Shown: piece by piece, positions 1 to 64,000 of the stretch
Numbering within the stretch: the first letter of the stretch is position 1
Layout of the letters: every line of letters begins with the position of its first letter
Assembly: GCA_027008775.1 (NCBI GenBank)
Contig: JALVDV010000003.1
Location: 12,340-76,339, forward strand
Length of the DNA stretch: 64,000 bases
Direction: 5' to 3'
DNA from: Candidatus Moraniibacteriota bacterium
GTDB taxonomy: Bacteria; Patescibacteriota; Minisyncoccia; Moranbacterales; DUUL01
Program-made: the position numbers and the translations under genes
Notes under the pieces: model-generated
What the model was told of the DNA's origin: nothing
Seen by the model: only the letters and a program-made list of their open reading frames with translations
The model's database searches: none

Positions 1-1773
1 ATGGCCACTCTCTACCGAAAATATCGCCCCCGGACTTTCAGCGAGATCAGCGGACAAGAATACGTTCTGCAAACCTTGACCAACGCCATCAGAAACAATC
101 GCTTCGGCCACGCCTACTTATTCACCGGCCCCCGCGGAACCGGTAAAACCACCACCGCCAGAATATTTGCTAAAACAATCAACTGTTTAAAACCGCTTAC
201 CAAAACCAAAAAATCCCACATTAAAATAGAACCTTGCAACAAGTGTAAAAATTGCCAGATAGTCAACAAAAACCAAGCTATTGACATCATAGAAATAGAT
301 GCCGCCTCTCACACCGGCGTGGATAACATCCGCCAGCTTAAAGAAGCTATTGATACTCCACCTTCCCATCTGCGCTACAAAGTCTATATTATAGACGAAG
401 TGCACATGCTTTCCCTGGGCGCCTTCAACGCCTTGTTAAAAACACTGGAGGAACCGCCCCAACACACTATTTTCATCTTGGCTACCACCGAACTTCACAA
501 AGTTCCGGAAACAATAATTTCCCGCTGTCAACAGTTCAACATTAAACCCCTCACTAAAGAGGAGATCATTAAAAAACTGTCCTCTATCGCCAAAAAAGAA
601 AAAATTAAATTAGACAAGGAGGCCTTGAATTTAATCGCCACTGAAGCCAATGGCGGAATGCGCGACGCCGAATCACTTTTGGACCAACTCATTTCTTTAC
701 ACAATCGCCAGGAAATTAACGACGAAGATGTTCGCCACATTTTAGGATTATCTTCTCGTCAAAGTATTTTAAAACTAACGGAAAAAATTGCTGAGAAAGA
801 TCTAAAGAAAACTTTGGAAATTATCAATAATCTGGAATTCAGCGGAACCAATTTAAAATCATTCACTCAACAACTACTTAATTTTATGCACGACCTGCTT
901 CTTTTCAAAACTACCGGCGCTCAAAACGAAATTCTGCAAAAACAACTGACAGCCGAAGAAATAAACGACTTGGAAAAACTGGCTAAAAAATTCTCCCTGC
1001 CGGAGCTTCTAAAACTAACTGAGCTTATCCAGCAAAGTTTGGAACAAAGTAATTACAGTGAAATTCCTCAATTATCACTGGAAATGGCCGTTTTAAAATT
1101 TCAGCTAGTGTCAACTTCTTCCAAAAAAGAAGAAAACTCTTCCTCCGAACAAGACTCTAAAAAAAAAGTCCTTTCTCCGCAAAAGAAGAAAAACGAGAAA
1201 ATAACAAAAAACGAAATGGTTGAAGATAACCCGGTTCAACCCAAAAAAACACCCGGACCAAAAAGAAAAAGTTCCCAAGCGTCAACAGAAAAAGAGTCTA
1301 CTCAAACACCAGAAAGCGAATCAGACAAAACAATAAAATCAAATCAGTCAATCAGTATCAACCAGTTTCTGCAACAATGGAATACAATTTTAGATGAAGT
1401 AAACAAAGTCAACAGAAGTTTATTCGCCTTTCTTAGCGTCTCTATTCCTCAAAATATTCAAGATGGTTCTGTTTGGATTAAAACTAAGTTTTCCTTCCAT
1501 CAAGAACAACTTTCCAAACCGGAAAACAAATTGACAATAGAAAAGGTCTTTGCTAGAATACTGCGAGTGCCATTGAGGGTCAGATTTATTGTGGATGAAA
1601 CAAAAACAGAAGAAAAATCGCCAACAACAGAAACTATTCCGGAAACAGAAAAACCCTCAACAACCGAAAAGGAAACCGCGCCAGAAGATGACTCGCTCAA
1701 CAGCCAACAATCAGCAGAAGAAAATTTATTATACGAAGCTCTTCGTCAAGTTGGTGGTAGAATTGTGGAATAA
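1..1773 (+). CDS. dnaX: DNA polymerase III subunit gamma/tau
   Basis: N-terminus MATLYRKYRPRTFSEISGQ...FTGPRGTGKTTTARIFAKTINC is the AAA+ clamp-loader Walker A and sensor; 590 aa with a low-complexity K/E/S-rich linker. Confidence 0.95.
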   Translation: MATLYRKYRPRTFSEISGQEYVLQTLTNAIRNNRFGHAYLFTGPRGTGKTTTARIFAKTINCLKPLTKTKKSHIKIEPCNKCKNCQIVNKNQAIDIIEIDAASHTGVDNIRQLKEAIDTPPSHLRYKVYIIDEVHMLSLGAFNALLKTLEEPPQHTIFILATTELHKVPETIISRCQQFNIKPLTKEEIIKKLSSIAKKEKIKLDKEALNLIATEANGGMRDAESLLDQLISLHNRQEINDEDVRHILGLSSRQSILKLTEKIAEKDLKKTLEIINNLEFSGTNLKSFTQQLLNFMHDLLLFKTTGAQNEILQKQLTAEEINDLEKLAKKFSLPELLKLTELIQQSLEQSNYSEIPQLSLEMAVLKFQLVSTSSKKEENSSSEQDSKKKVLSPQKKKNEKITKNEMVEDNPVQPKKTPGPKRKSSQASTEKESTQTPESESDKTIKSNQSISINQFLQQWNTILDEVNKVNRSLFAFLSVSIPQNIQDGSVWIKTKFSFHQEQLSKPENKLTIEKVFARILRVPLRVRFIVDETKTEEKSPTTETIPETEKPSTTEKETAPEDDSLNSQQSAEENLLYEALRQVGGRIVE

Positions 1774-1789
1774 GAAAACATAAGAATAT

Positions 1790-1861
1790 TGCCCGGTCGC
1801 CAAGTGGTAAGGCACATGGTTTTGGTCCATGCATTCGGGGGTTCGAATCCCTCCCGGGCAA
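1790..1861 (+). tRNA. tRNA-Gln (anticodon TTG)
   Basis: Cloverleaf read by eye: acceptor TGCCCGG/CCGGGCA, D-arm TCGCCAAGTGGTAAGGCA (close to E. coli tRNA-Gln), anticodon stem CATGG/CCATG with loop TTTTGGT, T-arm GGGGGTTCGAATCCCTC. Confidence 0.85.
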
Positions 1862-1935
1862 CAACAGAAAACAAGAGTCGGGAAATCAACCAAAATCAAA
1901 ATTTAATAGAAAACCCGCAAAAAAGCAAAAACAAA

Positions 1936-3102
1936 ATGCATTCAAATCAATTCAACTATCTCAAAATTCCCCACGCTTTTCATATATTCAGAAAAGGGAT
2001 TTATTCTTTGTATATTGCTCACGCTATCAGAGGATTTGTCGCCTCTTTAATAGGCTTTTTCATTCCTATTTATTTTTACAAAATCGGTTTAAACATTCCG
2101 GAAATTCTGCTTTATTATATTATTACTTATTTTTTCATCATCCTCTTCTCCATTGTCGTTGGCGGTATTGGCAATAAAGTTGGCCTCAAACACACTATGA
2201 TTATTAGCCTGCCTCTCTACCTACTCTACCTCGGCGGAATTATGCTCCTAAAAAAATATCCCTCCCCAACCTTCCTCTACAGCCTAGCTATTTTCGGCGC
2301 TTTCATTTCCGCCCTTTATTGGGTTCCTCTACATTGCCTTTTTGTCCGCCTCTCCTCTAACAAAAATCAGGATAAACAAAAACAAGTCGGGCTACTGTTC
2401 TCCGTCCGCAGTCTGGGTAGTATGATTGCGCCTCTCCTCGGCGGTTTAATATCCATTCTCTTTGGCTTTGAAGCTCTTTTCGCCACTGCTATCTTTATCT
2501 TAATTATTCCCATCATCATTCTCTTGAACTCCAAAGATATCCATCCCCATATCAATTTTTCCAGTGCCGATCTTTGGCTCTTTTTCCGTAAACACACTCG
2601 TCTTTTTATCATTATCCTCCTAGACGCTTTCGCCACTTTTGCTGACGATATTATTTGGCCATTGCTGGTCTTTCTCATCCTCCGCGATACAGTCAGTGTC
2701 GGCGTGGTTGGTAGTCTTATCGGCGTTGGCACAATTGTCTTCACTCTGATTATCGGTAAAATCATCGCCAAAAATGATTGGCAAAGAATTATCAAAGTAT
2801 CCGCCTTTATGTTGGCTTTTCTTTGGATTGTTAAAGCCTTTTTTGCCAATGAAAAAATCTCCATTTACACCATTTCCTTGGTGGCAGCCATGTTTGCTTT
2901 AATGTTTTCCGTCCCCCTTTCCAGTAAAACTTATTCTCTGGCAAAACGGAATAAAAACTTGGATGAGTTTATTGTCTTCCGCCAAATGGTCGTCTACCTC
3001 GGTAGACTGATGGCGGTTTTCTTTGCTATAATCTTGGTATCACAACTCAATATCTCTCTCTTACTAAGTGGAGTCGCCTACTTCATCATCAGCCTTTTCT
3101 AG
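1936..3102 (+). CDS. polytopic membrane protein, MFS-type transporter-like
   Basis: ORF 1789..3102 overlaps the tRNA at its 5' end; the first plausible start is internal Met (MHSNQF) at 1936; about 10-12 hydrophobic helices; start uncertain. Confidence 0.6.
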   Translation: MHSNQFNYLKIPHAFHIFRKGIYSLYIAHAIRGFVASLIGFFIPIYFYKIGLNIPEILLYYIITYFFIILFSIVVGGIGNKVGLKHTMIISLPLYLLYLGGIMLLKKYPSPTFLYSLAIFGAFISALYWVPLHCLFVRLSSNKNQDKQKQVGLLFSVRSLGSMIAPLLGGLISILFGFEALFATAIFILIIPIIILLNSKDIHPHINFSSADLWLFFRKHTRLFIIILLDAFATFADDIIWPLLVFLILRDTVSVGVVGSLIGVGTIVFTLIIGKIIAKNDWQRIIKVSAFMLAFLWIVKAFFANEKISIYTISLVAAMFALMFSVPLSSKTYSLAKRNKNLDEFIVFRQMVVYLGRLMAVFFAIILVSQLNISLLLSGVAYFIISLF

Positions 3103-3118
3103 AACAAATTCAACAACA

Positions 3119-4678
3119 ATGAAAAAGACCTCTCCTTCACCACACCGAACTAAAATCGTTTGGACGGGATTTTTTATTAGATTAGCCGTCCTTTTTCTTA
3201 TCGCGGTTCTTTTTTATTTGGGCAATTTCGTTTTCAATCTAAATAAAAATATCGCCCGCATAACCACCAATCAACAAGAATCATCAACCAAAGACCAAGC
3301 TTTCACCGAATTGAAAACATTTCAGGAAATTGTTAAATCATCTTCCGATGAAACCAAATTAAAACAACAAAATAATCGTATAAACATCCTTCTCCTTGGC
3401 GTTGGCGGACAAGGACACAAAGGCGCTTACCTCACCGACACCATCACCCTCCTTTCCATAAACACCCAAACCTATCAAACAGCTATGCTATCCATTCCGC
3501 GAGATCTTTATGTTCAAATTCCCGGCACCAACTATCACACCAAAATAAACGCTCTTTACACCTACGGCCTGAAAAACCAAAACAAATCTCCCGGCGAGGC
3601 CATCTCCCTCATCAAAAAAAGCGTGGAAAAAATCACCGGACAAAAAATAAATTATTACATTGTTCTTGATTTTGAGGGCTTCAAAGAAATAATCAAAACT
3701 CTGGGCGGAATTGACTTGGAAGTCCCCACCGACATTGTTGATAACCGTTACCCCGGACCGAATTATTCTTATGAAACCTTTAAAATATCAAAAGGCTTTC
3801 ACCATCTGGATGCGGAAACGGCTCTCAAATACGCTCGCGTTCGTCACGTGGCTGGCGGAGACTTTGGACGCGCCCAACGTCAACAACAAATAATCGCCAG
3901 TGTCAAGAAAAAAGCGACCTCTCTAAAAATATTGTTTAATCCCTTAAAAATCAATTCCATTCTCAACAGCCTGGGCGAGCACCTGCGCACAAACATTAAA
4001 CCTTCGGAAATAGCGCCCTTTATTAAACTGGCCAAAAACATCAACATCTACCAAACTAACACCAAAGTCCTTGATGCCTGGAGTAAGGATTCCCTACTTA
4101 AATCCGACCACGTTCAACTGGGAGGAGTTTGGGCTTACATTTTGCTCCCCAAAGACAAATCTTACCACTCCATCCAAGCGCTAGCCGAAAATATTTTCAA
4201 TCTTAAAAATTTACAGGAGAAAAAAGAGAATATTCGCCAAGAGCAAGCTAACATAGAAATTCTTACTCCCGACTATAATTCCTACATTCATTTCAAAAAA
4301 ATATTTCAAAACTGGGGCTATCGCATCCAACCTTATCGCCCTCAAAAATACACTCAAATTTGCCCCCTCAACCAAGAAATTCTTCTGGCTCCTCGCCAAA
4401 CCAATAAACTATTTACCATTGACGATTTAGTTGCTAAACTTGATTTAAAGGTAATTTACTACACCGAAGAAGAAAGGAAAGAAAAGAACAAAAATGAAGC
4501 AAGTGAAAAACCATCTTCCACAACCGGAAAAACCGGAGAAAACAATAAAACTGACATCACTATTTGTCTGCTAAAAGACAGCTATCGCTATTTTGAGAAT
4601 CAAAGCCGAAACAAAAACTCAAAAGTTGAAGAAAATTCAATTTTAAATACTCAAGGAGAAGTGCTTATCAATAAATAA
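3119..4678 (+). CDS. LytR-CpsA-Psr (LCP) family cell-envelope phosphotransferase
   Basis: N-terminal TM helix then INILLLGVGGQGHKGAYLTDTITLLSINTQTYQTAMLSIPRDLYVQIPG...TKINALYTYG, the typical LCP catalytic domain; start taken at MKKTSP. Confidence 0.85.
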   Translation: MKKTSPSPHRTKIVWTGFFIRLAVLFLIAVLFYLGNFVFNLNKNIARITTNQQESSTKDQAFTELKTFQEIVKSSSDETKLKQQNNRINILLLGVGGQGHKGAYLTDTITLLSINTQTYQTAMLSIPRDLYVQIPGTNYHTKINALYTYGLKNQNKSPGEAISLIKKSVEKITGQKINYYIVLDFEGFKEIIKTLGGIDLEVPTDIVDNRYPGPNYSYETFKISKGFHHLDAETALKYARVRHVAGGDFGRAQRQQQIIASVKKKATSLKILFNPLKINSILNSLGEHLRTNIKPSEIAPFIKLAKNINIYQTNTKVLDAWSKDSLLKSDHVQLGGVWAYILLPKDKSYHSIQALAENIFNLKNLQEKKENIRQEQANIEILTPDYNSYIHFKKIFQNWGYRIQPYRPQKYTQICPLNQEILLAPRQTNKLFTIDDLVAKLDLKVIYYTEEERKEKNKNEASEKPSSTTGKTGENNKTDITICLLKDSYRYFENQSRNKNSKVEENSILNTQGEVLINK

Positions 4679-4685
4679 ATATTTT

Positions 4686-5324
4686 ATGTCTGAAGAAAAA
4701 AATTATTTGGTCGTCGGTCTGGGAAATCCGGGCCCGGAATACGCTTACACCAGACACAACATTGGCTTCCGGATTCTGGAAAATTGGCTGTTTAACTTGA
4801 ATTTGACCGACAACTCTCCAATTGACAAACTGAAGTTTAATCAGAAACACCAGGCTAAATTAGGCATTATCAAATTGAATAATCGCAAAATCATCGCAGC
4901 TGAACCTCAAACTTTTATGAACAATTCCGGCTCTGCCGTCGCCTCCCTACAAAAATATTATCGGATTCCTCTGGAAAACATTTTGGTCATCCAAGATGAA
5001 TTGGATCTACCCCTGGGACAAGTCAGAATTTCTCGCTCCTCCGGACCGGCCGGCCACAACGGCCTAAAATCAATCATCCAACAATTGGGCAGTAACGATT
5101 TTTCTCGCCTCCGCCTGGGTATTGCCCCAAAGGAAAAACAAAAAATCAAACAAAAAGATTTTGTCCTAAACAAGTTTTCTCCTACCGAAGAAAAAATTAT
5201 TGATCAAATTCTGCCTCTCTCTAATGAAATTATAACCTATTTCATCAAACATGGCTTCTCCGCCACCGCCAATAAATTCAACAATCCCGATAGCCTTGCA
5301 AGAAACAAAAGTCTAGAAAAATAA
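4686..5324 (+). CDS. pth: peptidyl-tRNA hydrolase
   Basis: LVVGLGNPGPEYAYTRHNIGF...GHNGLKS signature motifs. Confidence 0.95.
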   Translation: MSEEKNYLVVGLGNPGPEYAYTRHNIGFRILENWLFNLNLTDNSPIDKLKFNQKHQAKLGIIKLNNRKIIAAEPQTFMNNSGSAVASLQKYYRIPLENILVIQDELDLPLGQVRISRSSGPAGHNGLKSIIQQLGSNDFSRLRLGIAPKEKQKIKQKDFVLNKFSPTEEKIIDQILPLSNEIITYFIKHGFSATANKFNNPDSLARNKSLEK

Positions 5325-5583
5325 AAAGCGCTGTACCACCCATGGCACCTAGCAAGACATAGGAGGGAAAAGTCTTACTAAATAATCCACGGGCAGTACA
5401 GCACTTTCTGGTAATTTTAAAAAACCGCAAGTCATCTGCACAACAACCATCGCTCCAACAATCGGATAAAGCATTATAACAAAATCTCAAAAAAAGTCAA
5501 GAGCAATCAAAGAAAAAAGGGGATGATGCGCTGACCATCCCCCATAAATTTTTGCCACTCTCCCGGGAAACCACCGGGATAAA

Positions 5584-5604
5584 CCGGACCGGACCCTGGT
5601 CCGG
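5584..5604. terminator. weak hairpin between convergent pth and the 5611..6015 gene
   Basis: CCGGACC-N7-GGTCCGG followed by GGATTTTC on + and TTTAT on the minus strand. Confidence 0.35.
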
Positions 5605-5610
5605 GGATTT

Positions 5611-6015
5611 TCAAGGGTTACAACGGCGTCTCAACAACTCTCTTAAGTGATCAGAGAGTTGTACATTCTTTCCCTTAACAATAACGGGGAAAGAACAAAC
5701 CTTGTATTTTTCATCGGGCAACTTGTAAATCACCCAGTTGCCACAATGAAAAAGAAACTCCGAATACACTCCACCCCCCCAATCCAAAAAAGCCGGGGGA
5801 TAAGCCTTTTTAGAAAAAGGTTGGCTTGGAGGGATGTAAATCTTTAAAAAATTTCCCTCCACATCAGCAAAAATCTCCTCCCTGTTATCGTTATTCACCA
5901 TCACTACTTCTCCCTGTTTTCTAAAGCATAAAAACAGGGAATCAATGAACAAGCAAATGAACGGTGACAGTAAGAATAAAAAAATTACCAAAAAACCAAT
6001 CACAAATCTCCTCAT
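5611..6015 (-). CDS. hypothetical membrane-anchored protein
   Basis: 134-aa ORF with N-terminal hydrophobic helix; strong RBS GAGGAGGG 8 nt upstream of ATG on the minus strand. Confidence 0.6.
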   Translation of the reverse strand: MRRFVIGFLVIFLFLLSPFICLFIDSLFLCFRKQGEVVMVNNDNREEIFADVEGNFLKIYIPPSQPFSKKAYPPAFLDWGGGVYSEFLFHCGNWVIYKLPDEKYKVCSFPVIVKGKNVQLSDHLRELLRRRCNP

Positions 6016-6243
6016 TTTTTTACCCTCCTCTTTTTTGGTATATTTTTAATATTTTAATGTACTTTAATACTTTGAAGAACTTACAAATGGTATACCAGCA
6101 AAAACAATTTTAATCAAGAGTCACTTCTGCCGAACTCCGAATGAAAACATTGCTTGCCAATTTTCAGACTAAAACATTATTGATCAAAAACCAATCCGCG
6201 CCACAGAAATCAAGTCCACTAATACACACAATTAATTAACCAA

Positions 6244-6740
6244 ACTCTTACATCAGCAACTCTACTGCGTTTTGCACCGAATAACTCACTTCATATCAAC
6301 AACTTCATTTATTTCACATCAAAAACCCCTTTCCACATCAAGAACTCTGACTTCATCTTGAAAACCATACTTTATACCGGAAACCTTATATTCTAATCAA
6401 AAAATCTCGTGCCAGAAACCATGTTTTACGACAGAGACACCAAAAGGGTTTATACCAAAGACTACATTTATACCGGAAATTTACATCAGAAACTACGTCT
6501 TATAAGAAAGATTGTAACCCACATTAAAAATTACATTTACATCGAAAACCTCACTTTTACATCACCAATTCCGTTACTTTACACATTAGAATATTTGCTT
6601 CACGTCAAAAACTCTATTCTATGTCAGAAACTCTATATTTTTACGCCTGACACTCTGCATTTTACACCAGAAAAATTTTACACCAAAAATCACATTTCAC
6701 ACCAGCAGTCCCACCTCAAAAAGAATCAAAAACCACACCT
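6244..6740. repeat. array of about 25 degenerate 19-20-bp tandem repeats (consensus approx TTTTACAYCAGAAACTCTA)
   Basis: Read directly: units such as tttcacatcaaaaacccct / ttccacatcaagaactctgac / tttataccggaaaccttata / tttacatcgaaaacctcac / ttttacaccagaaaaatt recur head-to-tail; the period is not a multiple of 3. Confidence 0.7.
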
Positions 6741-7010
6741 ACTATCATATAAGGTTGTATGATAGTATTTCACAAATCCGTTTAAAAAAGCCAAAAATCA
6801 AAAGTCAAAAAGCCAAAAAGTCATAATCACTCTTATATAAGGTTGTATGATAGTATTTTGCAAATCCGTTCAAAAAACATCAAAAAACAAAAGAACAAAA
6901 AACCATAACCACTATCATATAAGGTTATATGATAGTGTTTCACAAATCCACTCAAAAAAATAAAAAATAAAAAAGCGCATCTACTATCATATAAGGTTGT
7001 ATGATAGTAC
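6741..7010. repeat. four tandem 72-90-bp units, each with the inverted repeat ACTATCATA-N8-TATGATAGT followed by TTTCACAAATCC and an A-rich linker
   Basis: Palindromes at 6741-6766, 6829-6854 (2 mismatches in left arm), 6911-6936 (1 mismatch), 6983-7008. Confidence 0.8.
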
Positions 7011-7225
7011 TTCATAAAAAACCAATTTATTCAGCTTGTTTGCGGTTTTTTGATCTATTTTACCTATTCCTATCCATTGACCGCGCTGCCTCAATCATAA
7101 TGTAGCTCGCAAATACAAGTAAAAAGTATTATCACTTTCTCTTTTAAGAACAAATTTCAAAAACAAAAATACACTCACCCATCATCATTCAAAATTAGAA
7201 AACAGGAAACAAAAACGATCTATTT

Positions 7226-7260
7226 CAAACAAAAAAACCCGATAACGCCAACATGTTATC
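7226..7260 (-). terminator. rho-independent terminator after the DUF167 gene
   Basis: Minus-strand GATAAC-N8-GTTATC hairpin followed by GGGTTTTTTTGTTTG. Confidence 0.55.
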
Positions 7261-7356
7261 AGATTAACCGGCGCAATTACACGATAAAGGCGAAGAAATA
7301 TTCATCAAGACAGTAATCGGGCGGTGTCTCACCAAAATCGGCAAGAAATACAACTC

Positions 7357-7602
7357 CTAATTTTTATCAACCAACACATCAACAATTTTAATTCTGGCTG
7401 TTTGCCCAACCAGAATTCGCACGTTTGACTTGGAAACTCCGAAATACTCAGCCAAGAGTTTAATCAAGGCCTTGTTTGCCTTTCCCTTTTCTGGCGTCGC
7501 CGTCAACCAAACTTTATACTCATTCTCGGTAATCTTTTTAACCTGATTTTTTCCGGCTTTAGGTGTCACTTTTACATAAATTCTCTTCTGCTCCATTGTC
7601 AT
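7357..7602 (-). CDS. DUF167 (YggU-like) family protein
   Basis: 81 aa; KIYVKVTPKAGKNQV...KGKANKALIKLLAEYFGVSKSNVRILVGQTAR matches the YggU/UPF0235 family. Confidence 0.75.
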   Translation of the reverse strand: MTMEQKRIYVKVTPKAGKNQVKKITENEYKVWLTATPEKGKANKALIKLLAEYFGVSKSNVRILVGQTARIKIVDVLVDKN

Positions 7603-7641
7603 TTTAGCTTAGTTTTCCCGATACGGAAAACTCTTTCAGCT

Positions 7642-8253
7642 CTATTCAAATAATTCCGCCAAAGCGATTTTGCATCTTTTTTCATCCGGTCTATTCAGCC
7701 TACGTCTAACTCTCGTTAATTTATGAGGATGTTTTTTAAGATAATAGCGCAACCTTTCCCTATCTCGCAAATCAAAACGACCCCCAATCAACTTACGGAA
7801 AACATTTTTTCTTTGAGCAAAGTTATAAACAATCTCCGGCAGGTCGCTCAGATCAAAATCATTACCCACTTCAATTCTATTTTTATCTTCATTAAACCGA
7901 GGTTCCATATCCCTTCTATACTTTTTAAGTTTTAATTTGGCCAAACGCTTTTTTAAAATTTCCTGACTAGCCTTCTCTAAATTACCACCCTCCGAATCAC
8001 TTTTCTCTTGCCTATATTGCCCTGCCTTAAACAACGCATCCAGCGGAGCTATCCCTTTCTTGCCTCGCTCTTGTTCCTCCCAGCCCGACATACTCTTTAT
8101 AGCTTCATTTTTTTTGCTGTATTGCCCTGTTCCCAGTAGCGCATCTAGCGGAGCTATCTTTTTTTTAGGTTTTGTGCTGCCACCCCTGTCTTCCAGAACT
8201 CTAGGCCCCTCCCCCTCTTTTTTCTTGCCAAATAAAATTTCAAATAATCCCAT
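7642..8253 (-). CDS. hypothetical basic protein with duplicated IAPLDAL..GQY motif
   Basis: 203 aa; internal repeat KKKIAPLDALLGTGQYSKK / KKGIAPLDALFKAGQYRQE; no recognisable catalytic motif. Confidence 0.55.
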   Translation of the reverse strand: MGLFEILFGKKKEGEGPRVLEDRGGSTKPKKKIAPLDALLGTGQYSKKNEAIKSMSGWEEQERGKKGIAPLDALFKAGQYRQEKSDSEGGNLEKASQEILKKRLAKLKLKKYRRDMEPRFNEDKNRIEVGNDFDLSDLPEIVYNFAQRKNVFRKLIGGRFDLRDRERLRYYLKKHPHKLTRVRRRLNRPDEKRCKIALAELFE

Positions 8254-8371
8254 TTTAGAAAAAATAAATTATTACTTTGCAAACTTACTATAATCCATTT
8301 TAACTCATTTTAAAATAAGCAGATAAGAGCTCCGGAACACGCGAAAGCTCTCAACCCATTGTTTCACTAAA

Positions 8372-9106
8372 TCACTTTCTCCCCAACAACTCTCCAATTG
8401 TTGTTTTCCTCAGACTGCTTTTCTCCCGCGATCTTTTTACCGAACTAGAGTGCAAATCAACATTTGCTTTTCGCAAACGAGTGCCCCCCTGACGAAAGAC
8501 ACTCTTAATTGCCGCTCTTTCTCTGGCTGAGATACTTCTCAGACCCGATTTCTTTCGTCCAACTCGACTACGCTCCATCGCCTTTATAATCTCCTTGGGC
8601 AAATTAAACCTATCCAGCTCAATTCCTTCTCCCAAGAGAAATACATTCTTTCTGCTGTTGTACTTTATTTCATCCGGTTGCAAACGACTACTAACTTTTA
8701 AACCGACATCCCAAAATGCGTCAGGTAAAACAGTCTTTCTTCCCACACTTTTACCGGACAACATTCCTCTGTCAGAGTTTATTTGAGGCTCCTTCCTGCG
8801 TCTATCCCCAACGAAAAGACGGTCAAGCATTTTATCCAGAGCGCCACCCCTTCTCTTTTCAACCTTTTTCTCGCCGGCCTTCTCCGCCCAAGACTTTCTT
8901 TGCCAAAAGTTAGTCCCGGGATCATTCATTGTTCCCCCAACCGAATGATTCCCGCTATCAGACATTCCTTTCGCCTGAGGTGTAAATCTGTTGGCGCGAC
9001 CGGCGCCAAACTTACTTCTCGAAGAAGGAGCAGAAGAGAAAGCGGGTTTAATCACCCTCCTAAAACTACCACCCAATCCGCCACCGGAGAAATTTCTTCG
9101 CAACAT
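8372..9106 (-). CDS. hypothetical Arg/Ser/Gly-rich basic protein
   Basis: 244 aa, low complexity, probably disordered; in an apparent operon with flanking minus-strand genes. Confidence 0.5.
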   Translation of the reverse strand: MLRRNFSGGGLGGSFRRVIKPAFSSAPSSRSKFGAGRANRFTPQAKGMSDSGNHSVGGTMNDPGTNFWQRKSWAEKAGEKKVEKRRGGALDKMLDRLFVGDRRRKEPQINSDRGMLSGKSVGRKTVLPDAFWDVGLKVSSRLQPDEIKYNSRKNVFLLGEGIELDRFNLPKEIIKAMERSRVGRKKSGLRSISARERAAIKSVFRQGGTRLRKANVDLHSSSVKRSREKSSLRKTTIGELLGRK

Positions 9107-9119
9107 AAAAATAATGCTT

Positions 9120-9808
9120 TTAATGAATTAAAACTTCTCTCACTTTGCCGACAAAAAAACTTTTCAATTTTTCTAAATCGATACTCTTACCAGCAATTTC
9201 TTTTCTCAACTTCGGATCTAAAATTTTTCCCTGATCCTGAAAGGCCTGCAAAACATAACGACGAGACCCGGATAACCAATCGGCTATCTCTTTAAATTCC
9301 TCTTCACTGTGCAAACCGGAAACTACCGTTGTCCTAAATTCATAATCGTCAGCCAAATCCCTAATCAGTTCAACGCTTTTTTTAATTTTTTCCAAGTTAG
9401 CTTCTACTCCGCAAACCCGGGCATAATTTTCCGGACTAGCCTTAATATCCATCGCCACATAATCCACCAATCTACTTTTCAACAACTTCCGCAACACTCC
9501 TGGTCGTGTCCCATTGGAATCCAATTTCACCGCAAAACCCAATCCCTTAACTTTTTTAATAAACTCAACCAAATTCGGTTGCAAAGTTGGCTCTCCACCG
9601 GTAATACAAATTCCATCCAACTTTCCTCTTCTCATTTCCAAAAATTCAAAAAATTCATCCATCCGTTTCTCAACTTGCTCATTACCGTGAACAGTGAAGT
9701 GTGAACTGTGAACCAATTCCGGGTTATGACAAAAAGGACAACGAAAGTTGCAACCGGGAGTAAATACGGTTGCCGCCACTTTGCCTGGATAATCTATCAA
9801 AGTCATCT
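9120..9808 (-). CDS. radical SAM glycyl-radical-enzyme activase (NrdG/PflA-like, anaerobic RNR activase type)
   Basis: MTLIDYPGKVAATVFTPGCNFRCPFCHNPELV is the CxxxCxxC radical SAM cluster motif of the NrdG-type family; start set at the internal Met after the ftsK stop; the longer ORF 9120..10052 overlaps ftsK. Confidence 0.8.
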
Positions 9809-9873
9809 TTTGCAAACCGGCTATCAACATAAAAACAAAAACTTTAAGACTAAAATATTTTCCAACTATCGCT

Positions 9874-12456
9874 TCAAAATTCTCTTTTGTCTCTTTCCGC
9901 CTGTATCTCCATATCATCTTCCGGACCGGAAACAACATCGGCCATCTGTTCCGCTTGCACCAGAACCTCTCGAGGCTTAGAGCCATTGGCCGGACCGACA
10001 ACACCATTTTCTTCCAGCATTTCCATAATTCTGGCAGCTCTGTTATAACCAATTCTCAGAGCTCTCTGAATAAAAGAAACTGAGGCTCTACCTGATTGCA
10101 CCACCGCCTCTTTGGCCTGTTCATACAAAACATCATCAGCCGAATTTTCTCCTTCCCGCACATCACCAGAAACAACTGTTTCTTCCAGCTTTTCTTCTAA
10201 GGAATTTTTCAAACTACCATCATGTCTGAAATTCAGTTTTTGGGCTTGCTTCTTTACAAATCTGATTAATTTATTTGTCTCTTGCTCCGAAACAAAAGGA
10301 CCCTGAATTCTCACCGGTTGCGGATAACCGGGACCAATGTACAACATATCCCCATTACCCAATAATTTTTCCGCTCCCGGCGCATCTAAAATTGTCCGAG
10401 AGTCAACATTGCCTCCCACCCGAAAAGCAATTCGTCCGGGAATATTATTTTTAATTGTTCCGGTAATCACGTTGGTATCAGGTCGCTGAGTGGAAAGAAC
10501 CAAGTGTATTCCCACTGCCCGAGCCATTTGAGAAAGACGGGTAATCAAACCTTCCACCTCCTTACCATGAGTGGACATCAAGTCTGCTAACTCATCAATC
10601 ACAATAACAATATAAGGCATTCTTTCCAAAGGCTCCTCGTTTGCTTCTCCCGTTTCTTGATTTACAACTTTTCTAGTCGCGCCTTTGCCAACCTTTTCAT
10701 TGTAAGAAACAATATTTCTGGAACCAACCTCTGCCAACTTCTTATAGCGCTCATCCATTTCAATGGTGGCCCATTTTAAAACATTTACCACTTTATCCAT
10801 ATCTGTTATTACATCAGTCAACAGATGCGGGATACCACCATAAGAAGACAGTTCCACTCTTTTTGGGTCAACCAAGATTAACTGCAAGTCATCGGGAGAA
10901 TTTTTAAAAATCAATGAAGATAGAATAGCATTTACACAAACACTTTTCCCCGTATTAGTGGAACCGGCTACCAACAAATGGGGCATTTTATCCAGAGGAG
11001 CAATAACATAATTCCCGTTGACATCCTCCCCCAGAGCCATTGACAAACCGGGAGAATTCAAAAATTCTTCCCGACCAAAAATGCTACCCAGTCGCACCAT
11101 AGTCGGCTCCTTGTTAGGAACCTCAATTCCAATCAAGGAAGTCCCGGGGATAGGCGCCTCAATTCTAATGGCATAAGCCTTTAGGGCCAAGGCCAGATTG
11201 TGTTGTAAACTAACTATTTTACTGAGCATTACACCCGCCGGCGGAATAAATTGGTATTGGGTAACCGTCGGACCGATATTGTAACCGCTGGGCTCAACCT
11301 TGATGCCAAAATCCTTCAATGTCCGTTGAATCAAAGCAATATTGACTTCCGTGTCTTTGCTCCTTTTCACTCTTTTCGTTTTGGCAAAAATACTCAAGGG
11401 CGGGCGTCGCCATTTTAGCCTCGGGCGTCTTTTTGGAACAGTTGATTTTTTTTGATTTTCAGTTTTTTTCTTATCTGGCAAAGTCACATTTCCCAACATT
11501 ATTTTCTCGTCAGCCCTTTCCTCCTCCAAACCTATACTATCAAAATTATCATCTGTCATTGTGCCTTTATCTTCCAAATCTTTTTCCATTTCATCATCTT
11601 CTTCCACCACCTCCCAAGATTTGATATTGTCATCAACTTCTCTCAACTTCGCTTCTCGTCTGGCCTGTTTACTAAAAAGCCTTTTCCACCAAGGAATATT
11701 TTTATCCTCATTCTCATCCTTTTTGAAATCATTTTGACCGACTTCCTCCCCAGCAAATTCACCGTCGTCAGTCTCATCACTGCTCTTGTTCCCATGCTCA
11801 AGATCACTCTCCAGACTTAATTGCCTGAACTCGTCACCATCGTTAAACGAAGCTTCTTCCCCGCCTTCCCCACTTTCCAAGTTATCCCCTGATCTTTTCT
11901 CCTCAGAAAAAGCGCTTCGCCAAAAATCCTTCCATTTTCCCAAAAAAGTTAAGACGGGAACATTAAAAGCCAACATAAAACCTATCAGAGCAAAAACAAA
12001 AAGAGAAACAACCGTAGCTATCCGGCCGATTAATTTTACTAAAGAAAAAGCCACCGCCAGTCCGACGTAACCTCCCCCCAATCCGATTTTAGCCAACTCT
12101 TTCATTGCCCCTTCTTCATAAAAAGCATCCAGCAAGCCTAGCAAAGAAACAAACAACAAAAAACCGCCCAGTAGAACCAAATTCCTACTGGCCCCTTTTA
12201 TTTTGCGAAAATAAACCGCCCCCCAAAAAATCAAGAGAAAAGGCAAAAAATATCGCCCCCAACCGAATAAAACGGTCAAAGCTTTATCCACCCACCGCCC
12301 TACTGCGCCGGCCTGTCCAAAAAGACTGAGTGAGAAGAATAAAGCAAAAACAAACAACAAAAGTGTTGCAATATGTTTTTTAACGTCCTGCCTTAAAACC
12401 GATTTTTCTTTTCCTTTTGCCTTTTTTCTTAGTTCCCCTTTTTTCTTCTTCATCAA
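9874..12456 (-). CDS. ftsK: DNA translocase FtsK/SpoIIIE
   Basis: N-terminal TM helices, acidic linker, C-terminal motor with LLVAGSTNTGKSVCVNAILSSL Walker A and the RecA-like fold. Confidence 0.95.
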   Translation of the reverse strand: MMKKKKGELRKKAKGKEKSVLRQDVKKHIATLLLFVFALFFSLSLFGQAGAVGRWVDKALTVLFGWGRYFLPFLLIFWGAVYFRKIKGASRNLVLLGGFLLFVSLLGLLDAFYEEGAMKELAKIGLGGGYVGLAVAFSLVKLIGRIATVVSLFVFALIGFMLAFNVPVLTFLGKWKDFWRSAFSEEKRSGDNLESGEGGEEASFNDGDEFRQLSLESDLEHGNKSSDETDDGEFAGEEVGQNDFKKDENEDKNIPWWKRLFSKQARREAKLREVDDNIKSWEVVEEDDEMEKDLEDKGTMTDDNFDSIGLEEERADEKIMLGNVTLPDKKKTENQKKSTVPKRRPRLKWRRPPLSIFAKTKRVKRSKDTEVNIALIQRTLKDFGIKVEPSGYNIGPTVTQYQFIPPAGVMLSKIVSLQHNLALALKAYAIRIEAPIPGTSLIGIEVPNKEPTMVRLGSIFGREEFLNSPGLSMALGEDVNGNYVIAPLDKMPHLLVAGSTNTGKSVCVNAILSSLIFKNSPDDLQLILVDPKRVELSSYGGIPHLLTDVITDMDKVVNVLKWATIEMDERYKKLAEVGSRNIVSYNEKVGKGATRKVVNQETGEANEEPLERMPYIVIVIDELADLMSTHGKEVEGLITRLSQMARAVGIHLVLSTQRPDTNVITGTIKNNIPGRIAFRVGGNVDSRTILDAPGAEKLLGNGDMLYIGPGYPQPVRIQGPFVSEQETNKLIRFVKKQAQKLNFRHDGSLKNSLEEKLEETVVSGDVREGENSADDVLYEQAKEAVVQSGRASVSFIQRALRIGYNRAARIMEMLEENGVVGPANGSKPREVLVQAEQMADVVSGPEDDMEIQAERDKREF

Positions 12457-12534
12457 CTATAGTTAAAAATGAATACCAAAACGAGGCCCTTAAAAAAATA
12501 AACCCACGAAACATTATACCACATTCTCCAACTC

Positions 12535-12563
12535 TTGACTATTTTTTTGAAATATACTACTAT
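12535..12563 (+). promoter_or_regulatory. putative sigma70-type promoter for rplS
   Basis: TTGACT-17-TACTAT. Confidence 0.35.
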
Positions 12564-12624
12564 GGGCAAAGTTGCTAGAAGATTGCCGGGTAATTGGCAA
12601 TTTCTAAAAATTTGTCAAAATCAC

Positions 12625-13233
12625 ATGGACCAGAAATTAATAAAATTTAACCACTCACAAAGAAAAAAGAACTTGCCCGATTTGCGCGTCGGAGATACGG
12701 TAAGAGTTCATCGCAGCATCAAAGAAGGCGACAAAGAAAGAATTCAAGTCTTTGAAGGTCTAGTTATCGCCATTAAAGGAAAGCAGAGTTCGTCTCCCAC
12801 GATTACTGTTCGCAAAGTTTCCAAAAATATCGGCGTGGAAATGATTTTTCCCATTTTTAGTCCGGTTGTCACCAAGATAGAATTGCTAAAACGTAACAAA
12901 GTCAGACGGTCTAAACTATATTATATGCGCCAGAGATTTGGTAAAGCAGCCAAGCTCAAAGTATTGGAAATATTCGGCAAAAAAGAGGATTCGGCGCAAA
13001 CGCCAACTGAAGATAAAAATGACCACAAAACATTAGAAGAGAAAGAAGATTCTTCTACAGCGGAAAAACTTGAGGAAAGCAAAACTAAAAAAGAAGAAAA
13101 ACAGGAAAAAGAAAAACCTGAAAAGAAAGAGCCCGAGAGCGAACAACAAAAGACAGAAGAAAAAAGCGATAAAAAGGAAAAGACTGAAGAAAAGAACAAA
13201 AAAGAAAAAGAAGTAAAAAAAGAAGAGAAGTAA
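12625..13233 (+). CDS. rplS: 50S ribosomal protein L19 with long K/E-rich C-terminal extension
   Basis: LRVGDTVRVH...QVFEGLVIAIKGK...TVRKVS..GVE..FPIFSPVV...AKLYYMRQRFGKAAKL aligns with bL19; about 100-aa KEKEK-rich tail. Confidence 0.9.
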   Translation: MDQKLIKFNHSQRKKNLPDLRVGDTVRVHRSIKEGDKERIQVFEGLVIAIKGKQSSSPTITVRKVSKNIGVEMIFPIFSPVVTKIELLKRNKVRRSKLYYMRQRFGKAAKLKVLEIFGKKEDSAQTPTEDKNDHKTLEEKEDSSTAEKLEESKTKKEEKQEKEKPEKKEPESEQQKTEEKSDKKEKTEEKNKKEKEVKKEEK

Positions 13234-13245
13234 GATTAAAATTCG

Positions 13246-13328
13246 GCCCCGGTGGTGGAATTGGTATACACACACGGTTGAGGGCCGTGGTCCTTTCGGA
13301 CATAAGGGTTCAAGTCCCTTTCGGGGCA
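13246..13328 (+). tRNA. tRNA-Leu (anticodon GAG)
   Basis: Type II tRNA: acceptor GCCCCGG/TCGGGGC, anticodon stem CACGG/CCGTG with loop TTGAGGG, long variable arm, T-arm AAGGGTTCAAGTCCCTT. Confidence 0.85.
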
Positions 13329-13334
13329 CTGTCC

Positions 13335-13422
13335 GGACGCTTAGCTCAGCTGGTTCAGAGCACCTCGTTTACACCGAGGGGGTCGGGGGTTCGAATCCCT
13401 CAGCGTCCACCAAACAAAAAAC
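13335..13422 (+). tRNA. tRNA-Val (anticodon TAC), CCA encoded
   Basis: GGACGCTTAGCTCAGCTGGTTCAGAGCA...CCTCG TTTACAC CGAGG...GGGGGTTCGAATCCCTCAGCGTCCACCA. Confidence 0.9.
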
Positions 13423-13428
13423 AACCGG

Positions 13429-13457
13429 CGAATTAGATCCGTCGGTTGTTTTTTGTT
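13429..13457 (+). terminator. rho-independent terminator after the tRNA-Leu/tRNA-Val pair
   Basis: AACAACCGgCG...CGtCGGTTGTT hairpin followed by TTTTTTG. Confidence 0.6.
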
Positions 13458-13500
13458 GCCCACCACCTATCCCTCTTCATCCTTCGTTTACCAACTTTTG

Positions 13501-13573
13501 TCGGGGCACTGGGATTCGAACCCAGTCTACACGGTCCCAAACCGTGCGTGCTAGCCGTTGACACCATGCCCCG
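13501..13573 (-). tRNA. tRNA-Pro (anticodon TGG)
   Basis: Minus-strand CGGGGCATGGTGTCAACGGCTAGCACG CACGG TTTGGGA CCGTG ... CTGGGTTCGAATCCCAG TGCCCCG A. Confidence 0.85.
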
Positions 13574-13651
13574 CGCAAAAACAGCTCTCACTATTATAAA
13601 GTTTTTCAAGTAAAAGTCAAACAAACTTCAACGATTCATTCTTCGCTCACT

Positions 13652-14358
13652 TCACTGACTTAAAAACTTTTTCACAAATTTTTCCGCCTCAACCAAAGCA
13701 TCCGGTGTACCAACCGGTTGCCAATGAGAAGCCAGAACTACCTTAGTTTTTCTTTGGGGATACATTTTAGCCAAAGTCTGTGGTAAACCAAATTCTTTTT
13801 TTGAAATAGTCACCGGCGAAATATTAAAATAATCTTGACCTAAAACATAGGCCCCCGTGTTCAACAAAATTTCCTTTCTAGAAGAAACCTTTTCTCTAAC
13901 CGCCCGCAAATAACCTTTTTCATCCACCTCTATTACACCGGACTGAAAATTATTTTTGGTCTCAATAGCCAGAACGGCCTGTTTGTATTTCATCAATTTC
14001 TCCAAATCTTTCTGCAAATACAGATCGTCACCCATCAAAACCAAAAACCTTCCTTTCACTAAATCTTTCACCAGAGAAACGGCTCCGGCTGTCCCATTTA
14101 AATCTTTTTGCCAAACATAATATACCTTTCTGCCCTCAAAATAATTCCCAAAAAATTTTTTGATAATCTCTCCCTTGTAAGAGACCACCAAAAAAACTTC
14201 TTTCACTTCTTTCGGCAAAGAACGAAAGCTGTAAACTAATTTTGGTCGGCCAGCTATTTCTAGCATCGGCTTTGGAATTTCCTCGGTTAAACTGCCCATT
14301 CTCGTTCCCCGACCAGCCGCCAAAATAACTGCCTGTTTCACATTACTCTTTTCCATAA
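13652..14358 (-). CDS. sugar-phosphate nucleotidyltransferase (NTP_transferase family)
   Basis: KQAVILAAGRGTRMGSLTEEIPKPML...LMGDDLY is the canonical GlmU/RmlA-type nucleotidyltransferase N-terminus; start chosen at MEKSNV. Confidence 0.8.
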
Positions 14359-14477
14359 AATTATTTAAGAAATTTATTCCTTCTAAAAACTTAACAAACA
14401 AATACAAATAAGCGCATAACTCCACACAAACGAACAATCTTACTTCCTCAAATACAACGCAAACATACAATGATCAA

Positions 14478-14570
14478 ACAATAGAGCAATAAAGCAATGG
14501 AATAATGGAGCAATAGAGCAATGAAACAATAAAACAATACAACAACATAATAATACAATTAACACAACAC
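14478..14570. repeat. degenerate ~9-bp tandem repeat (AGCAATRRA)n
   Basis: caatagagcaataaagcaatggaataatggagcaatagagcaatgaaacaataaaacaatac read directly. Confidence 0.5.
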
Positions 14571-14614
14571 CATCAAGCCAAAAATCATCTGGCAAATCTA
14601 TCCATACTTCCCAA

Positions 14615-14642
14615 TACTACCATATTACGTAATATGGTAGTA
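14615..14642. promoter_or_regulatory. 28-bp perfect palindrome TACTACCATATTACGTAATATGGTAGTA (putative operator, copy A)
   Basis: Self-reverse-complementary; identical to the copy at 46397-46424 and one mismatch from the copy at 45858-45885; lies between divergent genes. Confidence 0.6.
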
Positions 14643-14900
14643 TAAAAACAAATTTGAAGTGTAGAGCGGGTCTGGAGTGTAAAACAAATTTGAACACCCC
14701 ACCTCTGTAAAAAAGAAATAAATATCAAATTGAATAAATCAAATATATAAAATTAAAAAGCCATTTCATTTGATTCCTGTCAAATCTCTCATTTAACTTT
14801 CTTATTCCACGCCATCTTGACCCCCGATTCACACACTCGCCAAACACGAAACTCACAAAACACTATTCCCCCAAAACAAACCGACAAACAGATAAAATCA

Positions 14901-14929
14901 TTGAAACAAAACAATAAATATGTTAGAAT
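14901..14929 (+). promoter_or_regulatory. putative sigma70-type promoter for the MBL-fold gene
   Basis: TTGAAA-17-TAGAAT about 45 nt upstream of ATG 14977. Confidence 0.4.
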
Positions 14930-14976
14930 GAGTCAGTAAAACAGTAAAACTCTCTCTAAAAAATAGTCAAAAAAAT

Positions 14977-15627
14977 ATGCAAATCACTTGGTACGGTCAA
15001 AGATGTTTCAAAATACAAACCAAGCCAAAACGAGGCGAAAAGGCGGTTACCATTATCACCGACCCTTTCATCAATGACATTGGCTTACGCCCTCCGCAAG
15101 GACAGAGTGATATCATCACTTTTTCCACTGTTACCCTGGCCGAAAAACAAAAGAAAAACAAAAAAAATCAAGCCTTTATTATAGATTCTGCCGGAGAATA
15201 CAGTCTAAAAGGAGTTACCATTGAAGGAATAGAATCTTTTCAAGATGAGCAAGAATTGAAAGGCGCCGGTCGCAATAACATTTTTGTCATTAAAAGCGAA
15301 GATATCAGCCTCTGTCACTTGGGACAACTGGGAGAAGATCTTACAGAGAAGCAAATTGAAACTATCGGAGCGGTAGATGTCTTGATGATTCCGGTCGGAC
15401 GACAGTTGTCAATCAAAAAAATAAAAAACATAATCGGTCAATTGGAGCCAGCCATTATTATTCCAATGGATTACAAGATTAAAGGACTTCAAGAAAAAGT
15501 GGAAAGCTGTGATACTTTTTGCCAAGAATTTGGTGGCAACCAAAAGGAAGCTCGTGACAAACTCAGTCTCAAAGCAAATGACCTCAAAGATTTGGAAAAC
15601 AATGTTGTAATCCTAAAGAGAAGCTAA
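14977..15627 (+). CDS. MBL-fold metal-dependent hydrolase (UPF0173-like)
   Basis: MQITWYGQRCFKIQT... matches the conserved N-terminus of the small metallo-beta-lactamase-fold hydrolases. Confidence 0.75.
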   Translation: MQITWYGQRCFKIQTKPKRGEKAVTIITDPFINDIGLRPPQGQSDIITFSTVTLAEKQKKNKKNQAFIIDSAGEYSLKGVTIEGIESFQDEQELKGAGRNNIFVIKSEDISLCHLGQLGEDLTEKQIETIGAVDVLMIPVGRQLSIKKIKNIIGQLEPAIIIPMDYKIKGLQEKVESCDTFCQEFGGNQKEARDKLSLKANDLKDLENNVVILKRS

Positions 15628-15661
15628 AGGACAATAATTTAGTAAACCACCTCAAAAGATT

Positions 15662-15895
15662 ATGTATAAAAAAATATTGGAAAAACCGGAAAGTTATCGT
15701 CGCAAACTGGCTATCATTCTAACCGCCGTTATTGGAATATTGATTTTTGCCATTTGGCTATTCATCACTCAATTCCAACTCCGACAATCAATAGAACGAG
15801 AACCTGTCACCGGCCCCAGCGACTTGGAAGAATTTGAAAAAAGTTTACCTAATATATCAACAAATAATAACTCCGACAAAAAACCGGTCAACTAA
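15662..15895 (+). CDS. small single-pass membrane protein
   Basis: 77 aa; one TM helix (LAIILTAVIGILIFAIWLFI); upstream of gyrA. Confidence 0.45.
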   Translation: MYKKILEKPESYRRKLAIILTAVIGILIFAIWLFITQFQLRQSIEREPVTGPSDLEEFEKSLPNISTNNNSDKKPVN

Positions 15896-15907
15896 ACAAC
15901 AATAGAA

Positions 15908-18385
15908 ATGAAAAGAAAAAATCAACAAATCACCAAGGAGGAAGAACAAAATAATATCGGTCGTTTACAAGACCGTCCCATCGTCCAGGAAATGGAAGAA
16001 TCCTACCTCTCCTACGCTATGAGTGTGATTGTCTCCCGTGCTCTGCCTGATGTTCGCGACGGTCTTAAACCGGTGCAACGCCGTATTCTCTACGCTATGT
16101 GGAAGCTCGGCCTAAAACACAATGTCAAATACCGTAAATCGGCCACTGTTGTCGGTGAAGTGTTGGGAAAATATCACCCTCACGGCGACTCAGCTGTTTA
16201 TGAAGCTATGGTCAGAATGGCTCAAGATTTCTCCCTGCGCTACCCACTCATTGACGGTCAGGGAAATTTTGGTTCTATGGACGGAGACGGTGCCGCCGCC
16301 ATGCGTTACACCGAAGCCAGATTGAGCGCCATCGCCGAAGAAATGTTGTACGATATTGAAAAGGATACGGTTGAGTGGGTTGATAACTATGACGGCACCC
16401 GCAAAGAACCGGTTTTCCTCCCGGCCAAATTACCCCAGCTTTTACTCAATGGCACAATGGGTATTGCTGTTGGTATGGCCACTAACATTCCGCCCCACAA
16501 CTTGGAAGAAGTGGTTGACGGACTGGTTCATCTCATTGAGAAACCCAGCAGTTCCATTGAGGAATTAACTAAATTTATCCAAGGTCCCGACTTCCCCACC
16601 GCCGGTATTATTTATAACAAAAAAGATATTTTGGAAGCCTATCAAACCGGCAAAGGGGGGATCGTAACCCGCGCCAAGGCTGACATCGTGGAAAATTCCA
16701 AAGGAATGTTTTCTATTATCATCAGCGAACTAACCTACCAAACCAACAAAGCCACCCTTATCCAAAAATTGGCCAACTTGGTTAAAGAGGGAAAAATTCA
16801 AGGAATAAAAGACATTCGTGATGAATCGGACCGTGACGGAGTTAGAATAGTCATTGACCTAAAGAAAGAAGCTTTTCCCAAAAAAATCCTCAATATTCTT
16901 TACAAAACCACCGAATTGCAAAAAACTTTCCACCTAAATATGCTGGCTCTCGTTAACGGACTGGAACCGCGCATTCTCAATTTAAAATCAATCTTGGAGG
17001 AGTATTTAAATCATCGCAAAAACGTAGTTACTCGTCGCACTCAATTTGAATTGAACAAAGCCAAGGAAAGAGCTCATATTCTGGAAGGATTGAAAATAGC
17101 CTTGGATAATATCAATGAAGTTATCAAAACAATCAAAAGGTCAAAAACCAAAGAATTGGCTCACCAAAATCTGCGCAAGAAGTTCAAACTCTCCGACCGT
17201 CAAGCCGAAGCCATTTTGGAGATGAAATTGCAAACACTGGCCGGCCTGGAAAGAAAAAAGATTGAGGATGAATTGAAAGAAAAATTGGCTTTGATTAAAA
17301 AATTGGAAGCCATTCTTAAGAGTCCCCGCAAAATACTCAATATCATCAAAAAAGAATTACTGGAACTCAAGAAAAAATATCCCTCCCCCCGTCGTACCAA
17401 AGTTATAAAGGGAGCCGTCGGCGATTTTTCCCAGGAAGACTTAATTGTCAACGAAGAAACAATTATCAGCATGACAGAAGATGGCTACATTAAAAGACTG
17501 CCGGCCAATGTTTTCCGCACCCAAAAAAGAGGTGGCAAAGGAGTAATGGGTGGAAACATCAAAGAGGGTGACGCCGTAGACAAAGTTTTGGGCGCTATGA
17601 CTCACGACACTCTATTCTTTTTTACCGACACCGGTAAAGTTTTCGCGCTCAAAGCCTACGAGATTCCGGTCAGCTCCCGCACCGCCAAGGGACAATCGGT
17701 TGTCAACTTTTTACAAATAGACCCTCAAGAAAAAATTACCTCTCTCTTGGCCATCCCCAAAGACAGTCAAGCGAAATTTATGGTCATGCAAACCACTCAA
17801 GGCAAAATCAAAAAAACCGCTCTAAAAGATTTTGAAAAAGTTCGTCGCAACGGCTTGATCGCCATCAAGCTTTCCAAAGGTGATACTTTGGAATGGGTGC
17901 AAACCACCTCCGGCCAAGACAGTATTATTATCACCACCAAAAACGGTCAAGCCATTCATTTTAACGAAACTCAAGTCAGACCGATGGGCCGAGCGGCCGC
18001 CGGTGTCAAAGCCATTCGTCTCAAAAAAGACGATCAAGTGGTCGGTATGAACATCGTTCGCAAAGAATACAAAAAACCGCAACTTCTGGTCGTTACCGAA
18101 AACGGCTACAGCAAAAGAACACCCATCAGTAAGTACAAAAAACAAACCCGCAGTGGTTCCGGTCTAAAGACTTTAAAAGTTACTCCCAAAGTCGGACACT
18201 TGGTTTCCAGTCGCGTTATTGAAGAAAAAGAAGCAGACACAAAAACTTTAATAGCCAGTTCCAACAAGGGACAAATTATCCGCACCCCCATCAAATCCAT
18301 CTCTGTTTTGGGACGCGCCACCCAAGGTGTCAAAATAATGAATCTCAAAAAAGGTGAAAAAATTTCCGCCGTAGCTGTTCTGTAA
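15908..18385 (+). CDS. gyrA: DNA gyrase subunit A
   Basis: [34 protein letters not shown]...[20 protein letters not shown] with the active-site Tyr region and C-terminal beta-pinwheel repeats. Confidence 0.95.
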
Positions 18386-18471
18386 AAAACTCTCCCACAT
18401 TACTCTGATAATCCCTCAGACCAACAAAAGCCTCATTTAATAAAGCCAACAAATCACTTCTCCAACTAAAA

Positions 18472-18508
18472 AACAGGTTGCAATGTATTAATTGCCAACC
18501 TGTTTTGA
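18472..18508 (+). terminator. rho-independent terminator after gyrA
   Basis: ACAGGTTGCAAT...ATTGCCAACCTGT hairpin followed by TTTTGAT. Confidence 0.6.
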
Positions 18509-18526
18509 TATCCCCTCAATAAGACA

Positions 18527-18853
18527 TCAGGGGCAGTTCAGCACGAAACCTTTCGGTTCCGGTAAACCGGCCATTTTACAGGCCAGTTTGATCCCTCCGG
18601 GGAATAATTTTTTAAATTCATCATCGTCAAGCTCAAAAACTTGTAGGAGAGAAATATATGCAGGAATCATCTGTGTGTTCTGATAGGTGTGCCGTAACCA
18701 ATATATTATATTCCAATGTCGCTCCGTCAAAAATATATCGCAGACAACGGCAATAAATTGGGCCCAGTCTTCCACCCACTGACAATCATCAATAAGGTAC
18801 AATTTTTTATTAGTTTTAAAAACTACCCCACTGATTTTAACCTCAATAACCAT
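18527..18853 (-). CDS. TusE/DsrC-family sulfur-relay protein
   Basis: 108 aa; RHWNIIYWLRHTY...LFPGGIKLACKMAGLPEPKGFVLNCP parallels E. coli TusE HWEVVRFVRDFY...[23 protein letters not shown], including the C-terminal Cys. Confidence 0.7.
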   Translation of the reverse strand: MVIEVKISGVVFKTNKKLYLIDDCQWVEDWAQFIAVVCDIFLTERHWNIIYWLRHTYQNTQMIPAYISLLQVFELDDDEFKKLFPGGIKLACKMAGLPEPKGFVLNCP

Positions 18854-18945
18854 TTCGGTTCCTCCCTTCTTTTTTGTATTTCTGAAGAACTAAATCACCA
18901 ACATTATAAACAAAAACACAAAAAAGTAAAACTAAAACTAGAAAA

Positions 18946-18980
18946 TCACCCAAAAGAAAACCGGCCAGGAGCCGGTTTGT
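18946..18980 (-). terminator. rho-independent terminator after greA
   Basis: Minus strand: AAACCGGCtcctgGCCGGTTT followed by TCTTTTGGG. Confidence 0.55.
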
Positions 18981-19007
18981 AAAAATACAAAATCAACGCT
19001 CAAAAAA

Positions 19008-19469
19008 CTACCGACTGATTTTAATAATTTTATGCGCAACCGTTCGCCCATTCGGCAAAGTCATCTCCACTTCCTCACCCTTTTTCTTTCCTAGCAGGCA
19101 AGCCCCCAAAGGCGATTCATTGGAAATCAAACCGTTAGCCGGATCCGCTTCATTGGCGCCCACAATCGTAAAAACACTCTTGGTTCCATTTGTTTCCACT
19201 TCCACCACGCAACCGATTTTCACCACATTGATTGAATTATCCTCCTCCACCACTTCTGATGTCCTAATGATATTTTCCAATTCCATAATTCGTCCTTCAT
19301 TCTCTCTTTGCTGTCTCTTAGCTTCAATATACTCAGCGTTTTCACTTAAATCGCCTTGTTCTTTGGCTTCTTTTATGGCCTGAGCGATTGCCCTTCGTCT
19401 TGATAATTTGCGCTCGTCCAATTCTTTCTTTAATTTTTCAAATCCTTTTTTAGTTAAATATTTCATCAT
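19008..19469 (-). CDS. greA: transcription elongation factor GreA
   Basis: LTKKGFEKLKKELDE...GDLSENAEYIEAKRQQRENEGRI coiled-coil plus FKBP-like C-domain. Confidence 0.9.
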   Translation of the reverse strand: MMKYLTKKGFEKLKKELDERKLSRRRAIAQAIKEAKEQGDLSENAEYIEAKRQQRENEGRIMELENIIRTSEVVEEDNSINVVKIGCVVEVETNGTKSVFTIVGANEADPANGLISNESPLGACLLGKKKGEEVEMTLPNGRTVAHKIIKISR

Positions 19470-19545
19470 TTTTTGTATTTACAGAGCCTTCAAATTAAGC
19501 AAAAACTTAATTAAAACTCGTCGTTAAAGATTAATTCCGTTTTAT

Positions 19546-19620
19546 TGGTAGCCCGTAGGGGAATCGAACCCCTGTTACCAGGATGAAAACCTGGCGTCCT
19601 AACCACTAGACGAACGGGCC
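19546..19620 (-). tRNA. tRNA-Glu (anticodon TTC), CCA encoded
   Basis: Minus strand GGCCCGTTCGTCTAGTGGTTAGGACG CCAGG TTTTCAT CCTGG ... GGGGTTCGATTCCCC TACGGGCT A CCA. Confidence 0.85.
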
Positions 19621-19777
19621 ATTAATTCATTTTCTCCCTAAAAAACACAAAAAACCATCAAAATAGACAGACTTATACTACCCGAAAAACAAATTTTGTC
19701 AACCACCGACCCAAAGCGGAACTTGAAAAGATTCCAAAGTAAAAACTTAGACACTGTCAAAAGCCAAATAAACAAAT

Positions 19778-22477
19778 CTACAATTCGCTCCAATTTTTAC
19801 CCTGACTAACATCCACCACTAAGGGAACCTTTAATTTATAAACTCCTTCCATTAACCGCTTTATTTTTTGTCCAAATTTCTCTGCCTCTGTTTCCGCCAC
19901 CTCCACAATCAATTCATCATGAATTTGCAGTTCCAACTTGGCTGTCGGAAATTTTGGCAAAAGCTCTTTGCCTATTTTTACCATAGCCATTTTCATAATA
20001 TCGGCCGTCAAACCCTGCATCGGAAAATTTATTGCCGCCCTTTCTTCCGCCGCGCGCAACCTACCATTGTCAGAATTAATATTGGGAAAATAACGTCGGC
20101 GCCCCAATTCTGTTTCCGCATAGCCCTTTTTCTTAACCTCCTCCTTAATTCTCTCCAAAAAATTAACCAATTTTGGAAAATTCTTTTTATATTCTTCCAT
20201 AAAAAATTCCGCCCTCTCCTTACTTACTCCGCTATCTCTCATAAAACCGTAAACTCCCATTCCATAAAGCATGCCAAAATTTAAAGATTTGGCTTCTCGT
20301 CTTTGTTCTTCCGTCACTTCTTCCGGTTTCACTTTGTTCACCCAGGCAGCCGTGGAACGATGAATGTCACCATTTTCACGAAAAACTTTTATCATCCTTT
20401 GATCACCGGACAAATGAGCCGCCACTCGCAAATCAAATTGGGAATAATCAGCCGAAAGTAAGACCTTTCCTTCTTCCGCCACAAAAGCTTTTCTGATTAG
20501 ATGAGCCACTCGCCCGTATTTGGGAATATTCTGTAAATTAGGATTAGTGGAAGAAAGCCGACCGGTAGCCGTTCCCATTTGATTAAAAGTGGTATGAATT
20601 CGACCATCCTTCTGCACCAACCTTGGCAAAGGATCGGCATAAGTGTTTTTTAATTTGGCATATTCTCTAAACCTCTCAATGTATTTAATAATCTTGTGCT
20701 TTCCGCGCAACCTGGCCAACTGTTCGGCATCGGTTGAGTAGCCTTCCTTGGTTCGTTTAATATCGGTCGTTGGCAATTTCAGTTTTTCAAACAACACCTT
20801 CGCCAATTGCGCCGGAGAATTGATATTGAATTCTTCTCCGGCCAATTGATAAATTTTCTTCTCTAAAACAGACAACTTCTTATCCAAAAAAACGGAAAGT
20901 TTATCCAAAACACCTTTATCAACTTTGATACCGTTTAATTCCATTTTCGCCAAAACTTTTGTCAAGGGCTGTTCTATCTTTGAAAAAAGCTTAGCTATTT
21001 TTTTGTACTCTTTTGCTTGTAAACGCTTGCGATAAAGTGATGCCAGCCGACCAACCCAGCCAGCCTTCTCGGCCACCAATTTTTTTTCTTCCAAACTCAA
21101 TTCACCCCACAAATCCGACTGACGTTTCGCCGGTAAATCATTTTGAAAAGTGGCGCCAAACTCCAAAAAAATTAACTTCTCCAGCTTCACCTTGCTTATT
21201 TTTCCCAAAAGAAAAGACACTAAAAAAATGTCAAATTGCTTGCGAGCTGTTTTTTGTAAATCAAAACCAAATTGGTAATCAACTAATTCCAGAAACAACT
21301 TTCCATCAAAAACATATTTTTTTATACCTCCGGATTGAAACAAATCCTTCCCTTGTTTTATCAAATCACTTTTTAGAAAATAAGTTTTCTGACCACCGGC
21401 AAACATGCCCAGTCCCAGTGGTCGTGCCGAATAAAATTTTTCCGTATCCGTAGCCAAAAAATAAGAAAATTCTTTTTTCCGTTTAATCTTTGCCAACAAT
21501 TTCTGCCACTCCATCTCCGAGCTTATTTCCTGAAACTCAAACTTCTTTTTCATTTTTTTCATCGCACCTGTTAAAGAAGAATTTAAATAACCATTTTTGT
21601 CACTAAACAATCTCTTGTACAAACTCTCAAATCCCATTTCTTGAAAAAATTTCCCCAAACCATTCTTGTTTAAATTCTCTACCTTGGCTTTTCCCAAATC
21701 CAAATCGTCAATCGGCACATCGGTTTTAATCTTGGCCAAACTATAACTCAAAAAGGCCTCTTTTTTGTGTTCTAACAATTTCTTTTTAACCGCCGGCTTA
21801 TCTATTTTATCCAAATTTTTGTAAATGTTTTTCAGGGAACCGAATTTCTGTAAAAGAGCCACCGCCGTTTTTTCGCCAATTCCTTTCACCCCCGGAATGT
21901 TGTCGGAGGGATCACCCCGTAAAGCCTTATAGTCAACAATCTGCTCCGGCTTTAGATGAAATTTTTCCTCCACCGCTTTTTCATCGTAAATCGCCGTGTC
22001 TTTTACTCCCCGCCGCAAAGTAAAGATACTGGTATCTTTATCTACCAACTGAGCCAGATCCATATCCCCGGTAACAATCAAAGTGTCCAGCTTTTTCTCA
22101 ATCTCCGGATTCTTGGAAATTGTGCCCAACACATCATCCGCCTCATAACCCTTCTTGGTGTAAATCGGAATTCCGTAAGCTCGCAACATTTTTTGCGCCA
22201 GAGGAATTTGTTCATATAAATCATCGGGCGCTTTTTTACGATTAGCCTTGTATTCTTTAAACTCCTTGTGCCGAAAAGTCGGACCTTTAACGTCAAAAGA
22301 GGCGATAATGTAATCCGGTTTTACCTTTTCCATCATAGAAAATAAAGTCAAAGCAAAACCGTAAACCGCCCCGCTGGGACGACCATCTTTGGTCGTCAAG
22401 AAAGGTAAAGCGTGATAAGCCCGATGCACCAAAGCATTACCATCAATAAGAGCAAGAACTTTTTTCTTTTTATTCAT
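19778..22477 (-). CDS. polA: DNA polymerase I
   Basis: 5' nuclease domain (LALIDGNALVHRAYHA), polymerase motifs A/B/C (DYSQFDLR, RREAKSLNFGMLYG, HDELIVEV); the track ORF extends to a GTG at 22492, the ATG at 22477 is the likelier start. Confidence 0.95.
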   Translation of the reverse strand: MNKKKKVLALIDGNALVHRAYHALPFLTTKDGRPSGAVYGFALTLFSMMEKVKPDYIIASFDVKGPTFRHKEFKEYKANRKKAPDDLYEQIPLAQKMLRAYGIPIYTKKGYEADDVLGTISKNPEIEKKLDTLIVTGDMDLAQLVDKDTSIFTLRRGVKDTAIYDEKAVEEKFHLKPEQIVDYKALRGDPSDNIPGVKGIGEKTAVALLQKFGSLKNIYKNLDKIDKPAVKKKLLEHKKEAFLSYSLAKIKTDVPIDDLDLGKAKVENLNKNGLGKFFQEMGFESLYKRLFSDKNGYLNSSLTGAMKKMKKKFEFQEISSEMEWQKLLAKIKRKKEFSYFLATDTEKFYSARPLGLGMFAGGQKTYFLKSDLIKQGKDLFQSGGIKKYVFDGKLFLELVDYQFGFDLQKTARKQFDIFLVSFLLGKISKVKLEKLIFLEFGATFQNDLPAKRQSDLWGELSLEEKKLVAEKAGWVGRLASLYRKRLQAKEYKKIAKLFSKIEQPLTKVLAKMELNGIKVDKGVLDKLSVFLDKKLSVLEKKIYQLAGEEFNINSPAQLAKVLFEKLKLPTTDIKRTKEGYSTDAEQLARLRGKHKIIKYIERFREYAKLKNTYADPLPRLVQKDGRIHTTFNQMGTATGRLSSTNPNLQNIPKYGRVAHLIRKAFVAEEGKVLLSADYSQFDLRVAAHLSGDQRMIKVFRENGDIHRSTAAWVNKVKPEEVTEEQRREAKSLNFGMLYGMGVYGFMRDSGVSKERAEFFMEEYKKNFPKLVNFLERIKEEVKKKGYAETELGRRRYFPNINSDNGRLRAAEERAAINFPMQGLTADIMKMAMVKIGKELLPKFPTAKLELQIHDELIVEVAETEAEKFGQKIKRLMEGVYKLKVPLVVDVSQGKNWSEL

Positions 22478-22489
22478 TGTTTTTACAAT

Positions 22490-22543
22490 CACGAATCTAC
22501 AAATATTGTATTCGTAAATTCGTGGTTTATTTGTAGATTCGTG
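22490..22543. promoter_or_regulatory. 16-bp inverted repeat CACGAATCTACAAATA...TATTTGTAGATTCGTG just upstream of polA
   Basis: Read directly; an extra ATTCGT copy lies in the spacer. Confidence 0.4.
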
Positions 22544-22761
22544 GTAATAATTACTTCTACTTTTAGATAATATTGTGGATTACAGACTTTCAACATTTTG
22601 CCTTTAGCTCTCTTATACTATCACAAACCACCAAAATCCGCACTAAAATTTAACAGTCCATCCGGAAAAACCTAAAATTAAAACATCAAGACAGAGTTCT
22701 TTTCACAAAAAATTTTTCAACCTCGCCTCGGAAGAGAAAACCGAGGCGGAAAGGAGAAATC

Positions 22762-22917
22762 GGTGAAAAAAAAGAAAATAAAGAAGAAAAGAAAAAACAA
22801 AAAAACAAAAGCCTCCGCTCATTCTTGCAATCTCTGCAACAAGCCACTGCAACCGGGGCAATATTCTCCCTGTCCCAAGTGCAGGAACACCGCCGTATAT
22901 GCCTGCCGCTGGAAATA
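22762..22917 (+). CDS. small basic C4 zinc-ribbon protein (51 aa), unannotated
   Basis: GTG start 7 nt after AAGGAG; translation MKKKKIKKKRKNKKTKASAHSCNLCNKPLQPGQYSPCPKCRNTAVYACRWK has CxxC-N13-CxxC; followed by a terminator; absent from the ORF track only because it is under 60 aa. Confidence 0.55.
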
Positions 22918-22931
22918 AGTTTACAAACAAA

Positions 22932-22965
22932 CCCCGGCCAAAGCATCAAGCTGACCGGGGTTTTC
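22932..22965 (+). terminator. rho-independent terminator after the small zinc-ribbon ORF
   Basis: CCCCGG-N17-CCGGGG followed by TTTTCAC. Confidence 0.5.
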
Positions 22966-23060
22966 ACAAAATGGCAATTATATAGATGCCCCCGCCCTTA
23001 CAGGCGGGGAATTCCCGCTGATTTAAACATCAAATCGCAAACTACACCCCACCCGTCTTC

Positions 23061-23160
23061 TTCGCGCCATCATTATCTCACGACCGTGTCATTATGAACA
23101 GCATACTATATGCGCTATTTTTCTGCGCTTCATCATCTCGCGGTCGTGTTATTATGAACA
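23061..23160. repeat. two ~38-bp imperfect direct repeats ending in ATTATGAACA
   Basis: gcgccatcattatctcacgaccgtgtcattatgaaca vs gcgcttcatcatctcgcggtcgtgttattatgaaca; the internal 10-mer is inverted between copies (CACGACCGTG vs CGCGGTCGTG). Confidence 0.5.
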
Positions 23161-23339
23161 AATTCCAAAAACCCGCATCCATCAAACGCAAACCAATACC
23201 GATTTGACAAACAAGCCCAAAAAGCTTAAAGCTAAATTGATAATTTTTTATTTGGGTTATTTTATTGTTTTCCATTCAAGGTATTCTCGTACTTTTGTTT
23301 TTAAAAAAATTTTTACTTTTGATAAAGAAATGTTTTGCT

Positions 23340-23660
23340 GGTGTTTAAAGATAATTTCTTCTTCAACAACATCAGCAAAATAAGCCAAGCTTTTTAAAGC
23401 CTACTATCTTTTGGTTTAACCCCATAAACCAATAACCAAAGGTTTATGGATTTTTTGCTCCAGTCTGATTTAACAAAATTTTTAATTGCTTCTTTAATTT
23501 CTTTTTTAGAATAATTTTCCCTTAACCAATCAATCGCCTATTCAGTGCCAAAATCAAGAATGTTCTTAATAATAATTTGCTTGTCTTTTTCTTTGTCCAT
23601 CGTTTCTAAATCATAAGACCACAAAAACAGCTCCAAAATACAGGTAGCTTCCTATTTTTT
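23340..23660 (-). pseudogene. possible frame-disrupted gene remnant
   Basis: Minus-strand conceptual translation gives ...MDKEKDKQIIIKNILDFGTE*AIDWLRENYSKKEIKEAIKNFVKSDWSKKSINLWLLVYGVKPKDSRL* with an in-frame TAG; no intact ORF. Confidence 0.25.
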
Positions 23661-23834
23661 CTTACCACTTTGATTGTTTCTTTTGTACTCCAACATACAG
23701 TTATTGTAGTATTTTTCAGACCATTTTCAACTCTTGCCCCAAAAAGTTTGCTAGAGAAAAAAGAATATTTTATACTGAAGAACAATGCTTAAAGGCTTTG
23801 GCAAATTTTAAGTTTCAAATTAAAATTATTTCTT

Positions 23835-26800
23835 ATGTCAAATAAAAAATTCACCCATCTCCATGTTCACACCCACTACAGCTTACTGGACGGATTGGGA
23901 AAAATTGATGATATCTTAGACCGCGTCCAAGAACTGGGCATGAACTCCATTGCCATTACCGACCATGGAGTAATGTACGGTGTTCCCGAATTTTATGATA
24001 AAGCCACTCAAAGAGGCATCAAACCAATCATTGGTTGTGAAATGTACCTGGCGCCCAATGGCTTGGAAAACAAAAGAGCCGGCATTGATGACACCCGCTA
24101 TCACCTTACCCTTTTAGCCAAAGACAACATCGGTTACAAAAACTTGATGAAATTGGTCACCATCGCCCACTTGGAGGGATTCTATTACAAACCTCGTATT
24201 GACATGAAAGTTTTGCGAAAATATTCCCGGGGACTAATAGGTATGAGCGGTTGCCTGCAAGGAGAAATCGCTCAACTGGCCATCAGCGGAAAATACAAAA
24301 GCGCCAAAAAAAAGGCCTTGGAATATCAAGAAATTTTCGGAAAAGACAACTACTATTTGGAACTGCAACACTTGCCCAACCTTCCGGAACAAAAAATAGC
24401 CAATGAACAACTCTTGAAAATATCCAAAGAAACCGGCATTCCGGTGGTAGCCACCGCCGATCTTCACTACATCTACCCGGAAGATGGAGAAATTCAAGAC
24501 ATTTTGGTTTGTATTCAAACCGGTCAGAAACTGAGTGATACTAACAGAATGTCTATGACTGACCATAAACTCCACCTGAAATCTCCGGAAGAAATGTGGC
24601 GGTATTTCAAAGATATTCCGGAGGCCCTGGAAAACACCCAAAAAATCGCCGAGAAATGTAATGTCAATATTGAATTTGGTAAAACCAAATTGCCAACTTT
24701 CAAAGTTCCCAAAGGTTACAGCGCCAGTAGCTATTTACGTGAACTTTGCGAAAAAGGAATTAAAGAGAGATATTTGGACAGAGGTTTGGAATTCACCGAA
24801 AAACATCGTCAACGTTTGGAATATGAACTGGGCATCATCAAAAAAATGGGCTTTGACGCCTACTTTCTTATCGTAGCTGATTTCATCAACTGGGCTAAAA
24901 AACAAAAAATTGCCGTTGGCCCCGGTCGAGGTAGCGCCGCCGGCAGTTTTGTTTCTTACCTAACCAAAATTACAGATATTGATCCCATTAAGTACGATCT
25001 GCTTTTTGAACGTTTTCTTAATCCTGACCGTATTTCCATGCCTGATGTTGATGTTGACTTTTCCGATCATCGTCGCGATGAGGTTTTGGCCTACGTCCGC
25101 AAAAAATATGGCGATGACCACGTTGCCCAAATCATCACTTTCGGAACAATGGCTGCCAAAGCTGCCATCCGAGACGCCGGCCGAGTTCTAGGTGTGGAAT
25201 ATTCTTACTGTGACAAACTTTCCAAAATGGTGCCCGATTTCACTAAACTTGACGAGGCTCTCAAAACCAGCAAAGAACTGGCTCACGAATACGCCAATAA
25301 CCCCGACGCCAAGAAAATCATTGATGCCGCCAAAAAATTGGAAGGAGTGGCTCGTCATGCCTCCGTCCATGCTTGCGGAGTAGTCATCACCGCCAAACCG
25401 GTAGTAGAATACTCCCCTTTGCAATATATGAGTGGCAAAGGCAAAAATGAAAATGCCATCGTCACCCAATACGCCGCCTCTTCCAAAGCTTCTTACGTGG
25501 AAAAAATCGGGCTTCTGAAAATGGACTTTCTCGGCTTGAAAAACTTAACCATCATTGAAAATGCCATTTCTATCATTAAAGCCACCACTGGAGACATTAT
25601 TGAGGTCGACAAAATTCCTCTGGATGATCCCGTAACCTACAAACTTTTCCAACGAGGGGATACTACCGGAATCTTTCAACTGGAATCCGCCGGAATGAAA
25701 AGATATCTCAAACAACTGAGACCGACCACCTTTGAAGATATTATTGCCATGGTCGCCCTTTATCGCCCCGGCCCAATGGAATGGATTCCCGACTTTATCG
25801 CCGGCAAACATGGTAAAAAGCAAATTACCTATCTTCACCCCAACTTGAAACCGATCTTGGAAAAAACCTATGGAGTAGCCGTTTACCAGGAACAAGTAAT
25901 GCAAATGGCCCAAGTTATTGCCGGCTTCAGCGGAGGCGAAGCCGATGTTCTCAGAAAGGCCATGGGTAAAAAAATTCCGGAAATAATTGCCAAGGAAAAA
26001 ATAAAATTTATCGAGGGAGCTCAAAAACAAGGCCTTGATAAAAAGTTGGCCGAAAAAATATTTTCTTTCATTGAACCATTCGCCGGCTACGGTTTCAATC
26101 GTTGTTTAACCGGCGACACCTTGATTACAGACGCAAAAACCGGAGAACAACGAACGATAGAATCTCTTTTTGAAGATTATAAAAACAAGAAAAAACTACC
26201 AAATGTTTTAACTTTAGATGAAAAAACGTCCAAATTAAAAACCGGCAAAATCACAAAGGTTTACAATAACGGAATAAAGAAAGTTTATAAATTGAAAACC
26301 GCTTCAGGAAGAGAAATTGTTGCCACTTCTAATCACCCCTTCTATACTTTCTCCGGTTGGAAGACCTTGAAAAATTTAAAAACCGGAGATTTCATCGCCG
26401 TAGCCAGAAAATTACCAATTAAAAATAAGCAAAAATTTCCAATTAAAAATTTCCAATTGATTGTCCTCGGTTATTTATTGGCTGAAGGAAATTTATGTCA
26501 CCCCCACGGTTTCTATTTCTACTCTACCGACAAATTAGAATTGGAAGATTATACCAACAATTTACTGAAATTTAAAAACACCAAGGCCACTAAAAATACC
26601 AGCAAATCAACTACATCCATTTATGCCGGTAGAATTAATCTAAACAAAGAATCAGAAGCAGTTAAATGGATAACCTCTCTCGGACTTAAAGGACAAAAAG
26701 CAACTAACAAAAAGTTTCCTTCCTTTGTATTTAAGCTAAACAACTCTCAACTATCTTTATTGCTGGCTAAAATGTTTCAAGGAGATGGCTGTATTAATTT

Positions 26801-28781
26801 AAAAAGAAAAGATCCTCAAATTTTCTATGCAACCTCATCAAAAACTTTAGCCCAGCAATTACAACACCTACTGCTACGATTAAACATGATGGCAACAATT
26901 CATAAAAAGAACTTTAAGTATCGCAACACCGTTAAAGTCGGCTACACCCTCACTATCAGTCGTTATGACAATATCAAAAATTTTTGTCAATCCATTGGTC
27001 AATATTTGATTGGAGAAAAAAAGAAAAATATCAAAACAATTTTAAAAAACCATCCTATTATCAATAAAACAATAAAAGAAAATTCCGCCCGAGGCAGTAA
27101 GGATATTATTCCTGCGGAAATACTTCCCCTGATAACTGCTTCTATAAAAAAGAATAACTACACCATTAAAGAATTTGCTAAAAAATACGGCTTTGCGGAA
27201 AGATTATTTTTTTCTGACAAAAAGAAAAAGGGGTACCTGCGCGAAACAGTTAAACTTATCGCTTTAAAATTAAAAGACGCCCAGTTACTTAACATTGCCA
27301 CTTCCGATATTTATTGGGATAAAATTAAATCCATTCGTAAAAAGGGACAACAAAAAACTTATGATTTAACAATTCAAAACACCCATAATTTTGTTGCCAA
27401 TGACATAATAGTTCATAATTCTCACGCCGCCTGTTACGCCCTAATCGGCTACCAAACAGCTTATCTCAAGGCTCACTACCCGGTTCAATTTATGGCCGCC
27501 CTTCTCAACTCCGACAAAGGCGACACTGACCGTATTGCCATTGAAATTGAAGAAGCTCGTAAAATGGGTATTAAAGTACTCCCTCCGGATATAAACGAAA
27601 GTTTCAACAACTTTGCCGTTGTTAAAAATTCTCCCACTCCGGAAAAAGTTTTAAAAGTAAAAAATGGCAAAGTCCTGAAACCGGAGGAAATAAAAGAACA
27701 AGCGGAAAAAATGAAGACTAAACACTCCCAAAAGCAGGATTCAATCGAATTTAACACCATCCGTTTTGGGCTGGAAGCCATTAAAGGCGTGGGCGCGCAT
27801 ATCGTAGATAAAATCATTGAAGAAAGAAAATTAAACGGACCCTTTAAAGATGTAGTTGATTTGGTGGAAAGAGTGCAGGATAAAGACTTAAACAAAAAAT
27901 CCTTGGAAGCTCTAGCCAAATCAGGCGCCTTGGATAGTATCTCCGACGGCAATCGCAATAAAATACTGGAAAACATCCCTCTGCTTCTCAACCACGCCAA
28001 GTCTCACCAAAAAACGATTGCCAGCGGCCAGTCTTCATTGTTTGGCGGAAATGATGACAATCCCGGCCTTGAAGCTCCGCAATTGGTTCTCCAAGAAACA
28101 CCCAATGTTTCCAAGAAACAAAGACTGTCTTGGGAAAAAGAACTTCTTGGCCTATACATTTCCGATCATCCCTTAAAAAACTTTCAAAATTTTTTCCAGA
28201 AAAATGCCACCCCTATCAGAAATCTTGGTCCCCAGCACTTAGATCAACTTGTAACTATTGGCGGAATCATAACAAAAATACAAAAAGTTTACACCAGACG
28301 CAATCAATTGATGTATTTTGCCACTCTGGAAGACGGGCTGGGAAAAATAGAAGTCTTGGTTTTTCCCAAGGTTCTGGAGAGAGACTACGATCTCTGGAAA
28401 GAAGAAAACATTGTTCTGTTAAAAGGACGTTACTCCGAAAAAGATGGCGAACCAAAATTGATTTGCGAAAACGGCTCTCTTATCAATGAAAAAGAATTAA
28501 AAAAGTACGAAAGCCAATCAAATACTCCCTTCTCCAAAAATCAAATATCCTCAACAAGAAAAATGTCTCCGGCAAAAAATCTAATTATTGAAATTTCCCC
28601 AAATACTCTGCAAAAAATAACCGCTTTAATTGCCCAACAAAAAAAAGGAGATAGCCGAATATATCTTACCGTCGCCAACTCCGACAAAAAATTAGAAACA
28701 AGCTATCAAATAGAATATTCCGACTCCCTCTTGCAAAAAATTACAAATATAGTTGGAACAGATAAAGTAAAAGTCATATAA
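23835..28781 (+). CDS. dnaE: DNA polymerase III alpha subunit, intein-containing
   Basis: PHP domain (HLHVHTHYSLLDG), polymerase core, OB fold; the 1648-aa length comes from an intein inserted between ...FAGYGFNR and SHAACYALIGYQTAYLKAHYP. Confidence 0.95.
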   Translation: MSNKKFTHLHVHTHYSLLDGLGKIDDILDRVQELGMNSIAITDHGVMYGVPEFYDKATQRGIKPIIGCEMYLAPNGLENKRAGIDDTRYHLTLLAKDNIGYKNLMKLVTIAHLEGFYYKPRIDMKVLRKYSRGLIGMSGCLQGEIAQLAISGKYKSAKKKALEYQEIFGKDNYYLELQHLPNLPEQKIANEQLLKISKETGIPVVATADLHYIYPEDGEIQDILVCIQTGQKLSDTNRMSMTDHKLHLKSPEEMWRYFKDIPEALENTQKIAEKCNVNIEFGKTKLPTFKVPKGYSASSYLRELCEKGIKERYLDRGLEFTEKHRQRLEYELGIIKKMGFDAYFLIVADFINWAKKQKIAVGPGRGSAAGSFVSYLTKITDIDPIKYDLLFERFLNPDRISMPDVDVDFSDHRRDEVLAYVRKKYGDDHVAQIITFGTMAAKAAIRDAGRVLGVEYSYCDKLSKMVPDFTKLDEALKTSKELAHEYANNPDAKKIIDAAKKLEGVARHASVHACGVVITAKPVVEYSPLQYMSGKGKNENAIVTQYAASSKASYVEKIGLLKMDFLGLKNLTIIENAISIIKATTGDIIEVDKIPLDDPVTYKLFQRGDTTGIFQLESAGMKRYLKQLRPTTFEDIIAMVALYRPGPMEWIPDFIAGKHGKKQITYLHPNLKPILEKTYGVAVYQEQVMQMAQVIAGFSGGEADVLRKAMGKKIPEIIAKEKIKFIEGAQKQGLDKKLAEKIFSFIEPFAGYGFNRCLTGDTLITDAKTGEQRTIESLFEDYKNKKKLPNVLTLDEKTSKLKTGKITKVYNNGIKKVYKLKTASGREIVATSNHPFYTFSGWKTLKNLKTGDFIAVARKLPIKNKQKFPIKNFQLIVLGYLLAEGNLCHPHGFYFYSTDKLELEDYTNNLLKFKNTKATKNTSKSTTSIYAGRINLNKESEAVKWITSLGLKGQKATNKKFPSFVFKLNNSQLSLLLAKMFQGDGCINLKRKDPQIFYATSSKTLAQQLQHLLLRLNMMATIHKKNFKYRNTVKVGYTLTISRYDNIKNFCQSIGQYLIGEKKKNIKTILKNHPIINKTIKENSARGSKDIIPAEILPLITASIKKNNYTIKEFAKKYGFAERLFFSDKKKKGYLRETVKLIALKLKDAQLLNIATSDIYWDKIKSIRKKGQQKTYDLTIQNTHNFVANDIIVHNSHAACYALIGYQTAYLKAHYPVQFMAALLNSDKGDTDRIAIEIEEARKMGIKVLPPDINESFNNFAVVKNSPTPEKVLKVKNGKVLKPEEIKEQAEKMKTKHSQKQDSIEFNTIRFGLEAIKGVGAHIVDKIIEERKLNGPFKDVVDLVERVQDKDLNKKSLEALAKSGALDSISDGNRNKILENIPLLLNHAKSHQKTIASGQSSLFGGNDDNPGLEAPQLVLQETPNVSKKQRLSWEKELLGLYISDHPLKNFQNFFQKNATPIRNLGPQHLDQLVTIGGIITKIQKVYTRRNQLMYFATLEDGLGKIEVLVFPKVLERDYDLWKEENIVLLKGRYSEKDGEPKLICENGSLINEKELKKYESQSNTPFSKNQISSTRKMSPAKNLIIEISPNTLQKITALIAQQKKGDSRIYLTVANSDKKLETSYQIEYSDSLLQKITNIVGTDKVKVI
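26103..27419 (+). mobile_element. intein with LAGLIDADG homing-endonuclease domain inside dnaE (about 439 aa)
   Basis: Starts CLTGDTLI (block A), TSNHPF (block B), two LAGLIDADG motifs (VLGYLLAEGNL; LLAKMFQGDGCIN), ends ...NDIIVHN followed by Ser +1; splice junctions fall in a conserved DnaE motif. Confidence 0.85.
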
Positions 28782-29051
28782 TTACCCTCTACTCCCTGAA
28801 AAATAAACTTCTCAAAAATTTAACTTTACAAATCAAAGATATGTTATATATTTAATGTACAGCGTTGAAGCGGTCTAACCAGCCGTAGAGTTGTCGTTAA
28901 GTCGTTGACGAAACAACACAAAGAGAGCCCATACTTTGGGAAGCTAAGTGGAACCGCCCTATCGGGTCTTAGCGAATTTAATGCTTTTTGTTATTAGATT
29001 TTATTCCACTGGTTTTTAAAGGTATGGGTTTTATTTTAAGACAACAAACTT

Positions 29052-29588
29052 ATGACAAATTGTTATCTAGACAACGAAACTAAAAACATTGCCTTTATTG
29101 ATGGTCAGAATTTGCATATGGGAACAACTCTTGACAAAGAAAATCCCTGGAAAATAAATTTGGCAAAGTTTAGAATTTATCTAAAAGAAAAGTATAAAGT
29201 TAGCACAGCTTATTATTATCTTGGTTATGCTCAAGATAAACATAAGGATCTATACAAACACATTCAAGAATCTGGTTTCATTTTGCAATTTCGCAAACAC
29301 AACACCGCCATGATTAGCAAGAAAAAAGGCAATGTTGACGTTGATATTGTGTTTGACATTATGAGAAAAATGTACAAACAAGAAAAATTTAATAAAATAA
29401 TATTGGTATCTGGCGACGGGGATTACAAGATGTTAGTTGATTTTTTGATAGAGGAAAATAAATTTGAAAAAATATTGTTTCCAAATAAAAAATTTGCCTC
29501 ATCCTTATATAAAGACATTACGGCAAAATACTATGCTTATCTAGATGACATAAGAAATAAGATAGGAGCCAATTCTCACAAACACTAA
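29052..29588 (+). CDS. NYN-domain (LabA-like, PIN-fold) protein
   Basis: IAFIDGQNLH...NVDVDIVFD...[10 protein letters not shown], the conserved acidic residues of NYN/LabA nucleases. Confidence 0.75.
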   Translation: MTNCYLDNETKNIAFIDGQNLHMGTTLDKENPWKINLAKFRIYLKEKYKVSTAYYYLGYAQDKHKDLYKHIQESGFILQFRKHNTAMISKKKGNVDVDIVFDIMRKMYKQEKFNKIILVSGDGDYKMLVDFLIEENKFEKILFPNKKFASSLYKDITAKYYAYLDDIRNKIGANSHKH

Positions 29589-29746
29589 ACCAATGGCAAC
29601 ATTCACAAAAAAACTTTAAAAAAAATGAGAGGGGAACCTTAGGTAGTTAACCGTTCGGTGCCCTTCTCGTCTTCATACCAACATTATAATATTATGATAT
29701 AATATTGTCAAGTCTTTAAATCACCGTAAAAATTGAGTAAAACTTT

Positions 29747-31552
29747 ATGTCAAAAAAAGAAAAAGGGGTAGAAAAAATAAATATTAAACGGCATTCTCTA
29801 GCCCATATTTTGGCCATGGCTGTTTTGGAAATGTTCCCGGAAGCCAAACTGGGAATCGGACCGGCTACCGAAAATGGTTTTTACTACGACTTTGCTTTGC
29901 CCCGCACTCTCATTCCGGAAGATTTGGAAATTTTGGAAGAAAAAATGAAAAAAATCATTTCCAAAAATTACGAATTTCAAATGAAAGAAGTTCCCATCCG
30001 GGAAGCCCGACAGCATTTTCAAGAAGCCAATCAACCTCTGAAAGTGGAACTGATCAATGACTTGGAAAATGAAGGTAAAAAAATGGTTAGCATCTATAAA
30101 TCGGGACCATTGGTTGACCTCTGCAAGGGTCCTCACTTGGAATCAACCGGAGAAATTGGTCCTCAATCATTCAAACTTACTAAAATTTCCGGCGCCTACT
30201 GGAAAAATGATGAAAACAATCAACAACTACAAAGAATCTATGGCGTGGCTTTTAGTGATAAAAAAGAATTAAAAAAATACTTACAACAACTGGAAGAAGC
30301 AAAAAAAAGAGACCATCGCAAACTCGGTAAGGAATTAAATTTATTCACCATCAACCCCAACGTTGGCGCCGGTCTGCCACTCTGGAAACCAAAGGGAGCC
30401 ATCATTCTCAACACTTTGAAACGCTGGTTTGAAGACGAACAATTAAAAAGAGGCTACCTGCCGGTCATCACTCCCCATATTGGCAAAAAAAATCTTTGGG
30501 AAATTTCCGGACACTGGAACTTCTACAATAACTCTATGTTCCCCCCCATGGAACTGGGACAAACACTGGAAGACTGGCAGGATCAAAGAAAGGCGAAAGA
30601 AAGCGAGATTTATTTGCTCAAGCCGATGAATTGCCCTTTCCACGTCACTATTTATCAAGACGACAAACACTCTTATCGCGAACTACCGCTGAAGTATTAT
30701 GAATTTGGCACCGTTTATCGCTACGAAAAAAAAGGAGAACTGGGCGGTTTGACCAGGGTACGTGGTTTTACTCAAGACGATGCCCATATTATTTGCCGTA
30801 AAGAACAACTGGCTGAAGAAATGAAAAAAATCATTGATTTTGCCCAGTTCGTCTTGGAAAAAACTTTTGATTTTAAACTAAAAATCTACGCTTCTTTCCG
30901 GGACAAAAAAAGCAATAAATACTTGGGAAATGATGAGCAATGGGATGTTGCCGAAAAAACAATTCGCGACGTTTTGCAAGAAAAAAAATTGGATTATATT
31001 AAAGAAATTGGCGAAGCCGCTTTTTACGGACCAAAAATTGATTTCAAAGTTCAAGACGCCATCGGACGCTATTGGCAACTGTCAACCATTCAATTTGATT
31101 TCAACTTGCCGGAAAGATTTAAAATGACCTACATAGACAAAAAAGGCGCAGAACAACGACCATTTATTATCCACCGCGCTCTTCTGGGATCTCTGGAAAG
31201 ATTTATGGGCTTACTGATTGAACACTATGCCGGAGCATTTCCTTTTTGGTTAGCGCCGGTACAAATAGCTATTCTACCGGTATCGGAAAAATTTCAAACT
31301 TATTCCGACAAAGTGTTTAAAATTCTTAAAGATGAAGGCTTTCGCGTTGAATTGTATGATCAAGATGAAAGCTTGGGCAAAAGAATCGCCCTGGCCTCCC
31401 GAGAGAAAATTCCTTATCTGATTATCCTGGGAGAAAAAGAAGAAAAAGAAAAAACGGTCACTGTCCGTCAAAGAGGCACGAAAAAACAAGCACGACTGGA
31501 AATTGAAAACTTTTTAGAAAAAATTAAAAAAGAAAACCGAGGAAAAAACTAG
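29747..31552 (+). CDS. thrS: threonyl-tRNA synthetase (no N-terminal TGS domain)
   Basis: Class II motifs, HSLAHILAMAV editing domain, NCPFH zinc site, C-terminal anticodon-binding domain. Confidence 0.95.
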   Translation: MSKKEKGVEKINIKRHSLAHILAMAVLEMFPEAKLGIGPATENGFYYDFALPRTLIPEDLEILEEKMKKIISKNYEFQMKEVPIREARQHFQEANQPLKVELINDLENEGKKMVSIYKSGPLVDLCKGPHLESTGEIGPQSFKLTKISGAYWKNDENNQQLQRIYGVAFSDKKELKKYLQQLEEAKKRDHRKLGKELNLFTINPNVGAGLPLWKPKGAIILNTLKRWFEDEQLKRGYLPVITPHIGKKNLWEISGHWNFYNNSMFPPMELGQTLEDWQDQRKAKESEIYLLKPMNCPFHVTIYQDDKHSYRELPLKYYEFGTVYRYEKKGELGGLTRVRGFTQDDAHIICRKEQLAEEMKKIIDFAQFVLEKTFDFKLKIYASFRDKKSNKYLGNDEQWDVAEKTIRDVLQEKKLDYIKEIGEAAFYGPKIDFKVQDAIGRYWQLSTIQFDFNLPERFKMTYIDKKGAEQRPFIIHRALLGSLERFMGLLIEHYAGAFPFWLAPVQIAILPVSEKFQTYSDKVFKILKDEGFRVELYDQDESLGKRIALASREKIPYLIILGEKEEKEKTVTVRQRGTKKQARLEIENFLEKIKKENRGKN

Positions 31553-32055
31553 TACAAATCAACTCCCTGGTAAAAAAGCCCCGTTTTCATTAATTCCAGA
31601 ACTCTCTTCTTTACCACAAATCGTGGCAATTGTTTCTTTGGTAAAACCACCTTGGCGAGAATAGTTTGTAGAAAGTGTTCCTTGATGGTGTCAAAACCCA
31701 AACCGGACCTAATGGCCGCTTCCTGCACAACAACATCCAGATAATCCTCCGTAAACGAGCCCAAATTTCGTGTGGTAACAGCCAGCTTCTTTTTGGCTTC
31801 GTAAATATTATGATTGGAAAATTTATCCTCATTACTATTGCCGGACAGAACAAACTGAACCTCCAACGGCCGACTGACCAATAGAGCTCCTTCCTCCCCT
31901 CGCTTGGGAATTCGTACCTGACCTCCACTTATTTTAACATCTTTATAATTTATATCAGAGTAGGGATTCTCTCTGTCACTAAATATCATCAAATCACTCC
32001 CTTTAGACAAAGTTAAGCCAGCCAACAAATCCCTGTCTTGTAACAAATCATACAT
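31549..32055 (-). CDS. hypothetical protein
   Basis: 168 aa, no motif recognised; convergent with thrS with a 4-bp overlap; co-oriented with the next gene. Confidence 0.5.
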   Translation of the reverse strand: MYDLLQDRDLLAGLTLSKGSDLMIFSDRENPYSDINYKDVKISGGQVRIPKRGEEGALLVSRPLEVQFVLSGNSNEDKFSNHNIYEAKKKLAVTTRNLGSFTEDYLDVVVQEAAIRSGLGFDTIKEHFLQTILAKVVLPKKQLPRFVVKKRVLELMKTGLFYQGVDLY

Positions 32056-32084
32056 CTCCTGAGAAAATAAGCTGAGATTCTCTT

Positions 32085-33038
32085 TTAAATATTTATCTCT
32101 TCCTCCTTAAACAAACTCGTATTTTTAATCCTAACCGGCGAAGAGGCAAATCGCAAAAACAACTCCCGCAAAACAATTTCCAACAAAAATTTCAACTCCT
32201 CTTTAGAGTTAGCTTCAAATTTTAAACCTAGGCCGTCCTTTATTGCTTCCTCAACCGTCATTTCCGGTTTTAAGAGAAACTTGGTTACAAAACTGTTTCT
32301 GGATTTTCCTCGGTAATAGGAAACTGCTCTTGTCATACCGAGTGACTCCCGACTGGTTAAAAACATTTTCTCCAAAGATACCGCCACAATTTCATCGTAA
32401 CCATCCGGCAATCTCCTAACAAGATGTAAAGTTTGTTCTCCTTCTTCGCCCGGCCTAAAAAGATTTTCATACAAATATCTGGTCTCTTTTAACAAGTGCT
32501 GAAGATCCTTTTGCTCAAACATAAAATTGCCCACCATCGCCTTCAACAACTCACAATAAGCCGGAGCAAAGCCCAAACTGCCTTTTTTACGCAAAGTAGC
32601 CGTCTTCTTGAAAATTTTCAATAAATCATTGGTTCCTTTAATTTGCAACTTCACAATCTCCTTCGGCAATCTCCGCAACAAGTAGTTTTCTATATACTCT
32701 TTTGAAGCCTGCAAAGAACGATCAATTTCTTCAATTCGTTCCCTAACATCATCCACCTCCAAATACGCCGAAACACTTTCCAGAAGCTCTTTATCGGATA
32801 ATCCGCCGGCCATAGAAAAGAAATCAATCGGCGTCACATTAACCCCCTTAATGTTCAAGCCACCCAACTTCAACGCTCGCATAAACTGATGCTTATCCAC
32901 CGCCTGACGATACAATGTTGTTAAAACTTTGGCCCAACGCTGATAAGGCAATGGCTCTATCTTCTGTTTTTGGTCACCAACCCCAATTGTCACATCATTG
33001 TTATTAAAATTTTCTTTCTTCATAAACAAGCTAATCAA
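32085..33038 (-). CDS. hypothetical protein
   Basis: 317 aa, mostly helical, no motif recognised; start ambiguous (MISLFM vs MKKENF). Confidence 0.5.
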   Translation of the reverse strand: MISLFMKKENFNNNDVTIGVGDQKQKIEPLPYQRWAKVLTTLYRQAVDKHQFMRALKLGGLNIKGVNVTPIDFFSMAGGLSDKELLESVSAYLEVDDVRERIEEIDRSLQASKEYIENYLLRRLPKEIVKLQIKGTNDLLKIFKKTATLRKKGSLGFAPAYCELLKAMVGNFMFEQKDLQHLLKETRYLYENLFRPGEEGEQTLHLVRRLPDGYDEIVAVSLEKMFLTSRESLGMTRAVSYYRGKSRNSFVTKFLLKPEMTVEEAIKDGLGLKFEANSKEELKFLLEIVLRELFLRFASSPVRIKNTSLFKEEEINI

Positions 33039-33102
33039 TATTTGACTTTTGTTTCATTATACCATACCCTGGCAAAGAGAATAAAATCTCATCAACAACA
33101 AA

Positions 33103-34254
33103 ATGAAATACGTCATCAAAACTTTTGGATGTCAGATGAACTTTTCCGATAGTGAACGGATTATGACCCTTATGAAAGAAAATGGCTTCAATCCTCTGGA
33201 CAACAGCAACGATTCTAAATTAAAAACTGAAGAAATTATCAAAGCCGATCTGATAATTTTCAACACCTGTGGAGTCCGCGCCAGTTCCGAACATCGTGTC
33301 TTTGGACAAATAAATAACATTATTAAAGCCTCAGAATCCGCAAATATCCCAAAAAACAAACGCCCTAAAATTATTGTTACCGGCTGTTCCGCCCATCGCG
33401 CTGATTTTCAAAAGACTTTACAAGACAAGGTTGATTTATTCACTTCTATCAAAGATTTTCCCCAAGCCCTGCGAAAACTTAATCTCCTACAAACAGAAGA
33501 ACAAGAATACAGGGATTATTTATCAATTCAGCCTCAATACAAATACAGCGACACGGCTTTCGTGCCTATTATGACCGGTTGTAACAATTTTTGTTCCTAC
33601 TGCGTTGTCCCCTACGCCAGAGGGCGAGAATGGTCCAGGCCGGTAGAAGATATTCTAAAAGAAATTAAAAATTTAGCTGACAAAAATTACAAAGAGGTAA
33701 CCCTGCTTGGGCAAAATGTTAATAGTTATCAGTTCACAGTTCACGGTTCACAACCAAAAGAAATTACCTTTCCTATGCTTTTGGATATTTTAGCGAAGCA
33801 ATTTCCGGAAATTACTTTTAAATTTTTGACTTCACATCCCAAAGATTGCTCAATGAACTTGATCAAGGTAATCAAAAATAATAAAAACATTCCCAATGAA
33901 TTACACTTACCAATCCAAGCCGGCAGTGACAAAGTTTTAAAAGATATGAATCGTCCTTACACCCAAGAATACTATCTAAATTTAATCAATAAAATCAGAA
34001 AAGAAATTCCCAAAATAAAAATAACCACCGATGTTATCATCGGCTTCCCCACCGAAACAGATGAAGATTTTCAAGAAACCGTTAAAGTGTTCCGACAGGT
34101 GAAATTCGCCGAAGCTTTTCTGAACAAATACTCTCCCCGTCCCGGGACGGCCGCCTACCACCTGGGCGATCCGGTTCCTTGGTCGGTTAAAAAAAAGAGA
34201 GAAAAGGAACTCTCACAACTACTGCAACAAAATAACCACCAATCTTCTCGCTAA
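33103..34254 (+). CDS. MiaB/RimO-family radical SAM methylthiotransferase
   Basis: MKYVIKTFGCQMNFSDSERI (UPF0004 domain with its 3 Cys), radical SAM CNNFCSYC, short C-terminus. Confidence 0.85.
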   Translation: MKYVIKTFGCQMNFSDSERIMTLMKENGFNPLDNSNDSKLKTEEIIKADLIIFNTCGVRASSEHRVFGQINNIIKASESANIPKNKRPKIIVTGCSAHRADFQKTLQDKVDLFTSIKDFPQALRKLNLLQTEEQEYRDYLSIQPQYKYSDTAFVPIMTGCNNFCSYCVVPYARGREWSRPVEDILKEIKNLADKNYKEVTLLGQNVNSYQFTVHGSQPKEITFPMLLDILAKQFPEITFKFLTSHPKDCSMNLIKVIKNNKNIPNELHLPIQAGSDKVLKDMNRPYTQEYYLNLINKIRKEIPKIKITTDVIIGFPTETDEDFQETVKVFRQVKFAEAFLNKYSPRPGTAAYHLGDPVPWSVKKKREKELSQLLQQNNHQSSR

Positions 34255-34322
34255 AAACAGAAAAACGCAAGAAGCAAAAACGGGGCTACGCCCCGTTTTT
34301 GCTTTAAATTCGCCTTAGAACC

Positions 34323-34778
34323 CTATTTAGACAAAAGTTTGCTAGCTATCTCTTTCACCATTGCTCCATCAGCCGATGCCCCCAACTCCTTCATAGCCAC
34401 ACCCATCACTTTCCCCAAGTCAGCCGGGGATTGCGCTCCAACTTTTTCAATAATCTCTCTCAACTTTTCCTCCACTTCTTCTTCCGACATCTGTTCCGGT
34501 AAATATTTCTCTAACACAGCCAATTCCGCTTCTTCTTGCTCGGCCATTTCCTGATTGCCACCTTCTTTGAATTGTTCAATGGAGTCTCTTCTCTGCTTAA
34601 CCATCTTTTTTATCACCTTTATCACTTCTTCATCTGAAAGACCTTTCTCCCGAGCGCCCGACTCTATCTCCGCATTGGCAATCTCTGATTTTAGCATAGA
34701 CAAAACACTCTTGGCCAAGGCATCTTTGTTTTTAAAAGCCTCTTTAAAATCATTCAAAATTCTTTCCTTTAAACTCAT
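34323..34778 (-). CDS. GatB/YqeY-domain protein
   Basis: 151 aa; LKERI..D.K.A.K..D......L..L.SE...AE pattern and the usual rpsU-yqeY neighbourhood. Confidence 0.8.
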   Translation of the reverse strand: MSLKERILNDFKEAFKNKDALAKSVLSMLKSEIANAEIESGAREKGLSDEEVIKVIKKMVKQRRDSIEQFKEGGNQEMAEQEEAELAVLEKYLPEQMSEEEVEEKLREIIEKVGAQSPADLGKVMGVAMKELGASADGAMVKEIASKLLSK

Positions 34779-34842
34779 TACTATTTTTTAAATTATTAAT
34801 TTTTGTTTTCTCGCCAATTTCTCGCCAAATTGTCTAAACCAA

Positions 34843-35097
34843 CTACAACTTGATATTTTTTTTAATATCTCGCAGTTTTTCCTCGGTAAAAATACCCATT
34901 CGTTTCAAACGATCAGCCTCTTTGCCAACTTTAACCCTGTACAAAGCATTTTGCTTCAAGACTCTTTTACTCTTTTTCTTGGTAAAAAATCTCTGATTTC
35001 TAACTTTTGGCAAAACTTTGCTTTGTTGAATAGCCCTGGTAAACCGCCTGATAAGGCTTTCCGAGGTTTCATTATCTTTTTTTCTTACTTCTACCAT
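34843..35097 (-). CDS. rpsU: 30S ribosomal protein S21
   Basis: MVEVRKKDNETSESLIRRFTRAIQQSKVLPKVR aligns with bS21. Confidence 0.85.
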   Translation of the reverse strand: MVEVRKKDNETSESLIRRFTRAIQQSKVLPKVRNQRFFTKKKSKRVLKQNALYRVKVGKEADRLKRMGIFTEEKLRDIKKNIKL

Positions 35098-35184
35098 AAT
35101 CTACCTCCTTTCTCTAAATTTAAAAACTTAAAATCCATAAACAATTTACCAACCGGAAAATCGTAACACAGTTCAAAGAAAAAA

Positions 35185-35562
35185 TCAAGCTCCCGCCAAA
35201 CCAATTTCCTCTTTTAACTGACCACCTCCTATCAAATGTAAATGAATATGTGGAACCTCCTGTTGCCCGTGCTTATTTACTCTAAATAATAATTTGTATC
35301 CGTCCTCAGCTATTCCTTTTTCCCGAGCTATTTTTTTAGCCACCAAAATCAAGTGTCCGGCCAATCGCTCTCCTTTTTCTCCCTCCAAATCATTTATCGT
35401 TTCTATATGTTCCTTGGGAATAATCAAGATATGAATCGGCGCCAAAGGCTGAATATCGGGAAAAGCCAACACCGACTCATCTTCATAAACAACTTCCGTT
35501 GGAATTTCTCCGGCAACGATCTTGCAAAAAATACAATCAACATTTTTATTTTCGCCAGACAT
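35185..35562 (-). CDS. HIT-family (histidine triad) nucleotide hydrolase
   Basis: CIFCKIVAGEIP...HIHLHLIGG with the HxHxHxx triad. Confidence 0.85.
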   Translation of the reverse strand: MSGENKNVDCIFCKIVAGEIPTEVVYEDESVLAFPDIQPLAPIHILIIPKEHIETINDLEGEKGERLAGHLILVAKKIAREKGIAEDGYKLLFRVNKHGQQEVPHIHLHLIGGGQLKEEIGLAGA

Positions 35563-35582
35563 AGAACATATTCAAATAATTA

Positions 35583-36956
35583 TTACTTCTTTCTCCTCGT
35601 TTTTTTCTCGTGCTTCTTTAGTAACTCCGCGTTTTTCTTCAAGCGTTTTTTTACTTCCTTTATTATTTTATCAGCCGGCAAAACTTCTTGACCGCCACTG
35701 TTCATATCCTTTAAAATTACTGAGCCGTCTAAAGCCTCCCTCTGCCCGATAATTAAAACTATTTCCGCCTTTATCTTATTGGCTTGTCGCAACTGTGTTC
35801 GCAAATTCCCTCGTCCAAAACTTTCCGCCACCATTATTCCCGCTCTTTCCAGTTCCTCAAAAATCTTCAAACTTTTTTTCTTGGCCAAATCTCCCAACTG
35901 CGCCAAATAAATTTTCGGAGACTGCTCCGCTTGAGGCAACAAATTATTTTCCTTCATCAAATTGACAATCCGATCCATTCCACAGGCAAAACCAACCGCC
36001 GGTGTGGCCGGACCACCCAAAACTTCCACCAAATAGTCATAACGACCGCCTCCGCCCAAAGCAGATTGACGACCCTCATCATCCTCCGCAAAAAACTCAA
36101 AAACTGTCTTAGTGTAATAATCCAAACCTCTAACCAACTGCGGTTTCAACAAGTAGGGCACTTCAATTTCATCCAAATATTCTAACAAAGAAGTGAAATG
36201 TTTCTTGCAACTGGAACACAAATGGTCAACTGTCTGCGGAGCCTGCCTAACCACCTGCATACACTTTTCTTCCTTGCAATCCAAAATTCTCAAAGGATTA
36301 GTCTTCAGTCTCCGTTTGCAATCCATACACAAAGATTTTTTTCGGTTTTTCAAATAACTTATTAAAAGTTTATTATAACTCGGACGACATTCTTCACAAC
36401 CAATACTGTTTAGGTGCAAACTAACGTTTTTAATCTTCAGACTTTTAAAAATTCTCATAGCCATTTGAATCATCTGAGCATCCAGAATAGCATCCTTCTC
36501 TCCGATAGCCTCAAAGCCAAACTGAAAAAATTCTCGGTAACGACCTTCCTGCGGACGATCATATCTAAACATTGGCCCCCGGTAAAACAGCTTTACCGGT
36601 TTAGGTTGAGAATTCATTCCGTGTTGCAAGTAAGCCCTGATAACCGAAGGGGTTCCCTCCGGGCGCAAACAAACATTCTCGCCGCCCTTGGTTTTAAATT
36701 TAAACATTTCCTTGTCAACAATATCAGTATCCTTACCTGTTCCTCTTTCAAACAATTCAACGTTTTCCACTATCGGAAATTCCAAACGGTTATAATTGTA
36801 ATCGGCAGCCACCTTATCAACCACCTTTTTTAATTTTTGCCAATAAGGTTGCTCCACCGGTAAAATATCTCGCATCCCCCTAACCGTTTGTAAGCGCTGT
36901 TTTTTTCTTTTCGATTGTCCGCTTGTTTTTTTCAATGGTTTTCTTCCCATAAGCAA
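35583..36956 (-). CDS. hisS: histidyl-tRNA synthetase with Cys-rich insertion
   Basis: RGMRDILP, class II motifs and anticodon-binding domain; insertion has CEEC...CMDC...CKEEKC...CSSC. Confidence 0.9.
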   Translation of the reverse strand: MLMGRKPLKKTSGQSKRKKQRLQTVRGMRDILPVEQPYWQKLKKVVDKVAADYNYNRLEFPIVENVELFERGTGKDTDIVDKEMFKFKTKGGENVCLRPEGTPSVIRAYLQHGMNSQPKPVKLFYRGPMFRYDRPQEGRYREFFQFGFEAIGEKDAILDAQMIQMAMRIFKSLKIKNVSLHLNSIGCEECRPSYNKLLISYLKNRKKSLCMDCKRRLKTNPLRILDCKEEKCMQVVRQAPQTVDHLCSSCKKHFTSLLEYLDEIEVPYLLKPQLVRGLDYYTKTVFEFFAEDDEGRQSALGGGGRYDYLVEVLGGPATPAVGFACGMDRIVNLMKENNLLPQAEQSPKIYLAQLGDLAKKKSLKIFEELERAGIMVAESFGRGNLRTQLRQANKIKAEIVLIIGQREALDGSVILKDMNSGGQEVLPADKIIKEVKKRLKKNAELLKKHEKKTRRKK

Positions 36957-37583
36957 TTATTTAAAAATACTAAAATCCGCCAAAGGCCAAGCTCGTAAAG
37001 CAACTTTCCCGATAATGAGATCCTTTTTCAGAGGTCCCCAGTACCTGGAATCACTACTATTGACTCTATTGTCCCCCAAAACAAAATACTCATCATCTTT
37101 TAAACGCACGTTTCTGCTTGGAACAGTCTTGGTTCCGGGTGGCAAATAAGAACTTTCGTCCAAAATAAAACCCTGGGGAGTTTCCCGGTTGTAAATCATC
37201 ACTCTGCCACCGGAAATAACCACTCTTTCTCCCGGTAAACCGATAATCCTCTTAATAAAAAACTGCTTTTGATTGCGAGGATTTTTGAAAACCACTACCT
37301 CGCCTCTTTTTAATTTTTCAAACGGTTTCACCGTGAATATTTTTTTGGAGCCAGCCGCTATAGCGGTTGTTTTGTAACCCAATTCCTTCACAATCAAATA
37401 ATCGCCGTCATGAAAAGTCGGCTCCATAGAATAACCCTGAACAAAAAAGGGCTGAATTACAAACATTTTTACCGGCAAAACTATCAAGAGAGCCAGGAGA
37501 ATAGTTTTAAAAAGTTCTACAAAAAAATTTATTCCTCTCTCTTGGGGGTCAAATTTTTCATTTTTCTTTTGCGCCCGTACCAT
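36957..37583 (-). CDS. lepB: signal peptidase I
   Basis: GYSMEPTFHDGDYLIVKE (Ser box), GDNRVNSSDSRYWG box E. Confidence 0.9.
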   Translation of the reverse strand: MVRAQKKNEKFDPQERGINFFVELFKTILLALLIVLPVKMFVIQPFFVQGYSMEPTFHDGDYLIVKELGYKTTAIAAGSKKIFTVKPFEKLKRGEVVVFKNPRNQKQFFIKRIIGLPGERVVISGGRVMIYNRETPQGFILDESSYLPPGTKTVPSRNVRLKDDEYFVLGDNRVNSSDSRYWGPLKKDLIIGKVALRAWPLADFSIFK

Positions 37584-37689
37584 AAAAATAAGCCTAAAGA
37601 ATCAAAAACGTTTTTTCAGCTTTAATCAAGTAGTCAATCGCTAAAACCATCCTTAACTAAAAAAATAAAGTAAAACATCATTCCAAATA

Positions 37690-37735
37690 TACCTAAAAAA
37701 GCGCGCTTTGTCAAACAAAGCGCGCTTTCTTTTCC
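37690..37735. terminator. strong bidirectional hairpin, terminator of the ndk operon
   Basis: AAAGCGCGCTTTG-tcaaa-CAAAGCGCGCTTT, perfect 13-bp stem; T-tracts on both strands. Confidence 0.7.
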
Positions 37736-37746
37736 GTTCAAAATCC

Positions 37747-38340
37747 CTATTCCAAAATACCGTCTAGATTAACATCATAAAGTATTTTCTCGTTTACCAA
37801 GGAATACTCAAAAATTTCCTCCGGGTTGAACCAGTGTTTTATTTCCGCCTTCGCCTCCTCCGGACTACCGGAAGCGTGAATTAAATTTCGCACCGAACGC
37901 CCATCTTTGTCAGCCAGTTCGTACGAATCTAGAACATAGTCACCTCTGATTGTTCCCACATCACTGGTCAAAGGCTCTGTTCCACCCACCAATTTCCGCA
38001 CAATGCCCACAGCATTTTCTCCTTCCCAAATCATAGCTATTACCGGACCGCTGGTCATATAACGCTTCAAGTTTTCCAGGATAGTTGCCGAAACTTCCAA
38101 AGGATCTTCCGAAGGTGGCTCCAAACCTTTGGCCTTGTAGCTCTCAATAGTCTTCTTTCCGGTTACTTCTCGCCAGGAAGGATCCAAAGTATAATGTTTT
38201 TCAATGTGATCTTCGTCCACAATCATCATTTTGTTGGCCACCATTTTTAAACCAACATTTTCAAAGCGTCTGGTAATTTCCCCTATCAAAGAACGCTGCA
38301 CACCATCAGGCTTAATAACCACCAATGTTCTTTCTTTCAT
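37747..38340 (-). CDS. ndk: nucleoside diphosphate kinase (extended)
   Basis: ERTLVVIKPDGVQRSLIGEITRRFENVGLKMVA; 197 aa, longer than typical NDK. Confidence 0.85.
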   Translation of the reverse strand: MKERTLVVIKPDGVQRSLIGEITRRFENVGLKMVANKMMIVDEDHIEKHYTLDPSWREVTGKKTIESYKAKGLEPPSEDPLEVSATILENLKRYMTSGPVIAMIWEGENAVGIVRKLVGGTEPLTSDVGTIRGDYVLDSYELADKDGRSVRNLIHASGSPEEAKAEIKHWFNPEEIFEYSLVNEKILYDVNLDGILE

Positions 38341-38421
38341 ATTTTTTTACTTAATAAATTAATTGTTCAACAAGCCAAAACTTCCGTCAAAATAATGAGC
38401 CCTAACTAAATTATAACAAAA

Positions 38422-38778
38422 TCAATTCTTTGTCCAATATTTCCCCAGAGAAATAGAAATAAGAAGTAAGGTAAACAGATAAATCAATGACCAAAAAAGT
38501 GATTTTTCCCCTATCACCAGTAAAAACATCGCCCCAAAAAGAATTACCAGCAACCAAGTCAATCCATTAAAATTTTTGTAATTAATATTCAACCGCCAAT
38601 TAAAAATTAAAAACAAAGACAACAAAAATACCACCAACCAAAACAAAACCTTAACATCAAGATTATTAAGCATCAAACCGGGCAACAAAATCTCCAAGCT
38701 CCAGAAAAAGAGAAAATCAAAAACCAAAACTATAGACAATTTTAGAAAAAAATCCGCCCAACACTTCTTTGCCGTCAT
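38422..38778 (-). CDS. small polytopic membrane protein
   Basis: 118 aa, 3-4 hydrophobic helices. Confidence 0.45.
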   Translation of the reverse strand: MTAKKCWADFFLKLSIVLVFDFLFFWSLEILLPGLMLNNLDVKVLFWLVVFLLSLFLIFNWRLNINYKNFNGLTWLLVILFGAMFLLVIGEKSLFWSLIYLFTLLLISISLGKYWTKN

Positions 38779-38792
38779 CTGAATTTCAAAAC

Positions 38793-39737
38793 TTACTTAT
38801 TAAAATAGTACCCGTAACGCAATAAAAATAGCGTTTTTGCTCTCCGCAAAGTTATTCTTGGCACGCTCCAATCATTCTTTGCGAAAGTGGAAATAACAAT
38901 TTCCAAGTGTTTATTTAAAACTCCCTTGTCAAACTGCAAAATCAAATCTGCCCGCGGAGAAACAAGCTCTTGACGATCCTTAAATATACAAACGAAATCA
39001 CCCGACTCTTGCCGACAATGAAAATCACTCAGTTTTTCCAACATTTTCCTGTCAACCTTTATAACAGAAAAATTGTCAACAACATACTTCCGCAGAATAT
39101 CATTATCTTTATCCAGAGGATATTTAATGTGATTTCCCAACAAATAAATTTGCTCCCCGACTTGCGCAAAAGAATACGGCAAATAAAAAGTGCTTAAGGT
39201 AATATTACTTCCTTTCTTTAATTTGCTTAGAAAATCATTTTTATCCGACCTCACCTTATTCCAGTCAAAACCAAGCTGATCAAAAGTTTCCGCATTGGCA
39301 AAAGCTCTATACTCCCCATCGCCGATAAAATAGACCGCTCTGCCATCACTTAATAAAGTTCCCTTTTCCAGTCCCTCAACCGAATTCAAAGTCAATCTAT
39401 TCTTCAAATCAGACAAAGTTTTTATTTCTTCCCCCTTCTTATAAATAGCCAACTCGTTTTGGTAAATATTTTTCAAAGGCGCGGTCTTTTCTCCGCTTTC
39501 CTTTAAAAACTTCCCTCGTATTTTCACTTTATGAAAAGGATAGCCATATCTCATCTTTATTTTTACAAAATGCTTTCCCTCTATTTCCGCCAGATTTCTC
39601 CGAGTCAATGATTGCCAGGAAACCGTAAAGACAGGATACAAAACCCGATAGGACACAAAAGCAAAAACAGCCAGACCCAACCCTAGAGCTAAACAGAAAT
39701 TTCTCCGCCTCAATTTTTTACTCAAATTATTTTCCAT
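38793..39737 (-). CDS. hypothetical membrane-anchored extracytoplasmic protein
   Basis: 314 aa, N-terminal TM helix, no motif recognised. Confidence 0.5.
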   Translation of the reverse strand: MENNLSKKLRRRNFCLALGLGLAVFAFVSYRVLYPVFTVSWQSLTRRNLAEIEGKHFVKIKMRYGYPFHKVKIRGKFLKESGEKTAPLKNIYQNELAIYKKGEEIKTLSDLKNRLTLNSVEGLEKGTLLSDGRAVYFIGDGEYRAFANAETFDQLGFDWNKVRSDKNDFLSKLKKGSNITLSTFYLPYSFAQVGEQIYLLGNHIKYPLDKDNDILRKYVVDNFSVIKVDRKMLEKLSDFHCRQESGDFVCIFKDRQELVSPRADLILQFDKGVLNKHLEIVISTFAKNDWSVPRITLRRAKTLFLLRYGYYFNK

Positions 39738-40488
39738 CTTTCTCTGTAAATATCCAAAAAGCCCTAAAAATTAACAAACCCAAACCGGCAAAAAGCAACG
39801 GCACCACCAGTAAACCGTAAGATCCGGAAACCAAAACATCAAAAAGAGTGTGAATGCCCACCGGAATAATTACCGCCAAAAATAAATAATAAATCTTTTT
39901 CAGCAAACCATCTGCCAACCAAGCATCCACTAAAAATGATCCCAACAAGCCCGAGTAAATAATATGCGCCGAGGTGGACAATAAAAACCTCAACAAAACT
40001 ATCGGCAACAACTTCAAAAGTCCCACTTGCACAAAATTATTGGCAAAATAAACTCCGTTTTCTGTCACCCCAAAAGCCAAGCCAATCAACACACCGGCTA
40101 GCAATCCGGGATTAATCTTCAAGTTTTTCAAACGAGGTGATTTGGCAAAAGAACGCAAAACTAGCATAATTCCCAAACCTTTGGAAAATTCTTCCACTAA
40201 AGCCACAAACAACATCGGCATTACCAATGTGCTGACCAAATAATTCTTGGAAAAAAACTGAACATTCTGCGCCCAAATAGAAAAATAGTTCAGATTTTGT
40301 TGATAATTTATAATTTGAATAACACTGGCCGGCACTGCTGTTAACACCCCCCAAAAAAAAGCAGTCAAAAGAAGCTTAACACCAATTCCTTTATTTTTTC
40401 TAGACATTTTCAACAGCAACCAAGAAATAACAATCGCCGGCAAAATACCTATGGCCGCCGCTATAACAATGATTCTGTAAGCAATCAT
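39727..40488 (-). CDS. PrsW-like intramembrane metalloprotease
   Basis: Polytopic; LVEEFSKGLG (EExxK motif) and a downstream His-containing helix (SAHIIYSGLLG). Confidence 0.6.
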   Translation of the reverse strand: MIAYRIIVIAAAIGILPAIVISWLLLKMSRKNKGIGVKLLLTAFFWGVLTAVPASVIQIINYQQNLNYFSIWAQNVQFFSKNYLVSTLVMPMLFVALVEEFSKGLGIMLVLRSFAKSPRLKNLKINPGLLAGVLIGLAFGVTENGVYFANNFVQVGLLKLLPIVLLRFLLSTSAHIIYSGLLGSFLVDAWLADGLLKKIYYLFLAVIIPVGIHTLFDVLVSGSYGLLVVPLLFAGLGLLIFRAFWIFTEKDGK

Positions 40489-40646
40489 TTAAAATACAGA
40501 AAAAATTTAAACCAGGTCACTGATTTTTTAAATTCAGCCTGCAAATCTTAATTCAAACACCACCCGGATACTCAACAAGCAATAAAATAAATCGGGATAC
40601 GTCTCCAGCAAAAATTATTATAGCATTGCTGAGAAAACAAAGAAAG

Positions 40647-42281
40647 TCAGAGTTGACTGTTTATGTCCTCGGGAAAATTCTTCTTAACAAAAATTTTTCG
40701 CCAAAGAACCTCCAACAAATCTTTTAATTCCTCAATTTTTAGTAACCAAGCAATCAAAACAAAAACGACCAATCCAGACACGACCGATAACAACAACTGG
40801 GTCAATACTCCCCAGAAAGTGTAACCACTACCAAAAGGCTCGGCTCCCACCAATTGTTTAACCAGTTGCGCCACCGTTAGCATCGCCAAAGTTGCCAAAA
40901 GAAGTTTCCAAGAAAAATCTTTCCAGGAAACCACTCCTCTCACAACCAATTTCGGCTTCAACCAAGCAAACAACAAAATAGCATTTAAAACACTGGCCAG
41001 AGAAAAAGCCCAAACCAAACCTAAAACTCCAAGCGTTTTTGCTAGCCAAACAGCCACAACAACATTAAAAACTCCGGCTAAAAGTCCGGCCAAAAAAGGA
41101 ATCCTGGTATTGTGCATCGCATAAAAAGCTCTGGCCAAAAGCGGAATAAGACCCTGCGCCCAAAGTGACAGAGCAAAAATTCCCAAAGCGGTGAAAGTCA
41201 AATAAGTATCCTGCCAATCAAATTTACCGGCCCCCAAAACCACTCGGACAATTTGCGCCCGAACCACAAAGACCAATGCTGACGCCGGAATTATAAAAAA
41301 CAGAATTTTACGCATCGTTAATAATAGCCTCCGACCAAACTCCTCCCTCCTTCCTTCTCCCCACAATCCCGCTAAGACAGGAAAAGAGGCAATAGAAAAA
41401 GAAATACCGAACAAACTCAAAGGCACGCTCTCCAAGTTATTGGCCAAATTGAAAATAGCCAGACTACCGGAAGTTAAAGTTGAAGCAATGGTGACAATAA
41501 TCAACAAATTTAACTGAGCAGTGGCAATTCCCAATGTCCTGGGAATCATTAGAGCTAATATTTTCCTTAAATTTTTATTGCGCCAATCAAGATTAAACCT
41601 AAATTTTAAACCACAACGCACCACTTCCGGAAGTTGAACAAATAAATGTAAAAACGCCCCCAGAACAACTCCCCAAGCCAGACCCAAGACACCCATTTTA
41701 TCAACTAAAACTGTTGCGCCCAGAATAATTCCCAAATTATAAAAAATCGGCGCCAAAGAATAGAAGAAGAATTTCTTGTAGGAATTCAGAATTCCGCCCA
41801 GAATTCCGGAAATCCCCAACAAAAAAGGACTCAGCAACATCACCCTGGTCATTCCTACAGCCAACTGTTTCTTTTCTTCATTATAGCCAAAAACAACCAA
41901 GCCGACCAACTGATCGGCAAAAACAAAAAACAAGAACGATAAGAAAAGAACCATCAAGGAACCGATTGAAATAATAGCATTTACCAAATCCCAAGCCTCT
42001 TTTTCTTTTTTTCTAGCCAACAAAGAAGAAAAAACGGGAATAAAAGCCGCCGATAAGGCGCCCAAAATAAACAAATTGTAAATCAAATCGGGAATCTTAA
42101 AAGAAGCGTAATAAATGTCCAAGACATCTCCGGCTCCAAATTTGGCCGCTAAAATTCTGTCCCTCAACAATCCAAGAATCTTGCTGGTCAAACCCATCAC
42201 GGCAATCAAGATTGCCGACTTGGTGATAGAATTGGAAACTTTTTCTCCTTTAAAAAAATTGTACGCCAGCTTCTTTATCAT
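40647..42281 (-). CDS. murJ: lipid II flippase MurJ
   Basis: SKILGLLRDRILAAKFGAGDVLDIYYASFKIPDLIYNLF conserved MurJ/MviN N-terminus; 14-TM topology. Confidence 0.9.
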   Translation of the reverse strand: MIKKLAYNFFKGEKVSNSITKSAILIAVMGLTSKILGLLRDRILAAKFGAGDVLDIYYASFKIPDLIYNLFILGALSAAFIPVFSSLLARKKEKEAWDLVNAIISIGSLMVLFLSFLFFVFADQLVGLVVFGYNEEKKQLAVGMTRVMLLSPFLLGISGILGGILNSYKKFFFYSLAPIFYNLGIILGATVLVDKMGVLGLAWGVVLGAFLHLFVQLPEVVRCGLKFRFNLDWRNKNLRKILALMIPRTLGIATAQLNLLIIVTIASTLTSGSLAIFNLANNLESVPLSLFGISFSIASFPVLAGLWGEGRREEFGRRLLLTMRKILFFIIPASALVFVVRAQIVRVVLGAGKFDWQDTYLTFTALGIFALSLWAQGLIPLLARAFYAMHNTRIPFLAGLLAGVFNVVVAVWLAKTLGVLGLVWAFSLASVLNAILLFAWLKPKLVVRGVVSWKDFSWKLLLATLAMLTVAQLVKQLVGAEPFGSGYTFWGVLTQLLLSVVSGLVVFVLIAWLLKIEELKDLLEVLWRKIFVKKNFPEDINSQL

Positions 42282-42306
42282 AACCCCCTAAGCAAAATTA
42301 CTTGTT

Positions 42307-42594
42307 TTATTTCTTTTTATTTTCTAAGTCTTGTTCCTTAGCTTCTTCGCCACCTTTTTCAAGCGCCGCGCCTTTAGCCAAACTATCATTTAAGACTTTC
42401 AAAAATTCCTCTCCATCAACTCCAAACTCATTGATGATGTCACCCAGGCTTTCATAACTGGCCGCTATGCAACCGGCGCAAGGCAAACCATACTCGGCAA
42501 AAATCTCCACCGCCCCCGGAACAGTTTGGACCACTTCCATAATATTTGATTCTAAAGTAATCCGGTTATTTTTATCTTTTTTCATTTTGTTCAT
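42307..42594 (-). CDS. DUF1858-type small redox (hybrid-cluster-associated) domain protein
   Basis: 95 aa; VPGAVEIFAEYGLPCAGCIAASYESLGD CxxC motif typical of the family. Confidence 0.6.
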   Translation of the reverse strand: MNKMKKDKNNRITLESNIMEVVQTVPGAVEIFAEYGLPCAGCIAASYESLGDIINEFGVDGEEFLKVLNDSLAKGAALEKGGEEAKEQDLENKKK

Positions 42595-42678
42595 TTCCTA
42601 ATCAATTTAAAAATTTAAGAAGGATTCAACCCTGATAAAATAATATAATTTTCAAAACAAAGCAACCGCGCAATAATA

Positions 42679-43236
42679 TCATTTTCCACTAATTTTGGCC
42701 ATCATTTCATTAATCTGCCGATAAGTCTCCTCTAACTCACCACCATTGTCAATCACAAAATCGGCGTATTGTTTCAACAAAGGCACATCTTTGTCCGCCG
42801 GTCGCTGATGATCTTTTTTAAATTCTGCAAAAGTCTTGGAATTGTCATCTGTTTTTTCTCCCCGCTTAATCAATCTCTCATAAGATACCTCCAATGGCGC
42901 TTCCACAAACACAAAAATAAAATCATCTATTTTATTTTTAAAATAATCCAATTCCGCCTTTTTTCTAATACCATCAAAAACAACCAATTCCGCTTCTTTT
43001 TTTTGAATGTCTTGCTCCAAAACTCTGGACAAAATATCCTTACCGAAAGCATTACGCAAAGCCTCAGCTAATCCGGCTAAATTTTGCCGCTCATTAGGCA
43101 AATAAAGCCTGTCTAAAACATCCTTTAAAATATTAGTATAAGCCACCGCTTCCGCCCCGTATTTCTCAATCAAATATCTTGTGATTGTTCCTTTGCCGGC
43201 GCCAATATTTCCGGCGATTCCAATTACTTTTTTCAT
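42679..43236 (-). CDS. P-loop nucleotide kinase, phage-T4-type dNMP-kinase-like (paralogue 1)
   Basis: GIAGNIGAGKGT Walker A; C-terminal ADFVIDNGGELEETYRQI resembles the T4 gp1 C-terminus (ITNDGSLEEL); paralogous to 49758..50351. Confidence 0.55.
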   Translation of the reverse strand: MKKVIGIAGNIGAGKGTITRYLIEKYGAEAVAYTNILKDVLDRLYLPNERQNLAGLAEALRNAFGKDILSRVLEQDIQKKEAELVVFDGIRKKAELDYFKNKIDDFIFVFVEAPLEVSYERLIKRGEKTDDNSKTFAEFKKDHQRPADKDVPLLKQYADFVIDNGGELEETYRQINEMMAKISGK

Positions 43237-43592
43237 TGTTTTAATTTTAGCTATCTAGTTATTAACCAAACGAAAGAAAATTAAAAATCAATTTTTATCC
43301 TTTTCTCGCGACATCCACCTTTTTGCCACTTCTACTACACCCTAACAATAGTTTTCTCTCTGTCAACTTTTGCCCTGCTCTCCCGACAACTTATTTTATT
43401 ATTTTCATTGAAAAAGCACAAACATACACTCTCCTCTGTTTATTGATTCGCCAGACAGTAAAAAAACCAGCTTTCACAGTCTTACAAAATTAAATCCTTG
43501 CCAACAATATAAACATGCAACAAATGCTAATTACAATACGTTGTCAGCTCCTACAAAAACATCAATCCCTCAAATTAACTTATCTTTTAAAG

Positions 43593-44261
43593 CTATTCCT
43601 CACCGGCAATCTCCTTTTCCAATCGCTCTAAAAATTCTTTAAAAAACGCTAGCCTTTTTCTGGCCATTTCCCTGGCTTTCTCAGTATACAATCTATCAAC
43701 CACAAATTTCAATTTTGTTTCAAACTCTATTTGCGGACTGTGTTTTGTTTTATCCTTGATTCTTCCCTTGAGCTTCCCTCCCAAATTTTCCTCAGCATAC
43801 TTTTCAATGTCAACGTCACTGTAAATTTTGGCCTTATTTTTCCCCACCCAAACAAAACTTCTCGCCACTCCTATCGCCCCCAGGGCATCCAGTTTGTCCG
43901 CATCAAATAAAATTTGCGCTTCCCTGCTCTTTGCTCTGCAACCTGTCCTGTACCGATGAGAAACTATACATTCTTGAACATGCCTTACCTGCTTTTCTGA
44001 AAAATCCAATTTCCGCAAAATGGGTCCCGCCATTTTCGCTCCCAAGACCGCATGATCGGTTTTTCCGGAAGAATCTTTATCCTCTTTAACTCTGGCAATA
44101 TCGTGCAGTAAAGCCGCCGCCCGCAACACGTCTTTATCAATATCGTCGCCTTTCGCCAATCGCAAAGCCAAATTATAAACTCGCAACACGTGCTCCATAT
44201 CGTGCGCTGAACAGGAAAGCTCTTTGGCCACAATTTCTTTGATTTTTTGAAACCTAGACAT
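43593..44261 (-). CDS. HD-domain phosphohydrolase
   Basis: H...HD motif (LLHDIARVKE) and downstream His/Asp residues. Confidence 0.8.
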   Translation of the reverse strand: MSRFQKIKEIVAKELSCSAHDMEHVLRVYNLALRLAKGDDIDKDVLRAAALLHDIARVKEDKDSSGKTDHAVLGAKMAGPILRKLDFSEKQVRHVQECIVSHRYRTGCRAKSREAQILFDADKLDALGAIGVARSFVWVGKNKAKIYSDVDIEKYAEENLGGKLKGRIKDKTKHSPQIEFETKLKFVVDRLYTEKAREMARKRLAFFKEFLERLEKEIAGEE

Positions 44262-45237
44262 TCAAATTCTTTTTAATTATCGTATCCAAAAAATCGCTCA
44301 ATTTCCACCCGGCCGCTCGCAACTCTTGCGGATATAAAGATGTCTCCGTCATACCGGGCAAAGTATTTACTTCCAGCACGTATAAACCCTTTTCCTCGTT
44401 AAAGATAAAATCTGTCCGGGAATAATCAGCCAAACCCAATACCTTGTGAACTCGCGCAGCTGTCCGTTGAATTTCCTTGGCCAAGTTTTCATCCTCAATC
44501 ACCGCCGGACAAATCTCCTCCACCGCATTTTCATACTTGGCTTCAAAGTCAAAAAATTCCTTTTGAGGAATAATCTCCACAATCGGCAACGGCTCAATTT
44601 GACCGGCTTTTTGTTCCAAAACACCACAAGTGAATTCCTTTCCCTCAATATACTCTTCCACCAAAGCCTCATTGCCAATCTCAAAAATCTCTCGCAAAGC
44701 TTGAGCCAATTCCTCAGCCGAGTCGCAAATAAAAACACCAAAGGAAGATCCGGACTCACTAGCTTTGGCCACCACTTTTTTCCCCTGAAATTTTTCCACA
44801 ATATTCACCGCTTCCTCATTCAAATTTCCAATCTTAGACCTTTCCAAAGACAAAAACGGTGGCGTTTTAATACCGCTTTTTTCAAACACCCATTTGCTGG
44901 CAATCTTAGAAAAAGATAATTGCGAAGATTTTGCCGAAGAGCCAACAAAATTAATCCTCTCTTTTTCTAAGACACTTTGCACCTGACCATCCTCTCCGTA
45001 AGAACCATGCAAAACCGAAAAAACTATGTCAACCCTGCCCTTTAAATCCCGCGGAATAATTTCTTTTCCTTCCAAAAACCACCGACCATCCTTGGCAACA
45101 AAAATGTCCACAATTTCATACTTACCCGAGTCCAAATTATTCTTGATTGTCTTGCCGGAATTCAAAGAAACATCATGTTCCAAAGAAACACCTCCACTCA
45201 ACACCCCCACTCTTATTTTCTTTGATTCATTTGCCAT
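44254..45237 (-). CDS. ddl: D-alanine--D-alanine ligase
   Basis: KIRVGVLSGGVSLEHDVSLNSGK, ATP-grasp fold, C-terminal LEVNTLPGMTETSLYP. Confidence 0.9.
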   Translation of the reverse strand: MANESKKIRVGVLSGGVSLEHDVSLNSGKTIKNNLDSGKYEIVDIFVAKDGRWFLEGKEIIPRDLKGRVDIVFSVLHGSYGEDGQVQSVLEKERINFVGSSAKSSQLSFSKIASKWVFEKSGIKTPPFLSLERSKIGNLNEEAVNIVEKFQGKKVVAKASESGSSFGVFICDSAEELAQALREIFEIGNEALVEEYIEGKEFTCGVLEQKAGQIEPLPIVEIIPQKEFFDFEAKYENAVEEICPAVIEDENLAKEIQRTAARVHKVLGLADYSRTDFIFNEEKGLYVLEVNTLPGMTETSLYPQELRAAGWKLSDFLDTIIKKNLNV

Positions 45238-45292
45238 ACTTCTGAATTTATCGCAAAATTAAAACTCTCAACGCCTCTTCTAAAGAAAACAA

Positions 45293-45622
45293 TTATCGAT
45301 CATCTCCATCTCCATTAATAACCCCTCTTTCTAAACGACTGTATAATTTTTCAATATTTTTTTGTGCTATTTCATCCAAATTTAAGCCAAGTTCCGTAGC
45401 TAACTGAGAAAGATACCACAGCACATCACCCAATTCTTTCTGCACACTCTCCCTAAAACCATCGTCAATAATTCCATCTTTATCTCTAATTAGTTTTTTA
45501 ATTTTTTCCGCTACCTCACCCGCCTCTCCAACTAAACCCAGAGTCGGATAAATAAAATTATTGTCTTTATTCGGATACAGGGCTGTCTTCCTTGACTTTT
45601 CTTGATACTCTTGAAAATTCAT
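45293..45622 (-). CDS. MazG-like nucleoside triphosphate pyrophosphohydrolase
   Basis: LGLVGEAGEVAEKIKK...ELGDVLWYLSQLA, the EExxE/D metal-binding helix pair; start at MNFQEY (the ORF extends upstream to 45769). Confidence 0.7.
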   Translation of the reverse strand: MNFQEYQEKSRKTALYPNKDNNFIYPTLGLVGEAGEVAEKIKKLIRDKDGIIDDGFRESVQKELGDVLWYLSQLATELGLNLDEIAQKNIEKLYSRLERGVINGDGDDR

Positions 45623-45857
45623 AAACAAATTTTTAATTCTTAATCTATAAAACACAATAGAAGGCATAACAATAAGAAGAATATCAGGCAAACCAACATT
45701 TTGTATCAAGCTTCTTTCAAAACTCCAAATCTGGTAGAAACAATAATTTTCCTCAATAATTCTCCTCAATATCAGCTTTCACACAAACACAAAATCCCAC
45801 CAAACTAAACCTCCACATCAACATCACCAAACATTTTCCCAACTCCCAACCATCACT

Positions 45858-45885
45858 TACTACCATATTACGTAATATAGTAGTA
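45858..45885. promoter_or_regulatory. 28-bp palindrome TACTACCATATTACGTAATATAGTAGTA (copy B, one mismatch)
   Basis: Between the TrpR-like gene (downstream side) and the MazG-like gene (upstream side). Confidence 0.6.
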
Positions 45886-45945
45886 AAAACAACGGCAGGG
45901 AAAACAACGACAGTGGCGCTGGTCAATTATCACAATAACAACATA

Positions 45946-46383
45946 CTACAACGATAATAAATCTTTCAAAAATCTGTATTGAGGATAACGATCTAACAAA
46001 CCTTCATTGTATCTGACACTGCTTCCTTTTCGGCCACCTTTCTCCTTCGGCCATCTTTTTATCATTACTTTTTTATAAGCTTCATCTCTTTCGTGTAACC
46101 ATCTATCCACTTTTGAAATAGTTCCGAATCCAACACCAATTTTCTGTCTGATATCATCAAAAGTATCTCCATCAATGATACACTTGGCTATTTGCAGTCT
46201 TCTCGCCAACATAAGTGATTCGCTGGGAGTCAGGAGACCGACAAATAAATCAATTATTTCCTGTTTGGTTCTCAAATTGGAAATTAAACCAAAGAAATCA
46301 CCGATAATTTTACGTCTTTTTTCTATGGGTATATTTTTTGGTTTTACCTTAGCCATATATTTTTGATACTTTTTATGTTCCAA
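45946..46383 (-). CDS. TrpR-like DNA-binding protein, YerC/YecD family
   Basis: LLTPSESLMLARRLQIAKCIIDGDTFDDIRQKIGVGFGTISKVDRWL parallels B. subtilis YerC SLAQRLQVAKMIKQGYTYATIEQESGASTATISRVKRSL (helix-turn-helix of the Trp repressor fold). Confidence 0.8.
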   Translation of the reverse strand: MEHKKYQKYMAKVKPKNIPIEKRRKIIGDFFGLISNLRTKQEIIDLFVGLLTPSESLMLARRLQIAKCIIDGDTFDDIRQKIGVGFGTISKVDRWLHERDEAYKKVMIKRWPKEKGGRKGSSVRYNEGLLDRYPQYRFLKDLLSL

Positions 46384-46396
46384 ATTACTCCTATAA

Positions 46397-46424
46397 TACT
46401 ACCATATTACGTAATATGGTAGTA
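46397..46424. promoter_or_regulatory. 28-bp perfect palindrome TACTACCATATTACGTAATATGGTAGTA (copy C) 14 bp upstream of the TrpR-like start codon
   Basis: Overlaps a TATAAT hexamer (46392-46397); position fits an autoregulatory operator. Confidence 0.65.
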
Positions 46425-46460
46425 TTTAGATTTTGATTACATGTAAATATACTGGATGGA

Positions 46461-46535
46461 AATTTCTGAAAACTTTTGAAAATTTCTAAAAACTTTTGAG
46501 AACTTTTGAAAACTTTTTAAAACTTTTTAAATAAT
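46461..46535. repeat. ~13-bp tandem repeat (GAAAACTTTTGAA)n
   Basis: tctgaaaacttttgaaaatttctaaaaacttttgagaacttttgaaaactttttaaaactttttaaa read directly. Confidence 0.5.
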
Positions 46536-46601
46536 TTCAAATAGTAATCCATAGCAATAACAGAAAATGGCAATCAGCGACATCACGATACGCACAGCGC
46601 C

Positions 46602-47288
46602 CTATTTTATCACTTCTCCAACTTTTTCCCAAACCATCTCCGCAATTTTTTCCCGACTGAGCAACTTCCCGTTGCGAGCACATCTAATATCAATCCAATT
46701 ATTTTGCTCTTTCACTAAATTCAAAGCGCTTCGTTTGGCATTTAATAAATGTTGCGGGTCACTTTCATGAGCATCTTTTTTCCCATCCAAATAGGCCTTT
46801 CGTTTTTTGGCATCTCCATTTTCCAACAATTGCAGACTCAATTTCAAAGGCACATTCAAAAAAACAATGGCATCCGGTTGCGGTATTTTAAAAATATCAA
46901 ACTCCATCACTTGCAACCATTTCAAAAATTCTCGCCTCTTTCGAGCGTCTTGAATTTTTCCTCCTTGATGAACTTGATTGGCGCTGGCATAACGGTCAGC
47001 AATAACCACAAAGCCATCTTCCAGCCATTTTTTAATTCTCTTACTGGATTCAAAACGATCAGCAGCGTACAAAACGGAAGCAATTTTCGGGTCCAATCCA
47101 ACAAAATCACCATGCTTTCCCGCCAAACACTCTCCGATAAACTTTCCAAAAAAATTATTATCATACTGTGGAAAGTCAATTGTTCTCACTCTAAATCCCT
47201 CTCGTCGCAATCGCTTGATCAACAAATCCGTTTGTGTTTTCTTGCCACTCCCATCTATTCCTTCTATCACAATTAATTTACCTTGCAT
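46602..47288 (-). CDS. tmk: thymidylate kinase
   Basis: GKLIVIEGIDGSGKKTQ P-loop, DRY motif (VIADRYASANQV), LID region; a basic N-terminal extension to 47354 is possible. Confidence 0.85.
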   Translation of the reverse strand: MQGKLIVIEGIDGSGKKTQTDLLIKRLRREGFRVRTIDFPQYDNNFFGKFIGECLAGKHGDFVGLDPKIASVLYAADRFESSKRIKKWLEDGFVVIADRYASANQVHQGGKIQDARKRREFLKWLQVMEFDIFKIPQPDAIVFLNVPLKLSLQLLENGDAKKRKAYLDGKKDAHESDPQHLLNAKRSALNLVKEQNNWIDIRCARNGKLLSREKIAEMVWEKVGEVIK

Positions 47289-47388
47289 CCTAGTATCTCT
47301 CTTCATCCTCCTCTGCGATTTCAATCTATTTTTCATTCGTCTTTTTTCTTTCATTTTTTACCCAAAACCGTGAAATTTTAAATTCAAC

Positions 47389-48735
47389 TTACTTTTTTTC
47401 CACAATATCCTGCTCTCCCCTCCGAACATCAAATCTATTTGACTCGTCGTCAATGTGAAGAACTAGACCATATTTACCAAACAGTTTTTTTAAACTGGTG
47501 ACCATTTTTAACATCTGTTCCACTAAAGTCGGATGCACAAACCTGGTGGAACGAAGCTCCACCAAATAAGTTAACGCCTTCAAATCTCCCACTACTCGAC
47601 AAGGAACTTGATAACCCATCGGGATGTAATATTGTTTAACAAATTTATCGGCCTTCAATTTTCCAATCAATTTCTTCTGTTCTCCTAAAAATTTCTCTGC
47701 CTCCTTTTTTAATTCTTCCGGCATCTGTTCCAAATACCATTTATGAAAACCATGTCGCATCGTCAATAAAGGCATTCGTTGAGCCACTGCTCGATGTCTT
47801 TGTAAATCCCGAAAAGAACCAAAGTCAAGCAAGAAATCATAACCGACCACTCCGGCAGTGGCAACGGAATTTGGCAATTCCGTTTTGGCCGGTCGTCTTT
47901 TTAGCTCCTGCTTGAATTCCGCCAAAACATCTTTATCCACCCCGTTAAATAGCAATTTAAACCCCTTCAATTTACTATTCTCAAAATAATATTTTTTCTG
48001 CATCAAATATTCATTATATTTCTCCGTCTTTTCATATCTTTTATGCCCAAAAGACTGGGGATACATTTTTCGCAACGCTTTTTCGGTTTTCTCAGCAATA
48101 TCCCGTACCTCCGCCAAAGGATGATGTCTCAACAACATTAACTCATCGGCAAATTGCCTAAAATTCATTCGCCATGCCACATTAGTCGTTGCTCCCGCCG
48201 GCAACCAACAACGAGTACTGTCAAAAGCTCGAGCGATAATCGCCTTTTCATAAATTTTTTCATTTTCACCTTCTTGACGAGGATGTTTTCTTCTAAGATG
48301 CTCTCGCATCGGCTCTTGAAGATGTAAATAAAAATCCCGCCAATTTTCCAATATCCTCTCGCCTGTCTTGGTCTTGGTGGGATTTAAAAAAATTTGTTTG
48401 GAAAAATCAACGTAACGAGTGGAGGCTTCCTGTCCGGAATACAGTCGCCAATCTTGAATGGCCTTTGCCGCCAACATTGAAACTCCTTCCACAAAAACCG
48501 TCGCGCTTCCACAATCACCAATTGATTTATGCCCGTAACCGACATAAAATTGCTCCATAAAATTCTCCGCCCCTTTTTCTTTTAAAACTTTTAAGTGATG
48601 TTTTATACCTCCGGTGGAACGAGAATGAAGGGCTTGCAACATTGCTTCCGCCTGCCCATCAATTTCCGCCCCATTATTCAAAACCAAAACAAAGCTCCCA
48701 TTTTGTTTTAATTTTTCCACACTATGTCCTTTCAT
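47389..48735 (-). CDS. thyX: flavin-dependent thymidylate synthase-like protein (long, divergent ThyX)
   Basis: GHKSIGDCGSATVFVEGVS...RLYSGQEASTRYV parallels the ThyX core (HxS..EH..FTF..GVSR...Q.SQRY); a second region has QRHRAVAQRMP with RHR but no conserved Ser; 448 aa, about twice a typical ThyX. Confidence 0.7.
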   Translation of the reverse strand: MKGHSVEKLKQNGSFVLVLNNGAEIDGQAEAMLQALHSRSTGGIKHHLKVLKEKGAENFMEQFYVGYGHKSIGDCGSATVFVEGVSMLAAKAIQDWRLYSGQEASTRYVDFSKQIFLNPTKTKTGERILENWRDFYLHLQEPMREHLRRKHPRQEGENEKIYEKAIIARAFDSTRCWLPAGATTNVAWRMNFRQFADELMLLRHHPLAEVRDIAEKTEKALRKMYPQSFGHKRYEKTEKYNEYLMQKKYYFENSKLKGFKLLFNGVDKDVLAEFKQELKRRPAKTELPNSVATAGVVGYDFLLDFGSFRDLQRHRAVAQRMPLLTMRHGFHKWYLEQMPEELKKEAEKFLGEQKKLIGKLKADKFVKQYYIPMGYQVPCRVVGDLKALTYLVELRSTRFVHPTLVEQMLKMVTSLKKLFGKYGLVLHIDDESNRFDVRRGEQDIVEKK

Positions 48736-48765
48736 TGTTTTATTTTTTAGTGCTTTTTATTTTGT

Positions 48766-48797
48766 AACAAAAAACTAGCTTTATAAACAAAAAGCTA
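48766..48797 (-). terminator. rho-independent terminator after dcd
   Basis: Minus strand TAGCTTT-N8-AAAGCTA then GTTTTTTGTT. Confidence 0.55.
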
Positions 48798-48908
48798 TCC
48801 CCCGGATAACTTTCATTCTACAACGTCCTTTCATAATCACACTCTAACACATCAATTTAAATTTTCCAAACACAAAGCTCTCCATTGTCATAAACAAAAA
48901 TTAAAAAA

Positions 48909-49469
48909 CTAAAAATTTTTATGCATACTCGACGGTTTCACCGTCTTATCACCATAGTACTTACTATTCAAACTTTTATCGCCATACGGACGCAAACAAG
49001 GCGATGACAATTTTTCAAAAGCCATCTGGGCAATAGGCATTTTATAATATAACTTAATTGGTAAAGAACCGGCATTAAAAAGTTCCAAAGTCATTTTTAA
49101 AGAATTGCCGGGATCCAAAAAGCCGGCCGTTGTATGCACAATCAACCCCAATCGCCCTAGAGAACTTTTACCCTCTAGACGAGCCACAAATTTCTCTGAC
49201 ACTCCGGTTTCTTCATAAACAAGAGCCAGAGCAAAGCTTCCCGGATGCAAAATAAATGATTTTTTATTATTGATGATTATTTTGGTCATCAAACCCTCGG
49301 CCGGCTTTTTAACGTCAATTACATGATTGTCAACCATATTAAAAACCATAAACTCTTTATCCAAACGCAAATCAACACTAGCCGGTTGAACCATTTTTTT
49401 ATTAAAGGGTTTAATAATAATTTCCCCCTTCCTCACCTCTTTGATGATATCTCTGTCTGAAAGTATCAT
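48909..49469 (-). CDS. dcd: dCTP deaminase
   Basis: MILSDRDI start, dUTPase-like fold with PASVDLRL and GSFALALVYE motifs. Confidence 0.9.
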   Translation of the reverse strand: MILSDRDIIKEVRKGEIIIKPFNKKMVQPASVDLRLDKEFMVFNMVDNHVIDVKKPAEGLMTKIIINNKKSFILHPGSFALALVYEETGVSEKFVARLEGKSSLGRLGLIVHTTAGFLDPGNSLKMTLELFNAGSLPIKLYYKMPIAQMAFEKLSSPCLRPYGDKSLNSKYYGDKTVKPSSMHKNF

Positions 49470-49757
49470 TTGTTTATTTTTATTTCATTTTAACCCTTTA
49501 TCAACATTCTATAAAATTATTTGCTTCCTCTTTGAAAGTAATAAACTGATTTTAAATTTTAAGCTTTAAATTTTAAATGAGTTTTAAATGATTGATTTTT
49601 AATGTTGAATGTATGATAACAATCTTTATCAAAAAAACTAAGGCTCAAAATCAAACATTTACTTAAAACTTAAAATTAACTCCACAGACTCTTGATCAGC
49701 GAATACCCACTCAGTCCATAGATTACTTCACAGACTTTAGGGACTTTATAAATTCCC

Positions 49758-50351
49758 CTAACACTCCCCCTCCAGCGTGTCTAACTCCTGCTTCTTTTTC
49801 AAAATTATTTTCATCACATCGTCCACTTGCCACAACAATTCATCCATTGAACCGTTGTTGGTGATTTTAAAGTCGGCCTTGGCGCCTATTAAAGGAATAT
49901 CTTTCTCCGTTTCCGCCGTTGCCTCAAATTTTTTAAATTCTTCCAAAGTTTGCTTGTCATCGGATTTTTCCCCGCGACCAACCACTCTTTTCCATCTCAC
50001 TTCTTGATCAGCCGTCACATAAATAACATAATTATTCTTGAAGGAACGAATAAATTCCAAATCTTTCATCATCCTCATTCCATTCACGCACATTATTCCA
50101 TCGTGTTGTTCCACATAACGTCGCACTCCTTGGTGTAAAACATCTTCCCCAAAACGCTCCTTAAAAACCGAATACAGCCAAGACTGATCCTTTTTGGACG
50201 ACTTAGCAAAAAACAAATCCAAAGTTTTTTTCAAAGGCTGGCTGAAACGCAAAAGTTGCACATCATATCGCCTTTTCAAATAATGCGCCACCGTATCCTT
50301 ACCGCTTCCCGTTTCTCCCACCAGACCGATAACAATTTTTGACATTTTCAA
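49758..50351 (-). CDS. P-loop nucleotide kinase, phage-T4-type dNMP-kinase-like (paralogue 2)
   Basis: IGLVGETGSGKDTVAHYL vs T4 gp1 LSGVKRSGKDTTADFI; C-terminal ADFKITNNGSMDELLWQV vs GDLVITNDGSLEELFSKI. Confidence 0.6.
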   Translation of the reverse strand: MKMSKIVIGLVGETGSGKDTVAHYLKRRYDVQLLRFSQPLKKTLDLFFAKSSKKDQSWLYSVFKERFGEDVLHQGVRRYVEQHDGIMCVNGMRMMKDLEFIRSFKNNYVIYVTADQEVRWKRVVGRGEKSDDKQTLEEFKKFEATAETEKDIPLIGAKADFKITNNGSMDELLWQVDDVMKIILKKKQELDTLEGEC

Positions 50352-50641
50352 AAAATTATTTAGTTAACCAAAACAACAACATTATATAGTCAATAAAAAA
50401 ATAGTCAACAGCTCTCATCACTTCCTACATATCATCATCACCATCTCCAATTGCCATCCCAACCTGCCCACCATCCAAAACAAACAAAATTCAAGCAAAA
50501 AACTTCCGTCAACTGCCGGCGTAAGCAACAAAACAAAAACTTTATTTAATTCAATTTAATGTTATAATAAAAACAAGGTAGAAACTTCTTTTAAAGGACC
50601 GAGACAAACAACAAAAAATAATCACCTTAACCAAAGACATT

Positions 50642-51148
50642 ATGAACAACGAATCTAGTTTTAAACAGTATCTCGGGGGAATTTCCGTCAGTCTGGCAGT
50701 TCTATTGCTTCTTATCGGTGTCAGCAGTCACCAAGAGATATTCACCAATACTCCGGCCGAAATAGCCCAAAGTTTTCAAAAAATAAGCACGGCGCTCATC
50801 CATCGCAATCAATCCCCTCAAGAAACAAACAAGGCTCAGCAAAACATTTATCCCTTCAATGTTCAGCGTCCGGGCGATCTCATTGAAACGGAAAACAACA
50901 ATGGTTCAATAGTTTTAAAACATTACCGCGCCCTTTATGTGCCCGCTCTTGTCAATGACTTTGAGGCTCTACCCAAGTTAGAAGTGGAGGTTTTAAACAA
51001 AGGTAAAAAAGACTGGATTGAAATTCCTATCTACAAAACCGACCGTCAAAATGGTTTGGTGTACTTTCTCTTAAAAACAGAGGAAAACGGAAATAGCGAA
51101 TATGCTCAGGTTTTCACCGGCCGAGCCAGAGTACAGTTGATTAGATAA
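50642..51148 (+). CDS. hypothetical secreted/membrane-anchored protein
   Basis: 168 aa, N-terminal hydrophobic segment, no motif recognised. Confidence 0.5.
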   Translation: MNNESSFKQYLGGISVSLAVLLLLIGVSSHQEIFTNTPAEIAQSFQKISTALIHRNQSPQETNKAQQNIYPFNVQRPGDLIETENNNGSIVLKHYRALYVPALVNDFEALPKLEVEVLNKGKKDWIEIPIYKTDRQNGLVYFLLKTEENGNSEYAQVFTGRARVQLIR

Positions 51149-51229
51149 AAAATTAACAAAAAAACAAAATCAACTAGCAAAAACTCCCATCAGCAAAACG
51201 GGAGTTTTTAAACGGCCAAATCAACTTTC

Positions 51230-51793
51230 TCAACGTCTTAAATCTTCCCTCTTTTGCAACTCAACAATCAACTTTCTAATTTTATCCGGATGAGGCACGT
51301 TTTTAAAAATGAACCTTCCTTTTTTTCCGGCCGTTTGAATATAAACATAACCGAAATTCAAGAGAGTCGGCAAGAAACCGTGGATTTCAGTGGTCACATC
51401 CTGCACTTTACTATGTTCCAACTCACTGACATTTCTGTTAAACAAACCCAATTGCTCAATATCAACCACCCTGTGAGTTGTTACAATCCAAACATCAAAA
51501 TAAAAGTCAACCCAAGAAATAAAAAACAAAACCCACAAAACTATTCCCACCACCAATTCCAGAAAGATAGCCAAATCGCTGTTAAAAGCGGGAAAAAAGA
51601 CAAAACCGTATTCCTGTAAAACAAAATGAACAACAACCAAAAAAATCAAGGCTATAATATAGGGCAAAAATTCGTAAAGAAACACCAACCAGTGTTGTCT
51701 AACCACCAAAATAATGTCCTCATCCGCCTTTTTGTTTTTGAAATCATAATTTTTGTAGCGCCTTTTGTACTGTAAAATTTCTTCTTTTGTCAT
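51230..51793 (-). CDS. bacterial PH-domain (bPH_2/YdbT-like) membrane protein
   Basis: Two TM helices then the DVWIVTTHRVVDIE...VQDVTTEIHGFLPTLLNFGYVYIQTAG pattern of DUF304. Confidence 0.65.
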   Translation of the reverse strand: MTKEEILQYKRRYKNYDFKNKKADEDIILVVRQHWLVFLYEFLPYIIALIFLVVVHFVLQEYGFVFFPAFNSDLAIFLELVVGIVLWVLFFISWVDFYFDVWIVTTHRVVDIEQLGLFNRNVSELEHSKVQDVTTEIHGFLPTLLNFGYVYIQTAGKKGRFIFKNVPHPDKIRKLIVELQKREDLRR

Positions 51794-51817
51794 TTTAAAA
51801 AAATAAAATTTATAATT

Positions 51818-52039
51818 CTATAACAAAAACTCCGCCAACAAAACCTCCCAGTCTATACGGTAAAAATAATAGACGTTCAACAATAAAAGGATTATCGCTC
51901 CGGACCACATCAAAGTTATCATAAAGCGAGCCAAGGAAGGATTCAGGCGAAAACTCAACAAATGATAGGTAATCATTACCAAGGCTCCCAAAACAGCAAC
52001 AATAAATCCCAAATAAAGTAACAACAAAATTTCCACCAT
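51818..52039 (-). CDS. small two-helix membrane protein
   Basis: 73 aa, hydrophobic. Confidence 0.4.
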   Translation of the reverse strand: MVEILLLLYLGFIVAVLGALVMITYHLLSFRLNPSLARFMITLMWSGAIILLLLNVYYFYRIDWEVLLAEFLL

Positions 52040-52057
52040 AAAATTGATCGTGAAAAA

Positions 52058-53068
52058 TTAATCAAAAATTTTATCTGTCTCCGGATAATCCAAATTCAAA
52101 TGTTCATAAGCTCGCCTGGTCACCATTCTTCCCCGCGGAGTTCTCTCCAAAAATCCCTTCTTCATCAAAAACGGCTCATAAACCTCTTCAATTGTCTGTG
52201 GTTCTTCCGAAAAAGCGGCCGCCAAAGTTTGCACGCCCACCGGACCGCCGGCAAATTTTTTAATCATTATGGACAACAATTCCCGATCCGCCGGCTCCAA
52301 TCCCAACTCATCAATCTCCAACATATCCAAAGCTTCCCGCGCAATCTTCCTGTCAATCACCTTTTGCTCTCTAATCTGAGCCAAATCTCTCACTCTTTTC
52401 AGCAGGCGATTGGCTATTCGGGGAGTATGCCGAGAACGCCGCGCTATCTCCCGACAACCACCCTCATCAATTTCAGCCTTTAAAATCCGACTGGATCTTT
52501 TTACAATCTGCGCAATCTCATCTTCCGAATAAAATTCCAAACGATAAATTACACCAAAACGATTTCGCAAAGGCGCCGACAACATTCCCAACCTGGTAGT
52601 CGCTCCAATTAAAGTAAATTTGGGTAACTCCAGCTGAATGGTCCGCGCCGAAGGACCCTTCCCCACAATAATATCCAAAACGCCATCCTCCATCGCCGGA
52701 TACAAAACCTCCTCCACCACCTTGCTCAAACGATGGATTTCATCCACAAACAAAATATCACCATCATTTAAATTAGTGATAATGGAACCCAAATCAGCCA
52801 CCCTTTCAATCGCCGGTCCGGAAGTGGATTTTATGCCTGCGCCCATTTCCCGCGCAATAATATGCGACAAGGTTGTTTTTCCCAACCCGGGAGAACCAAA
52901 CAATAAAACATGCTCTATCGTCTCCCCTCTTTTCTTGGCCGCCTCAATCAAAATCTTTAAATTATTTTTCACTTTCTCCTGCCCAACATATTCGGCAAAA
53001 TTCAAAGGCCGCAGAGTGGTTTCCAACTGCTCTTCCTCCTGATCAACTCGCTTGTTTGAAGTTAACAT
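52058..53068 (-). CDS. ruvB: Holliday junction branch-migration helicase RuvB
   Basis: [16 protein letters not shown]...[23 protein letters not shown]+ fold and winged-helix C-terminus. Confidence 0.95.
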
Positions 53069-53086
53069 TTTCTTAAATCAAAAAGC

Positions 53087-53115
53087 TTGACAAATTTAAA
53101 CAATATTGCTATAAT
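53087..53115 (+). promoter_or_regulatory. consensus sigma70 promoter (TTGACA-17-TATAAT) with no downstream CDS
   Basis: Exact hexamers with 17-nt spacer; points into a 270-nt gap between two minus-strand genes. Confidence 0.55.
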
Positions 53116-53382
53116 GACACGTCTTGTTGTTAACGCTCATCTTAAGAAGCCGCAATTAGACAAGACATACCGGTTCTCAATATCATTTTCAGTATACAAC
53201 AGAAAAGCTCTTTTCACAAAGCATTATTGGCATCCGCCTGTAGACAAGGGGAAAATATATCTGGTCCCGAGGGATTAATTCCTAGTCTAGATCAACCCAG
53301 TTTCGGCTTGGTTGTTTCTCAGAATTAATCCTGATTCGTATATACCATATACGAACATTGTCTACAGACTGATGAACAGTAA

Positions 53383-53886
53383 TCATTTTTTCCTCACAAA
53401 CTTAACATCATTTTTCTCCGAATCATAAACGGCAAAACTAACCAAAGAATTCGGATACAAAGCCAATTTTCCCGGATTAACTGTCAGAGTATCTCCCCGA
53501 TACTCTTTTTTTTGTTCGTGCGTGTGTCCGTAAAAAACCGCCCGATACTTACCGGACAAAGCGGCATTTTCCGCCAACAAAGGATAGTGGGTGATAAAAT
53601 ACCTTTCTCCCGCCAATTCCACTTCGGCAAAAACTCCTTTTTTAAAATGAATGGAATTGTTCTTGTCAGCCAAAACCGCTTTAAACATGGCCACTTTATC
53701 TCCGTCATTATTTCCCCAAACGGCTGTCACCGGCACCCCGACCAAACCCAACCTCTCCACTATATAAGGACTACAGTAATCACCCAAAGCAAAAACATGT
53801 TCCACTTGTTCCCGACGCATTTCCTCCAAAGCCCACTGCAAATTGGCCACTTGGTCATGAATATCGGAAATAATTGCAATTTTCAT
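53383..53886 (-). CDS. metallophosphoesterase (YfcE/MJ0936-like)
   Basis: MKIAIISDIHDQ...ALGDY...GNND...GHTHEQ motifs. Confidence 0.85.
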   Translation of the reverse strand: MKIAIISDIHDQVANLQWALEEMRREQVEHVFALGDYCSPYIVERLGLVGVPVTAVWGNNDGDKVAMFKAVLADKNNSIHFKKGVFAEVELAGERYFITHYPLLAENAALSGKYRAVFYGHTHEQKKEYRGDTLTVNPGKLALYPNSLVSFAVYDSEKNDVKFVRKK

Positions 53887-53979
53887 AATAAAGTAATTTA
53901 AATTTGTTAATACTTTTTATCAAATTTTATATATCTTTACATATTCCAACCGGGCAAACAATCAAAATCTACAAATCGG

Positions 53980-54933
53980 CTACTTTATCTCCTCAATTTT
54001 TACTTCAATCACTCCCGCGCCCAGAGGCGCCAGCTTTCGGAAAGCCTCCTTGTCCAAATCCAAAATTTTTCCGCTACTGGGGTCGGGACCGTAATCGTTA
54101 ACCTGCACAAAAATTTGTTTGCCACTGTTCACCGCCGTCACTCGTAACCAAGTCCCCTTGGGAAAAGTGGTAGAAGCGGCCGCCATTTTACCGGTATAGG
54201 CATACCAGCTGGCCAATCCCCTCTGCACCCGTCCAATCTTAATCTTGGTCCCCACCACCACAATTTCATCCACCGGCTTTTTCAAAATTCGCGTAGCCAA
54301 TTTCTTTCTCGCCACCTCCTTGCCGTTATGATAAACAACCAGATATTTCACTTCCCTTTTTCCCTTTTCACCGGCGCGTTTCACTTTTCTCACTCCCCAT
54401 TTCAACTTCTTGTCCTTTTTCTCAATGGTCTTAAAATCAATTTCTTTGATTTCGGTAACCTCCTTGCGTTCCACCCGAGTCACTGTAACTTTCACATTTT
54501 CAAAAATAAAGCTATCCAAAGATGGTTCCACCTTATCAAAAGGACCCAAAGTTAAGCCGACTTCCCTCAAAACATTTTCCACTCGGCGAGACAAAACTCT
54601 AACTTTTCTCTCCTTTCCATCCGCTTCTATCACCACCGGAACAGACCGCCGTAAAAAAATTCTTTCCCCTCCTCGCAGACTAGCCGATAAACCAGGATAA
54701 ACTTCATCCTTTTCATCAAGTTGCCAACCGATTTCCGCCAAAACATTTTTAACCGTTTTCTTATCGGTTCTCCAACTAAGCAATTGAAAACCATCCACTA
54801 CCACAACCACTTCTTTGTTTTGAGGAAAATAATTTCCTACGCTTCTTTTCCAACAAAAAGAGCTTTCTCGCCAACAAAACAAAAACACCCCCGCCAAAAT
54901 AACTGACCACAACACCACTTTTTTCATCAGCAA
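53980..54933 (-). CDS. DUF348/G5-domain protein with C-terminal RlpA-like DPBB domain
   Basis: Signal/TM anchor, G5-like middle region, C-terminal GLASWYAYTGKMAAASTTFPKGTWLRVTAVNSGKQIFVQVNDYGP. Confidence 0.7.
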   Translation of the reverse strand: MLMKKVVLWSVILAGVFLFCWRESSFCWKRSVGNYFPQNKEVVVVVDGFQLLSWRTDKKTVKNVLAEIGWQLDEKDEVYPGLSASLRGGERIFLRRSVPVVIEADGKERKVRVLSRRVENVLREVGLTLGPFDKVEPSLDSFIFENVKVTVTRVERKEVTEIKEIDFKTIEKKDKKLKWGVRKVKRAGEKGKREVKYLVVYHNGKEVARKKLATRILKKPVDEIVVVGTKIKIGRVQRGLASWYAYTGKMAAASTTFPKGTWLRVTAVNSGKQIFVQVNDYGPDPSSGKILDLDKEAFRKLAPLGAGVIEVKIEEIK

Positions 54934-55056
54934 AACTTAGTAAAATTAACAATTCAAGACTCTCACAATCCTAACCCCCTTATATTTCTAATATTTCCCA
55001 CCAATCTAACACCTCTCGTAACCGCAAACATTCACCTCCATCCCCCCTCAAGACAA

Positions 55057-57369
55057 CTAAACCTTTTTCAATTCAACTACCGCTTTGGCCAACTTTTTTA
55101 CACCCACTCCCGCAAAAGCCACCGTTACAAGCTCTTCATCCACTGAAACCACAATTCCTTCGCCAAAATATTTGTGCTTCACTTTATCGCCATCTCGCCA
55201 GGCATCATTTATTTTTCTTTTCTTTTCCGCCTGTCGTTGTTCTTTTTTCTTTTGCGCTAAACCGGATTCTCGCCAAAAAATCGGCTTCCTTTTGAAAGAA
55301 TTCTCCTCTTCTTTTTCATAAATAAATTCGGAGTCCTCCTCATCTTCTTCCGTCAGTCTCTCTTCCAACAATTCCTTATCAATTTCCTCAATAAACCGAG
55401 AAACCAAGCTTGTTTGTCTGGAGCCGTAAATAGCTCTTTCTCGCGTGTAAAGCAAATACAATTTCTCCTTAGCGCGCGTAATGGCCACATAACACAGACG
55501 ACGCTCCTCTTCCATTTCTTTTTCCTCAAAGCCGGCCTGGGAGTGGGGAAATAAACCTTCTTCCATCCCCACCACAAAAACCACTTTAAATTCCAATCCT
55601 TTGGCGCTATGGATAGTCATTAAAGGCACCACCGACTTGGCATTTAAATCACGATCGGTCTGAGAAATTAAAGTCACATCTTCCAAAAATTTCCTCAAGA
55701 CTGCTCGTCGCCGTTCCGCTTCATCAACTTTCACCGACCGACTGCTTGGCAAATCCAAATCATCCAATTCCAGGTTGTCATAACTCTCCGCCACCGTCAA
55801 TAATTCCAAAATATTTTCCTGTCGCCCCAGACCCTCGTCACCCATATTCGCTAAAGAAGCCTCATATCCACTCTCCCGATAAAGATCCTCAACCAGACTT
55901 TTCAAAGATTTTTGGCCGGCCCTCTTTTTTAAATTTAAAATCAATTCGGCAAACTGTCGTAAAACCACCAATTTGCTTGCCGGCAAATTCAACTTCCCTT
56001 CCAGCGACAACCGCTCTAAATTTTGCAGAACCTGCAAAACATCACCGCCATACTCTTCCGCCGCCAACAAAATTTTTTCCACTGTCTTAACACCCAGCCC
56101 GCGCTTCGGTTCATTGATAATCCGCAATAAGCTAACTTTATCTTTGGGATTTTCCAAAAAGTAAAGATAGGCAACAATATCCTTGATTTCCTTGCGTTGA
56201 TAAAAACGCAAACCACCCACAATCTTGTAAGGTAAACCAAATTTCATAAAGTACTCTTCCAAAACACGAGACTGGGCATTCGTTCTGTATAAAACCGCCA
56301 TTTCTTCAAAGCCGATTCCCTCTTCTTTGTTTAATTTTTCTATCTCCTCCACCACCAGTCGCGCTTCATCCTCCTCATCGTCGGCGCAATGCAAAACAAT
56401 TTTTTCTCCTTCCTTTTTCTCCGTCCACAATTTTTTTCGCTTTTGCCATTTATTGTTTCTAATCACCGAATCGGCCGCATCCAAAATGATTTGTGTACTG
56501 CGATAATTCTGCTCCAATAAAATTACTTTGGCCTCCGGATAATCTCTTTCAAAATTTAGGATATTTTCAATGTCCGCTCCGCGCCAGCGATAAACCGATT
56601 GATAATCATCTCCCACCACGCAAAGATTACGATATTTTTCCGCCAACAACTTCAGTAATCTGTACTGCGCCCTATTCGTATCCTGATACTCATCCACCAT
56701 CAAATAGCGGAAAATTTCCTGATATTTTTCCAAAACCTTGGGAAAAGTTTCAAAAAGCTCAACTGTTTTCATTATCAAATCATCAAAATCCAAAGCGTCG
56801 GCTTTTTTCAATTCCGCTTGATATTTTTTAAAAATCTTAGCCAACAACTCCTCCTTGTAATTTTCCACCGTCCGTCCGTAATCTGCCGGCGTCCACAATT
56901 TATTCTTGGCGGAAGAAATCACCGCCGTTGCCAAGCCAACCTTTACCTCCTTGTCTGAAATAGACAACTCTTTCATCACTCTCTTTAGCAGAGCTTTTTG
57001 GTCTTGGTCGTCATAAATCACAAAATTTTTCTTGTAACCCAAATATTCAATCTCTTTCCGCAAAATCCTGACACAAACGGAGTGAAACGTTCCCAAAACC
57101 GGCAACAGAGAAGAATAAAACCCCGCTTCCTCGGCAACACCTAATAATCGCCTCACCCTCTCCGCCATTTCTCCGGCCGCTTTGTTGGTAAAAGTGACCG
57201 CCAAAATATTTTGCGGATTCACTTTTTTTTCTTTAATCAGATAAGCAATTCTATGGGTCAGCGTTCTGGTTTTGCCGGAACCGGCGCCGGCCAAAATCAA
57301 AACCGGCCCTTCGGTTTGCAAAACCGCCTCTCGTTGTTTATCATTCAATTCCCGCAACAAATCACTCAT
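55057..57369 (-). CDS. ATP-dependent DNA helicase UvrD/PcrA
   Basis: LNDKQREAVLQTEGPVLILAGAGSGKTRTLTHRIAYL, helicase motifs I-VI and a C-terminal Tudor-like domain. Confidence 0.9.
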   Translation of the reverse strand: MSDLLRELNDKQREAVLQTEGPVLILAGAGSGKTRTLTHRIAYLIKEKKVNPQNILAVTFTNKAAGEMAERVRRLLGVAEEAGFYSSLLPVLGTFHSVCVRILRKEIEYLGYKKNFVIYDDQDQKALLKRVMKELSISDKEVKVGLATAVISSAKNKLWTPADYGRTVENYKEELLAKIFKKYQAELKKADALDFDDLIMKTVELFETFPKVLEKYQEIFRYLMVDEYQDTNRAQYRLLKLLAEKYRNLCVVGDDYQSVYRWRGADIENILNFERDYPEAKVILLEQNYRSTQIILDAADSVIRNNKWQKRKKLWTEKKEGEKIVLHCADDEEDEARLVVEEIEKLNKEEGIGFEEMAVLYRTNAQSRVLEEYFMKFGLPYKIVGGLRFYQRKEIKDIVAYLYFLENPKDKVSLLRIINEPKRGLGVKTVEKILLAAEEYGGDVLQVLQNLERLSLEGKLNLPASKLVVLRQFAELILNLKKRAGQKSLKSLVEDLYRESGYEASLANMGDEGLGRQENILELLTVAESYDNLELDDLDLPSSRSVKVDEAERRRAVLRKFLEDVTLISQTDRDLNAKSVVPLMTIHSAKGLEFKVVFVVGMEEGLFPHSQAGFEEKEMEEERRLCYVAITRAKEKLYLLYTRERAIYGSRQTSLVSRFIEEIDKELLEERLTEEDEEDSEFIYEKEEENSFKRKPIFWRESGLAQKKKEQRQAEKKRKINDAWRDGDKVKHKYFGEGIVVSVDEELVTVAFAGVGVKKLAKAVVELKKV

Positions 57370-57510
57370 TTTAATAGCTAAGATAAAGACTAAGCAAACT
57401 CCATTTTAGCACAACTCCTCTCGCCCACCAACCGTTGCCATTTCCACAAAATTGTGCTTAACTAACAGTAAACAAGTTCTTTTCAATTAAAAAACAAGGG
57501 GGACAAGAAA

Positions 57511-57738
57511 ATGGAGCAGTTTATAACAGAAAATCTTACCAAAATTTCTTTTGGCCTAACTATTTGGCTTTTCAGTTTTTTTTCTATTTATTTATTTCTG
57601 AATAAAAAAGAGATTATTACAATTCCCAACTATCAATACCCTATCGCAATAAGTTATACGCTCCTGGCAAGATTTATTATAGCGCTGACAGCAGGAGCAA
57701 TCCTTGCCACATTTTTTATCTTCCTATTTATCAAATAA
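57511..57738 (+). CDS. small two-helix membrane protein
   Basis: 75 aa, followed by a clear terminator. Confidence 0.4.
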   Translation: MEQFITENLTKISFGLTIWLFSFFSIYLFLNKKEIITIPNYQYPIAISYTLLARFIIALTAGAILATFFIFLFIK

Positions 57739-57760
57739 ATTGGATAATTTGTAGCTTTCA

Positions 57761-57787
57761 GTGGAGCCTCAAGGCTCCACTTTTTTA
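57761..57787 (+). terminator. rho-independent terminator
   Basis: GTGGAGCC-tcaa-GGCTCCAC followed by TTTTTTAT. Confidence 0.65.
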
Positions 57788-57881
57788 TAAATCAAGACCC
57801 GACATTCACAAAATCGCAAAGGTCTGCTCTTTATCATCCGGCCAAATTTGTGTAACAAGTTGGCAAAAAGCAAATATCTGA

Positions 57882-57910
57882 TTGACAAAAATTACCATTT
57901 GATTTACACT
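57882..57910 (+). promoter_or_regulatory. putative promoter of the DMT/FabZ-like pair
   Basis: TTGACA-17-TACACT. Confidence 0.4.
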
Positions 57911-57917
57911 CAGTCGT

Positions 57918-57959
57918 TAATCAAGCGCTGTTTTTTAACAAGAAACAAACGCTTGATTA
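57918..57959. promoter_or_regulatory. 10-bp inverted repeat TAATCAAGCG-N22-CGCTTGATTA in the leader of the DMT-like gene
   Basis: Read directly; lies between the putative promoter and the RBS. Confidence 0.4.
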
Positions 57960-58003
57960 CAGCACATTGAACAAAAAAAACCTAAAAAAGGAGGAAACAA
58001 AAA

Positions 58004-58405
58004 ATGGCCTGGATTTACACCTTTTTGACCGCCCTTGGCTTCGGCGGTTGGCCACTAGTGGTCAGGGAGTCGTCAGCTCCCCCGTTGACAACCTCAATTT
58101 TTGTTTTAATCGGCACCTTGGTGCCGCTGATTGCTCTGACATTTTCGGGTATGGAGATTTCCATTAGTGCCCGGTCGCTCATCCGGCCTTTGCTGGCCGG
58201 AATGCTTAATGGAGCAGGATTTATCGCTTATGTCCTGCTCTGTGTGAAGAAGGAATGGGCGCCAACTTTTGTGCCCATTTCCCTAGTCTTAATGGTTCTC
58301 GTCGTAACCATCGGCGGAACCATTTTCTACGGAGACAAATTAAATACCGGTAAAATTTCCGGTATTATTCTATCTCTGGCAGCCGTTTGGCTACTGGCAA
58401 AATAA
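58004..58405 (+). CDS. small 4-TM membrane protein (DMT/EamA-like half transporter)
   Basis: 133 aa, four hydrophobic helices, strong RBS AAGGAGG. Confidence 0.55.
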   Translation: MAWIYTFLTALGFGGWPLVVRESSAPPLTTSIFVLIGTLVPLIALTFSGMEISISARSLIRPLLAGMLNGAGFIAYVLLCVKKEWAPTFVPISLVLMVLVVTIGGTIFYGDKLNTGKISGIILSLAAVWLLAK

Positions 58406-58418
58406 AAAAGGAGGGATT

Positions 58419-58904
58419 ATGGACGAAAAAAATCTTGTAGCTGAAAAATTTATTTTAGAAAGGGAGGAAATACTGGACATCCTCCCTTTTGCCCCGGAAT
58501 GGGTTATCCCGAATCGGATATCCAAAAGATATAAATATCCAGTTACCGGGGAAGTAATAGGGCTGTCCGCCGAGCAAAGGGTGGACGGCTCCGCCTGGTG
58601 GACCAAAATGCATTTCCCCGGGAACCCGGTTTTTCCCGGGGTGTTAATGCTGGAAGGCCTCAATCAGGTGGCCGGCATCCTTCTCTTTTTAACATCACAA
58701 GAGAGAAGGAAAGGAATACCGCCGGTCTTCTTCACCGGTTTCGGGAACGGCTTAATCAAAAAACAGGCCGTTCCCGGAGACACGGTGAAATATACCGTTT
58801 GGAAATTGCGCCAGCGTTTCCGAACGGTAAAGTTTGTTGGACAAGTAAAAATAGAAGGAAAAAAGGCAATGGAAACAAGCATTAGTTTAACCATCGCCGA
58901 ATAA
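58419..58904 (+). CDS. FabZ/FabA-like hotdog-fold dehydratase
   Basis: HFPGNPVFPGVLMLEGLNQVAGIL parallels the FabZ active-site motif HFPGNPVMPGVL..E..AQ; strong RBS AAGGAGGG. Confidence 0.7.
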   Translation: MDEKNLVAEKFILEREEILDILPFAPEWVIPNRISKRYKYPVTGEVIGLSAEQRVDGSAWWTKMHFPGNPVFPGVLMLEGLNQVAGILLFLTSQERRKGIPPVFFTGFGNGLIKKQAVPGDTVKYTVWKLRQRFRTVKFVGQVKIEGKKAMETSISLTIAE

Positions 58905-58982
58905 AAACAAAGCGACTCATTGCCAACCGGCGATAAGTCGCTTTTAAAATTTGACAAAACAATTTTTTATCAGAAACAACTT

Positions 58983-59065
58983 TGGTGGGGATGGTGGGAC
59001 TCGAACCCACACGCCGAAGCACTAGTTCCTAAGACTAGCGTGTCTACCAATTTCACCACATCCCC
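58983..59065 (-). tRNA. tRNA-Leu (anticodon TAG), CCA encoded
   Basis: Minus strand GGGGATG...CTAGT CTTAGGA ACTAG, long variable arm, GTGGGTTCGAGTCCCAC, CATCCCC A CCA. Confidence 0.85.
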
Positions 59066-59081
59066 AAAAAACATTTCATCT

Positions 59082-59169
59082 TGGCGGAGAGACTGGGATT
59101 CGAACCCAGGGAGGCTTACGCCTCAACGGTTTTCAAGACCGTCGCATTCGACCACTCTGCCATCTCTCC
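59082..59169 (-). tRNA. tRNA-Ser (anticodon TGA), CCA encoded
   Basis: Minus strand GGAGAGATGGCAGAGTGGTCGAATGC G ACGGT CTTGAAA ACCGT, long variable arm, CTGGGTTCGAATCCCAG, TCTCTCC G CCA. Confidence 0.85.
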
Positions 59170-59299
59170 TTCAATTTCTAGAATCAACCGGGCTATCCCA
59201 GGTTTTTCCGCCCTAGGCGGACCAGCCTCGGGCTGGCAAGACCGCAAAACAACAAACTCCAAACTGCGTCCTAAATTGTCAAATTGCTACCCAACCGAT

Positions 59300-59800
59300 T
59301 TAATCTCTGAGTAAAAATTTACGATTTTCGCTTAAATTGGTAAAATCATCGGCCACCTCCAACAAAAGACGAGAGGAACTTTCCTTAAAAGCCATAACCT
59401 CCACTCTGGTTCCCCTGTTATATTGCAAATAACGCACCAACGGAACGTAGTCTCCATCACCGCTAACCAAAACAATTACATCCAGATTACTGGCCAACTT
59501 GACGGCATCAATAGTAATACCCACGTCCCAATCACCCTTTTTCATTCCTCCGCGAAAAACTTGCAAATCTTTAGTCTTCACTTCATAGCCGGCTTTAACC
59601 AAGGACTCAAAAAATTTCTCTTCCAAGCCCTCCTCCGTTCTGATACCATAGGCAATTGCCCTGATCAATTTCCGGTTGCCAACAGCTTGCTTCAAAATTT
59701 CTTTAAAATTGGTCTTTCTTTTGTAAAGAACCTTGGAACTATAATACATATTTTGGATGTCAACCAAAACACCTACCCGTTGCTCCGGAAATTTAGCCAT
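59300..59800 (-). CDS. NYN-domain (LabA-like) protein, second paralogue
   Basis: [10 protein letters not shown]...DWDVGITID...[14 protein letters not shown]. Confidence 0.75.
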
Positions 59801-59810
59801 AAATCAAATT

Positions 59811-60080
59811 TTATTTTTTAAGCCCGGTTTCCTTCAAAACCTTTTTGTAAAGTTTTTCGTTCGTATTTTTCAGATAAGCCAACAATTTTCTTCGCTTGGA
59901 AATCATTCCCAACAAACCTTTGCGGGAATGTTTGTCCTTGGCGTTTTTTTTCAAATGCTTAACCAACTCGTTTATTCGTCTGGTTAAAATAGCTATTTGC
60001 ACCTCAGCCGAACCGGTATCGTTCTGGTGTCGCTGAAGTTTCTTCATTGTATTCTTTTTCTGTCTAGCTGTTAGAGCCAT
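59811..60080 (-). CDS. rpsO: 30S ribosomal protein S15
   Basis: NDTGSAEVQIAILTRRINELVKHLKKNAKDKHSRKGLLGMISKRRKLLAYLK aligns with bS15. Confidence 0.9.
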   Translation of the reverse strand: MALTARQKKNTMKKLQRHQNDTGSAEVQIAILTRRINELVKHLKKNAKDKHSRKGLLGMISKRRKLLAYLKNTNEKLYKKVLKETGLKK

Positions 60081-60275
60081 AAACTTACTCACCGCTTTGC
60101 CGTAAAAATTACGAACAAACCAGCTTCATTAACTTCTTATAATTTCACTTCACCGATACTAACACAAAAACTTCAACAATGCAACCTTCATTGACGCCAA
60201 CGCAAAGCTCGGTTACCATAACAACAAACATTTCTCTCAAAATCAAAGAATTAAACAACTCACCTCCGTCAATCA

Positions 60276-61307
60276 ATGACTCAAAAGACTTTCGCAAAAA
60301 TAATTTACAATCAATCGCAACCGCAAAGATTGGATAAATTTCTGTCGGAAAAATTTCCCGAGTTTTCCCGTCGCTTTTTTCAGAAGAACATCAAGAATAA
60401 ATTGATCCTCGTTAATCAAAAACCACGGACACCCAAATTCCAACTAAAATTCCGGGATGTTATTGAAATCAAATTAAAACTGCAAAAACCGTCTCAACCA
60501 ACTTCACTGCCGGCCAACCCGGCAGTGAAAATAAAAGTGGTGACCAAATACCCCGACTTTTTTATCATTTACAAACCGGCCGGTTTATCCGTTCACCCCA
60601 GTCTTTTTGATGTGGAAAATAATTCCCTTCCGCCCACTCTGGCTGGTGGTCTGTTAAATTTTTCACCAGATTTAAAAAATGTTGGCGAAGACTTCACCAG
60701 GCCGGCCATCGTTCACCGTCTAGACAAAGACACCTCCGGCCTGATGATTATTCCCCGCCACCAAGAAGCTTTTCGTAAATTTAAAAAAATGTTCCAGCAA
60801 CACAAAATTGAGAAGACCTATTGGGCCCTTTCCTATAATTTACATAAAAAGAAAGGCCTACCAGCGAACTCGGACAAAAAAAATCCTTTCCGCCGAATTA
60901 AAAACTACATCGGTAAATCCAAGCGAGACCATACCAAACAAGCCACTTCTCATAACCCGGAAAAACTGATAAACCCTAAAGAGGCTGAGACTTTTTACCG
61001 CCAACTCCGACAAAGTCAATTACCTTGTCCTCACCGCTTCAACGGTCGCAAAAAACAAAGCATCACTATCAGTTTACTGGAGGCTCGCCCAACCACCGGA
61101 CGCAAACACCAAATCCGCGTCCACCTAAGCTCAGTAGGGTTACCCTTGGTCGGCGACCAAAAATACGGCCGTCGTTTTCTAAAAAACTGCAACCGCAACT
61201 ATCCCGGCCACTTCTTACAAGCGCAAAGCCTAAAGTTTAACTATCAAGGAAAAAACTACTCCTTTCAAGCTCCCGAACCGGAATGGCTAAAACTGGTTAA
61301 GAGGTAA
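60276..61307 (+). CDS. RluA-family pseudouridine synthase (RluD-like, with S4 domain)
   Basis: RLDKFLS S4-like N-terminus; catalytic HRLDKDTSGLMII motif. Confidence 0.85.
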   Translation: MTQKTFAKIIYNQSQPQRLDKFLSEKFPEFSRRFFQKNIKNKLILVNQKPRTPKFQLKFRDVIEIKLKLQKPSQPTSLPANPAVKIKVVTKYPDFFIIYKPAGLSVHPSLFDVENNSLPPTLAGGLLNFSPDLKNVGEDFTRPAIVHRLDKDTSGLMIIPRHQEAFRKFKKMFQQHKIEKTYWALSYNLHKKKGLPANSDKKNPFRRIKNYIGKSKRDHTKQATSHNPEKLINPKEAETFYRQLRQSQLPCPHRFNGRKKQSITISLLEARPTTGRKHQIRVHLSSVGLPLVGDQKYGRRFLKNCNRNYPGHFLQAQSLKFNYQGKNYSFQAPEPEWLKLVKR

Positions 61308-61325
61308 CCTGAAAATTTCACTCGG

Positions 61326-61820
61326 CTAGTTCTCTTTTTTTCGCAACAAAGCGATTGCCAACAAAGGCAACACTCCCCAAATCAACTTGGCTACCTTGGT
61401 GGTAAACAATTTTAAAGTAAAAGGAGAAAGCAACTTAACAACCTCTTTGGTTGGCAACCAGTCCAAAATAACTGTTGTCATTAAACCAACAACCGTCAAA
61501 GCGATTATTATTCTTTTCAACCAACGCAAGAGATTTCCCCTACCCAACTTTACCGATACCAACGGAGCCAATAGGGCATAATGGATTAAAAACGCCAAGA
61601 ATAAAAAGACTGTTATCTTACCAATATAAGTTGCAGTGAGTTCAAAATAACTCAAACGCGTTAAAAAATAGGCCACGTAAACAGAGAAAGCAAAAGCAAC
61701 CACTTTGTTTTTTTTGACCAGAAATATTAAAACCAAACTGCAAACCAGCATCATTAGAAATAAATTCAAATCCCCGGCTTGCGTCTTAGACAATCCGAGA
61801 CCAACAAAAAAGTCAATCAT
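61326..61820 (-). CDS. polytopic membrane protein
   Basis: 164 aa, 4-5 hydrophobic helices. Confidence 0.45.
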   Translation of the reverse strand: MIDFFVGLGLSKTQAGDLNLFLMMLVCSLVLIFLVKKNKVVAFAFSVYVAYFLTRLSYFELTATYIGKITVFLFLAFLIHYALLAPLVSVKLGRGNLLRWLKRIIIALTVVGLMTTVILDWLPTKEVVKLLSPFTLKLFTTKVAKLIWGVLPLLAIALLRKKEN

Positions 61821-61961
61821 CTTTTTTTATTTTATTTTTTATAAAATGAAATAATTTTAACCACGAAAATTTATCCTCTTCAATTATACATTTTTTTAGA
61901 CAAAACAAAAGCCGGAAAATCCGACTTTTGTTTATCTAAAATATTTTTCCTTGATTTGAGA

Positions 61962-62579
61962 TTACTCTTGTCCCAAGGAAGGCATATTTTGTTGTAAATT
62001 TTTCAGTTTTGACATTGAATCTTTCAAAGCTTGACATTGGTCAACAAACTCCACATTCTTGGGAACACTGAAATCAACTCCCGACAAAACCGGCGTACAC
62101 TTTATTTCTCCCTTTTCCACTTTAACATCCATTTCATCCACATCGTACTCTTTGGGACTAATTTGTTCATCGCCACCTGGCAACGAAGAAGCCAGGTCTT
62201 CCATACAATCTTGTTTCATTTTATTTCCCTTCTTAGCGCCTTCTTGCCAATAATACATCACTCCATCTTTCACCAAAACATTCATTGTCCCATCACCAAT
62301 CTTGTGTTGGGTTTTAATATCTTTACTCTTAATATAAATTACCGATGCATCTTCACCCATTTTACTTTCACACTTCATCACCTTCCCACTGCTAAGAGCC
62401 TTTTTTAAATTTTTCACCACTCCTTCCCCTTTCTCTACCGCCTGATTATTCTTAATGGAACTCATCAAGTCTCCGCTCGCTTTCTCTTGTTCTGCCTGTT
62501 TACCACAACCAGCCAAAACAATTGCCATCATTACCACCAGAGCCATCAACCCAATTTTCGGTATAGTTTTTCCTCTCAT
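61962..62579 (-). CDS. putative lipoprotein
   Basis: Signal peptide with lipobox VLAGCG; start chosen at MRGKTIP. Confidence 0.55.
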   Translation of the reverse strand: MRGKTIPKIGLMALVVMMAIVLAGCGKQAEQEKASGDLMSSIKNNQAVEKGEGVVKNLKKALSSGKVMKCESKMGEDASVIYIKSKDIKTQHKIGDGTMNVLVKDGVMYYWQEGAKKGNKMKQDCMEDLASSLPGGDEQISPKEYDVDEMDVKVEKGEIKCTPVLSGVDFSVPKNVEFVDQCQALKDSMSKLKNLQQNMPSLGQE

Positions 62580-62640
62580 TTGTTTGTTTTTAATGATTAT
62601 TTTATACTTGAAATATAACATAATTTTTCAATTAAACCAA

Positions 62641-63486
62641 ATGCTCCCTTTTTGGGCAGACTTGCCTCTTCATCTCAATCCGGTCATTTTCCAAATCGGC
62701 GGCCTTTCTCTCCGTTGGTATTCTCTCTCCTATCTTTTGGCTTTATTGACAATTTATCTGCTCTTAAAAAATCGCCTGTCAAACAATAGAAACATTCCTG
62801 CGAATCTCAACCTTGGCAATTTGGAAATTATTTTATTCTCCGCTTTTCTGGGCGCCATCATCGGCGGTAAAATCGGCTACCTCATTTTTTACGATTTTTC
62901 CAACTTGGTCCATCACCCTCTTTCAACGCTTTCTCCCTTTGATTCCCAAAACAAATTCATCGGCTTTTACGGACTCTCTTTTCACGGCGGATTAGTGGGA
63001 GCTCTCCTGTCTTCCTGGTGGACCAGCCGGAAATACAAAATAGATTTCTACTCTTTACTAAATTTTGCCACGCCGGCTTTTCCTCTCGGCTATTTCTGGG
63101 GACGCTTGGGCAATTTTTTTAACCGTGAACTTTACGGACGCCTCACCGACAGTCCCCTGGGAATGTACTTCAGCCCCACCGAGAAAAGAGCGGGTCTCCT
63201 CCGCCATCCTTCCCAATTGTACGAAGCTTTGGGAGAAGGTCTGGTATTGTTTTTAATTCTCCAATACTGCCAACGCTTCCCCACTTGCCAAAATAAACTT
63301 TTCCCCTTATTTTTAATTCTCTACGGAATAATTCGTTTTCTGATTGAGTTTTTTCGTCAGCCGGATCCTCAACTTGGTTTCATTGCTCTCGGTTGGCTGA
63401 CTATGGGACAATTACTTTGTCTGTTGATGATTTTTATCGGTATAACCGTTTTACTATTCTACAGAAAAACCGCTTCTAAAATTTAA
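62641..63486 (+). CDS. lgt: prolipoprotein diacylglyceryl transferase
   Basis: IGGLSLRWYSLSYLLA...GAIIGGKIGYLIF...HGGLVGALL...GNFFNRELYG signature; ATG 62641 (track ORF starts earlier, in frame). Confidence 0.9.
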   Translation: MLPFWADLPLHLNPVIFQIGGLSLRWYSLSYLLALLTIYLLLKNRLSNNRNIPANLNLGNLEIILFSAFLGAIIGGKIGYLIFYDFSNLVHHPLSTLSPFDSQNKFIGFYGLSFHGGLVGALLSSWWTSRKYKIDFYSLLNFATPAFPLGYFWGRLGNFFNRELYGRLTDSPLGMYFSPTEKRAGLLRHPSQLYEALGEGLVLFLILQYCQRFPTCQNKLFPLFLILYGIIRFLIEFFRQPDPQLGFIALGWLTMGQLLCLLMIFIGITVLLFYRKTASKI

Positions 63487-63584
63487 TCATTATTGACTCT
63501 CATTTCGGTTTCCCAATCTCCTCTCAATCACTTAATTCGCAAATCTGCGACTCCTTAACTTCTTAAATAATCATTTCAACCATT

Positions 63585-64000
63585 ATGCTAATTCTTTCTC
63601 TGGAAACATCTTGCGACGAAACAGCGGTGGCCATCGTTCAAGCGCAAAAAAACAAATCTAAAACCCTTGCCAATGTGGTAAGCTCCCAAGTAAAATTGCA
63701 CGCTGAATGGGGTGGTGTAGTTCCTAACCTGGCCGCCCGCGAACACCTGAAAAATATAACTCCCGTCCTCAATGAAGCTTTAGAAATAGCCAAGCTTAAA
63801 CTCTCCGACATTGATTTATTCGCCGTCACCAACGGACCCGGACTGATTCCCGCTCTTCTTCTCGGTGTCAACAGCGCCAAAGCTCTATCTTACTTTCAAC
63901 AAAAACCTTTGGTGGGTGTTCACCATATCGCCGGTCATATCTTATCCGCTTTCTTTGACGAGCAACTAAACTTTCAAATTTCCCCGGAACAATTTCCCCT
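63585..64000 (+). CDS. tsaD: tRNA N6-adenosine threonylcarbamoyltransferase TsaD (5' part, runs off window)
   Basis: MLILSLETSCDETAVAIV...GVHHIAGH Kae1/TsaD N-terminus; no stop before the window end. Confidence 0.85.
   Translation, partial: MLILSLETSCDETAVAIVQAQKNKSKTLANVVSSQVKLHAEWGGVVPNLAAREHLKNITPVLNEALEIAKLKLSDIDLFAVTNGPGLIPALLLGVNSAKALSYFQQKPLVGVHHIAGHILSAFFDEQLNFQISPEQFP

Follow-up and report, generated by a model that had tools for sequence, protein, structure and literature searches.

A dispensable repeat block in a Candidatus Moraniibacteriota chromosome carries gene-less copies of a palindrome linked to a TrpR-like gene

A 1.1-kb non-coding block in the chromosome of a Candidatus Moraniibacteriota bacterium (GCA_027008775.1 JALVDV010000003.1:12340-76339) combines an array of degenerate 19–20-bp repeats with four 26-bp dyads, and these dyads belong to a palindrome family that is linked to a TrpR-like gene. 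The repeats are genuine, and the block, which is dispensable, is not a replication origin. Comparing sequences, we tentatively read it as a dispensable, lineage-specific cluster of gene-less operator copies for a repressor of the TrpR/YerC family, which would presumably bind at the block and might exert a regulatory effect there. Transcriptional regulation in the Patescibacteria (CPR) is almost unexplored, and the TrpR/YerC-like protein together with the 26-bp palindrome, present at 105 metagenome loci, makes a testable regulator–operator pair: the palindrome usually flanks the regulator gene, often inside a thymidylate/dNTP gene cluster.

The window, that is, the whole stretch of 64,000 nucleotides analysed here, has the gene content of a housekeeping chromosome (dnaX, pth, ftsK, rplS, gyrA, polA, dnaE, greA, thrS, ruvB, uvrD and lgt, besides seven tRNAs). 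The block lies in a gap at 6016–7356 that contains no credible gene. In window coordinates, the gap and its borders are made up as follows:

5611–6015, minus strand: gene for a 134-aa membrane protein, whose start at 6015 marks the left edge of the gap
6016–6121, minus strand: putative promoter and 5' leader of the 134-aa gene (106 bp), outside the block and forming its left boundary
6118–6113, minus strand: putative -35 box (TTGATT) of the 134-aa gene
6122–6243: left unique segment of the block, absent from lineages L036, L037 and L039
6244–6715, plus strand: ~22–24 degenerate 19–20-bp direct repeats, all in one orientation, with the consensus TTTACATCAGAAACTCTAT
6716–7010: four tandem units of 72–88 bp, each an A-rich spacer plus a 26-bp dyad, usually with a TTTCACAAATCC-like tail
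7011–7225: right unique segment of the block, absent from related lineages
7236–7265, minus strand: terminator-like hairpin 3' of the DUF167 gene, outside the block and forming its right boundary
7357–7602, minus strand: DUF167 gene, whose stop at 7357 marks the right edge of the gap

The segment 6016–6121 probably holds the promoter of the 134-aa gene; its sequence is the same across three lineages that are otherwise 87–94% identical, except for one SNP in L039. The hairpin at 7236–7265 is also kept in relatives. We looked for excess RNA structure in the right unique segment on both strands, and for phage or defence annotation among the flanking hypothetical proteins, and found neither. The ORF at 6409–6762 had been judged not credible as a protein from the start, and we agree: its best Pfam match (E-value 0.013) falls below the cut-off, a search of 1.84 billion representative proteins returned zero homologues, and it is not a called gene on record in the contig collection. 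The 60-aa ORF at 6833–7015, which likewise has zero homologues, was rejected as a protein, with no credible family and a gene call found at its own locus only. The block adjoins a strain-variable region.

The 19–20-bp repeats are a genuine array of many degenerate head-to-tail units, as originally predicted. Wrap-around alignment of 6244–6715 to the 19-mer consensus scored 267 (70 ± 15 for shuffled sequences), and base autocorrelation peaked at lags 19 (z 5.2) and 38 (z 3.5). The 19-mers account for ~40% of the block and agree with the consensus at ~76% of aligned positions; their spacing is mostly 19–20 bp, with a range of 15–43 bp. On its plus strand the array contains little G (8.7% vs 14.8% in the window), and conservation along the 19-bp unit is uneven (chi-square p ~0.01, in an alignment biased towards the consensus). 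At a threshold of ≥14 bits, a weight matrix trained on the array, which makes the comparison partly circular, found 15 matches inside it and 1 in the remaining window, both strands included. A check for homology of the 19-mer elsewhere, suggested with the original prediction, thus yielded that single match and no similar cluster in ~1 Mb of fetched related loci. Related arrays were not found in plasmids or phages either, and a two-unit array search of viral contigs gave a single match, by chance, in apparent coding sequence. The idea that the 19-mers are half-sites of the dyads was discarded, since even the top score of a half-site matrix across the array was negative. Because a ~76% match to the consensus is far below the ~93% identity between lineages, the array must be older than the lineage split. 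The 19-mers form a second, older, one-orientation repeat, which may be just a decaying satellite.

The four larger units (6719–7045) are spaced 88, 82 and 72 bp apart and share the dyad layout ACTATCATAT-AAGGTT-(G/A)TATGATAGT. With the array on one side and four 26-bp dyads on the other, the earlier structural description of direct repeats plus dyad sites is accurate. The dyads are listed with their mismatches to the family pattern ACTAYCATAT-N6-ATATGRTAGT:

6741–6766: dyad 1, ACTATCATATAAGGTTGTATGATAGT, 1 mismatch
6829–6854: dyad 2, degenerate, ACTCTTATATAAGGTTGTATGATAGT, 3 mismatches; its unit is missing in three-unit strains
6911–6936: dyad 3, ACTATCATATAAGGTTATATGATAGT, 0 mismatches
6983–7008: dyad 4, ACTATCATATAAGGTTGTATGATAGT, 1 mismatch

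Shuffled sequences are expected to yield 0 such dyads and 0.01 matches to the family pattern. The short unit TTTCACAAATCC had been said to close every larger unit; it does follow three of the four dyads, and dyad 2 is followed by TTTTGCAAATCC. Within the 72–88-bp units the dyads are near-perfect while the A-rich spacers have drifted and are far less conserved, and to judge by their sequence the dyads look like protein-binding sites. They lie 725–990 bp from the nearest gene start (6015) and, since no gene start falls within 700 bp, they would be orphan operators. Their AAGGTT core is not palindromic, unlike that of most canonical sites, and the exact block dyad was absent from the viral and JGI metagenome contigs searched.

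The same family has three further copies in the window, all of the closely related palindrome ACTACCATATTACGTAATATGGTAGT, at 14616, 45859 and 46398, the last two on either side of a TrpR-like gene ~39 kb from the block:

14616–14641: canonical palindrome between the NTP-transferase and Lactamase_B_3 genes
45859–45884: canonical palindrome, with the trpR-like stop codon on one side and the MazG-like gene on the other
45946–46383, minus strand: TrpR/YerC-family helix-turn-helix gene (145 aa), the presumed dyad binder
46398–46423: canonical palindrome ACTACCATATTACGTAATATGGTAGT, 15 bp upstream of the trpR-like start codon

The 145-aa protein matches PF01371 (Trp_repressor family) with an E-value of 1.5e-14 and TIGR02531 (YerC/YecD) with 42.5 bits, right at the cut-off; its closest solved structures are 3FRW, 3KOR and 3G1C. 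Its gene has tmk, thyX, dcd, a dNMP kinase gene, MazG and an HD-domain gene as neighbours. The palindrome upstream of the gene is an arrangement shared with relatives L148–L150, and the copy at 14616–14641 is kept in L036, L001 and L002.

We searched for ACTAYCATAT-N6-RTATGRTAGT and retrieved the 105 metagenome loci, a set in which arm conservation holds by construction, the arms being fixed in the pattern; viral contigs contained none. A TrpR-family ORF is present in 20/105 of these loci, the ORFs falling into two subgroups that are 34–46% identical to the window protein. For all 20 the distance to a palindrome is at most 170 bp, and in most cases no more than 33 bp; at least 10 loci have palindromes on both sides of the gene. 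This flanking pair is kept in relatives at 94% protein identity (L148–150). In a lineage at 66% identity it consists of the variant TTTACCATATTACGTAATATGGTAAA in the gene order tmk – trpR-like – mazG, and a further lineage, at 52% identity, carries another long palindrome that still has the TACCAT/ATGGTA arms. The sources of the TrpR-like homologues label them Patescibacteria or Moranbacteria, so that the host, too, probably belongs to the CPR. Other genes adjoining the palindrome are varied (RmlD, FTCD_C, MurD, NUDIX, FAD oxidase). Outward-facing ORF starts occur within 40 bp of 61 of the ~109 canonical sites, a promoter-proximal position (gene start within ~40 bp) that the block dyads do not share. 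Canonical sites elsewhere include ATC/GAT arms, a GTATG right arm and mixed arms; the block dyads are therefore within the sequence range of the family. Tandem repeats near palindromes in general were only ~2-fold more frequent than at random positions, coding DNA included, which is not convincing.

By comparative-genomics logic, this TrpR-like subfamily probably has the palindrome as its cognate, autoregulatory operator. HisR/YerC has been treated in the same way, with a different 20-bp palindrome as its motif; proteins of the TrpR family recognise palindromes of 20 bp, and autoregulation is common among them (PMC9413887). The literature we searched did not contain the present palindrome in a regulatory context. 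As in known operators of the family (E. coli TrpR; Firmicutes HisR/YerC), the presumed binder belongs to the PF01371 fold family and the palindrome adjoins promoters and the regulator's own gene, implying autoregulation. Several features differ: (i) the motif here is 26–28 bp long, compared with the 20-bp cacTTTAnnnnnnTAAAgtg (HisR) and TGTACTnGTnnACnAGTACA (TrpR); (ii) the protein is ~40 aa longer; (iii) sites typically lie on either side of its gene; (iv) in place of trp or his genes, the neighbours serve dNTP metabolism and the cell envelope; and (v) the four block copies adjoin no gene.

Is the block needed by its host? Four public samples, including one that matches the window, yielded contigs in which the locus is nearly unchanged, so that it is not an assembly artefact. 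Two haplotypes exist, with four and three dyad units (three in L001 and L003), and the difference is an 88-bp in-register deletion; in the array they differ at a single position, 6506. At the orthologous site of L036/L037 (GCA_027038515.1) and L038/L039 the 1.1 kb at ~6122–7225 is absent, leaving 254 bp from the DUF167 gene to the 134-aa gene. In place of the block, L036, L037 and L039 carry 20 bp, CCGGCACCCGACAAGCTCCA, a clean empty site. Since the whole 1.1 kb is missing at the same site in two ~93%-identical lineages, the block is dispensable, not essential. The three lineages with and without it are ~87–94% identical to one another (about 93% mutually), a pattern that fits both gain and loss of the block. 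A diverged copy of the empty-site string CTCCAAACAAAAAAC is found at both block junctions, which is compatible equally with a target-site duplication and with a deletion mediated by short direct repeats. Compared with the remaining window and with relatives, the block gave only A-rich chance matches. A Pth search of GTDB representative genomes returned distant relatives only (≤47% identity), and the species is thus apparently not among the GTDB representatives. The natural strain polymorphism of 0, 3 or 4 orphan operators bears on the relevance of decoy sites in a minimal genome.

What might operators without a gene do? We propose that the TrpR-like repressor would recognise ACTAYCATAT-N6-ATATGRTAGT and that its dimers would occupy the four block dyads, or three in some strains. 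The block could then act as a sink or decoy, with the repressor shared between the block and true promoters; alternatively, it might serve as a looping platform 0.7–1.0 kb upstream of the 134-aa membrane-protein gene. We lean towards an operator cluster because the dyads fall in the family range, occupy an orphan position and are near-perfect among drifting spacers. Speaking against it, the dyads lie far from any promoter, the decay of dyad 2 and the copy-number variation between strains fit neutral unequal crossing-over, and the 19-mers are left without a role; the non-palindromic AAGGTT core of the dyads and a hint of hairpin formation at palindromes elsewhere also count against it. Moreover, the regulatory effect could be nil, since an autoregulated repressor buffers itself against decoy sites. 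Like known decoy or titration sites (E. coli datA for DnaA; tandem-repeat decoys), the block is a cluster of high-quality sites away from regulated promoters, and its copy number differs between strains. It differs from them in that the putative factor is a TrpR-like repressor whose titration is a proposal, and in its companion 19-mer array, which has no counterpart there. More elaborately, and in our judgement rather unlikely, the block could be an operator sponge that sets the free level or noise of the TrpR-like regulator, with the 19-mers bound by a second protein and the two forming a joint nucleoprotein platform. If true, this would be a platform of a kind not described in bacteria. The TrpR-like regulator itself is found in several CPR (Patescibacteria) lineages, within the thymidylate/dNTP gene cluster.

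The main and serious rival to an operator cluster is a neutral satellite, in which the repeats arose by slippage and unequal crossing-over, one operator copy was amplified by chance and the whole awaits deletion; we consider it somewhat unlikely. It would fit the dispensability of the block in related lineages, the variation between 3 and 4 dyad units, the nested low-complexity periods of the block (7–8, 19–20 and 72–88 bp), the degenerate dyad 2 and the adjoining strain-variable region, as well as 19-mers for which no partner protein, homologue in the searched collections or RNA structure was found. It fits less well with an array that predates the ~93%-identity split and has withstood deletion bias in a gene-dense genome, differing at 6506 alone between strain haplotypes. 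The uneven conservation along the 19-bp unit and the near-perfect dyads amid drifting spacers also argue against pure neutrality.

Two further explanations are minor rivals. On one of them, which we find very unlikely, a mobile or extrachromosomal element would have left the block here as a relic or cargo, inserted without genes; the 19-bp units would be its iterons or centromere repeats and the dyads its control sites. Its appeal is the general resemblance of direct 19–20-bp repeats beside dyad-bearing larger units to iteron and centromere regions. Plasmid iterons of 19 bp occur in P1 oriR/incA and F oriS/incC, and the array has in common with such regions a ~19-bp unit, many copies in one orientation, a non-coding character and other control repeats adjoining. 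F sopC consists of 43-bp units with an inverted repeat in each, comparable to the tandem larger units with their dyads, and parC of pSK41 and R1 consists of direct repeats, those of pSK41 being arrays of ~20-bp repeats as here. The sharp presence/absence junction with a CTCCAAACAAAAAAC copy at both ends could represent a target-site duplication, and the degeneracy of the array implies a longer history elsewhere.

The likeness does not go far. The block is chromosomal, between housekeeping genes, and has no Rep gene, DnaA box or defined AT-rich unwinding element; working iterons are far less degenerate than its units, which match the consensus at ~76%, and the 19–20-bp spacing of these units, against ~22 bp in iteron arrays, is out of helix phase. 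No ParA, ParB, ParM or ParR gene is near, and the dyads, unlike those of plasmid centromeres, are members of an operator family for a transcription factor, with sites at promoters across the chromosome. Rep, ParA/ParB and integrase genes were not found among the Pfam-scanned ORFs of the window (the flanking genes and most of the larger ORFs, all housekeeping or hypothetical) or among the called genes of the 4.4 kb to its left; a Rep or ParB partner, for which the first reading of the locus had asked, was thus not encountered there. Blastn against 72,556 plasmid (PLSDB) and 50,697 phage (INPHARED) records revealed no similarity to the block, the viral contigs of IMG/VR held no palindrome match, and terminal inverted repeats, as in a MITE or IS relic, were not seen. 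The junctions are accounted for equally well if short direct repeats mediated a deletion in the relatives. The analogy to plasmid or phage origins or to parC/parS sites, put forward in the original prediction, is therefore not upheld: GC skew has no inflection, DnaA boxes and parS sites do not exceed chance, no Rep, Par or integrase gene or replicon similarity was found, and the block is dispensable.

An RNA element seems improbable to us: the block would be transcribed either leftward, as a repetitive leader of the 134-aa gene starting from dyad promoters, or rightward as an ncRNA, and the 19-nt repeats would bind, and so sponge up, an RNA-binding protein. The dyad arms do hold -10-like hexamers (TATGAT), and canonical dyads 5–40 bp from start codons probably overlap core promoters. 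RNA from the minus strand of the array has unusually little structure (z +3.2), as would suit a single-stranded binding platform. As a known or structured RNA, however, the block was rejected: no Rfam family reached its gathering score (the sole sub-threshold match was PreQ1, E-value 2.7), and folding z-scores of -0.15 to +3.2 against shuffles indicate no excess structure. No terminator-delimited unit is apparent, and relatives without the block have the same gene behind the same conserved leader.

A chromosomal replication or segregation site (oriC, a datA-like DnaA-titrating locus, a parS cluster or a dif site) is essentially excluded, even though ftsK, dnaX and gyrB are close by, 7 relaxed DnaA boxes in the array lie within one mismatch of TTWTNCACA, and the parS left half TGTTTCAC is matched by 5 units within one mismatch (0.44 expected, a weak enrichment given that repeat units are not mutually independent). 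Over the window and 4.4 kb beyond its left end (~68 kb of genome), GC skew stays between -0.1 and -0.4 without changing sign, and its cumulative curve runs monotonically; the skew analysis that had been recommended thus shows no inflection at the block. Relaxed DnaA boxes are as numerous at 48600–49200 as in the array, which contains no TTATCCACA within one mismatch, and neither dnaA nor parB is in the window. The reservation about oriC voiced at the outset was therefore sound. The 16-bp parS palindrome TGTTNCACGTGAAACA has one site at 3 mismatches in the window (2.1 expected by chance), so that parS matches are at chance level. With the monotonic skew and the lack of DnaA boxes, the absence of the block from close relatives, in which an oriC would be expected to be conserved, also disposes of oriC, dif and the terminus. 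A false origin or partition lead is thereby removed for an uncultured lineage.

Outside the block, some palindromes of the family are extended by flanks that are not conserved in sequence and remain complementary, that is, covarying; these flanks hint that hairpin formation, beyond duplex recognition, may matter for the palindromes.

The TrpR/YerC-like gene of the window is bracketed by two copies of the 26-bp palindrome, its presumed operator:
45859-46423, palindrome, TrpR/YerC-like gene (45946-46383, minus strand), palindrome.
The same palindrome-gene-palindrome layout was found at other loci compared (L090, L125, L073, L087, L127 and L148-L153) and is kept among TrpR/YerC-like proteins with identities as low as 34-94%. 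In two lineages, the gene is surrounded by a thymidylate/dNTP cluster comprising tmk, thyX or thyA, DHFR, dcd and MazG. The TrpR/YerC-like gene and its flanking palindrome appear to form a regulator-operator pair, previously undescribed. Repeats also occur near palindromes of the window:
46460-46531, 10-bp unit TGAAAACTTT in 6.5 copies.
14476-14558, array of CAATAGAG type with an 8-bp period, also scoring at periods 16 and 24.
The first makes phased A-tracts immediately upstream (in the sense of the gene) of the trpR-like palindrome and promoter, and is possibly a curved-DNA upstream element; the second is separated from the 14616-14641 palindrome by ~60 bp.

At many metagenome sites, the 26-bp palindrome adjoins a shorter palindrome missing the 6-bp centre (ACTAYCATATATGRTAGT), and at several it is lengthened by complementary, non-conserved flanks (paired or flank-extended forms: L058, L066, L074, L085, L088, L105, L110, L123, L126, L128, L136 and L147). 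Because the extending flanks are complementary but not conserved, they hint that such palindromes may form hairpins.

Around the 134-aa membrane-protein gene, left of the lineage-specific non-coding block, two elements were delineated:
6016-6121, minus strand, presumed promoter and 5' leader (106 bp).
5505-5612, 3' of the gene on the minus strand, stem-loops rich in GC plus a hairpin resembling a terminator.
One SNP aside, the leader does not differ among the three lineages, whereas flanking DNA is 87-94% identical and the 134-aa proteins are 77% identical. An Rfam search with the minus-strand leader gave no match and its folding was not in excess; the minus-strand stem-loops likewise had no Rfam match. 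At the position of these stem-loops, L036, a relative lacking the block, carries ~190 bp of additional sequence.

Two lineage-specific genes for lysine/arginine-rich hypothetical proteins lie within ~7500-9500:
7642-8253, hypothetical protein.
8372-9106, hypothetical protein.
Between two strain haplotypes, these genes show 8-15% DNA difference and are also unequal in length. Since the same haplotypes do not differ over 5000-6500, this divergence marks ~7500-9500 as a recombination or hypervariable patch, directly adjoining the block.

Further features lie in or beside dnaX, gyrB and dnaE:
L002 (another contig compared), ~16360-16395, perfect 28-bp palindrome ATTATGATATTATCAATAATATCATAAT in the dnaX-gyrB gap (~985 bp).
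Window 23060-23165, two copies of a ~35-bp direct repeat in the gap (867 bp) on the upstream side of dnaE.
Window 23835-28781, dnaE (DNA polymerase III alpha subunit) with an intein.
ATTATGATATTATCAATAATATCATAAT differs from the 26-bp family and sits in another long gap without genes; position 1 of the window is ~350-380 bp to its right. The direct repeat unit reads …CATCAT(T/C)ATCTC(A/G)CG(A/G)(C/T)CGTGT(C/T)ATTATGAACA…, and the dnaE intein contains a LAGLIDADG homing-endonuclease domain.

Follow-up and report, generated by a model that had tools for sequence, protein, structure and literature searches.

The window, by which we mean the whole 64,000-nucleotide stretch analysed here (Candidatus Moraniibacteriota bacterium, GCA_027008775.1 JALVDV010000003.1:12340-76339), contains at 6016-7356 a spacer of 1341 bp without credible ORFs. 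It is flanked by a gene for a 134-aa protein (5611-6015, minus strand) and a DUF167 gene (7357-7602, minus strand), and the neighbours of the array are pth, the gene for this 134-aa protein (of unknown function), DUF167 and a radical SAM enzyme. ORFs spanning the tandem array described below (60 aa on the minus strand, 117 aa on the plus strand) were judged spurious. The features of the spacer are as follows:

6016-6120, minus strand: promoter and 5' UTR of the 134-aa gene, without a difference from those of the sister species (100% identity; protein 77%)
6121-7226, unstranded: lineage-specific block of ~1.09 kb, made up of the 14-nt motif cluster, the array of dyads and unique sequence (~220 bp)
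6178-6690, plus strand: cluster immediately preceding the array, in which the 14-nt motif TTTACAYCRRAAAC is present 18 times on the same strand, mostly at intervals of 19-24 bp
6719-7032, plus strand: tandem array with units of 88, 82, 72 and 72 bp, each with a linker rich in A, a dyad of 26-28 bp and a flank of the TTYRCAAATCC type
6741-6766, plus strand: unit 1 dyad, ACTATCATA-TAAGGTTG-TATGATAGT, with T...A extension; single-stranded DNA hairpin of -5.7 kcal/mol
6829-6854, plus strand: unit 2 dyad, ACTCTTATA-TAAGGTTG-TATGATAGT, with degenerate left arm (2 mismatches); 0 kcal/mol, i.e., no single-stranded DNA hairpin
6911-6936, plus strand: unit 3 dyad, ACTATCATA-TAAGGTTA-TATGATAGT, centre ending in A; hairpin of -8.7 kcal/mol
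6983-7008, plus strand: unit 4 dyad, same sequence as the unit 1 dyad, with T...A extension
6747-6770 and 6835-6858, plus strand: 24-bp direct repeat ATATAAGGTTGTATGATAGTATTT, common to units 1 and 2, at the end points of a deletion
7236-7265, minus strand: canonical intrinsic terminator of the DUF167 operon, kept in the sister species; on the minus strand the array lies downstream of it

The array and the repeat block around it

The array consists of four head-to-tail units that start at about 6719, 6807, 6889 and 6961, with start-to-start distances of 88, 82 and 72 bp according to TRF and a repeat finder, values that correct the spacing of about 89, 81 and 72 bp given in the initial annotation. 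Its architecture is one of tandem direct repeats, each holding an inverted repeat: the unit dyads, of the form ACTATCATA-N8-TATGATAGT, start at 6741, 6829, 6911 and 6983, with a deviating left arm in unit 2. The four tandem units first annotated thus stand, but not the identity of their dyads, since the left arm of unit 2 and the centre of unit 3 differ. Similarly, the flank TTTCACAAATCC, once placed after every palindrome, is found exactly after units 1 and 3 only, with TTTTGCAAATCC after unit 2 and CTTCATAAAAAACC after unit 4, and the T...A extension reported for unit 4 is borne by unit 1 too. As the spacings amount to 8.4, 7.8 and 6.9 helical turns, the dyads do not lie on one face of the helix, and their description as 'phased' has to be abandoned.

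In the four-unit alignment, 23 of the 26 dyad columns are invariant, as against fewer than half (below 50%) in the flanks, and outside the dyad the units are 61-84% alike. This conservation of the dyad could stem from recent duplication, gene conversion or fast slippage of the A-tract linkers rather than from selection. The pattern ACTAYCATA-N8-TATGRTAGT has seven matches in the 64-kb window at up to three mismatches, compared with 0.03 expected from shuffles, and three of these lie beyond the array, at 14616, 45859 and 46398. Half-sites number 12 against an expectation of 0.31, with neither intermediate-quality sites nor lone half-sites in the window. The array centre TAAGGTTG is not self-complementary, in contrast to the centre TTACGTAA of a related 28-mer found elsewhere in the window, and the asymmetric centres of all four units (ending as in TAAGGTTG or in A) are on the plus strand, in the same orientation.

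Immediately to the left, the cluster of TTTACAYCRRAAAC accounts for 18 of the 94 matches of this 14-nt motif in the window, all within 0.5 kb and on the plus strand, the remaining window being at background level. The TTYACA core of the motif recurs after each array dyad, which identifies the array as the right-hand part of a larger nested direct-repeat block. Nested duplications (repeat families D2-D5) mark this block, those of the cluster (D2, D3, D5) being ~286-309 bp apart. In layout the cluster (6178-6690) is iteron-like, with no rep gene nearby, and the sister species lacks it.

The array sits between the terminator (7265-7236) and the conserved promoter region (6016-6120), the latter ~700 bp away, and no gene starts within 700 bp of it. 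Against Rfam, only tRNAs reached the gathering threshold and nothing was found at E <= 1 in 5900-7450. Compared by BLAST with plasmids and phages, the spacer matched neither. GC skew in the window ranges from -0.43 to 0.00 without a switch, on which ground a replication origin or terminus at the array was rejected; the plus strand has a skew of about -0.1 to -0.4 regardless of gene orientation, and the window lies within one replichore. The window has a second ORF-poor stretch of ~1.3 kb at 22493-23834, which holds fragments resembling disrupted small genes and a duplicated segment of ~30 bp (around 23070-23100 and 23130-23160).

A palindrome family and its TrpR-like partner

The matches beyond the array lead to a gene of the TrpR family and to the following features:

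45946-46383, minus strand: YerC/YecD-type TrpR-family gene (PF01371, 1.5e-14; TIGR02531; PDB 3frw (4e-10), 3kor, 3g1c)
46398-46423, unstranded: perfect palindrome ACTACCATA-TTACGTAA-TATGGTAGT, upstream of the TrpR-like gene
45859-45884, unstranded: one-mismatch copy of the palindrome, between the stop of the TrpR-like gene and the start of the MazG gene
14616-14641, unstranded: third palindrome, perfect, in the divergent spacer between an NTP_transferase gene (minus) and a Lactamase_B_3 gene (plus)

The perfect 28-mer TACTACCATATTACGTAATATGGTAGTA occurs in the window at 14616 and 46398, and the TrpR-like gene, which judging from a conserved MAK... probably starts at 46356, is 39 kb from the array. 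The array dyads and the 28-mer at this gene are indeed members of one palindrome family, as the initial annotation implied, and the family as a whole is tied to YerC/YecD-type genes. Short tandem repeats lie within ~50-140 bp of both perfect palindromes (46467-46531 and 14476-14558), one of the type (TGAAAACTTT) x 6.5 and the other of an 8-bp CAATAGAG type; they may reflect A-tract bending, promoter upstream elements or coincidence.

Orthologs of the TrpR-like protein with 94% (L135-137), 74% (L138) and 66% (L139-141) identity all have palindromes on both sides of their genes, one 40-100 bp upstream and the second past the stop codon, ahead of the gene that follows (MazG or dUTPase). The arms of these palindromes change symmetrically and alike at both sites, to ACCACATT...AATGTGGT in L138 and TTTACCATA...TATGGTAAA in L139, and the centre TTACGTAA stays constant despite these changes. 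Further, across phyla, a C at arm position 5 goes with an aromatic or hydrophobic residue at the place aligned with Ile79 of E. coli TrpR, and a T with Glu, Asn or Pro, a covariation with one exception in 15 cases that is confounded by phylogeny. Because the links between site and gene run both ways, the arm changes are symmetric and the Ile79 position covaries with the arms, the C-type 28-mer is likely the operator of the YerC/YecD-type protein. The pair of palindromes at the TrpR-like gene would look like two operators for two consecutive promoters. The gene resides among those for a dCMP deaminase, a dNK-like kinase, ThyX or ThyA with DHFR, Tmk, and Dut or MazG (42679-46383 in the window; 6753-10900 in L138; 7658-10861 in L139), and this setting among thymidylate/dNTP-pool genes suggests that the protein may be a nucleotide-pool regulator rather than a regulator of Trp or His.

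Beyond this lineage, a scan of one genome per species recovered the pattern, with the consensus YACTAYCATA-N8-TATGRTAGTR, at at least 118 loci, mostly of Patescibacteria, namely Saccharibacteria, Parcubacteria, Uhrbacteria, Moranbacteria, Peribacteria, Woesebacteria, Berkelbacteria and Doudnabacteria. At 17 of the 118 listed palindrome loci, which come from many CPR phyla, tblastn places a TrpR-like gene no more than ~100 bp away, in several cases with a site on each side; among the loci listed, this YerC/YecD-type gene is the family's only constant genomic partner. Apart from it, Pfam scans of 61 downstream and 79 upstream genes found no shared function near the dispersed sites, on the strength of which a coherent regulon was ruled out. 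The family has seven copies in the 64 kb of the window, including the array, and individual MAGs show at least 4-7. Neither these palindromes nor their association with YerC/YecD in CPR bacteria is described in the open-access papers that our literature searches covered, and the same goes for the array's arrangement, which the initial annotation had rightly not recognised as a described element.

The distribution of the dispersed sites, as far as crude gene calls allow it to be read, looks partly REP-like. They are extragenic imperfect palindromes of 20-40 bp, often 2-15 bp past a stop codon by the same crude calls, and 17 of the 71 classified lie in convergent spacers, a proportion equal to the chance expectation under those calls. 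Such convergent-spacer and post-stop placement, again with crude gene calls, is not predicted by a pure promoter-operator model. Copies within one genome have an identical centre, even when it is asymmetric, and in other genomes the flanks of the palindromes are often self-complementary in a manner that differs site by site. A role for the dispersed palindromes as intrinsic terminators was rejected, as only ~10% have at least six T in the next 10 nt. Tandem arrays were not found elsewhere when metagenomes at large were scanned for pairs of sites separated by 40-70 bp, the sole match being a site plus a half-site rather than an array; a dyad scan of viral contigs gave five matches, which have non-palindromic centres and are probably unrelated.

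Several further observations concern the family at large. Palindrome pairs also bracket genes other than regulators, such as TsaE in a Moraniibacteriota MAG (L012 7118-7752) and GreA in a Saccharibacteria MAG (L083 5710-6252). Longer, site-specific perfect inverted repeats of up to ~50 bp enclose the palindromes at L046 4389-4438, L002 5025-5068 and L107 2137-2188, which suggests that selection for a hairpin or cruciform acts there, or else a process that generates palindromes. CPR-type TrpR-like genes with palindromes are found too in MAGs labelled as Gammaproteobacteria or Bdellovibrionales (L036, L044, L072, L095 and L131; records CAZVIU01, CAZSTB01, CAZIWW01 and CAYORE01), where the taxonomic labels look wrong; CAYORE01 has the dnaX-MFS-LytR-pth synteny in common with the window, with a Pth that is 56% identical. 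As for resemblances to other motifs, the loop AAGGUU recalls the CsrA SELEX motif, but has no GGA; the outer CACTAT/ATAGTG recalls the halves of an NrdR box; and the dyad recalls LexA boxes, yet adjoins TrpR-like genes and not lexA.

The array sites themselves depart from the operator of their own lineage. The operator core CCATATTACGTAATATGG is kept in the window, L135, L138 and L139, and the array core TCATATAAGGTTGTATGA differs from it at 6 of 18 positions, two of them symmetric arm positions and four among the eight of the centre: the array has T-type arms with the centre TAAGGTTG, the lineage operator C-type arms with the centre TTACGTAA. The closest sequences outside its own genome are the T-type sites of Saccharibacteria and other CPR bacteria, with 29 of 31 bases in common between the array dyad and L112, a site that adjoins a TrpR-like gene. 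The local TrpR-like protein has Phe at the position aligned with Ile79, in accord with C-type arms. Sites of hybrid C/T type adjoin TrpR-like genes at L046 and L072, so arm position 5 is no absolute barrier. Given the T-type arms and the non-cognate, asymmetric centre, the local protein may plausibly bind the array, but probably less well than its own operator, and the initial proposal that the 'same' protein binds both is accordingly weakened to an uncertain one. A paralog may also exist elsewhere in the genome.

Strain variation and the history of the block

The locus was found in four assemblies that encode an identical Pth protein. As the initial annotation had thought possible, the number of units varies: there are four in L128 and L129 (the window's contig ERZ27262687; SRR8439053) and three in L127 and L130 (GCA_026992875.1; SRR14510437). 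The two alleles differ by an 88-bp deletion with its ends in the 24-bp direct repeat, which takes out the degenerate left arm of unit 2. Since units 1 and 2 are only 73% alike, the four-unit form is the older and the three-unit form is derived. Members of a same-allele pair are 0-1 substitutions apart and may be one population, so that at least two independent populations are represented. An assembly artefact, which had been raised at the outset, is contradicted by the recovery of each of the two alleles twice in the four assemblies, and a collapse or expansion is unlikely because the units are so dissimilar outside the dyad. The array thus has head-to-tail units in a strain-variable number, as a VNTR does.

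In the sister species (GCA_027038515.1, SRR18691003), the ortholog of the 134-aa protein is 77% identical, and the gene order matches: FtsK, radical SAM, two genes of unknown function, DUF167 and then a gene for a 136-aa protein. There the spacer has 254 bp as against 1341 bp, comprising the terminator, ~25 bp and the 105-bp promoter/5' UTR, with neither dyads nor 14-nt motifs. As this syntenic spacer is without it, the ~1.09-kb block (~6121-7226) is specific to the window's species. No terminal inverted repeats were seen and only a weak GTTT repeat is present at its ends, and a transposon-like insertion of the block was rejected. Ahead of the 134-aa gene, 105 bp of the window (6016-6120) match L142 (6896-7000) at 100% identity, the protein being 77% identical, which would reflect either strong constraint on the promoter/5' UTR or a recent recombination tract. 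In a more distant relative, synteny is lost beyond pth.

Between strains, divergence left of 7356 is 0-9 substitutions per kb and to the right 45-240 per kb, a jump that places the spacer beside a recombination boundary. Positions 1-9324 of the window are a mosaic when compared with L127: dnaX, MFS, pth, the 134-aa gene and the greater part of the spacer carry 0-4 substitutions per kb, LytR carries ~30 per kb, and the sequence beginning with DUF167 carries 45-240 per kb, which puts the breakpoint at ~7050-7357, beside the array.

Interpretation and comparison with known systems

We propose, with about even confidence, that a minisatellite multiplied a variant TrpR-like box and thereby supplied three to four extra candidate sites for a YerC/YecD-type protein. 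The array would be the youngest part of a nested-repeat minisatellite of ~1.1 kb, located in the spacer that separates the DUF167 operon's terminator from the next promoter. One of its repeat units would have captured, or grown around, the Patescibacteria-wide TrpR-like box, unequal crossing-over would have raised this box-bearing unit to four copies, and one copy would later have been deleted in some strains. Most likely the box is an operator in double-stranded DNA, read by a dimer of the YerC/YecD-type TrpR-family protein; in this lineage a site precedes the gene for that protein and another precedes the neighbouring MazG/dUTPase gene. To these the array would add three or four sites, 72-88 bp apart and probably of lower affinity, which could soak up some of the regulator, in the manner of the titration or sponge role first suggested, or block RNA polymerase reading through the spacer. 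Binding of protein to the array, and a decoy or roadblock effect, are possibilities that we infer from sequence comparison. The array is probably, therefore, a recent and dispensable cluster of extra predicted binding sites and not a conserved machine. Against an operator reading of the array, no regulatory target is evident for it, and the sister species manages without the block.

The strongest rival is that the array is neutral repeat DNA, a selfish or accidental minisatellite in which the dyads were amplified passively and have no effect on the cell. We consider this somewhat improbable, although much of what is seen is in accord with it: the sister species is without the block, one unit is missing from some strains, the metagenome-wide scan turned up no comparable arrays, the locus lies at a synteny break and beside a strain-mosaic breakpoint, a target gene is not evident, and the site variant is non-cognate. 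On the other side, 1.1 kb of non-coding DNA is unusual in compact Patescibacterial genomes, the dyads are far better conserved than the linkers, and their 18/18 match to the family arms is far beyond chance, such that any protein reading the motif should still be attracted. A more ambitious version of the binding-site proposal, which we hold to be rather unlikely, is that Patescibacteria possess an undescribed pair: a YerC/YecD-type protein whose gene lies among those for thymidylate and the dNTP pool, and a 26-28-bp palindrome that, as operator or roadblock, would control this gene and its MazG or dUTPase neighbour and would occupy many unrelated intergenic spacers besides, with the array as a strain-variable sink that tunes the regulator's free level or insulates two transcription units. 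Less probable again is a transcribed element, that is, a ncRNA or long leader whose four hairpins would bind protein, stabilise a 3' end or serve as tandem terminators. Folding surpasses that of shuffles on both strands (z = -6.4 and -4.4), a score that is, however, the trivial outcome of inverted repeats; T-rich runs follow each hairpin by 6-9 nt on the minus strand, a promoter-like TTTACT-18-TATGAT (7123-7094) is aimed into the array, and the flanks of palindromes elsewhere are often self-complementary and site-specific. Yet T-runs accompany only ~10% of the dispersed sites, the terminators of this genome are canonical and G+C-rich, with one just upstream of the array (7265-7236), and Rfam offers no match at E <= 1. 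Unit 2, moreover, has no hairpin potential (0 kcal/mol) yet keeps its centre and right arm intact, a retention that fits recognition of a double-stranded DNA half-site better than a hairpin role.

The REP-like traits of the dispersed sites raise the further prospect of mobile repetitive extragenic palindromes, with the array as an amplification of the BIME type. Extragenic placement, often just past stop codons and also in convergent spacers, identical centres within a genome, the lack of intermediate-quality sites or lone half-sites in the window, the bracketing of a gene by two copies and the strain-variable copy number all speak for it. We nevertheless think it quite unlikely, for the bracketed gene encodes a helix-turn-helix regulator rather than a RAYT/Y1 transposase and stays in one conserved neighbourhood in the lineage, the arms are conserved across phyla where REPs are species-specific, the array units have one orientation without alternation, and the observed copy number is low. 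Least credible of all, and rejected as very improbable, is a centromere-like partition site or an iteron-type replication origin, the former of which, along with nucleoid anchoring, figured in the initial annotation. It draws on the resemblance of tandem direct repeats with inverted repeats to sopC of plasmid F and on the iteron-like ~20-bp spacing of the neighbouring 14-nt repeats; opposed to it are the lack of par, rep or dnaA genes nearby, the uniformly negative GC skew without a switch, and the spacer's want of similarity to plasmids or phages. Any essential role, be it centromere, origin or nucleoid anchor, is disfavoured by the absence of the block from the syntenic sister species, the loss of a unit in some strains and the non-cognate variant.

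By itself, the array is only a minor curiosity, a cluster of protein-box dyads that is young, dispensable and variable in copy number. The more valuable lead is the pairing of regulator and palindrome across distant CPR phyla, since these bacteria have few regulators, almost none of them characterised, and a conserved regulator-operator pair would provide a useful handle on their gene control; its neighbourhood of ThyA/ThyX, Tmk, Dut, MazG and dNK suggests control of the nucleotide pool. The four-unit and three-unit strains, together with an array-free sister, amount to a natural experiment on regulator titration, and if the sink reading were true, a decoy locus might have been caught while arising.

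Among known systems, the palindrome family resembles the TrpR/HisR operators in presenting a dyad that is probably read by a small TrpR-fold helix-turn-helix dimer, in placing a site before the regulator's own gene, and in a consensus that drifts by lineage together with the protein; the ACTA/TAGT ends of the palindrome also recall the half-site GNACT of TrpR. The described TrpR/HisR operators (those of HisR, the YerC of Firmicutes, included) are of 18-20 bp, with the consensus sequences TGTACTnGTnnACnAGTACA and cacTTTA-N6-TAAAgtg (PMC9413887). The Patescibacterial box departs from these 18-20-bp motifs in its 26-28 bp and its other half-sites, and so does not share their architecture (PMC9413887). 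In CPR bacteria, the neighbours of the gene belong to thymidylate/dNTP metabolism and not to that of Trp or His, and the dispersed copies adjoin unrelated housekeeping genes. The array, for its part, does not adjoin a promoter as a TrpR/HisR operator would, and the sister species keeps terminator and promoter without it; the open-access papers searched describe no tandem array of TrpR/HisR-type operators away from a promoter.

The REP/BIME elements of enterobacteria and pseudomonads are extragenic palindromes that often lie past stop codons, form strain-variable tandem clusters and may flank a gene with two copies. The palindrome family is like them in size, placement, strain-variable cluster and an associated gene between two copies, and unlike them in having a regulator instead of RAYT, a sequence that crosses phyla, direct orientation and an apparently low copy number. 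Centromeres of the sopC type of plasmid F are tandem direct repeats of tens of bp with one inverted-repeat binding site each, a layout that the array repeats; it differs in being chromosomal, in having no partition operon nearby, in being missing from the sister species and in its unstable unit number. The datA locus of E. coli is a conserved titration locus of proven function. Like datA and other decoy arrays, the array is a cluster of sites, here candidate ones, away from regulated promoters that could lower the free amount of a DNA-binding protein, whereas its sites are non-cognate variants and its locus is not conserved. Bacterial VNTRs or minisatellites, finally, have head-to-tail units and nested duplications, and their copy number shifts through recombination between repeats. 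In its units, nested duplications, strain-level copy number and absence from the sister species, the array is alike, and what sets its unit apart from them is a dyad that belongs to a family-wide protein box and is much better conserved than the remainder of the unit.

Follow-up and report, generated by a model that had tools for sequence, protein, structure and literature searches.

A probable lysine-rich zinc-ribbon microprotein gene in the polA–dnaE spacer of a Patescibacteria-like genome

Several ribosomal proteins combine a basic tail with a zinc ribbon. Phage HNH endonucleases of the class described in PMC3592412 have zinc-ribbon accessory modules. Modules of this kind in front of an HNH nuclease domain are believed to bind DNA. 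One-domain zinc-finger micro-proteins are described in archaea, namely HVO_2753 and HVO_0758 of Haloferax, and Brz (PMC6562870, PMC11241148, PMC10716476 and PMC2253796). Full-text literature searches on small zinc-ribbon proteins of Patescibacteria turned up no paper, and nothing pertinent came from one on bacterial small ORFs with a Lys-rich zinc ribbon.

Here we describe a 51-codon ORF of comparable build in the window, which is the whole 64,000-nt stretch of DNA that was analysed. A first-pass annotation had proposed an unannotated small zinc-ribbon gene at this place. The gene is probably real, because a metagenome protein of the same size and build (P0003) resembles its product and because the cysteine motif is enriched among the intergenic ORFs of the genome.

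The reading frame and its surroundings

The ORF is located in a 1342-nt spacer between the divergent genes polA and dnaE. The features of the region are as follows.

19778-22492, minus strand: polA, 904 aa
22650..22678, plus strand: promoter-like site TTAACA-17 nt-TAAAAT, a 10/12 match to the consensus, about 85 nt 5' of the start codon
22724..22748, plus strand: leader hairpin of 8-9 GC-rich bp with a 9-nt loop, ending 2 nt 5' of the Shine-Dalgarno site
22751..22756, plus strand: Shine-Dalgarno-like AAGGAG, 6 nt 5' of the GTG
22763..22918, plus strand: 51-codon ORF with a GTG start and a TAA stop at 22916-22918
22929..22964, both strands: downstream GC-rich hairpin, preceded by an A-tract and followed by a T-tract, starting 11 nt past the stop codon
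23835-28781, plus strand: dnaE, 1648 aa

The host genome measures 0.93 Mb in 11 contigs and is 96% complete. Its nearest named PolA relatives belong to Moranbacteria-type Patescibacteria (58-59% identity), and the sequencing runs with near-identical DNA are labelled as hydrothermal vent metagenomes; among the 10 runs listed, none is an RNA run. GC skew of the plus strand is strongly negative throughout the window (1-64000; -0.06 to -0.43 per 2 kb). At 1648 aa the dnaE ORF is far above the usual length, and the middle part of its translation, which opens with a Cys and closes with His-Asn-Ser, reads like a putative inserted intein. A 23-nt inverted repeat (87% complementary) at 22483-22550 spans the start of polA and could be an operator; related copies are found at C5:88042-88079 and C5:88563-88603.

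The GTG of the 51-codon ORF is the sole ATG, GTG or TTG in its 78-codon stop-to-stop frame. Start codon and peptide are as first annotated; the AAGGAG is also present, at 6 nt rather than 7 nt from the GTG. The predicted product has 51 amino acids, a mass of 5.9 kDa and a pI of 10.4, with 14 Lys, 3 Arg and no acidic residues. Its Lys-rich head occupies residues 1-16 (11 Lys and 1 Arg) and its zinc module residues 22-50, with the pattern C-x2-C-x11-C-x2-C-x7-C-R-W. The cysteines are laid out as C22-x2-C25-x11-C37-x2-C40-x7-C48 and the knuckles read CNLC and CPKC. Two CxxC knuckles with a short spacer between them are what characterizes a generic C4 zinc ribbon, and the product has both. The two CxxC pairs had been noticed in the first-pass annotation with a spacer of 13 residues; the spacer has 11, and there is a fifth Cys at residue 48. 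An AlphaFold2 model built from a two-sequence alignment was of middling quality, with a mean pLDDT of 67 and 72-77 over residues 21-50, and only one short strand and two short helices were called in it.

The Lys-rich head (22766-22810) is encoded by long A runs, with A8 right after the GTG. Long A tracts can make ribosomes or polymerases slip. Logan contigs of run X2 seemed to be cut at 22766-22813, in the A-rich head region. Opposite the ORF there are indeed two antisense frames, as had been remarked, at 22686..22967 (93 aa) and 22703..22930 (75 aa). Neither had a match in a Pfam search, and both had a lower codon-usage score than the 51-codon ORF.

The promoter-like site is weak evidence for transcription, because nine such sites occur in the region compared with 4.8 +/- 2.3 in shuffled sequences. 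The leader hairpin, with arms at 22724-22731 and 22741-22748, has a folding energy of -16.8 kcal/mol (z -2.1), and 8/200 shuffles were equally stable. A hairpin next to the ribosome binding site had been reported in the first-pass annotation and is there, with arms that begin at 22724 and not at 22722. A second copy of it was sought across the genome and none was found.

The hairpin downstream of the ORF is stronger. On the plus strand, 22929-22963 folds at -18.1 kcal/mol (z -5.1) and 0/200 shuffles were as stable; on the minus strand the energy is -22.8 kcal/mol (z -4.7) and the U-rich tail is longer than on the plus strand. The T-tract on the plus strand has only four T (22961-22964), and for this reason the hairpin was not called by the terminator scan. 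The earlier description of a hairpin plus T-tract 3' of the ORF holds for the hairpin, at 22929-22963, and less well for the short T-tract. Since the minus strand folds even better, the element has the look of a bidirectional terminator.

A GC-rich island (22810-23230) of 42-57% GC, within flanks of 18-35%, begins with the zinc-coding part of the ORF and runs on into non-coding palindromic repeats. One of these is a 46-nt GC-rich palindromic REP-like element at 22982-23027, of which the genome has seven copies with 91-96% identity. The other copies of the element in the host genome (G000) are at

C1:95807-95845
C1:127458-127485
C1:127961-127998
C11:27196-27241
C10:14633-14671
C5:35153-35184

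Two copies on the same strand flank an IS200-like Y1 transposase gene at C1:127492-127929 (145 aa; PF01797, E 1.1e-27), and the solo copies resemble scattered ends or REPs of that element. Further on, at 23070-23160, two 31-nt units 60 nt apart form a palindromic pair that gives a long imperfect hairpin (-29.2 kcal/mol, z -3.8). The contig has a comparable pair at C3:77084-77167, 3' of a 375-aa ORF and about 750 nt past the end of the window. The pair at 23070-23160 could represent another repeat family or a site where a protein binds.

Homologues and distribution

An exhaustive HMMER scan of 1.84 billion representative proteins with the ORF product gave three matches at E <= 0.001, designated P0002, P0003 and P0004. 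P0002 (769 aa, E 2e-8) is repetitive and scores through nine repeated short stretches, and we regard it as spurious. P0003 (E 5.6e-4) is a 52-aa metagenome protein, represented by one sequence on a 1917-base contig. Over the zinc part, 17/30 residues are identical between the ORF product and P0003 (pairwise E 2e-11). The Lys-rich head, all five Cys, W50, P28, L29, G32, S35 and P36 are kept, and the two proteins have in common the motif C-N-L-C-x2-P-L-x2-G-x2-S-P-C-x-K-C-R-x4-Y-x-C-R-W. Radical substitutions separate the two at most of the other aligned positions, and the differences in length preserve the frame; P0003 has a head seven residues shorter and eight more residues after CRW. In the reverse direction, tblastn of P0003 against the whole 0.93-Mb genome picked the ORF at E 7e-8, with the next match at E 1.2. 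Because structural residues are kept while others change radically and length changes preserve the frame, the pattern of conservation, taken from this single homologue, is that of a metal-binding protein domain and not of neutral DNA.

P0004 (225 aa, E 7.3e-4) has three similar tandem modules in front of a phage-type HNH endonuclease domain. It matches phrog_2255 (HNH endonuclease) at 1.8e-8, with relatives in 33 phage records. The ORF product aligns with two of its three modules at pairwise E 3e-8 and 8e-7, and P0003 likewise matches the modules of P0004 at E 4e-5. A search with residues 1-125 of P0004 returned P0004 alone. The ORF product had no match to phrog_2255, no alignment at E below 1 with the related jumbo-phage protein at LR756511.1, and no tblastn match in 50,697 phage records.

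Other collections added little. A word-indexed search of 5.8 billion proteins gave no candidate with the ORF product; with alignment A1 it gave 23 candidates, of which only P0003 was accepted. Pattern scans of genome and viral contig collections with the same alignment yielded no confirmed match, and the best hit among PDB sequences was a MYM-type finger at E 0.087. Among the curated families of Pfam and NCBIfam, none reached its cut-off. The best Pfam family was DZR, at 14.7 bits against a gathering cut-off of 27.3 (E 0.035), and the best NCBIfam family NF011481 (HVO_2753-type), at 16.1 bits against 61. The YacG DNA gyrase inhibitor family NF002362 scored 10.2 bits against 79 (E 0.46). Ribosomal-protein families of Pfam and NCBIfam gave no match at E <= 10.

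The ORF was then sought in related genomes. In 60 relatives nothing significant was found (best non-self E 0.013). The 318 other genomes of the order likewise yielded nothing significant; eight weak matches had E values of 0.0014-0.0096, where about three are expected by chance, and the two that were inspected (L055 and L060) contained no similar ORF. A sample of 400 other genomes across the phylum gave no match at E <= 0.001. At 101 PolA-anchored loci, 43 from metagenomes and 58 from genomes, the best E values were 0.12 and 0.14.

The nearest loci were inspected individually. In L012, one of the two closest metagenome relatives (PolA N-terminus and DnaE 76% and 80% identical) and the nearest one with polA and dnaE still syntenic, the divergent polA–dnaE pair is kept, and the spacer of about 350 nt has no such ORF. 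In L011, the closest metagenome relative (80% identical), two different overlapping small ORFs lie 5' of polA in the equivalent place and the same orientation. One encodes 71 aa with CxxC-x9-CxxC and follows GGAGG; the other encodes 60 aa with a Lys-rich head and CxxH…CxxC. BLASTP gave no alignment of either with the ORF product at E below 9, and we treated them as analogues, not orthologues. Both L011 ORFs (64-418, minus strand) share a Lys/Gly-rich stretch and adjoin a G7 run; a frameshift or an assembly error may have broken a single double-zinc-ribbon gene in two. DNA similarity between the spacer and L011 or L012 was not detected at E below 0.08. Among the 43 metagenome loci, only L011 and L017 have a Cys-motif small ORF within 1.6 kb 5' of polA, and that of L017 is unrelated. 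Lack of frame conservation in related genomes was among the outcomes that the first-pass annotation named as counting against it, and this is largely what was seen, with no significant match in the 60, 318 and 400 genomes and no such ORF in L012; the result speaks against a ribosome- or nucleoid-associated housekeeping role.

Population variants of the host were found in metagenome runs. Contigs of runs X2 and X4 carry the ORF unchanged. In run X3, a variant contig changes codon 43 from Thr to Val (T43V, two bases), has synonymous third-position changes in codons 44 and 45, and carries a 5-nt insertion at the stop that leaves the TAA in place. These changes are few and are compatible with coding constraint. 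Contig 9 of X3 has seven differences over 22305-22888, and the three among them that are listed all lie outside the ORF.

Coding statistics and competing explanations

The genome contains 6772 ORFs of 30-110 aa, and ORF length by itself is uninformative. The motif CxxC-x8-20-CxxC was found in 7/1417 intergenic ORFs of this size and in 2/5355 shadow ORFs, that is, those overlapping long ORFs. Chance alone would give about 0.5 in the intergenic group, and the enrichment over shadow ORFs is about 13-fold. The seven are L32, Z-type S14, an 88-aa ORF, a doubtful 46-aa ORF, the ORF at 22763-22918, and two ORFs at C9:20105 and C10:50834. A strong Shine-Dalgarno site precedes three of the seven, including 22763-22918, compared with a background of 1.5-2.7%. 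The ORFs at C9:20105-20299 (L076, 64 aa) and C10:50834-51013 (L075, 59 aa) are small zinc-ribbon ORFs that each follow a strong AGGAGG-type site; their Pfam matches are sub-threshold and to generic zinc ribbons.

AGGAG or GGAGG was present before the first start of 79/5355 shadow (1.5%), 35/1417 intergenic and 19/697 long ORFs (2.7%), and near any start in the first 80 codons of 54/454 long frames. Shine-Dalgarno use in this genome appears to be very low. Because such sites are rare here, in front of genes too, the AAGGAG is weak evidence for the ORF.

The codon log-odds of the ORF is -0.196, compared with -0.19 +/- 0.14 for shadow ORFs and +0.18 +/- 0.14 for gene windows. The zinc part has -0.35, which only 0.4% of gene windows reach. 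When synonymous choice alone is scored, the ORF has -0.057 and shadow ORFs average -0.06. Among small zinc ribbons of the same genome, L32 has -0.11, S14 -0.07, and the other zinc-ribbon ORF with a Shine-Dalgarno site in front (59 aa) -0.18. The codon test is weak for small zinc-ribbon proteins because L32 and S14 score low too. The zinc part has 56% GC and 63% GC3, compared with a gene average of 41% in either measure; 0.8% of gene windows reach the former value and 1.1% the latter. This atypical composition fits recent foreign origin and non-coding DNA equally well.

With the codon score of the ORF at the shadow mean, it has to be asked whether the frame is open by chance, with an A-rich tract read as Lys, a GC-rich and repeat-laden spacer that happens to lack stops, and a Cys pattern and P0003 match that are coincidence or reflect shared non-coding DNA. 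The GC-rich island that continues past the ORF into REP-like repeats agrees with such a reading, as do the scarcity of Shine-Dalgarno sites in the genome and the absence of the ORF from relatives; the frame has no gene call in the 5.8-billion-protein collection, and the E value of P0003 is just 5.6e-4, with a score that comes partly from the low-complexity Lys head. We nevertheless regard chance as unlikely, though by no means negligible. Against it stand the motif enrichment in intergenic over shadow ORFs, a P0003 match that is reciprocal and unique and keeps five Cys and the Trp among radically different positions with in-frame length differences, the independent match to modules of P0004, and the preserved frame of the X3 variant. 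Alternatively, the island at 22720-23230 could encode a structured RNA without coding function or consist of clustered palindromic repeats, with the ORF incidental to it. The GC contrast with the flanks (45-57% against 18-35%) points that way, and folding exceeds that of shuffles at 22690-22990 (z -4.1) and, on the plus strand, at 22920-23240 (z -5.1). However, Rfam had nothing at threshold (the only match with E below 1 had 22 bits against a cut-off of 49.5), no tRNA or tmRNA was found, the structure 3' of the ORF is explained by the REP-like repeat and the palindromic pair that recur in the genome, and the conservation with P0003 follows a protein pattern. A non-coding island is in our judgement very improbable indeed, and the frame at 22763-22918 is quite probably a translated gene.

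If it is a gene, it may be asked whether it is whole. A gene for a free-standing HNH homing endonuclease could have entered the polA–dnaE spacer and later decayed, leaving its first zinc module as a remnant rather than a functional unit. The likeness to the three N-terminal modules of P0004 speaks for this, as does the foreign composition, and the spacer exceeds that of L012 (1342 against about 350 nt) by roughly the size of such a gene; in addition, P0003 has a Gln where the ORF has its TAA, and reading through the stop extends the resemblance by a few residues. Yet tblastn of P0004 against 22300-24000 recovered only the ORF, with no further modules or HNH domain (other matches E >= 0.9), and a search of the whole genome for phrog_2255 gave no match. 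P0003, moreover, also stands alone, with 52 aa and the same Lys head, which argues for a solo form shared by both and not a local accident. Decay from a homing endonuclease is accordingly a very unlikely origin. The first-pass annotation had suggested instead a ribosome- or nucleoid-associated factor whose translation is controlled by the hairpin beside the ribosome binding site. A basic tail with a zinc ribbon, as in several ribosomal proteins, and the position of the leader hairpin next to the Shine-Dalgarno site would suit such a factor. The product matches no ribosomal family, though, searches of 60 relatives, 318 genomes of the order and 400 of the phylum did not find it, the syntenic site of L012 is without it, and the genome already has L32 and S14 as zinc ribbons. 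Control by the hairpin finds no better footing, for the centroid fold leaves the Shine-Dalgarno site unpaired and outside the hairpin, whose stability is only marginally above that of shuffles. We consider a conserved factor of this kind extremely unlikely; the gene is probably very rare.

Proposed origin and comparison with known systems

We lean towards reading the ORF as a lineage-restricted, horizontally acquired gene for a nucleic-acid-binding zinc-ribbon micro-protein that is related to phage HNH accessory modules. It would be transcribed from its own promoter, with termination at the downstream hairpin, and would yield a 5.9-kDa product with a disordered Lys-rich head followed by one zinc-ribbon module. 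The four knuckle cysteines would hold one zinc ion, the Lys tail would add non-specific affinity for DNA or RNA, and the product would serve as a small factor that binds nucleic acids. A mobile element or phage is the probable source, and horizontal acquisition is preferred to an ancient core function because the composition is GC-rich and atypical of the host, relatives do not have the ORF, and the spacer is expanded and laden with repeats.

A bolder proposal is that the ORF and P0003 are the first members of a new family of stand-alone zinc-ribbon micro-proteins with a Lys tail, that this family descends from the DNA-binding modules of HNH homing endonucleases in phages and was acquired by a Patescibacteria-like bacterium of ultra-small size, and that the polA/dnaE spacer is a preferred landing or birth site for fast-evolving small DNA binders. 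The idea of a preferred site arises because L011 has two different zinc-ribbon ORFs there, either preceded by a Shine-Dalgarno site or Lys-rich. We think this proposal decidedly unlikely as a whole. Such small DNA binders might act on the shared control region of polA and dnaE.

If the gene is real, it is one more unannotated micro-protein in a genome of less than 1 Mb, where each gene counts, and motif enrichment relative to shadow frames can find small zinc-ribbon ORFs even where codon statistics fail. It opens no long-standing question: the gene is rare, its function is predicted from sequence, and the organism is uncultivated, which makes direct tests hard.

Besides P0003, three groups of known proteins are comparable with the putative product. 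Like bL32 and Z-type uS14, both of which are present in this genome with a low codon score, it is small and basic and has CxxC…CxxC; in contrast to them it is not conserved in relatives, and there is no sequence match. With the N-terminal modules of phage HNH proteins (P0004 with phrog_2255, and the class described in PMC3592412) it shares the spacing C-x2-C-x-K-P-x5-Y-x2-C-x2-C-R followed by a Trp/basic stretch. The ORF differs from P0004 in having one module instead of three, with an HNH nuclease domain neither in it nor after it; it has the P0004-type N-terminal Cys4 module, a likeness of one module only. HVO_2753, HVO_0758 and Brz resemble the product in being stand-alone proteins of less than 70 aa with one zinc-binding module that are often unannotated. 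HVO_2753-like proteins (NF011481, PF07754) have C(P)XCG knuckles, whereas the present product has CNLC and CPKC, is bacterial and carries a Lys tail, which makes it an analogue of these archaeal micro-proteins rather than a member of their family.

Follow-up and report, generated by a model that had tools for sequence, protein, structure and literature searches.

A deoxynucleotide-supply gene island with a predicted tandem ThyX fusion and a palindrome-flanked TrpR-like regulator gene in a Moranbacteria genome

The window analyzed here is a 64,000-nt stretch of Candidatus Moraniibacteriota bacterium (GCA_027008775.1, contig JALVDV010000003.1, positions 12,340-76,339). Positions 45293-50351 carry, on the minus strand, genes for a P-loop kinase, dcd, a 448-aa ThyX, tmk, a TrpR/YerC-like regulator and a small MazG, and related genes (an HD phosphohydrolase and a paralogous kinase B) extend beyond this region. 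All six gene families named in an earlier note on this DNA were present with profile matches, and the gene order goes beyond chance, as it recurs in relatives (loci L002, L015, L016, L098, L100 and L101). The dTTP-making gene island in this genome of the candidate phyla radiation is ordinary but real. Its features are listed below.

50381-50408, minus: promoter-like TTGACT-16-TATAAT upstream of kinase A (11/12 consensus matches, consensus scan only)
49758-50351, minus: kinase A, P-loop (d)NMP-kinase-like, 197-aa ORF (AAA_18, 34.7 bits)
48909-49469, minus: dcd, dCTP deaminase, possibly bifunctional and dUMP-forming (TIGR02274, 185.5 bits, cutoff 92.8)
48790-48818, minus: intrinsic-terminator-like hairpin with T-run, AAAGTTATCCGGGGGATAGCTTTTTGTTTA, between dcd and thyX (terminator scan)
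48031-48735, minus: N-terminal ThyX domain of the long ThyX, residues 1-235 (PF02511 on residues 40-227)
47389-48030, minus: C-terminal ThyX-fold domain of the long ThyX, residues 236-448 (structure-model match)
46602-47354, minus: tmk, dTMP kinase (PF02223, 69.3 bits; P-loop GIDGSGKKT and DRY motif in the translation)
46460-46545, no strand: tandem 10-nt repeat TGAAAACTTT, 6.5 copies, with phased A/T tracts, between tmk and O1 (TRF score 88-91)
46395-46426, no strand: palindrome O1, AATACTACCATATTACGTAATATGGTAGTATT, 32 bp, perfect, 39-70 nt upstream of the regulator ATG; putative autoregulatory operator
45946-46356, minus: TrpR/YerC-like HTH regulator, 136 aa (PF01371, 54 bits; TIGR02531 YerC/YecD, 42.5 bits, cutoff 42.2)
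45857-45886, no strand: palindrome O2, 30 bp, one mismatch to O1, 60-89 nt past the regulator stop
45293-45622, minus: small MazG-type NTP pyrophosphohydrolase, 109 aa, candidate dUTPase (PF03819, 43 bits)
43593-44261, minus: HD-domain phosphohydrolase (PF01966, 60 bits), downstream of MazG-ddl, with an 8-nt overlap with ddl
42679-43236, minus: kinase B, paralogue of kinase A (AAA_18/AAA_17; PRK08356, 79 bits)
14612-14643, no strand: palindrome O3, third copy, identical core

The region is a gene island rather than a single compact operon. The intergenic gaps measure 288, 173, 34, 245 and 323 nt, and the terminator-like hairpin upstream of thyX is kept in L100, L098 and L101 (consensus of 11 pairs, 1 compensatory). 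Because of gaps of up to 323 nt and this conserved hairpin between dcd and thyX, the genes are assigned to several transcription units, and the former description as a compact cluster does not hold. Nor is a self-contained regulated unit shown: the palindromes bracket the regulator gene alone, the terminator splits the cluster, and neither ndk nor an RNR catalytic subunit is present within the 64-kb window, so the dTTP unit is not self-contained. No trimeric Dut was found within the window either. As for gene boundaries, kinase A probably starts at the ATG at 50345, tmk may start at an internal ATG at 47288, and the ATG at 46356 is the likely start of the regulator because its homologues are 134-145 aa long. 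The MazG ORF as originally listed, reaching to 45769, was over-extended.

The islands of relatives show exchanges at several positions. The order is kinases, dCMP deaminase, kinase, ThyX-long, tmk, MazG, GatB in L002/L003; dCMP deaminase, kinase, ThyX-long, tmk, TrpR, Dut, GatB in L015; ThyA, DHFR, tmk, TrpR, MazG, GatB in L016; and NrdR, NrdD, NrdG, ThyX-long, tmk in L099, with NrdR-NrdD-NrdG directly ahead of ThyX-long. The long ThyX is thereby replaced by ThyA plus DHFR in L016, dcd by a dCMP deaminase in relatives, and MazG by a bona fide Dut in L015 (134.6 bits, cutoff 102.55). These slot-wise swaps therefore support the dCTP to dUMP to dTMP to dTDP route proposed before, as does a homologue with a dCMP-deaminase/long-ThyX fusion (P0346). 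Kinase A, conserved as the leading gene of the island, is 83-88% identical at the matching position in L098, L100 and L101; dcd is 75% identical at its matching position in L101, and tmk follows thyX in L002, L015, L098, L099 and L101.

Known dCTP-deaminase routes to dUMP are Dcd plus Dut in E. coli and a bifunctional Dcd-Dut in M. tuberculosis and M. jannaschii. The Dcd of the window, above the equivalog cutoff, resembles the dCTP deaminase-dUTPase of M. tuberculosis most (2qxx, 151 bits, versus 96 bits for 1xs1, the monofunctional enzyme of E. coli, and 85 bits for M. jannaschii 1ogh), and because this best solved match is bifunctional, the suggestion that dcd may be bifunctional fits. Unlike in these systems, a MazG-type enzyme fills the second slot here, and close relatives use dCMP deaminase instead. 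The MazG protein, with integron iMazG (2q73) as its nearest solved structure and homologues 72-78% identical in L002 and L004, had been regarded as a house-cleaning enzyme. The family assignment stands, but the gene is probably better read as the dUTPase slot of the pathway: since Dut replaces MazG in the island of a relative, albeit in only one lineage (L015), MazG may be the island's dUTPase rather than a house-cleaner only, its substrate specificity not being readable from sequence. Further downstream, the order TrpR-MazG-ddl-HD-kinase is identical in L014, and HD homologues lie immediately after TrpR-like genes in L029 and L060. The tmk product scored 74.5 bits with TIGR00041, under the cutoff of 83.25.

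The label "T4-gp1-like" for kinase A turned out to be weak. Its match to T4 DNMK (PF21448, 28.0 bits, cutoff 27.1) covers the P-loop stretch only, and T4 gp1 (1dek), a P-loop kinase of similar size with weak similarity at both ends, was reached at E = 1.4e-3. The best PDB match is Sulfolobus SSO1041 (3lw7/3h0k, E = 2e-7), and such archaeal UPF0200/AdkA-like proteins (SSO1041, PRK08356) match kinase A better over the full length than gp1 does, with 63 bits for NCBIfam PRK08356 (cutoff 189). In contrast to gp1 and UPF0200 proteins, kinase A as a full-length protein stays below every curated family cutoff, and there are two to four kinase paralogues per island. Kinase B, 30% identical to kinase A (BLASTP), has orthologues within the L002 and L098 islands.

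The regulator matches PF01371 and TIGR02531, is associated with palindromic DNA sites like E. coli TrpR and Firmicutes YerC/HisR, and is closest to the YerC/HisR-type structures 3frw, 3kor and 3g1c. Operators of TrpR-family repressors, including YerC (HisR), are palindromic and about 20 bp long (PMC9413887). The protein here differs from TrpR/YerC in having 136 aa rather than <100 aa, an additional conserved C-terminal motif specific to its family (LLDRYPQ(H/Y)RFLKxLLGL in the alignment), palindromes of 24-40 bp with a matched pair around the regulator gene itself, and no amino-acid biosynthesis context. The usual bacterial regulator of dNTP supply is NrdR, likewise a repressor of small size whose palindromic boxes lie close to deoxynucleotide genes; however, NrdR is a Zn-ribbon/ATP-cone protein whereas the regulator here has the TrpR fold, and the palindrome of the latter is not known to match the NrdR box. 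The gene lies between tmk and MazG/dut only in close relatives of at least 66% identity (L014, L015/L020, L016/L021 and L018, 66-94%), and TrpR-like homologues at most 52% identical have WecG, GT4, hydrolase or GltX genes as neighbours.

The palindromes reported beside the regulator are indeed present on each side of the gene, O2 lying 235 nt from the MazG ATG. The third copy, O3, is located in the divergent region between genes for a sugar-1-phosphate nucleotidyltransferase (13652-14353, minus) and an MBL-fold protein (14977, plus). By chance 0 matches were expected (100 shuffles). None of kinA, dcd, thyX and tmk has a palindrome ahead of it, and the tandem 10-nt repeat is not conserved upstream of homologous regulators. 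An upstream palindrome equivalent to O1 occurs in L014, L015, L016 and most metagenomic loci; in L014-L016 the pair around the regulator shows symmetric substitutions (e.g., CCACAT...ATGTGG), and in L015 and L016 the O2 equivalent lies 24-27 nt ahead of dut or MazG. A matched, lineage-specific pair flanks the TrpR-like gene in 37 of 57 eligible distinct metagenomic loci, whatever the neighbours, against a background of 0.79 palindromes per kb. Since the pairing characterizes this regulator throughout its family and in any genomic context, the presence of the palindromes is no evidence for a dTTP-gene regulon. Other copies adjoin genes for sugar-1-phosphate nucleotidyltransferase, GatB, NUDIX, a LysE-type transporter and tRNA. 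The claim that the palindrome regulon controls the dTTP genes is therefore only partly supported: the place of the regulator between tmk and MazG/dut in close relatives speaks for it, but the pairs are independent of context and other copies lie at unrelated genes.

Such independence could mean that the regulator and its two palindromes form an autonomous self-regulating, possibly mobile cassette that merely happens to lie in the dTTP island. Where a related island lacks the regulator gene, a solitary palindrome can still be found close by (after MazG in L004, after GatB in L002), and one copy lies within a GT4 gene or at its border (L006) and another directly after a tRNA CCA end (L009), in line with this idea. 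It is nevertheless rather unlikely, as there was no sign of a transposase, a recombinase or a target-site duplication, tmk-TrpR-MazG/dut keep their order over the range of 66% to 94% identity, and several solitary copies lie 12-27 nt ahead of start codons, which looks regulatory.

The same gene order, together with the O2 equivalents close to dut/MazG in L015 and L016 and an outside copy in L013 that precedes an RmlA-like, dTTP-using enzyme, would suit a model in which the six genes are one compact unit set by the TrpR-like repressor, the palindrome regulon being essentially a dTTP-supply regulon. We consider this model unlikely, because kinA, dcd, thyX and tmk have no upstream palindrome, the conserved terminator separates dcd from thyX, the islands of L002, L004, L098, L100 and L101 lack the regulator gene, distant family members keep paired palindromes in non-nucleotide contexts, and further copies stand beside GatB, NUDIX, LysE and tRNA genes. 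It is quite unlikely that the palindromes are RNA hairpins, that is, 5' and 3' stem-loops terminating or stabilising the regulator mRNA, rather than protein operators. The stems are perfect over 12-16 bp, the downstream copies lie just past the stop codon, and their mismatches are G.U-compatible in the sense strand in seven cases against one C.A; however, nine further downstream mismatches are not wobble-compatible, the upstream copies are unbiased (4:3), most copies have no T-run after them, and solitary copies occur in divergent regions and in both orientations. The exact two-fold DNA symmetry, varying by regulator lineage, fits a dimeric HTH protein.

The long ThyX scored 71 bits with PF02511, covering residues 40-227 only, and did not reach the thyX equivalog cutoff (45.3 versus 87.9). 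Its N domain, whose profile aligned to M. tuberculosis ThyX residues 64-231, retains H69, S86, S100, S105, R107, Y108, R175 and R193 as invariant alignment columns, and H69, S105, R107, Y108 and R175 correspond in the alignment to M. tuberculosis H69, S105, R107, Y108 and R172; D95-W96-R97 occupies the canonical RHR position. The C domain retains S307, R309, D310 and R313-H314-R315 and lacks S..SxRY, having A318, L323 and T325 in this part of the motif. Its sequence profile matched no ThyX chain in the PDB; its AlphaFold model (pLDDT 93.3) matched 154 ThyX chains at E <= 1e-3 (TM 0.5-0.6). On the full-length model (pLDDT 93.5, pTM 0.91) each PDB ThyX chain spans about half, and the whole-protein and C-half models matched solely ThyX/FDTS-family chains. 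PolB, a flavin-dependent nucleotide C5-modifying enzyme for UMP, appears among the fold matches of the full-length model. Judged by its predicted fold, the long ThyX consists of two ThyX domains fused in tandem. The motif split and the invariant residues hold across 72 diverse homologues of a family with >4,660 matches (481 representative clusters at E <= 1e-30), whose named members come from Moranbacteria, Wolfebacteria, Falkowbacteria, Parcubacteria and Minisyncoccia, and conservation across Patescibacteria is very high (at least 70%).

Both halves share the fold of canonical homotetrameric ThyX/FDTS (T. maritima TM0449, M. tuberculosis ThyX, PF02511), and the long protein has the genomic role of canonical ThyX, beside tmk and a dC deaminase. 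Unlike in canonical ThyX, two diverged ThyX domains are joined here in one 448-aa chain, and the motif RHRxxSxxxxSxR is divided, the N half carrying S..SxRY and the C half RHR. No solved structure of this tandem architecture was present among the PDB matches, all of at most 250 residues, and no paper on a tandem two-domain ThyX was found in the literature searched. That the protein is some other flavin-dependent nucleotide C5-modifying enzyme and not a thymidylate synthase, as its score under the equivalog cutoff, a canonical motif intact in neither domain and PolB among the fold matches might suggest, is very improbable, since ThyA plus DHFR fills its slot in L016, it always adjoins tmk and dC deaminase, a dCMP-deaminase fusion exists, and conservation of at least 70% across Patescibacteria is as expected of an essential enzyme.

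Overall, the observation of the earlier note is confirmed and its interpretation partly supported, and the reading that we consider probable is that of a Moranbacteria version of a conserved deoxynucleotide-supply island with several transcription units. Two of its components look undescribed: a thymidylate synthase in which complementary ThyX halves are joined in one chain, and a small gene for a TrpR-like regulator with a copy of its own palindromic site on either side. From family membership and context, Dcd would deaminate dCTP and, if bifunctional like its closest solved relative, form dUMP directly; otherwise it would yield dUTP, which the small MazG would hydrolyse to dUMP and PPi. The long ThyX would methylate dUMP to dTMP and Tmk would convert this to dTDP, while kinases A and B, as UPF0200/gp1-like (d)NMP kinases, probably act on other (deoxy)nucleoside monophosphates. 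Because the ThyX motif parts are divided between the halves, the N half having the S..SxRY half and two downstream arginines and the C half having RHR, a homodimer would imitate the tetramer of canonical ThyX, and probably no more than two of its composite active sites would be complete. The TrpR/YerC-like protein most likely binds the 28-32 bp palindromes as a dimer, and O1 would be its autorepression site. At the 3' end of the regulator gene, ahead of MazG-ddl-HD, O2 could serve to repress that unit, act on it as a roadblock or form a loop with O1, and further copies such as O3 may extend the regulon to unrelated genes.

ORF listing and profile scans confirmed that the dTTP-supply island consists of six consecutive minus-strand genes:

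Genes of the island (window coordinates, with the profile evidence for each)
49758-50351, minus strand, kinase A (kinA): AAA_18, with PRK08356 below its cutoff
48909-49469, minus strand, dcd: TIGR02274, 185.5 bits against a cutoff of 92.8; PF22769, 144 bits
47389-48735, minus strand, ThyX of 448 aa: PF02511, residues 40-227 only
46602-47354, minus strand, tmk: PF02223, 69 bits
likely ATG at 46356 (ORF boundary 46383), minus strand, TrpR/YerC-like regulator: PF01371 (Trp_repressor HTH domain), 54.3 bits against 27
45293-45622, minus strand, MazG of 109 aa: PF03819, 43.3 bits against 22

The start of the regulator was placed at 46356 because its homologues are 134-145 aa long, and a MazG ORF reaching 45769 was rejected as over-extended, the real gene being 45293-45622. 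The earlier note had called the island compact, a description that the gaps of 288, 173, 34, 245 and 323 nt between its genes and a hairpin between dcd and thyX do not bear out. This hairpin (48790-48818) is followed by a T-run and is kept upstream of thyX in the related loci L100, L098 and L101, irrespective of which gene comes before it, and carries a compensatory change in one pair. We read it as a putative intrinsic terminator. The conserved element may simply terminate transcription or may attenuate thyX, and an extended -10-like box (TGTGnTAAAAT) is located ~45 nt before it. A 17-codon ORF across this region was rejected as a leader peptide, being absent from L100, L098 and L101. Transcription probably proceeds in separate units, namely kinA, dcd, thyX-tmk, the regulator, mazG-ddl-HD and kinase B. 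An Rfam scan of the whole window at the gathering threshold returned tRNAs only, and a scan of 45200-50800 at E <= 1 returned nothing: the region contains no known riboswitch or leader. The spacer between kinA and dcd (49470-49757) is unusually long (288 nt; only 66 nt in L101) and AT-rich, and contains repeats of 7 and 11 nt as well as an imperfect inverted repeat of 31 nt.

The strongest evidence for the function of the island is the gene context in relatives, where its slots are filled by different enzymes. Two loci of Moranbacteria GW2011 (L002 and L003) carry three kinases, dCMP deaminase, long ThyX, tmk, MazG and GatB; L015 carries dCMP deaminase, a kinase, long ThyX, tmk, the TrpR-like gene, a true Dut (TIGR00576, 134.6 bits against 102.55) and GatB; and L016 carries ThyA, DHFR, tmk, the TrpR-like gene, MazG and GatB. 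Among the loci with the closest ThyX, the deaminase slot of L100 (94% ThyX identity) is occupied by dCMP deaminase and a kinase, and L101 (83%) has kinA, dcd, long ThyX, a nucleoside deoxyribosyltransferase-like gene and tmk. In L099, long ThyX and tmk are directly preceded by NrdR, NrdD and NrdG. DHFR is required by ThyA and not by ThyX. The occurrence of ThyA with DHFR in the slot of long ThyX therefore argues that long ThyX is the thymidylate synthase, and the occurrence of Dut in the slot of MazG likewise argues for a dUTPase role of MazG, so that gene order points to the MazG-type enzyme as a stand-in for Dut.

The families of the individual enzymes agree with this pathway. Dcd matches dCTP deaminase at equivalog level, and its best PDB match is the dCTP deaminase-dUTPase of M. 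tuberculosis (2qxx, 151 bits), against 96 bits for the E. coli enzyme and only 85 bits for the bifunctional M. jannaschii enzyme; a bifunctional, dUMP-forming Dcd is plausible. Tmk has a Thymidylate_kin domain with the P-loop GIDGSGKKT and a DRY motif (ADRYASA) in its translation, and scores 74.5 bits with TIGR00041, below the cutoff of 83.25. A tblastn search of the window found no dut, dCMP deaminase, ThyA, DHFR, NrdD, NrdR or SHMT, its sole match being an NrdG-like radical-SAM gene (9120-10052); this activase shares 58% identity with its NrdG-like counterpart in L099 and adjoins FtsK (9874-12456). The dTTP pathway proposed in the earlier note is thus a sound reading from family membership and relatives' context, but the module itself is ordinary: its enzymes are of established types, and the literature already places dTMP synthesis among the minimal functions that Patescibacteria retain and describes exchange of thyA in them (PMC12455944).

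Several further features were detected in these loci. Between tmk and MazG of L098, a 26-aa stretch like the N-terminus of Dut (10922-10999) may be the remnant of a displaced dut gene. Upstream of long ThyX and tmk in L099 (460-6922), NrdR is followed by an NrdD that is split by a GIY-YIG ORF, a possible intron or intein-type insertion, and by NrdG. The nucleoside 2-deoxyribosyltransferase-like gene (PF05014) between long ThyX and tmk is present in L100 (4147-4584) and L101 (8466-8882) and absent from the window. L002 also contains a DNA polymerase III alpha gene with intein and LAGLIDADG domains (16806-17350).

On the predicted structures, the 448-aa ThyX is a tandem ThyX-ThyX fusion, because ThyX chains match its fold by halves, its C half (residues 236-448) models as ThyX and the order of secondary-structure elements recurs in both halves of the full-length model. 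The ThyX fold of the N half (residues 1-235) is recognized by PF02511 (71 bits). The full-length model (built from 72 diverse homologues; pLDDT 93.5, pTM 0.91) and the C-half model match chains of the ThyX/FDTS family only; each chain covers about half of the full-length model (TM 0.35 query-normalised, 0.62 target-normalised), and the C half modelled alone (pLDDT 93.3) matched 154 ThyX chains at E <= 1e-3 over 190-210 columns. Duplication at the sequence level was rejected, and fold is the basis of the duplication: no ThyX in the PDB was matched by the C-half profile, the two halves gave only a weak local match to each other in hhalign (E = 0.018), and the C half matched M. tuberculosis ThyX with E = 0.0035.

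The RHRxxSxxxxSxR motif is not intact in either domain and is split between the two throughout the family. The N half can be aligned with M. tuberculosis ThyX position by position and reads D95-W96-R97-L-Y-S100-G-Q-E-A-S105-T-R107-Y108, so that R95-H96-R97 of the M. tuberculosis enzyme is replaced by D95-W96-R97 (D-x-P in the family consensus); H69, S86, S100, S105, R107, Y108 and R175 (R172 in M. tuberculosis) are retained. The C half reads R313-H314-R315-A-V-A-Q-R-M-P-L-L-T, in which the S..SxRY continuation is missing, and its invariant residues are S307, R309, D310 and R313-H314-R315. With the TIGR02170 equivalog the protein scores 45.3 bits, short of the cutoff of 87.9. In canonical ThyX, motif residues of different subunits form each FAD/dUMP site, as seen in the T. 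maritima and M. tuberculosis structures. Because canonical sites are combined in this way, a homodimer of long ThyX would imitate the tetramer with only two complete sites.

Long ThyX is highly conserved, with more than 4,660 homologues, the best 120 of which are 69-94% identical. A representative library contained 481 clusters at E <= 1e-30, nearly all of 430-480 aa, and the named members come from several CPR lineages, nearly all of them being CPR. Three MAG records with long ThyX are labelled Gammaproteobacteria or Flavobacterium, and we suspect that these are mis-binned. One homologue (P0346, 625 aa) is a natural fusion of dCMP deaminase and long ThyX, a Rosetta-stone link between both steps. 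Together with the ThyA and DHFR genes found in its slot and its position next to tmk, this fusion provides the context for a predicted FAD-, NADPH- and CH2H4folate-dependent conversion of dUMP to dTMP by long ThyX. A literature search on tandem or fused ThyX found nothing relevant.

The T4-type assignment of kinase A in the earlier note was reduced to a distant resemblance, since the match to the T4 family is not full-length: DNMK (PF21448) scores 28.0 bits against 27.1 over model positions 3-51 of 232 only, which is the P-loop, and T4 gp1 (1dek) matches a C-terminal stretch (residues 97-183, E = 1.4e-3). The closest solved protein is Sulfolobus SSO1041 (UPF0200, AdkA-like; E = 2e-7), and UPF0200 fits better than T4 gp1. 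Kinase A is 83-88% identical in relatives and is always the first gene of the island; kinase B (42679-43236) is a paralogue of it with 30% identity.

For the regulator, TIGR02531 gave a borderline score (42.5 bits against 42.2) and the PDB a match to 3frw (E = 4e-10). By these profile matches the protein belongs to the TrpR family, in the YerC/YecD branch. In B. subtilis, YerC is the histidine repressor HisR, and palindromic operators of roughly 20 bp are described for the TrpR family, YerC/HisR included (PMC9413887). The TrpR-like proteins of CPR are longer, with a common C-terminal motif LLDRYPQHRFLKxLLGL, and the amino-acid biosynthesis regulon expected of a repressor with Trp or His as corepressor was not recovered for the window regulator. 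Across the loci examined, no trp or his genes were found near the regulator or its palindromes, and the neighbours are nucleotide, envelope-glycan and miscellaneous genes. Nothing relevant was found in the literature on CPR TrpR-like regulators.

Three copies of a long palindrome were located in the window, where none is expected in shuffled sequence:

Copies of the palindrome (window coordinates)
46395-46426, O1, perfect 32-bp palindrome on one side of the regulator gene
45857-45886, O2, one mismatch to O1, on the other side of the regulator gene
14612-14643, O3, third copy

The same arrangement, with one palindrome upstream and one downstream of the regulator gene, was found in L014, L015 and L016, and the L015 palindromes carry symmetric substitutions (CCACAT...ATGTGG). 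A scan of metagenome contigs yielded 80 loci with relatives of the regulator, 57 of which were distinct and had at least 200 nt on both sides. A matched pair of palindromes sharing a 10-mer was present in 37 of these 57 loci (median palindrome centre at 71.5 nt ahead of the start codon on one side and at 53.5 nt beyond the match end on the other; background elsewhere in those loci, 0.79 such palindromes per kb). The palindrome varies between regulator lineages, and the two copies of one locus agree. Because the paired copies flank the gene and co-vary by lineage, sequence comparison strongly links palindrome and regulator. The most economical reading would be a repressor that binds as a dimer to an autoregulatory operator and to another operator at the 3' end of its gene. 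In a test of RNA hairpin against DNA operator, the sense-strand mismatches of downstream copies comprised 7 of the G.U-compatible type and 1 C.A, nine others did not permit wobble pairing, and the upstream copies stood at 4:3.

Between the tmk stop codon and O1, the sequence TGAAAACTTT is repeated 6.5 times (46460-46545) with phased A/T tracts, which is possibly bent DNA. As a shared feature, this 10-nt tandem repeat was rejected, and it is treated as local because homologous regulators lack it in their upstream regions. A second palindrome family, (C)ACTATCATATAAGGTT(G/A)TATGATAGT(G), has copies at 6740-6767, 6907-6940 and 6982-7009, within ~1.3 kb without a convincing ORF (6016-7356). It resembles the putative operators of other TrpR-like lineages, and no such gene is adjacent.

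The earlier note had suggested the dTTP genes as targets of the palindrome regulon; no copy lies before kinA, dcd, thyX or tmk, and what is left of the proposal would at best cover the unit on the MazG/dut side, in one lineage. In L015 and L016, 24-27 nt separate the downstream copy from dut or MazG, a spacing that would suit repression of these genes; in the window the distance to MazG is 235 nt. The regulator is located between tmk and MazG or dut only in close relatives (at least 66% identity), and homologues of at most 52% identity adjoin WecG, GT4 glycosyltransferases, alpha/beta-hydrolase or GltX. Exact copies of the window palindrome occur at varied positions in other Moraniibacteriota genomes: between MazG and GatB, adjoining NUDIX, LysE and MBL genes, directly after a tRNA, and within or at the edge of a glycosyltransferase gene. 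A further such copy is found in L013 (123-2343), where SHMT is followed by the palindrome and, 12 nt later, by an RmlA-like glucose-1-phosphate thymidylyltransferase; SHMT is the source of methylene-folate for ThyX, and the RmlA-like thymidylyltransferase uses dTTP.

The analysis adds a displacement series, a motif-split fused ThyX typical of the phylum and a regulator gene flanked by putative operators; the functions given to them are those we infer from sequence, fold and context. A more far-reaching picture is also conceivable, although we consider it rather unlikely to hold as a whole. Patescibacteria would have a dedicated TrpR/YerC-like subfamily, each gene of which would be bracketed by two copies of its own lineage-specific long palindrome, with further copies before assorted genes. 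Gene and palindromes would form a self-contained repressor unit whose two operators loop or insulate the gene, and the regulator would be among the few with a global role in these minimal genomes. For the Moranbacteria lineage to which the window belongs, it would link the dUTPase/MazG-ddl-HD unit, and perhaps genes for dTDP-sugars or the envelope, to an effector that is possibly a nucleotide; in parallel, the thymidylate synthase of the phylum would be a fused pseudo-heterodimer of obligate kind, in which the number of active sites is half the usual one.

The slot-wise displacement across relatives is unusually clean context evidence for function. A fused double-domain ThyX with complementary motif loss bears on how the ThyX active site is constructed, and also on inhibitor design and annotation rules, as the equivalog cutoff failed to recognize it. 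A regulator gene with its own putative operators offers a concrete, testable handle on transcription control in regulator-poor organisms for which genetics is almost lacking.
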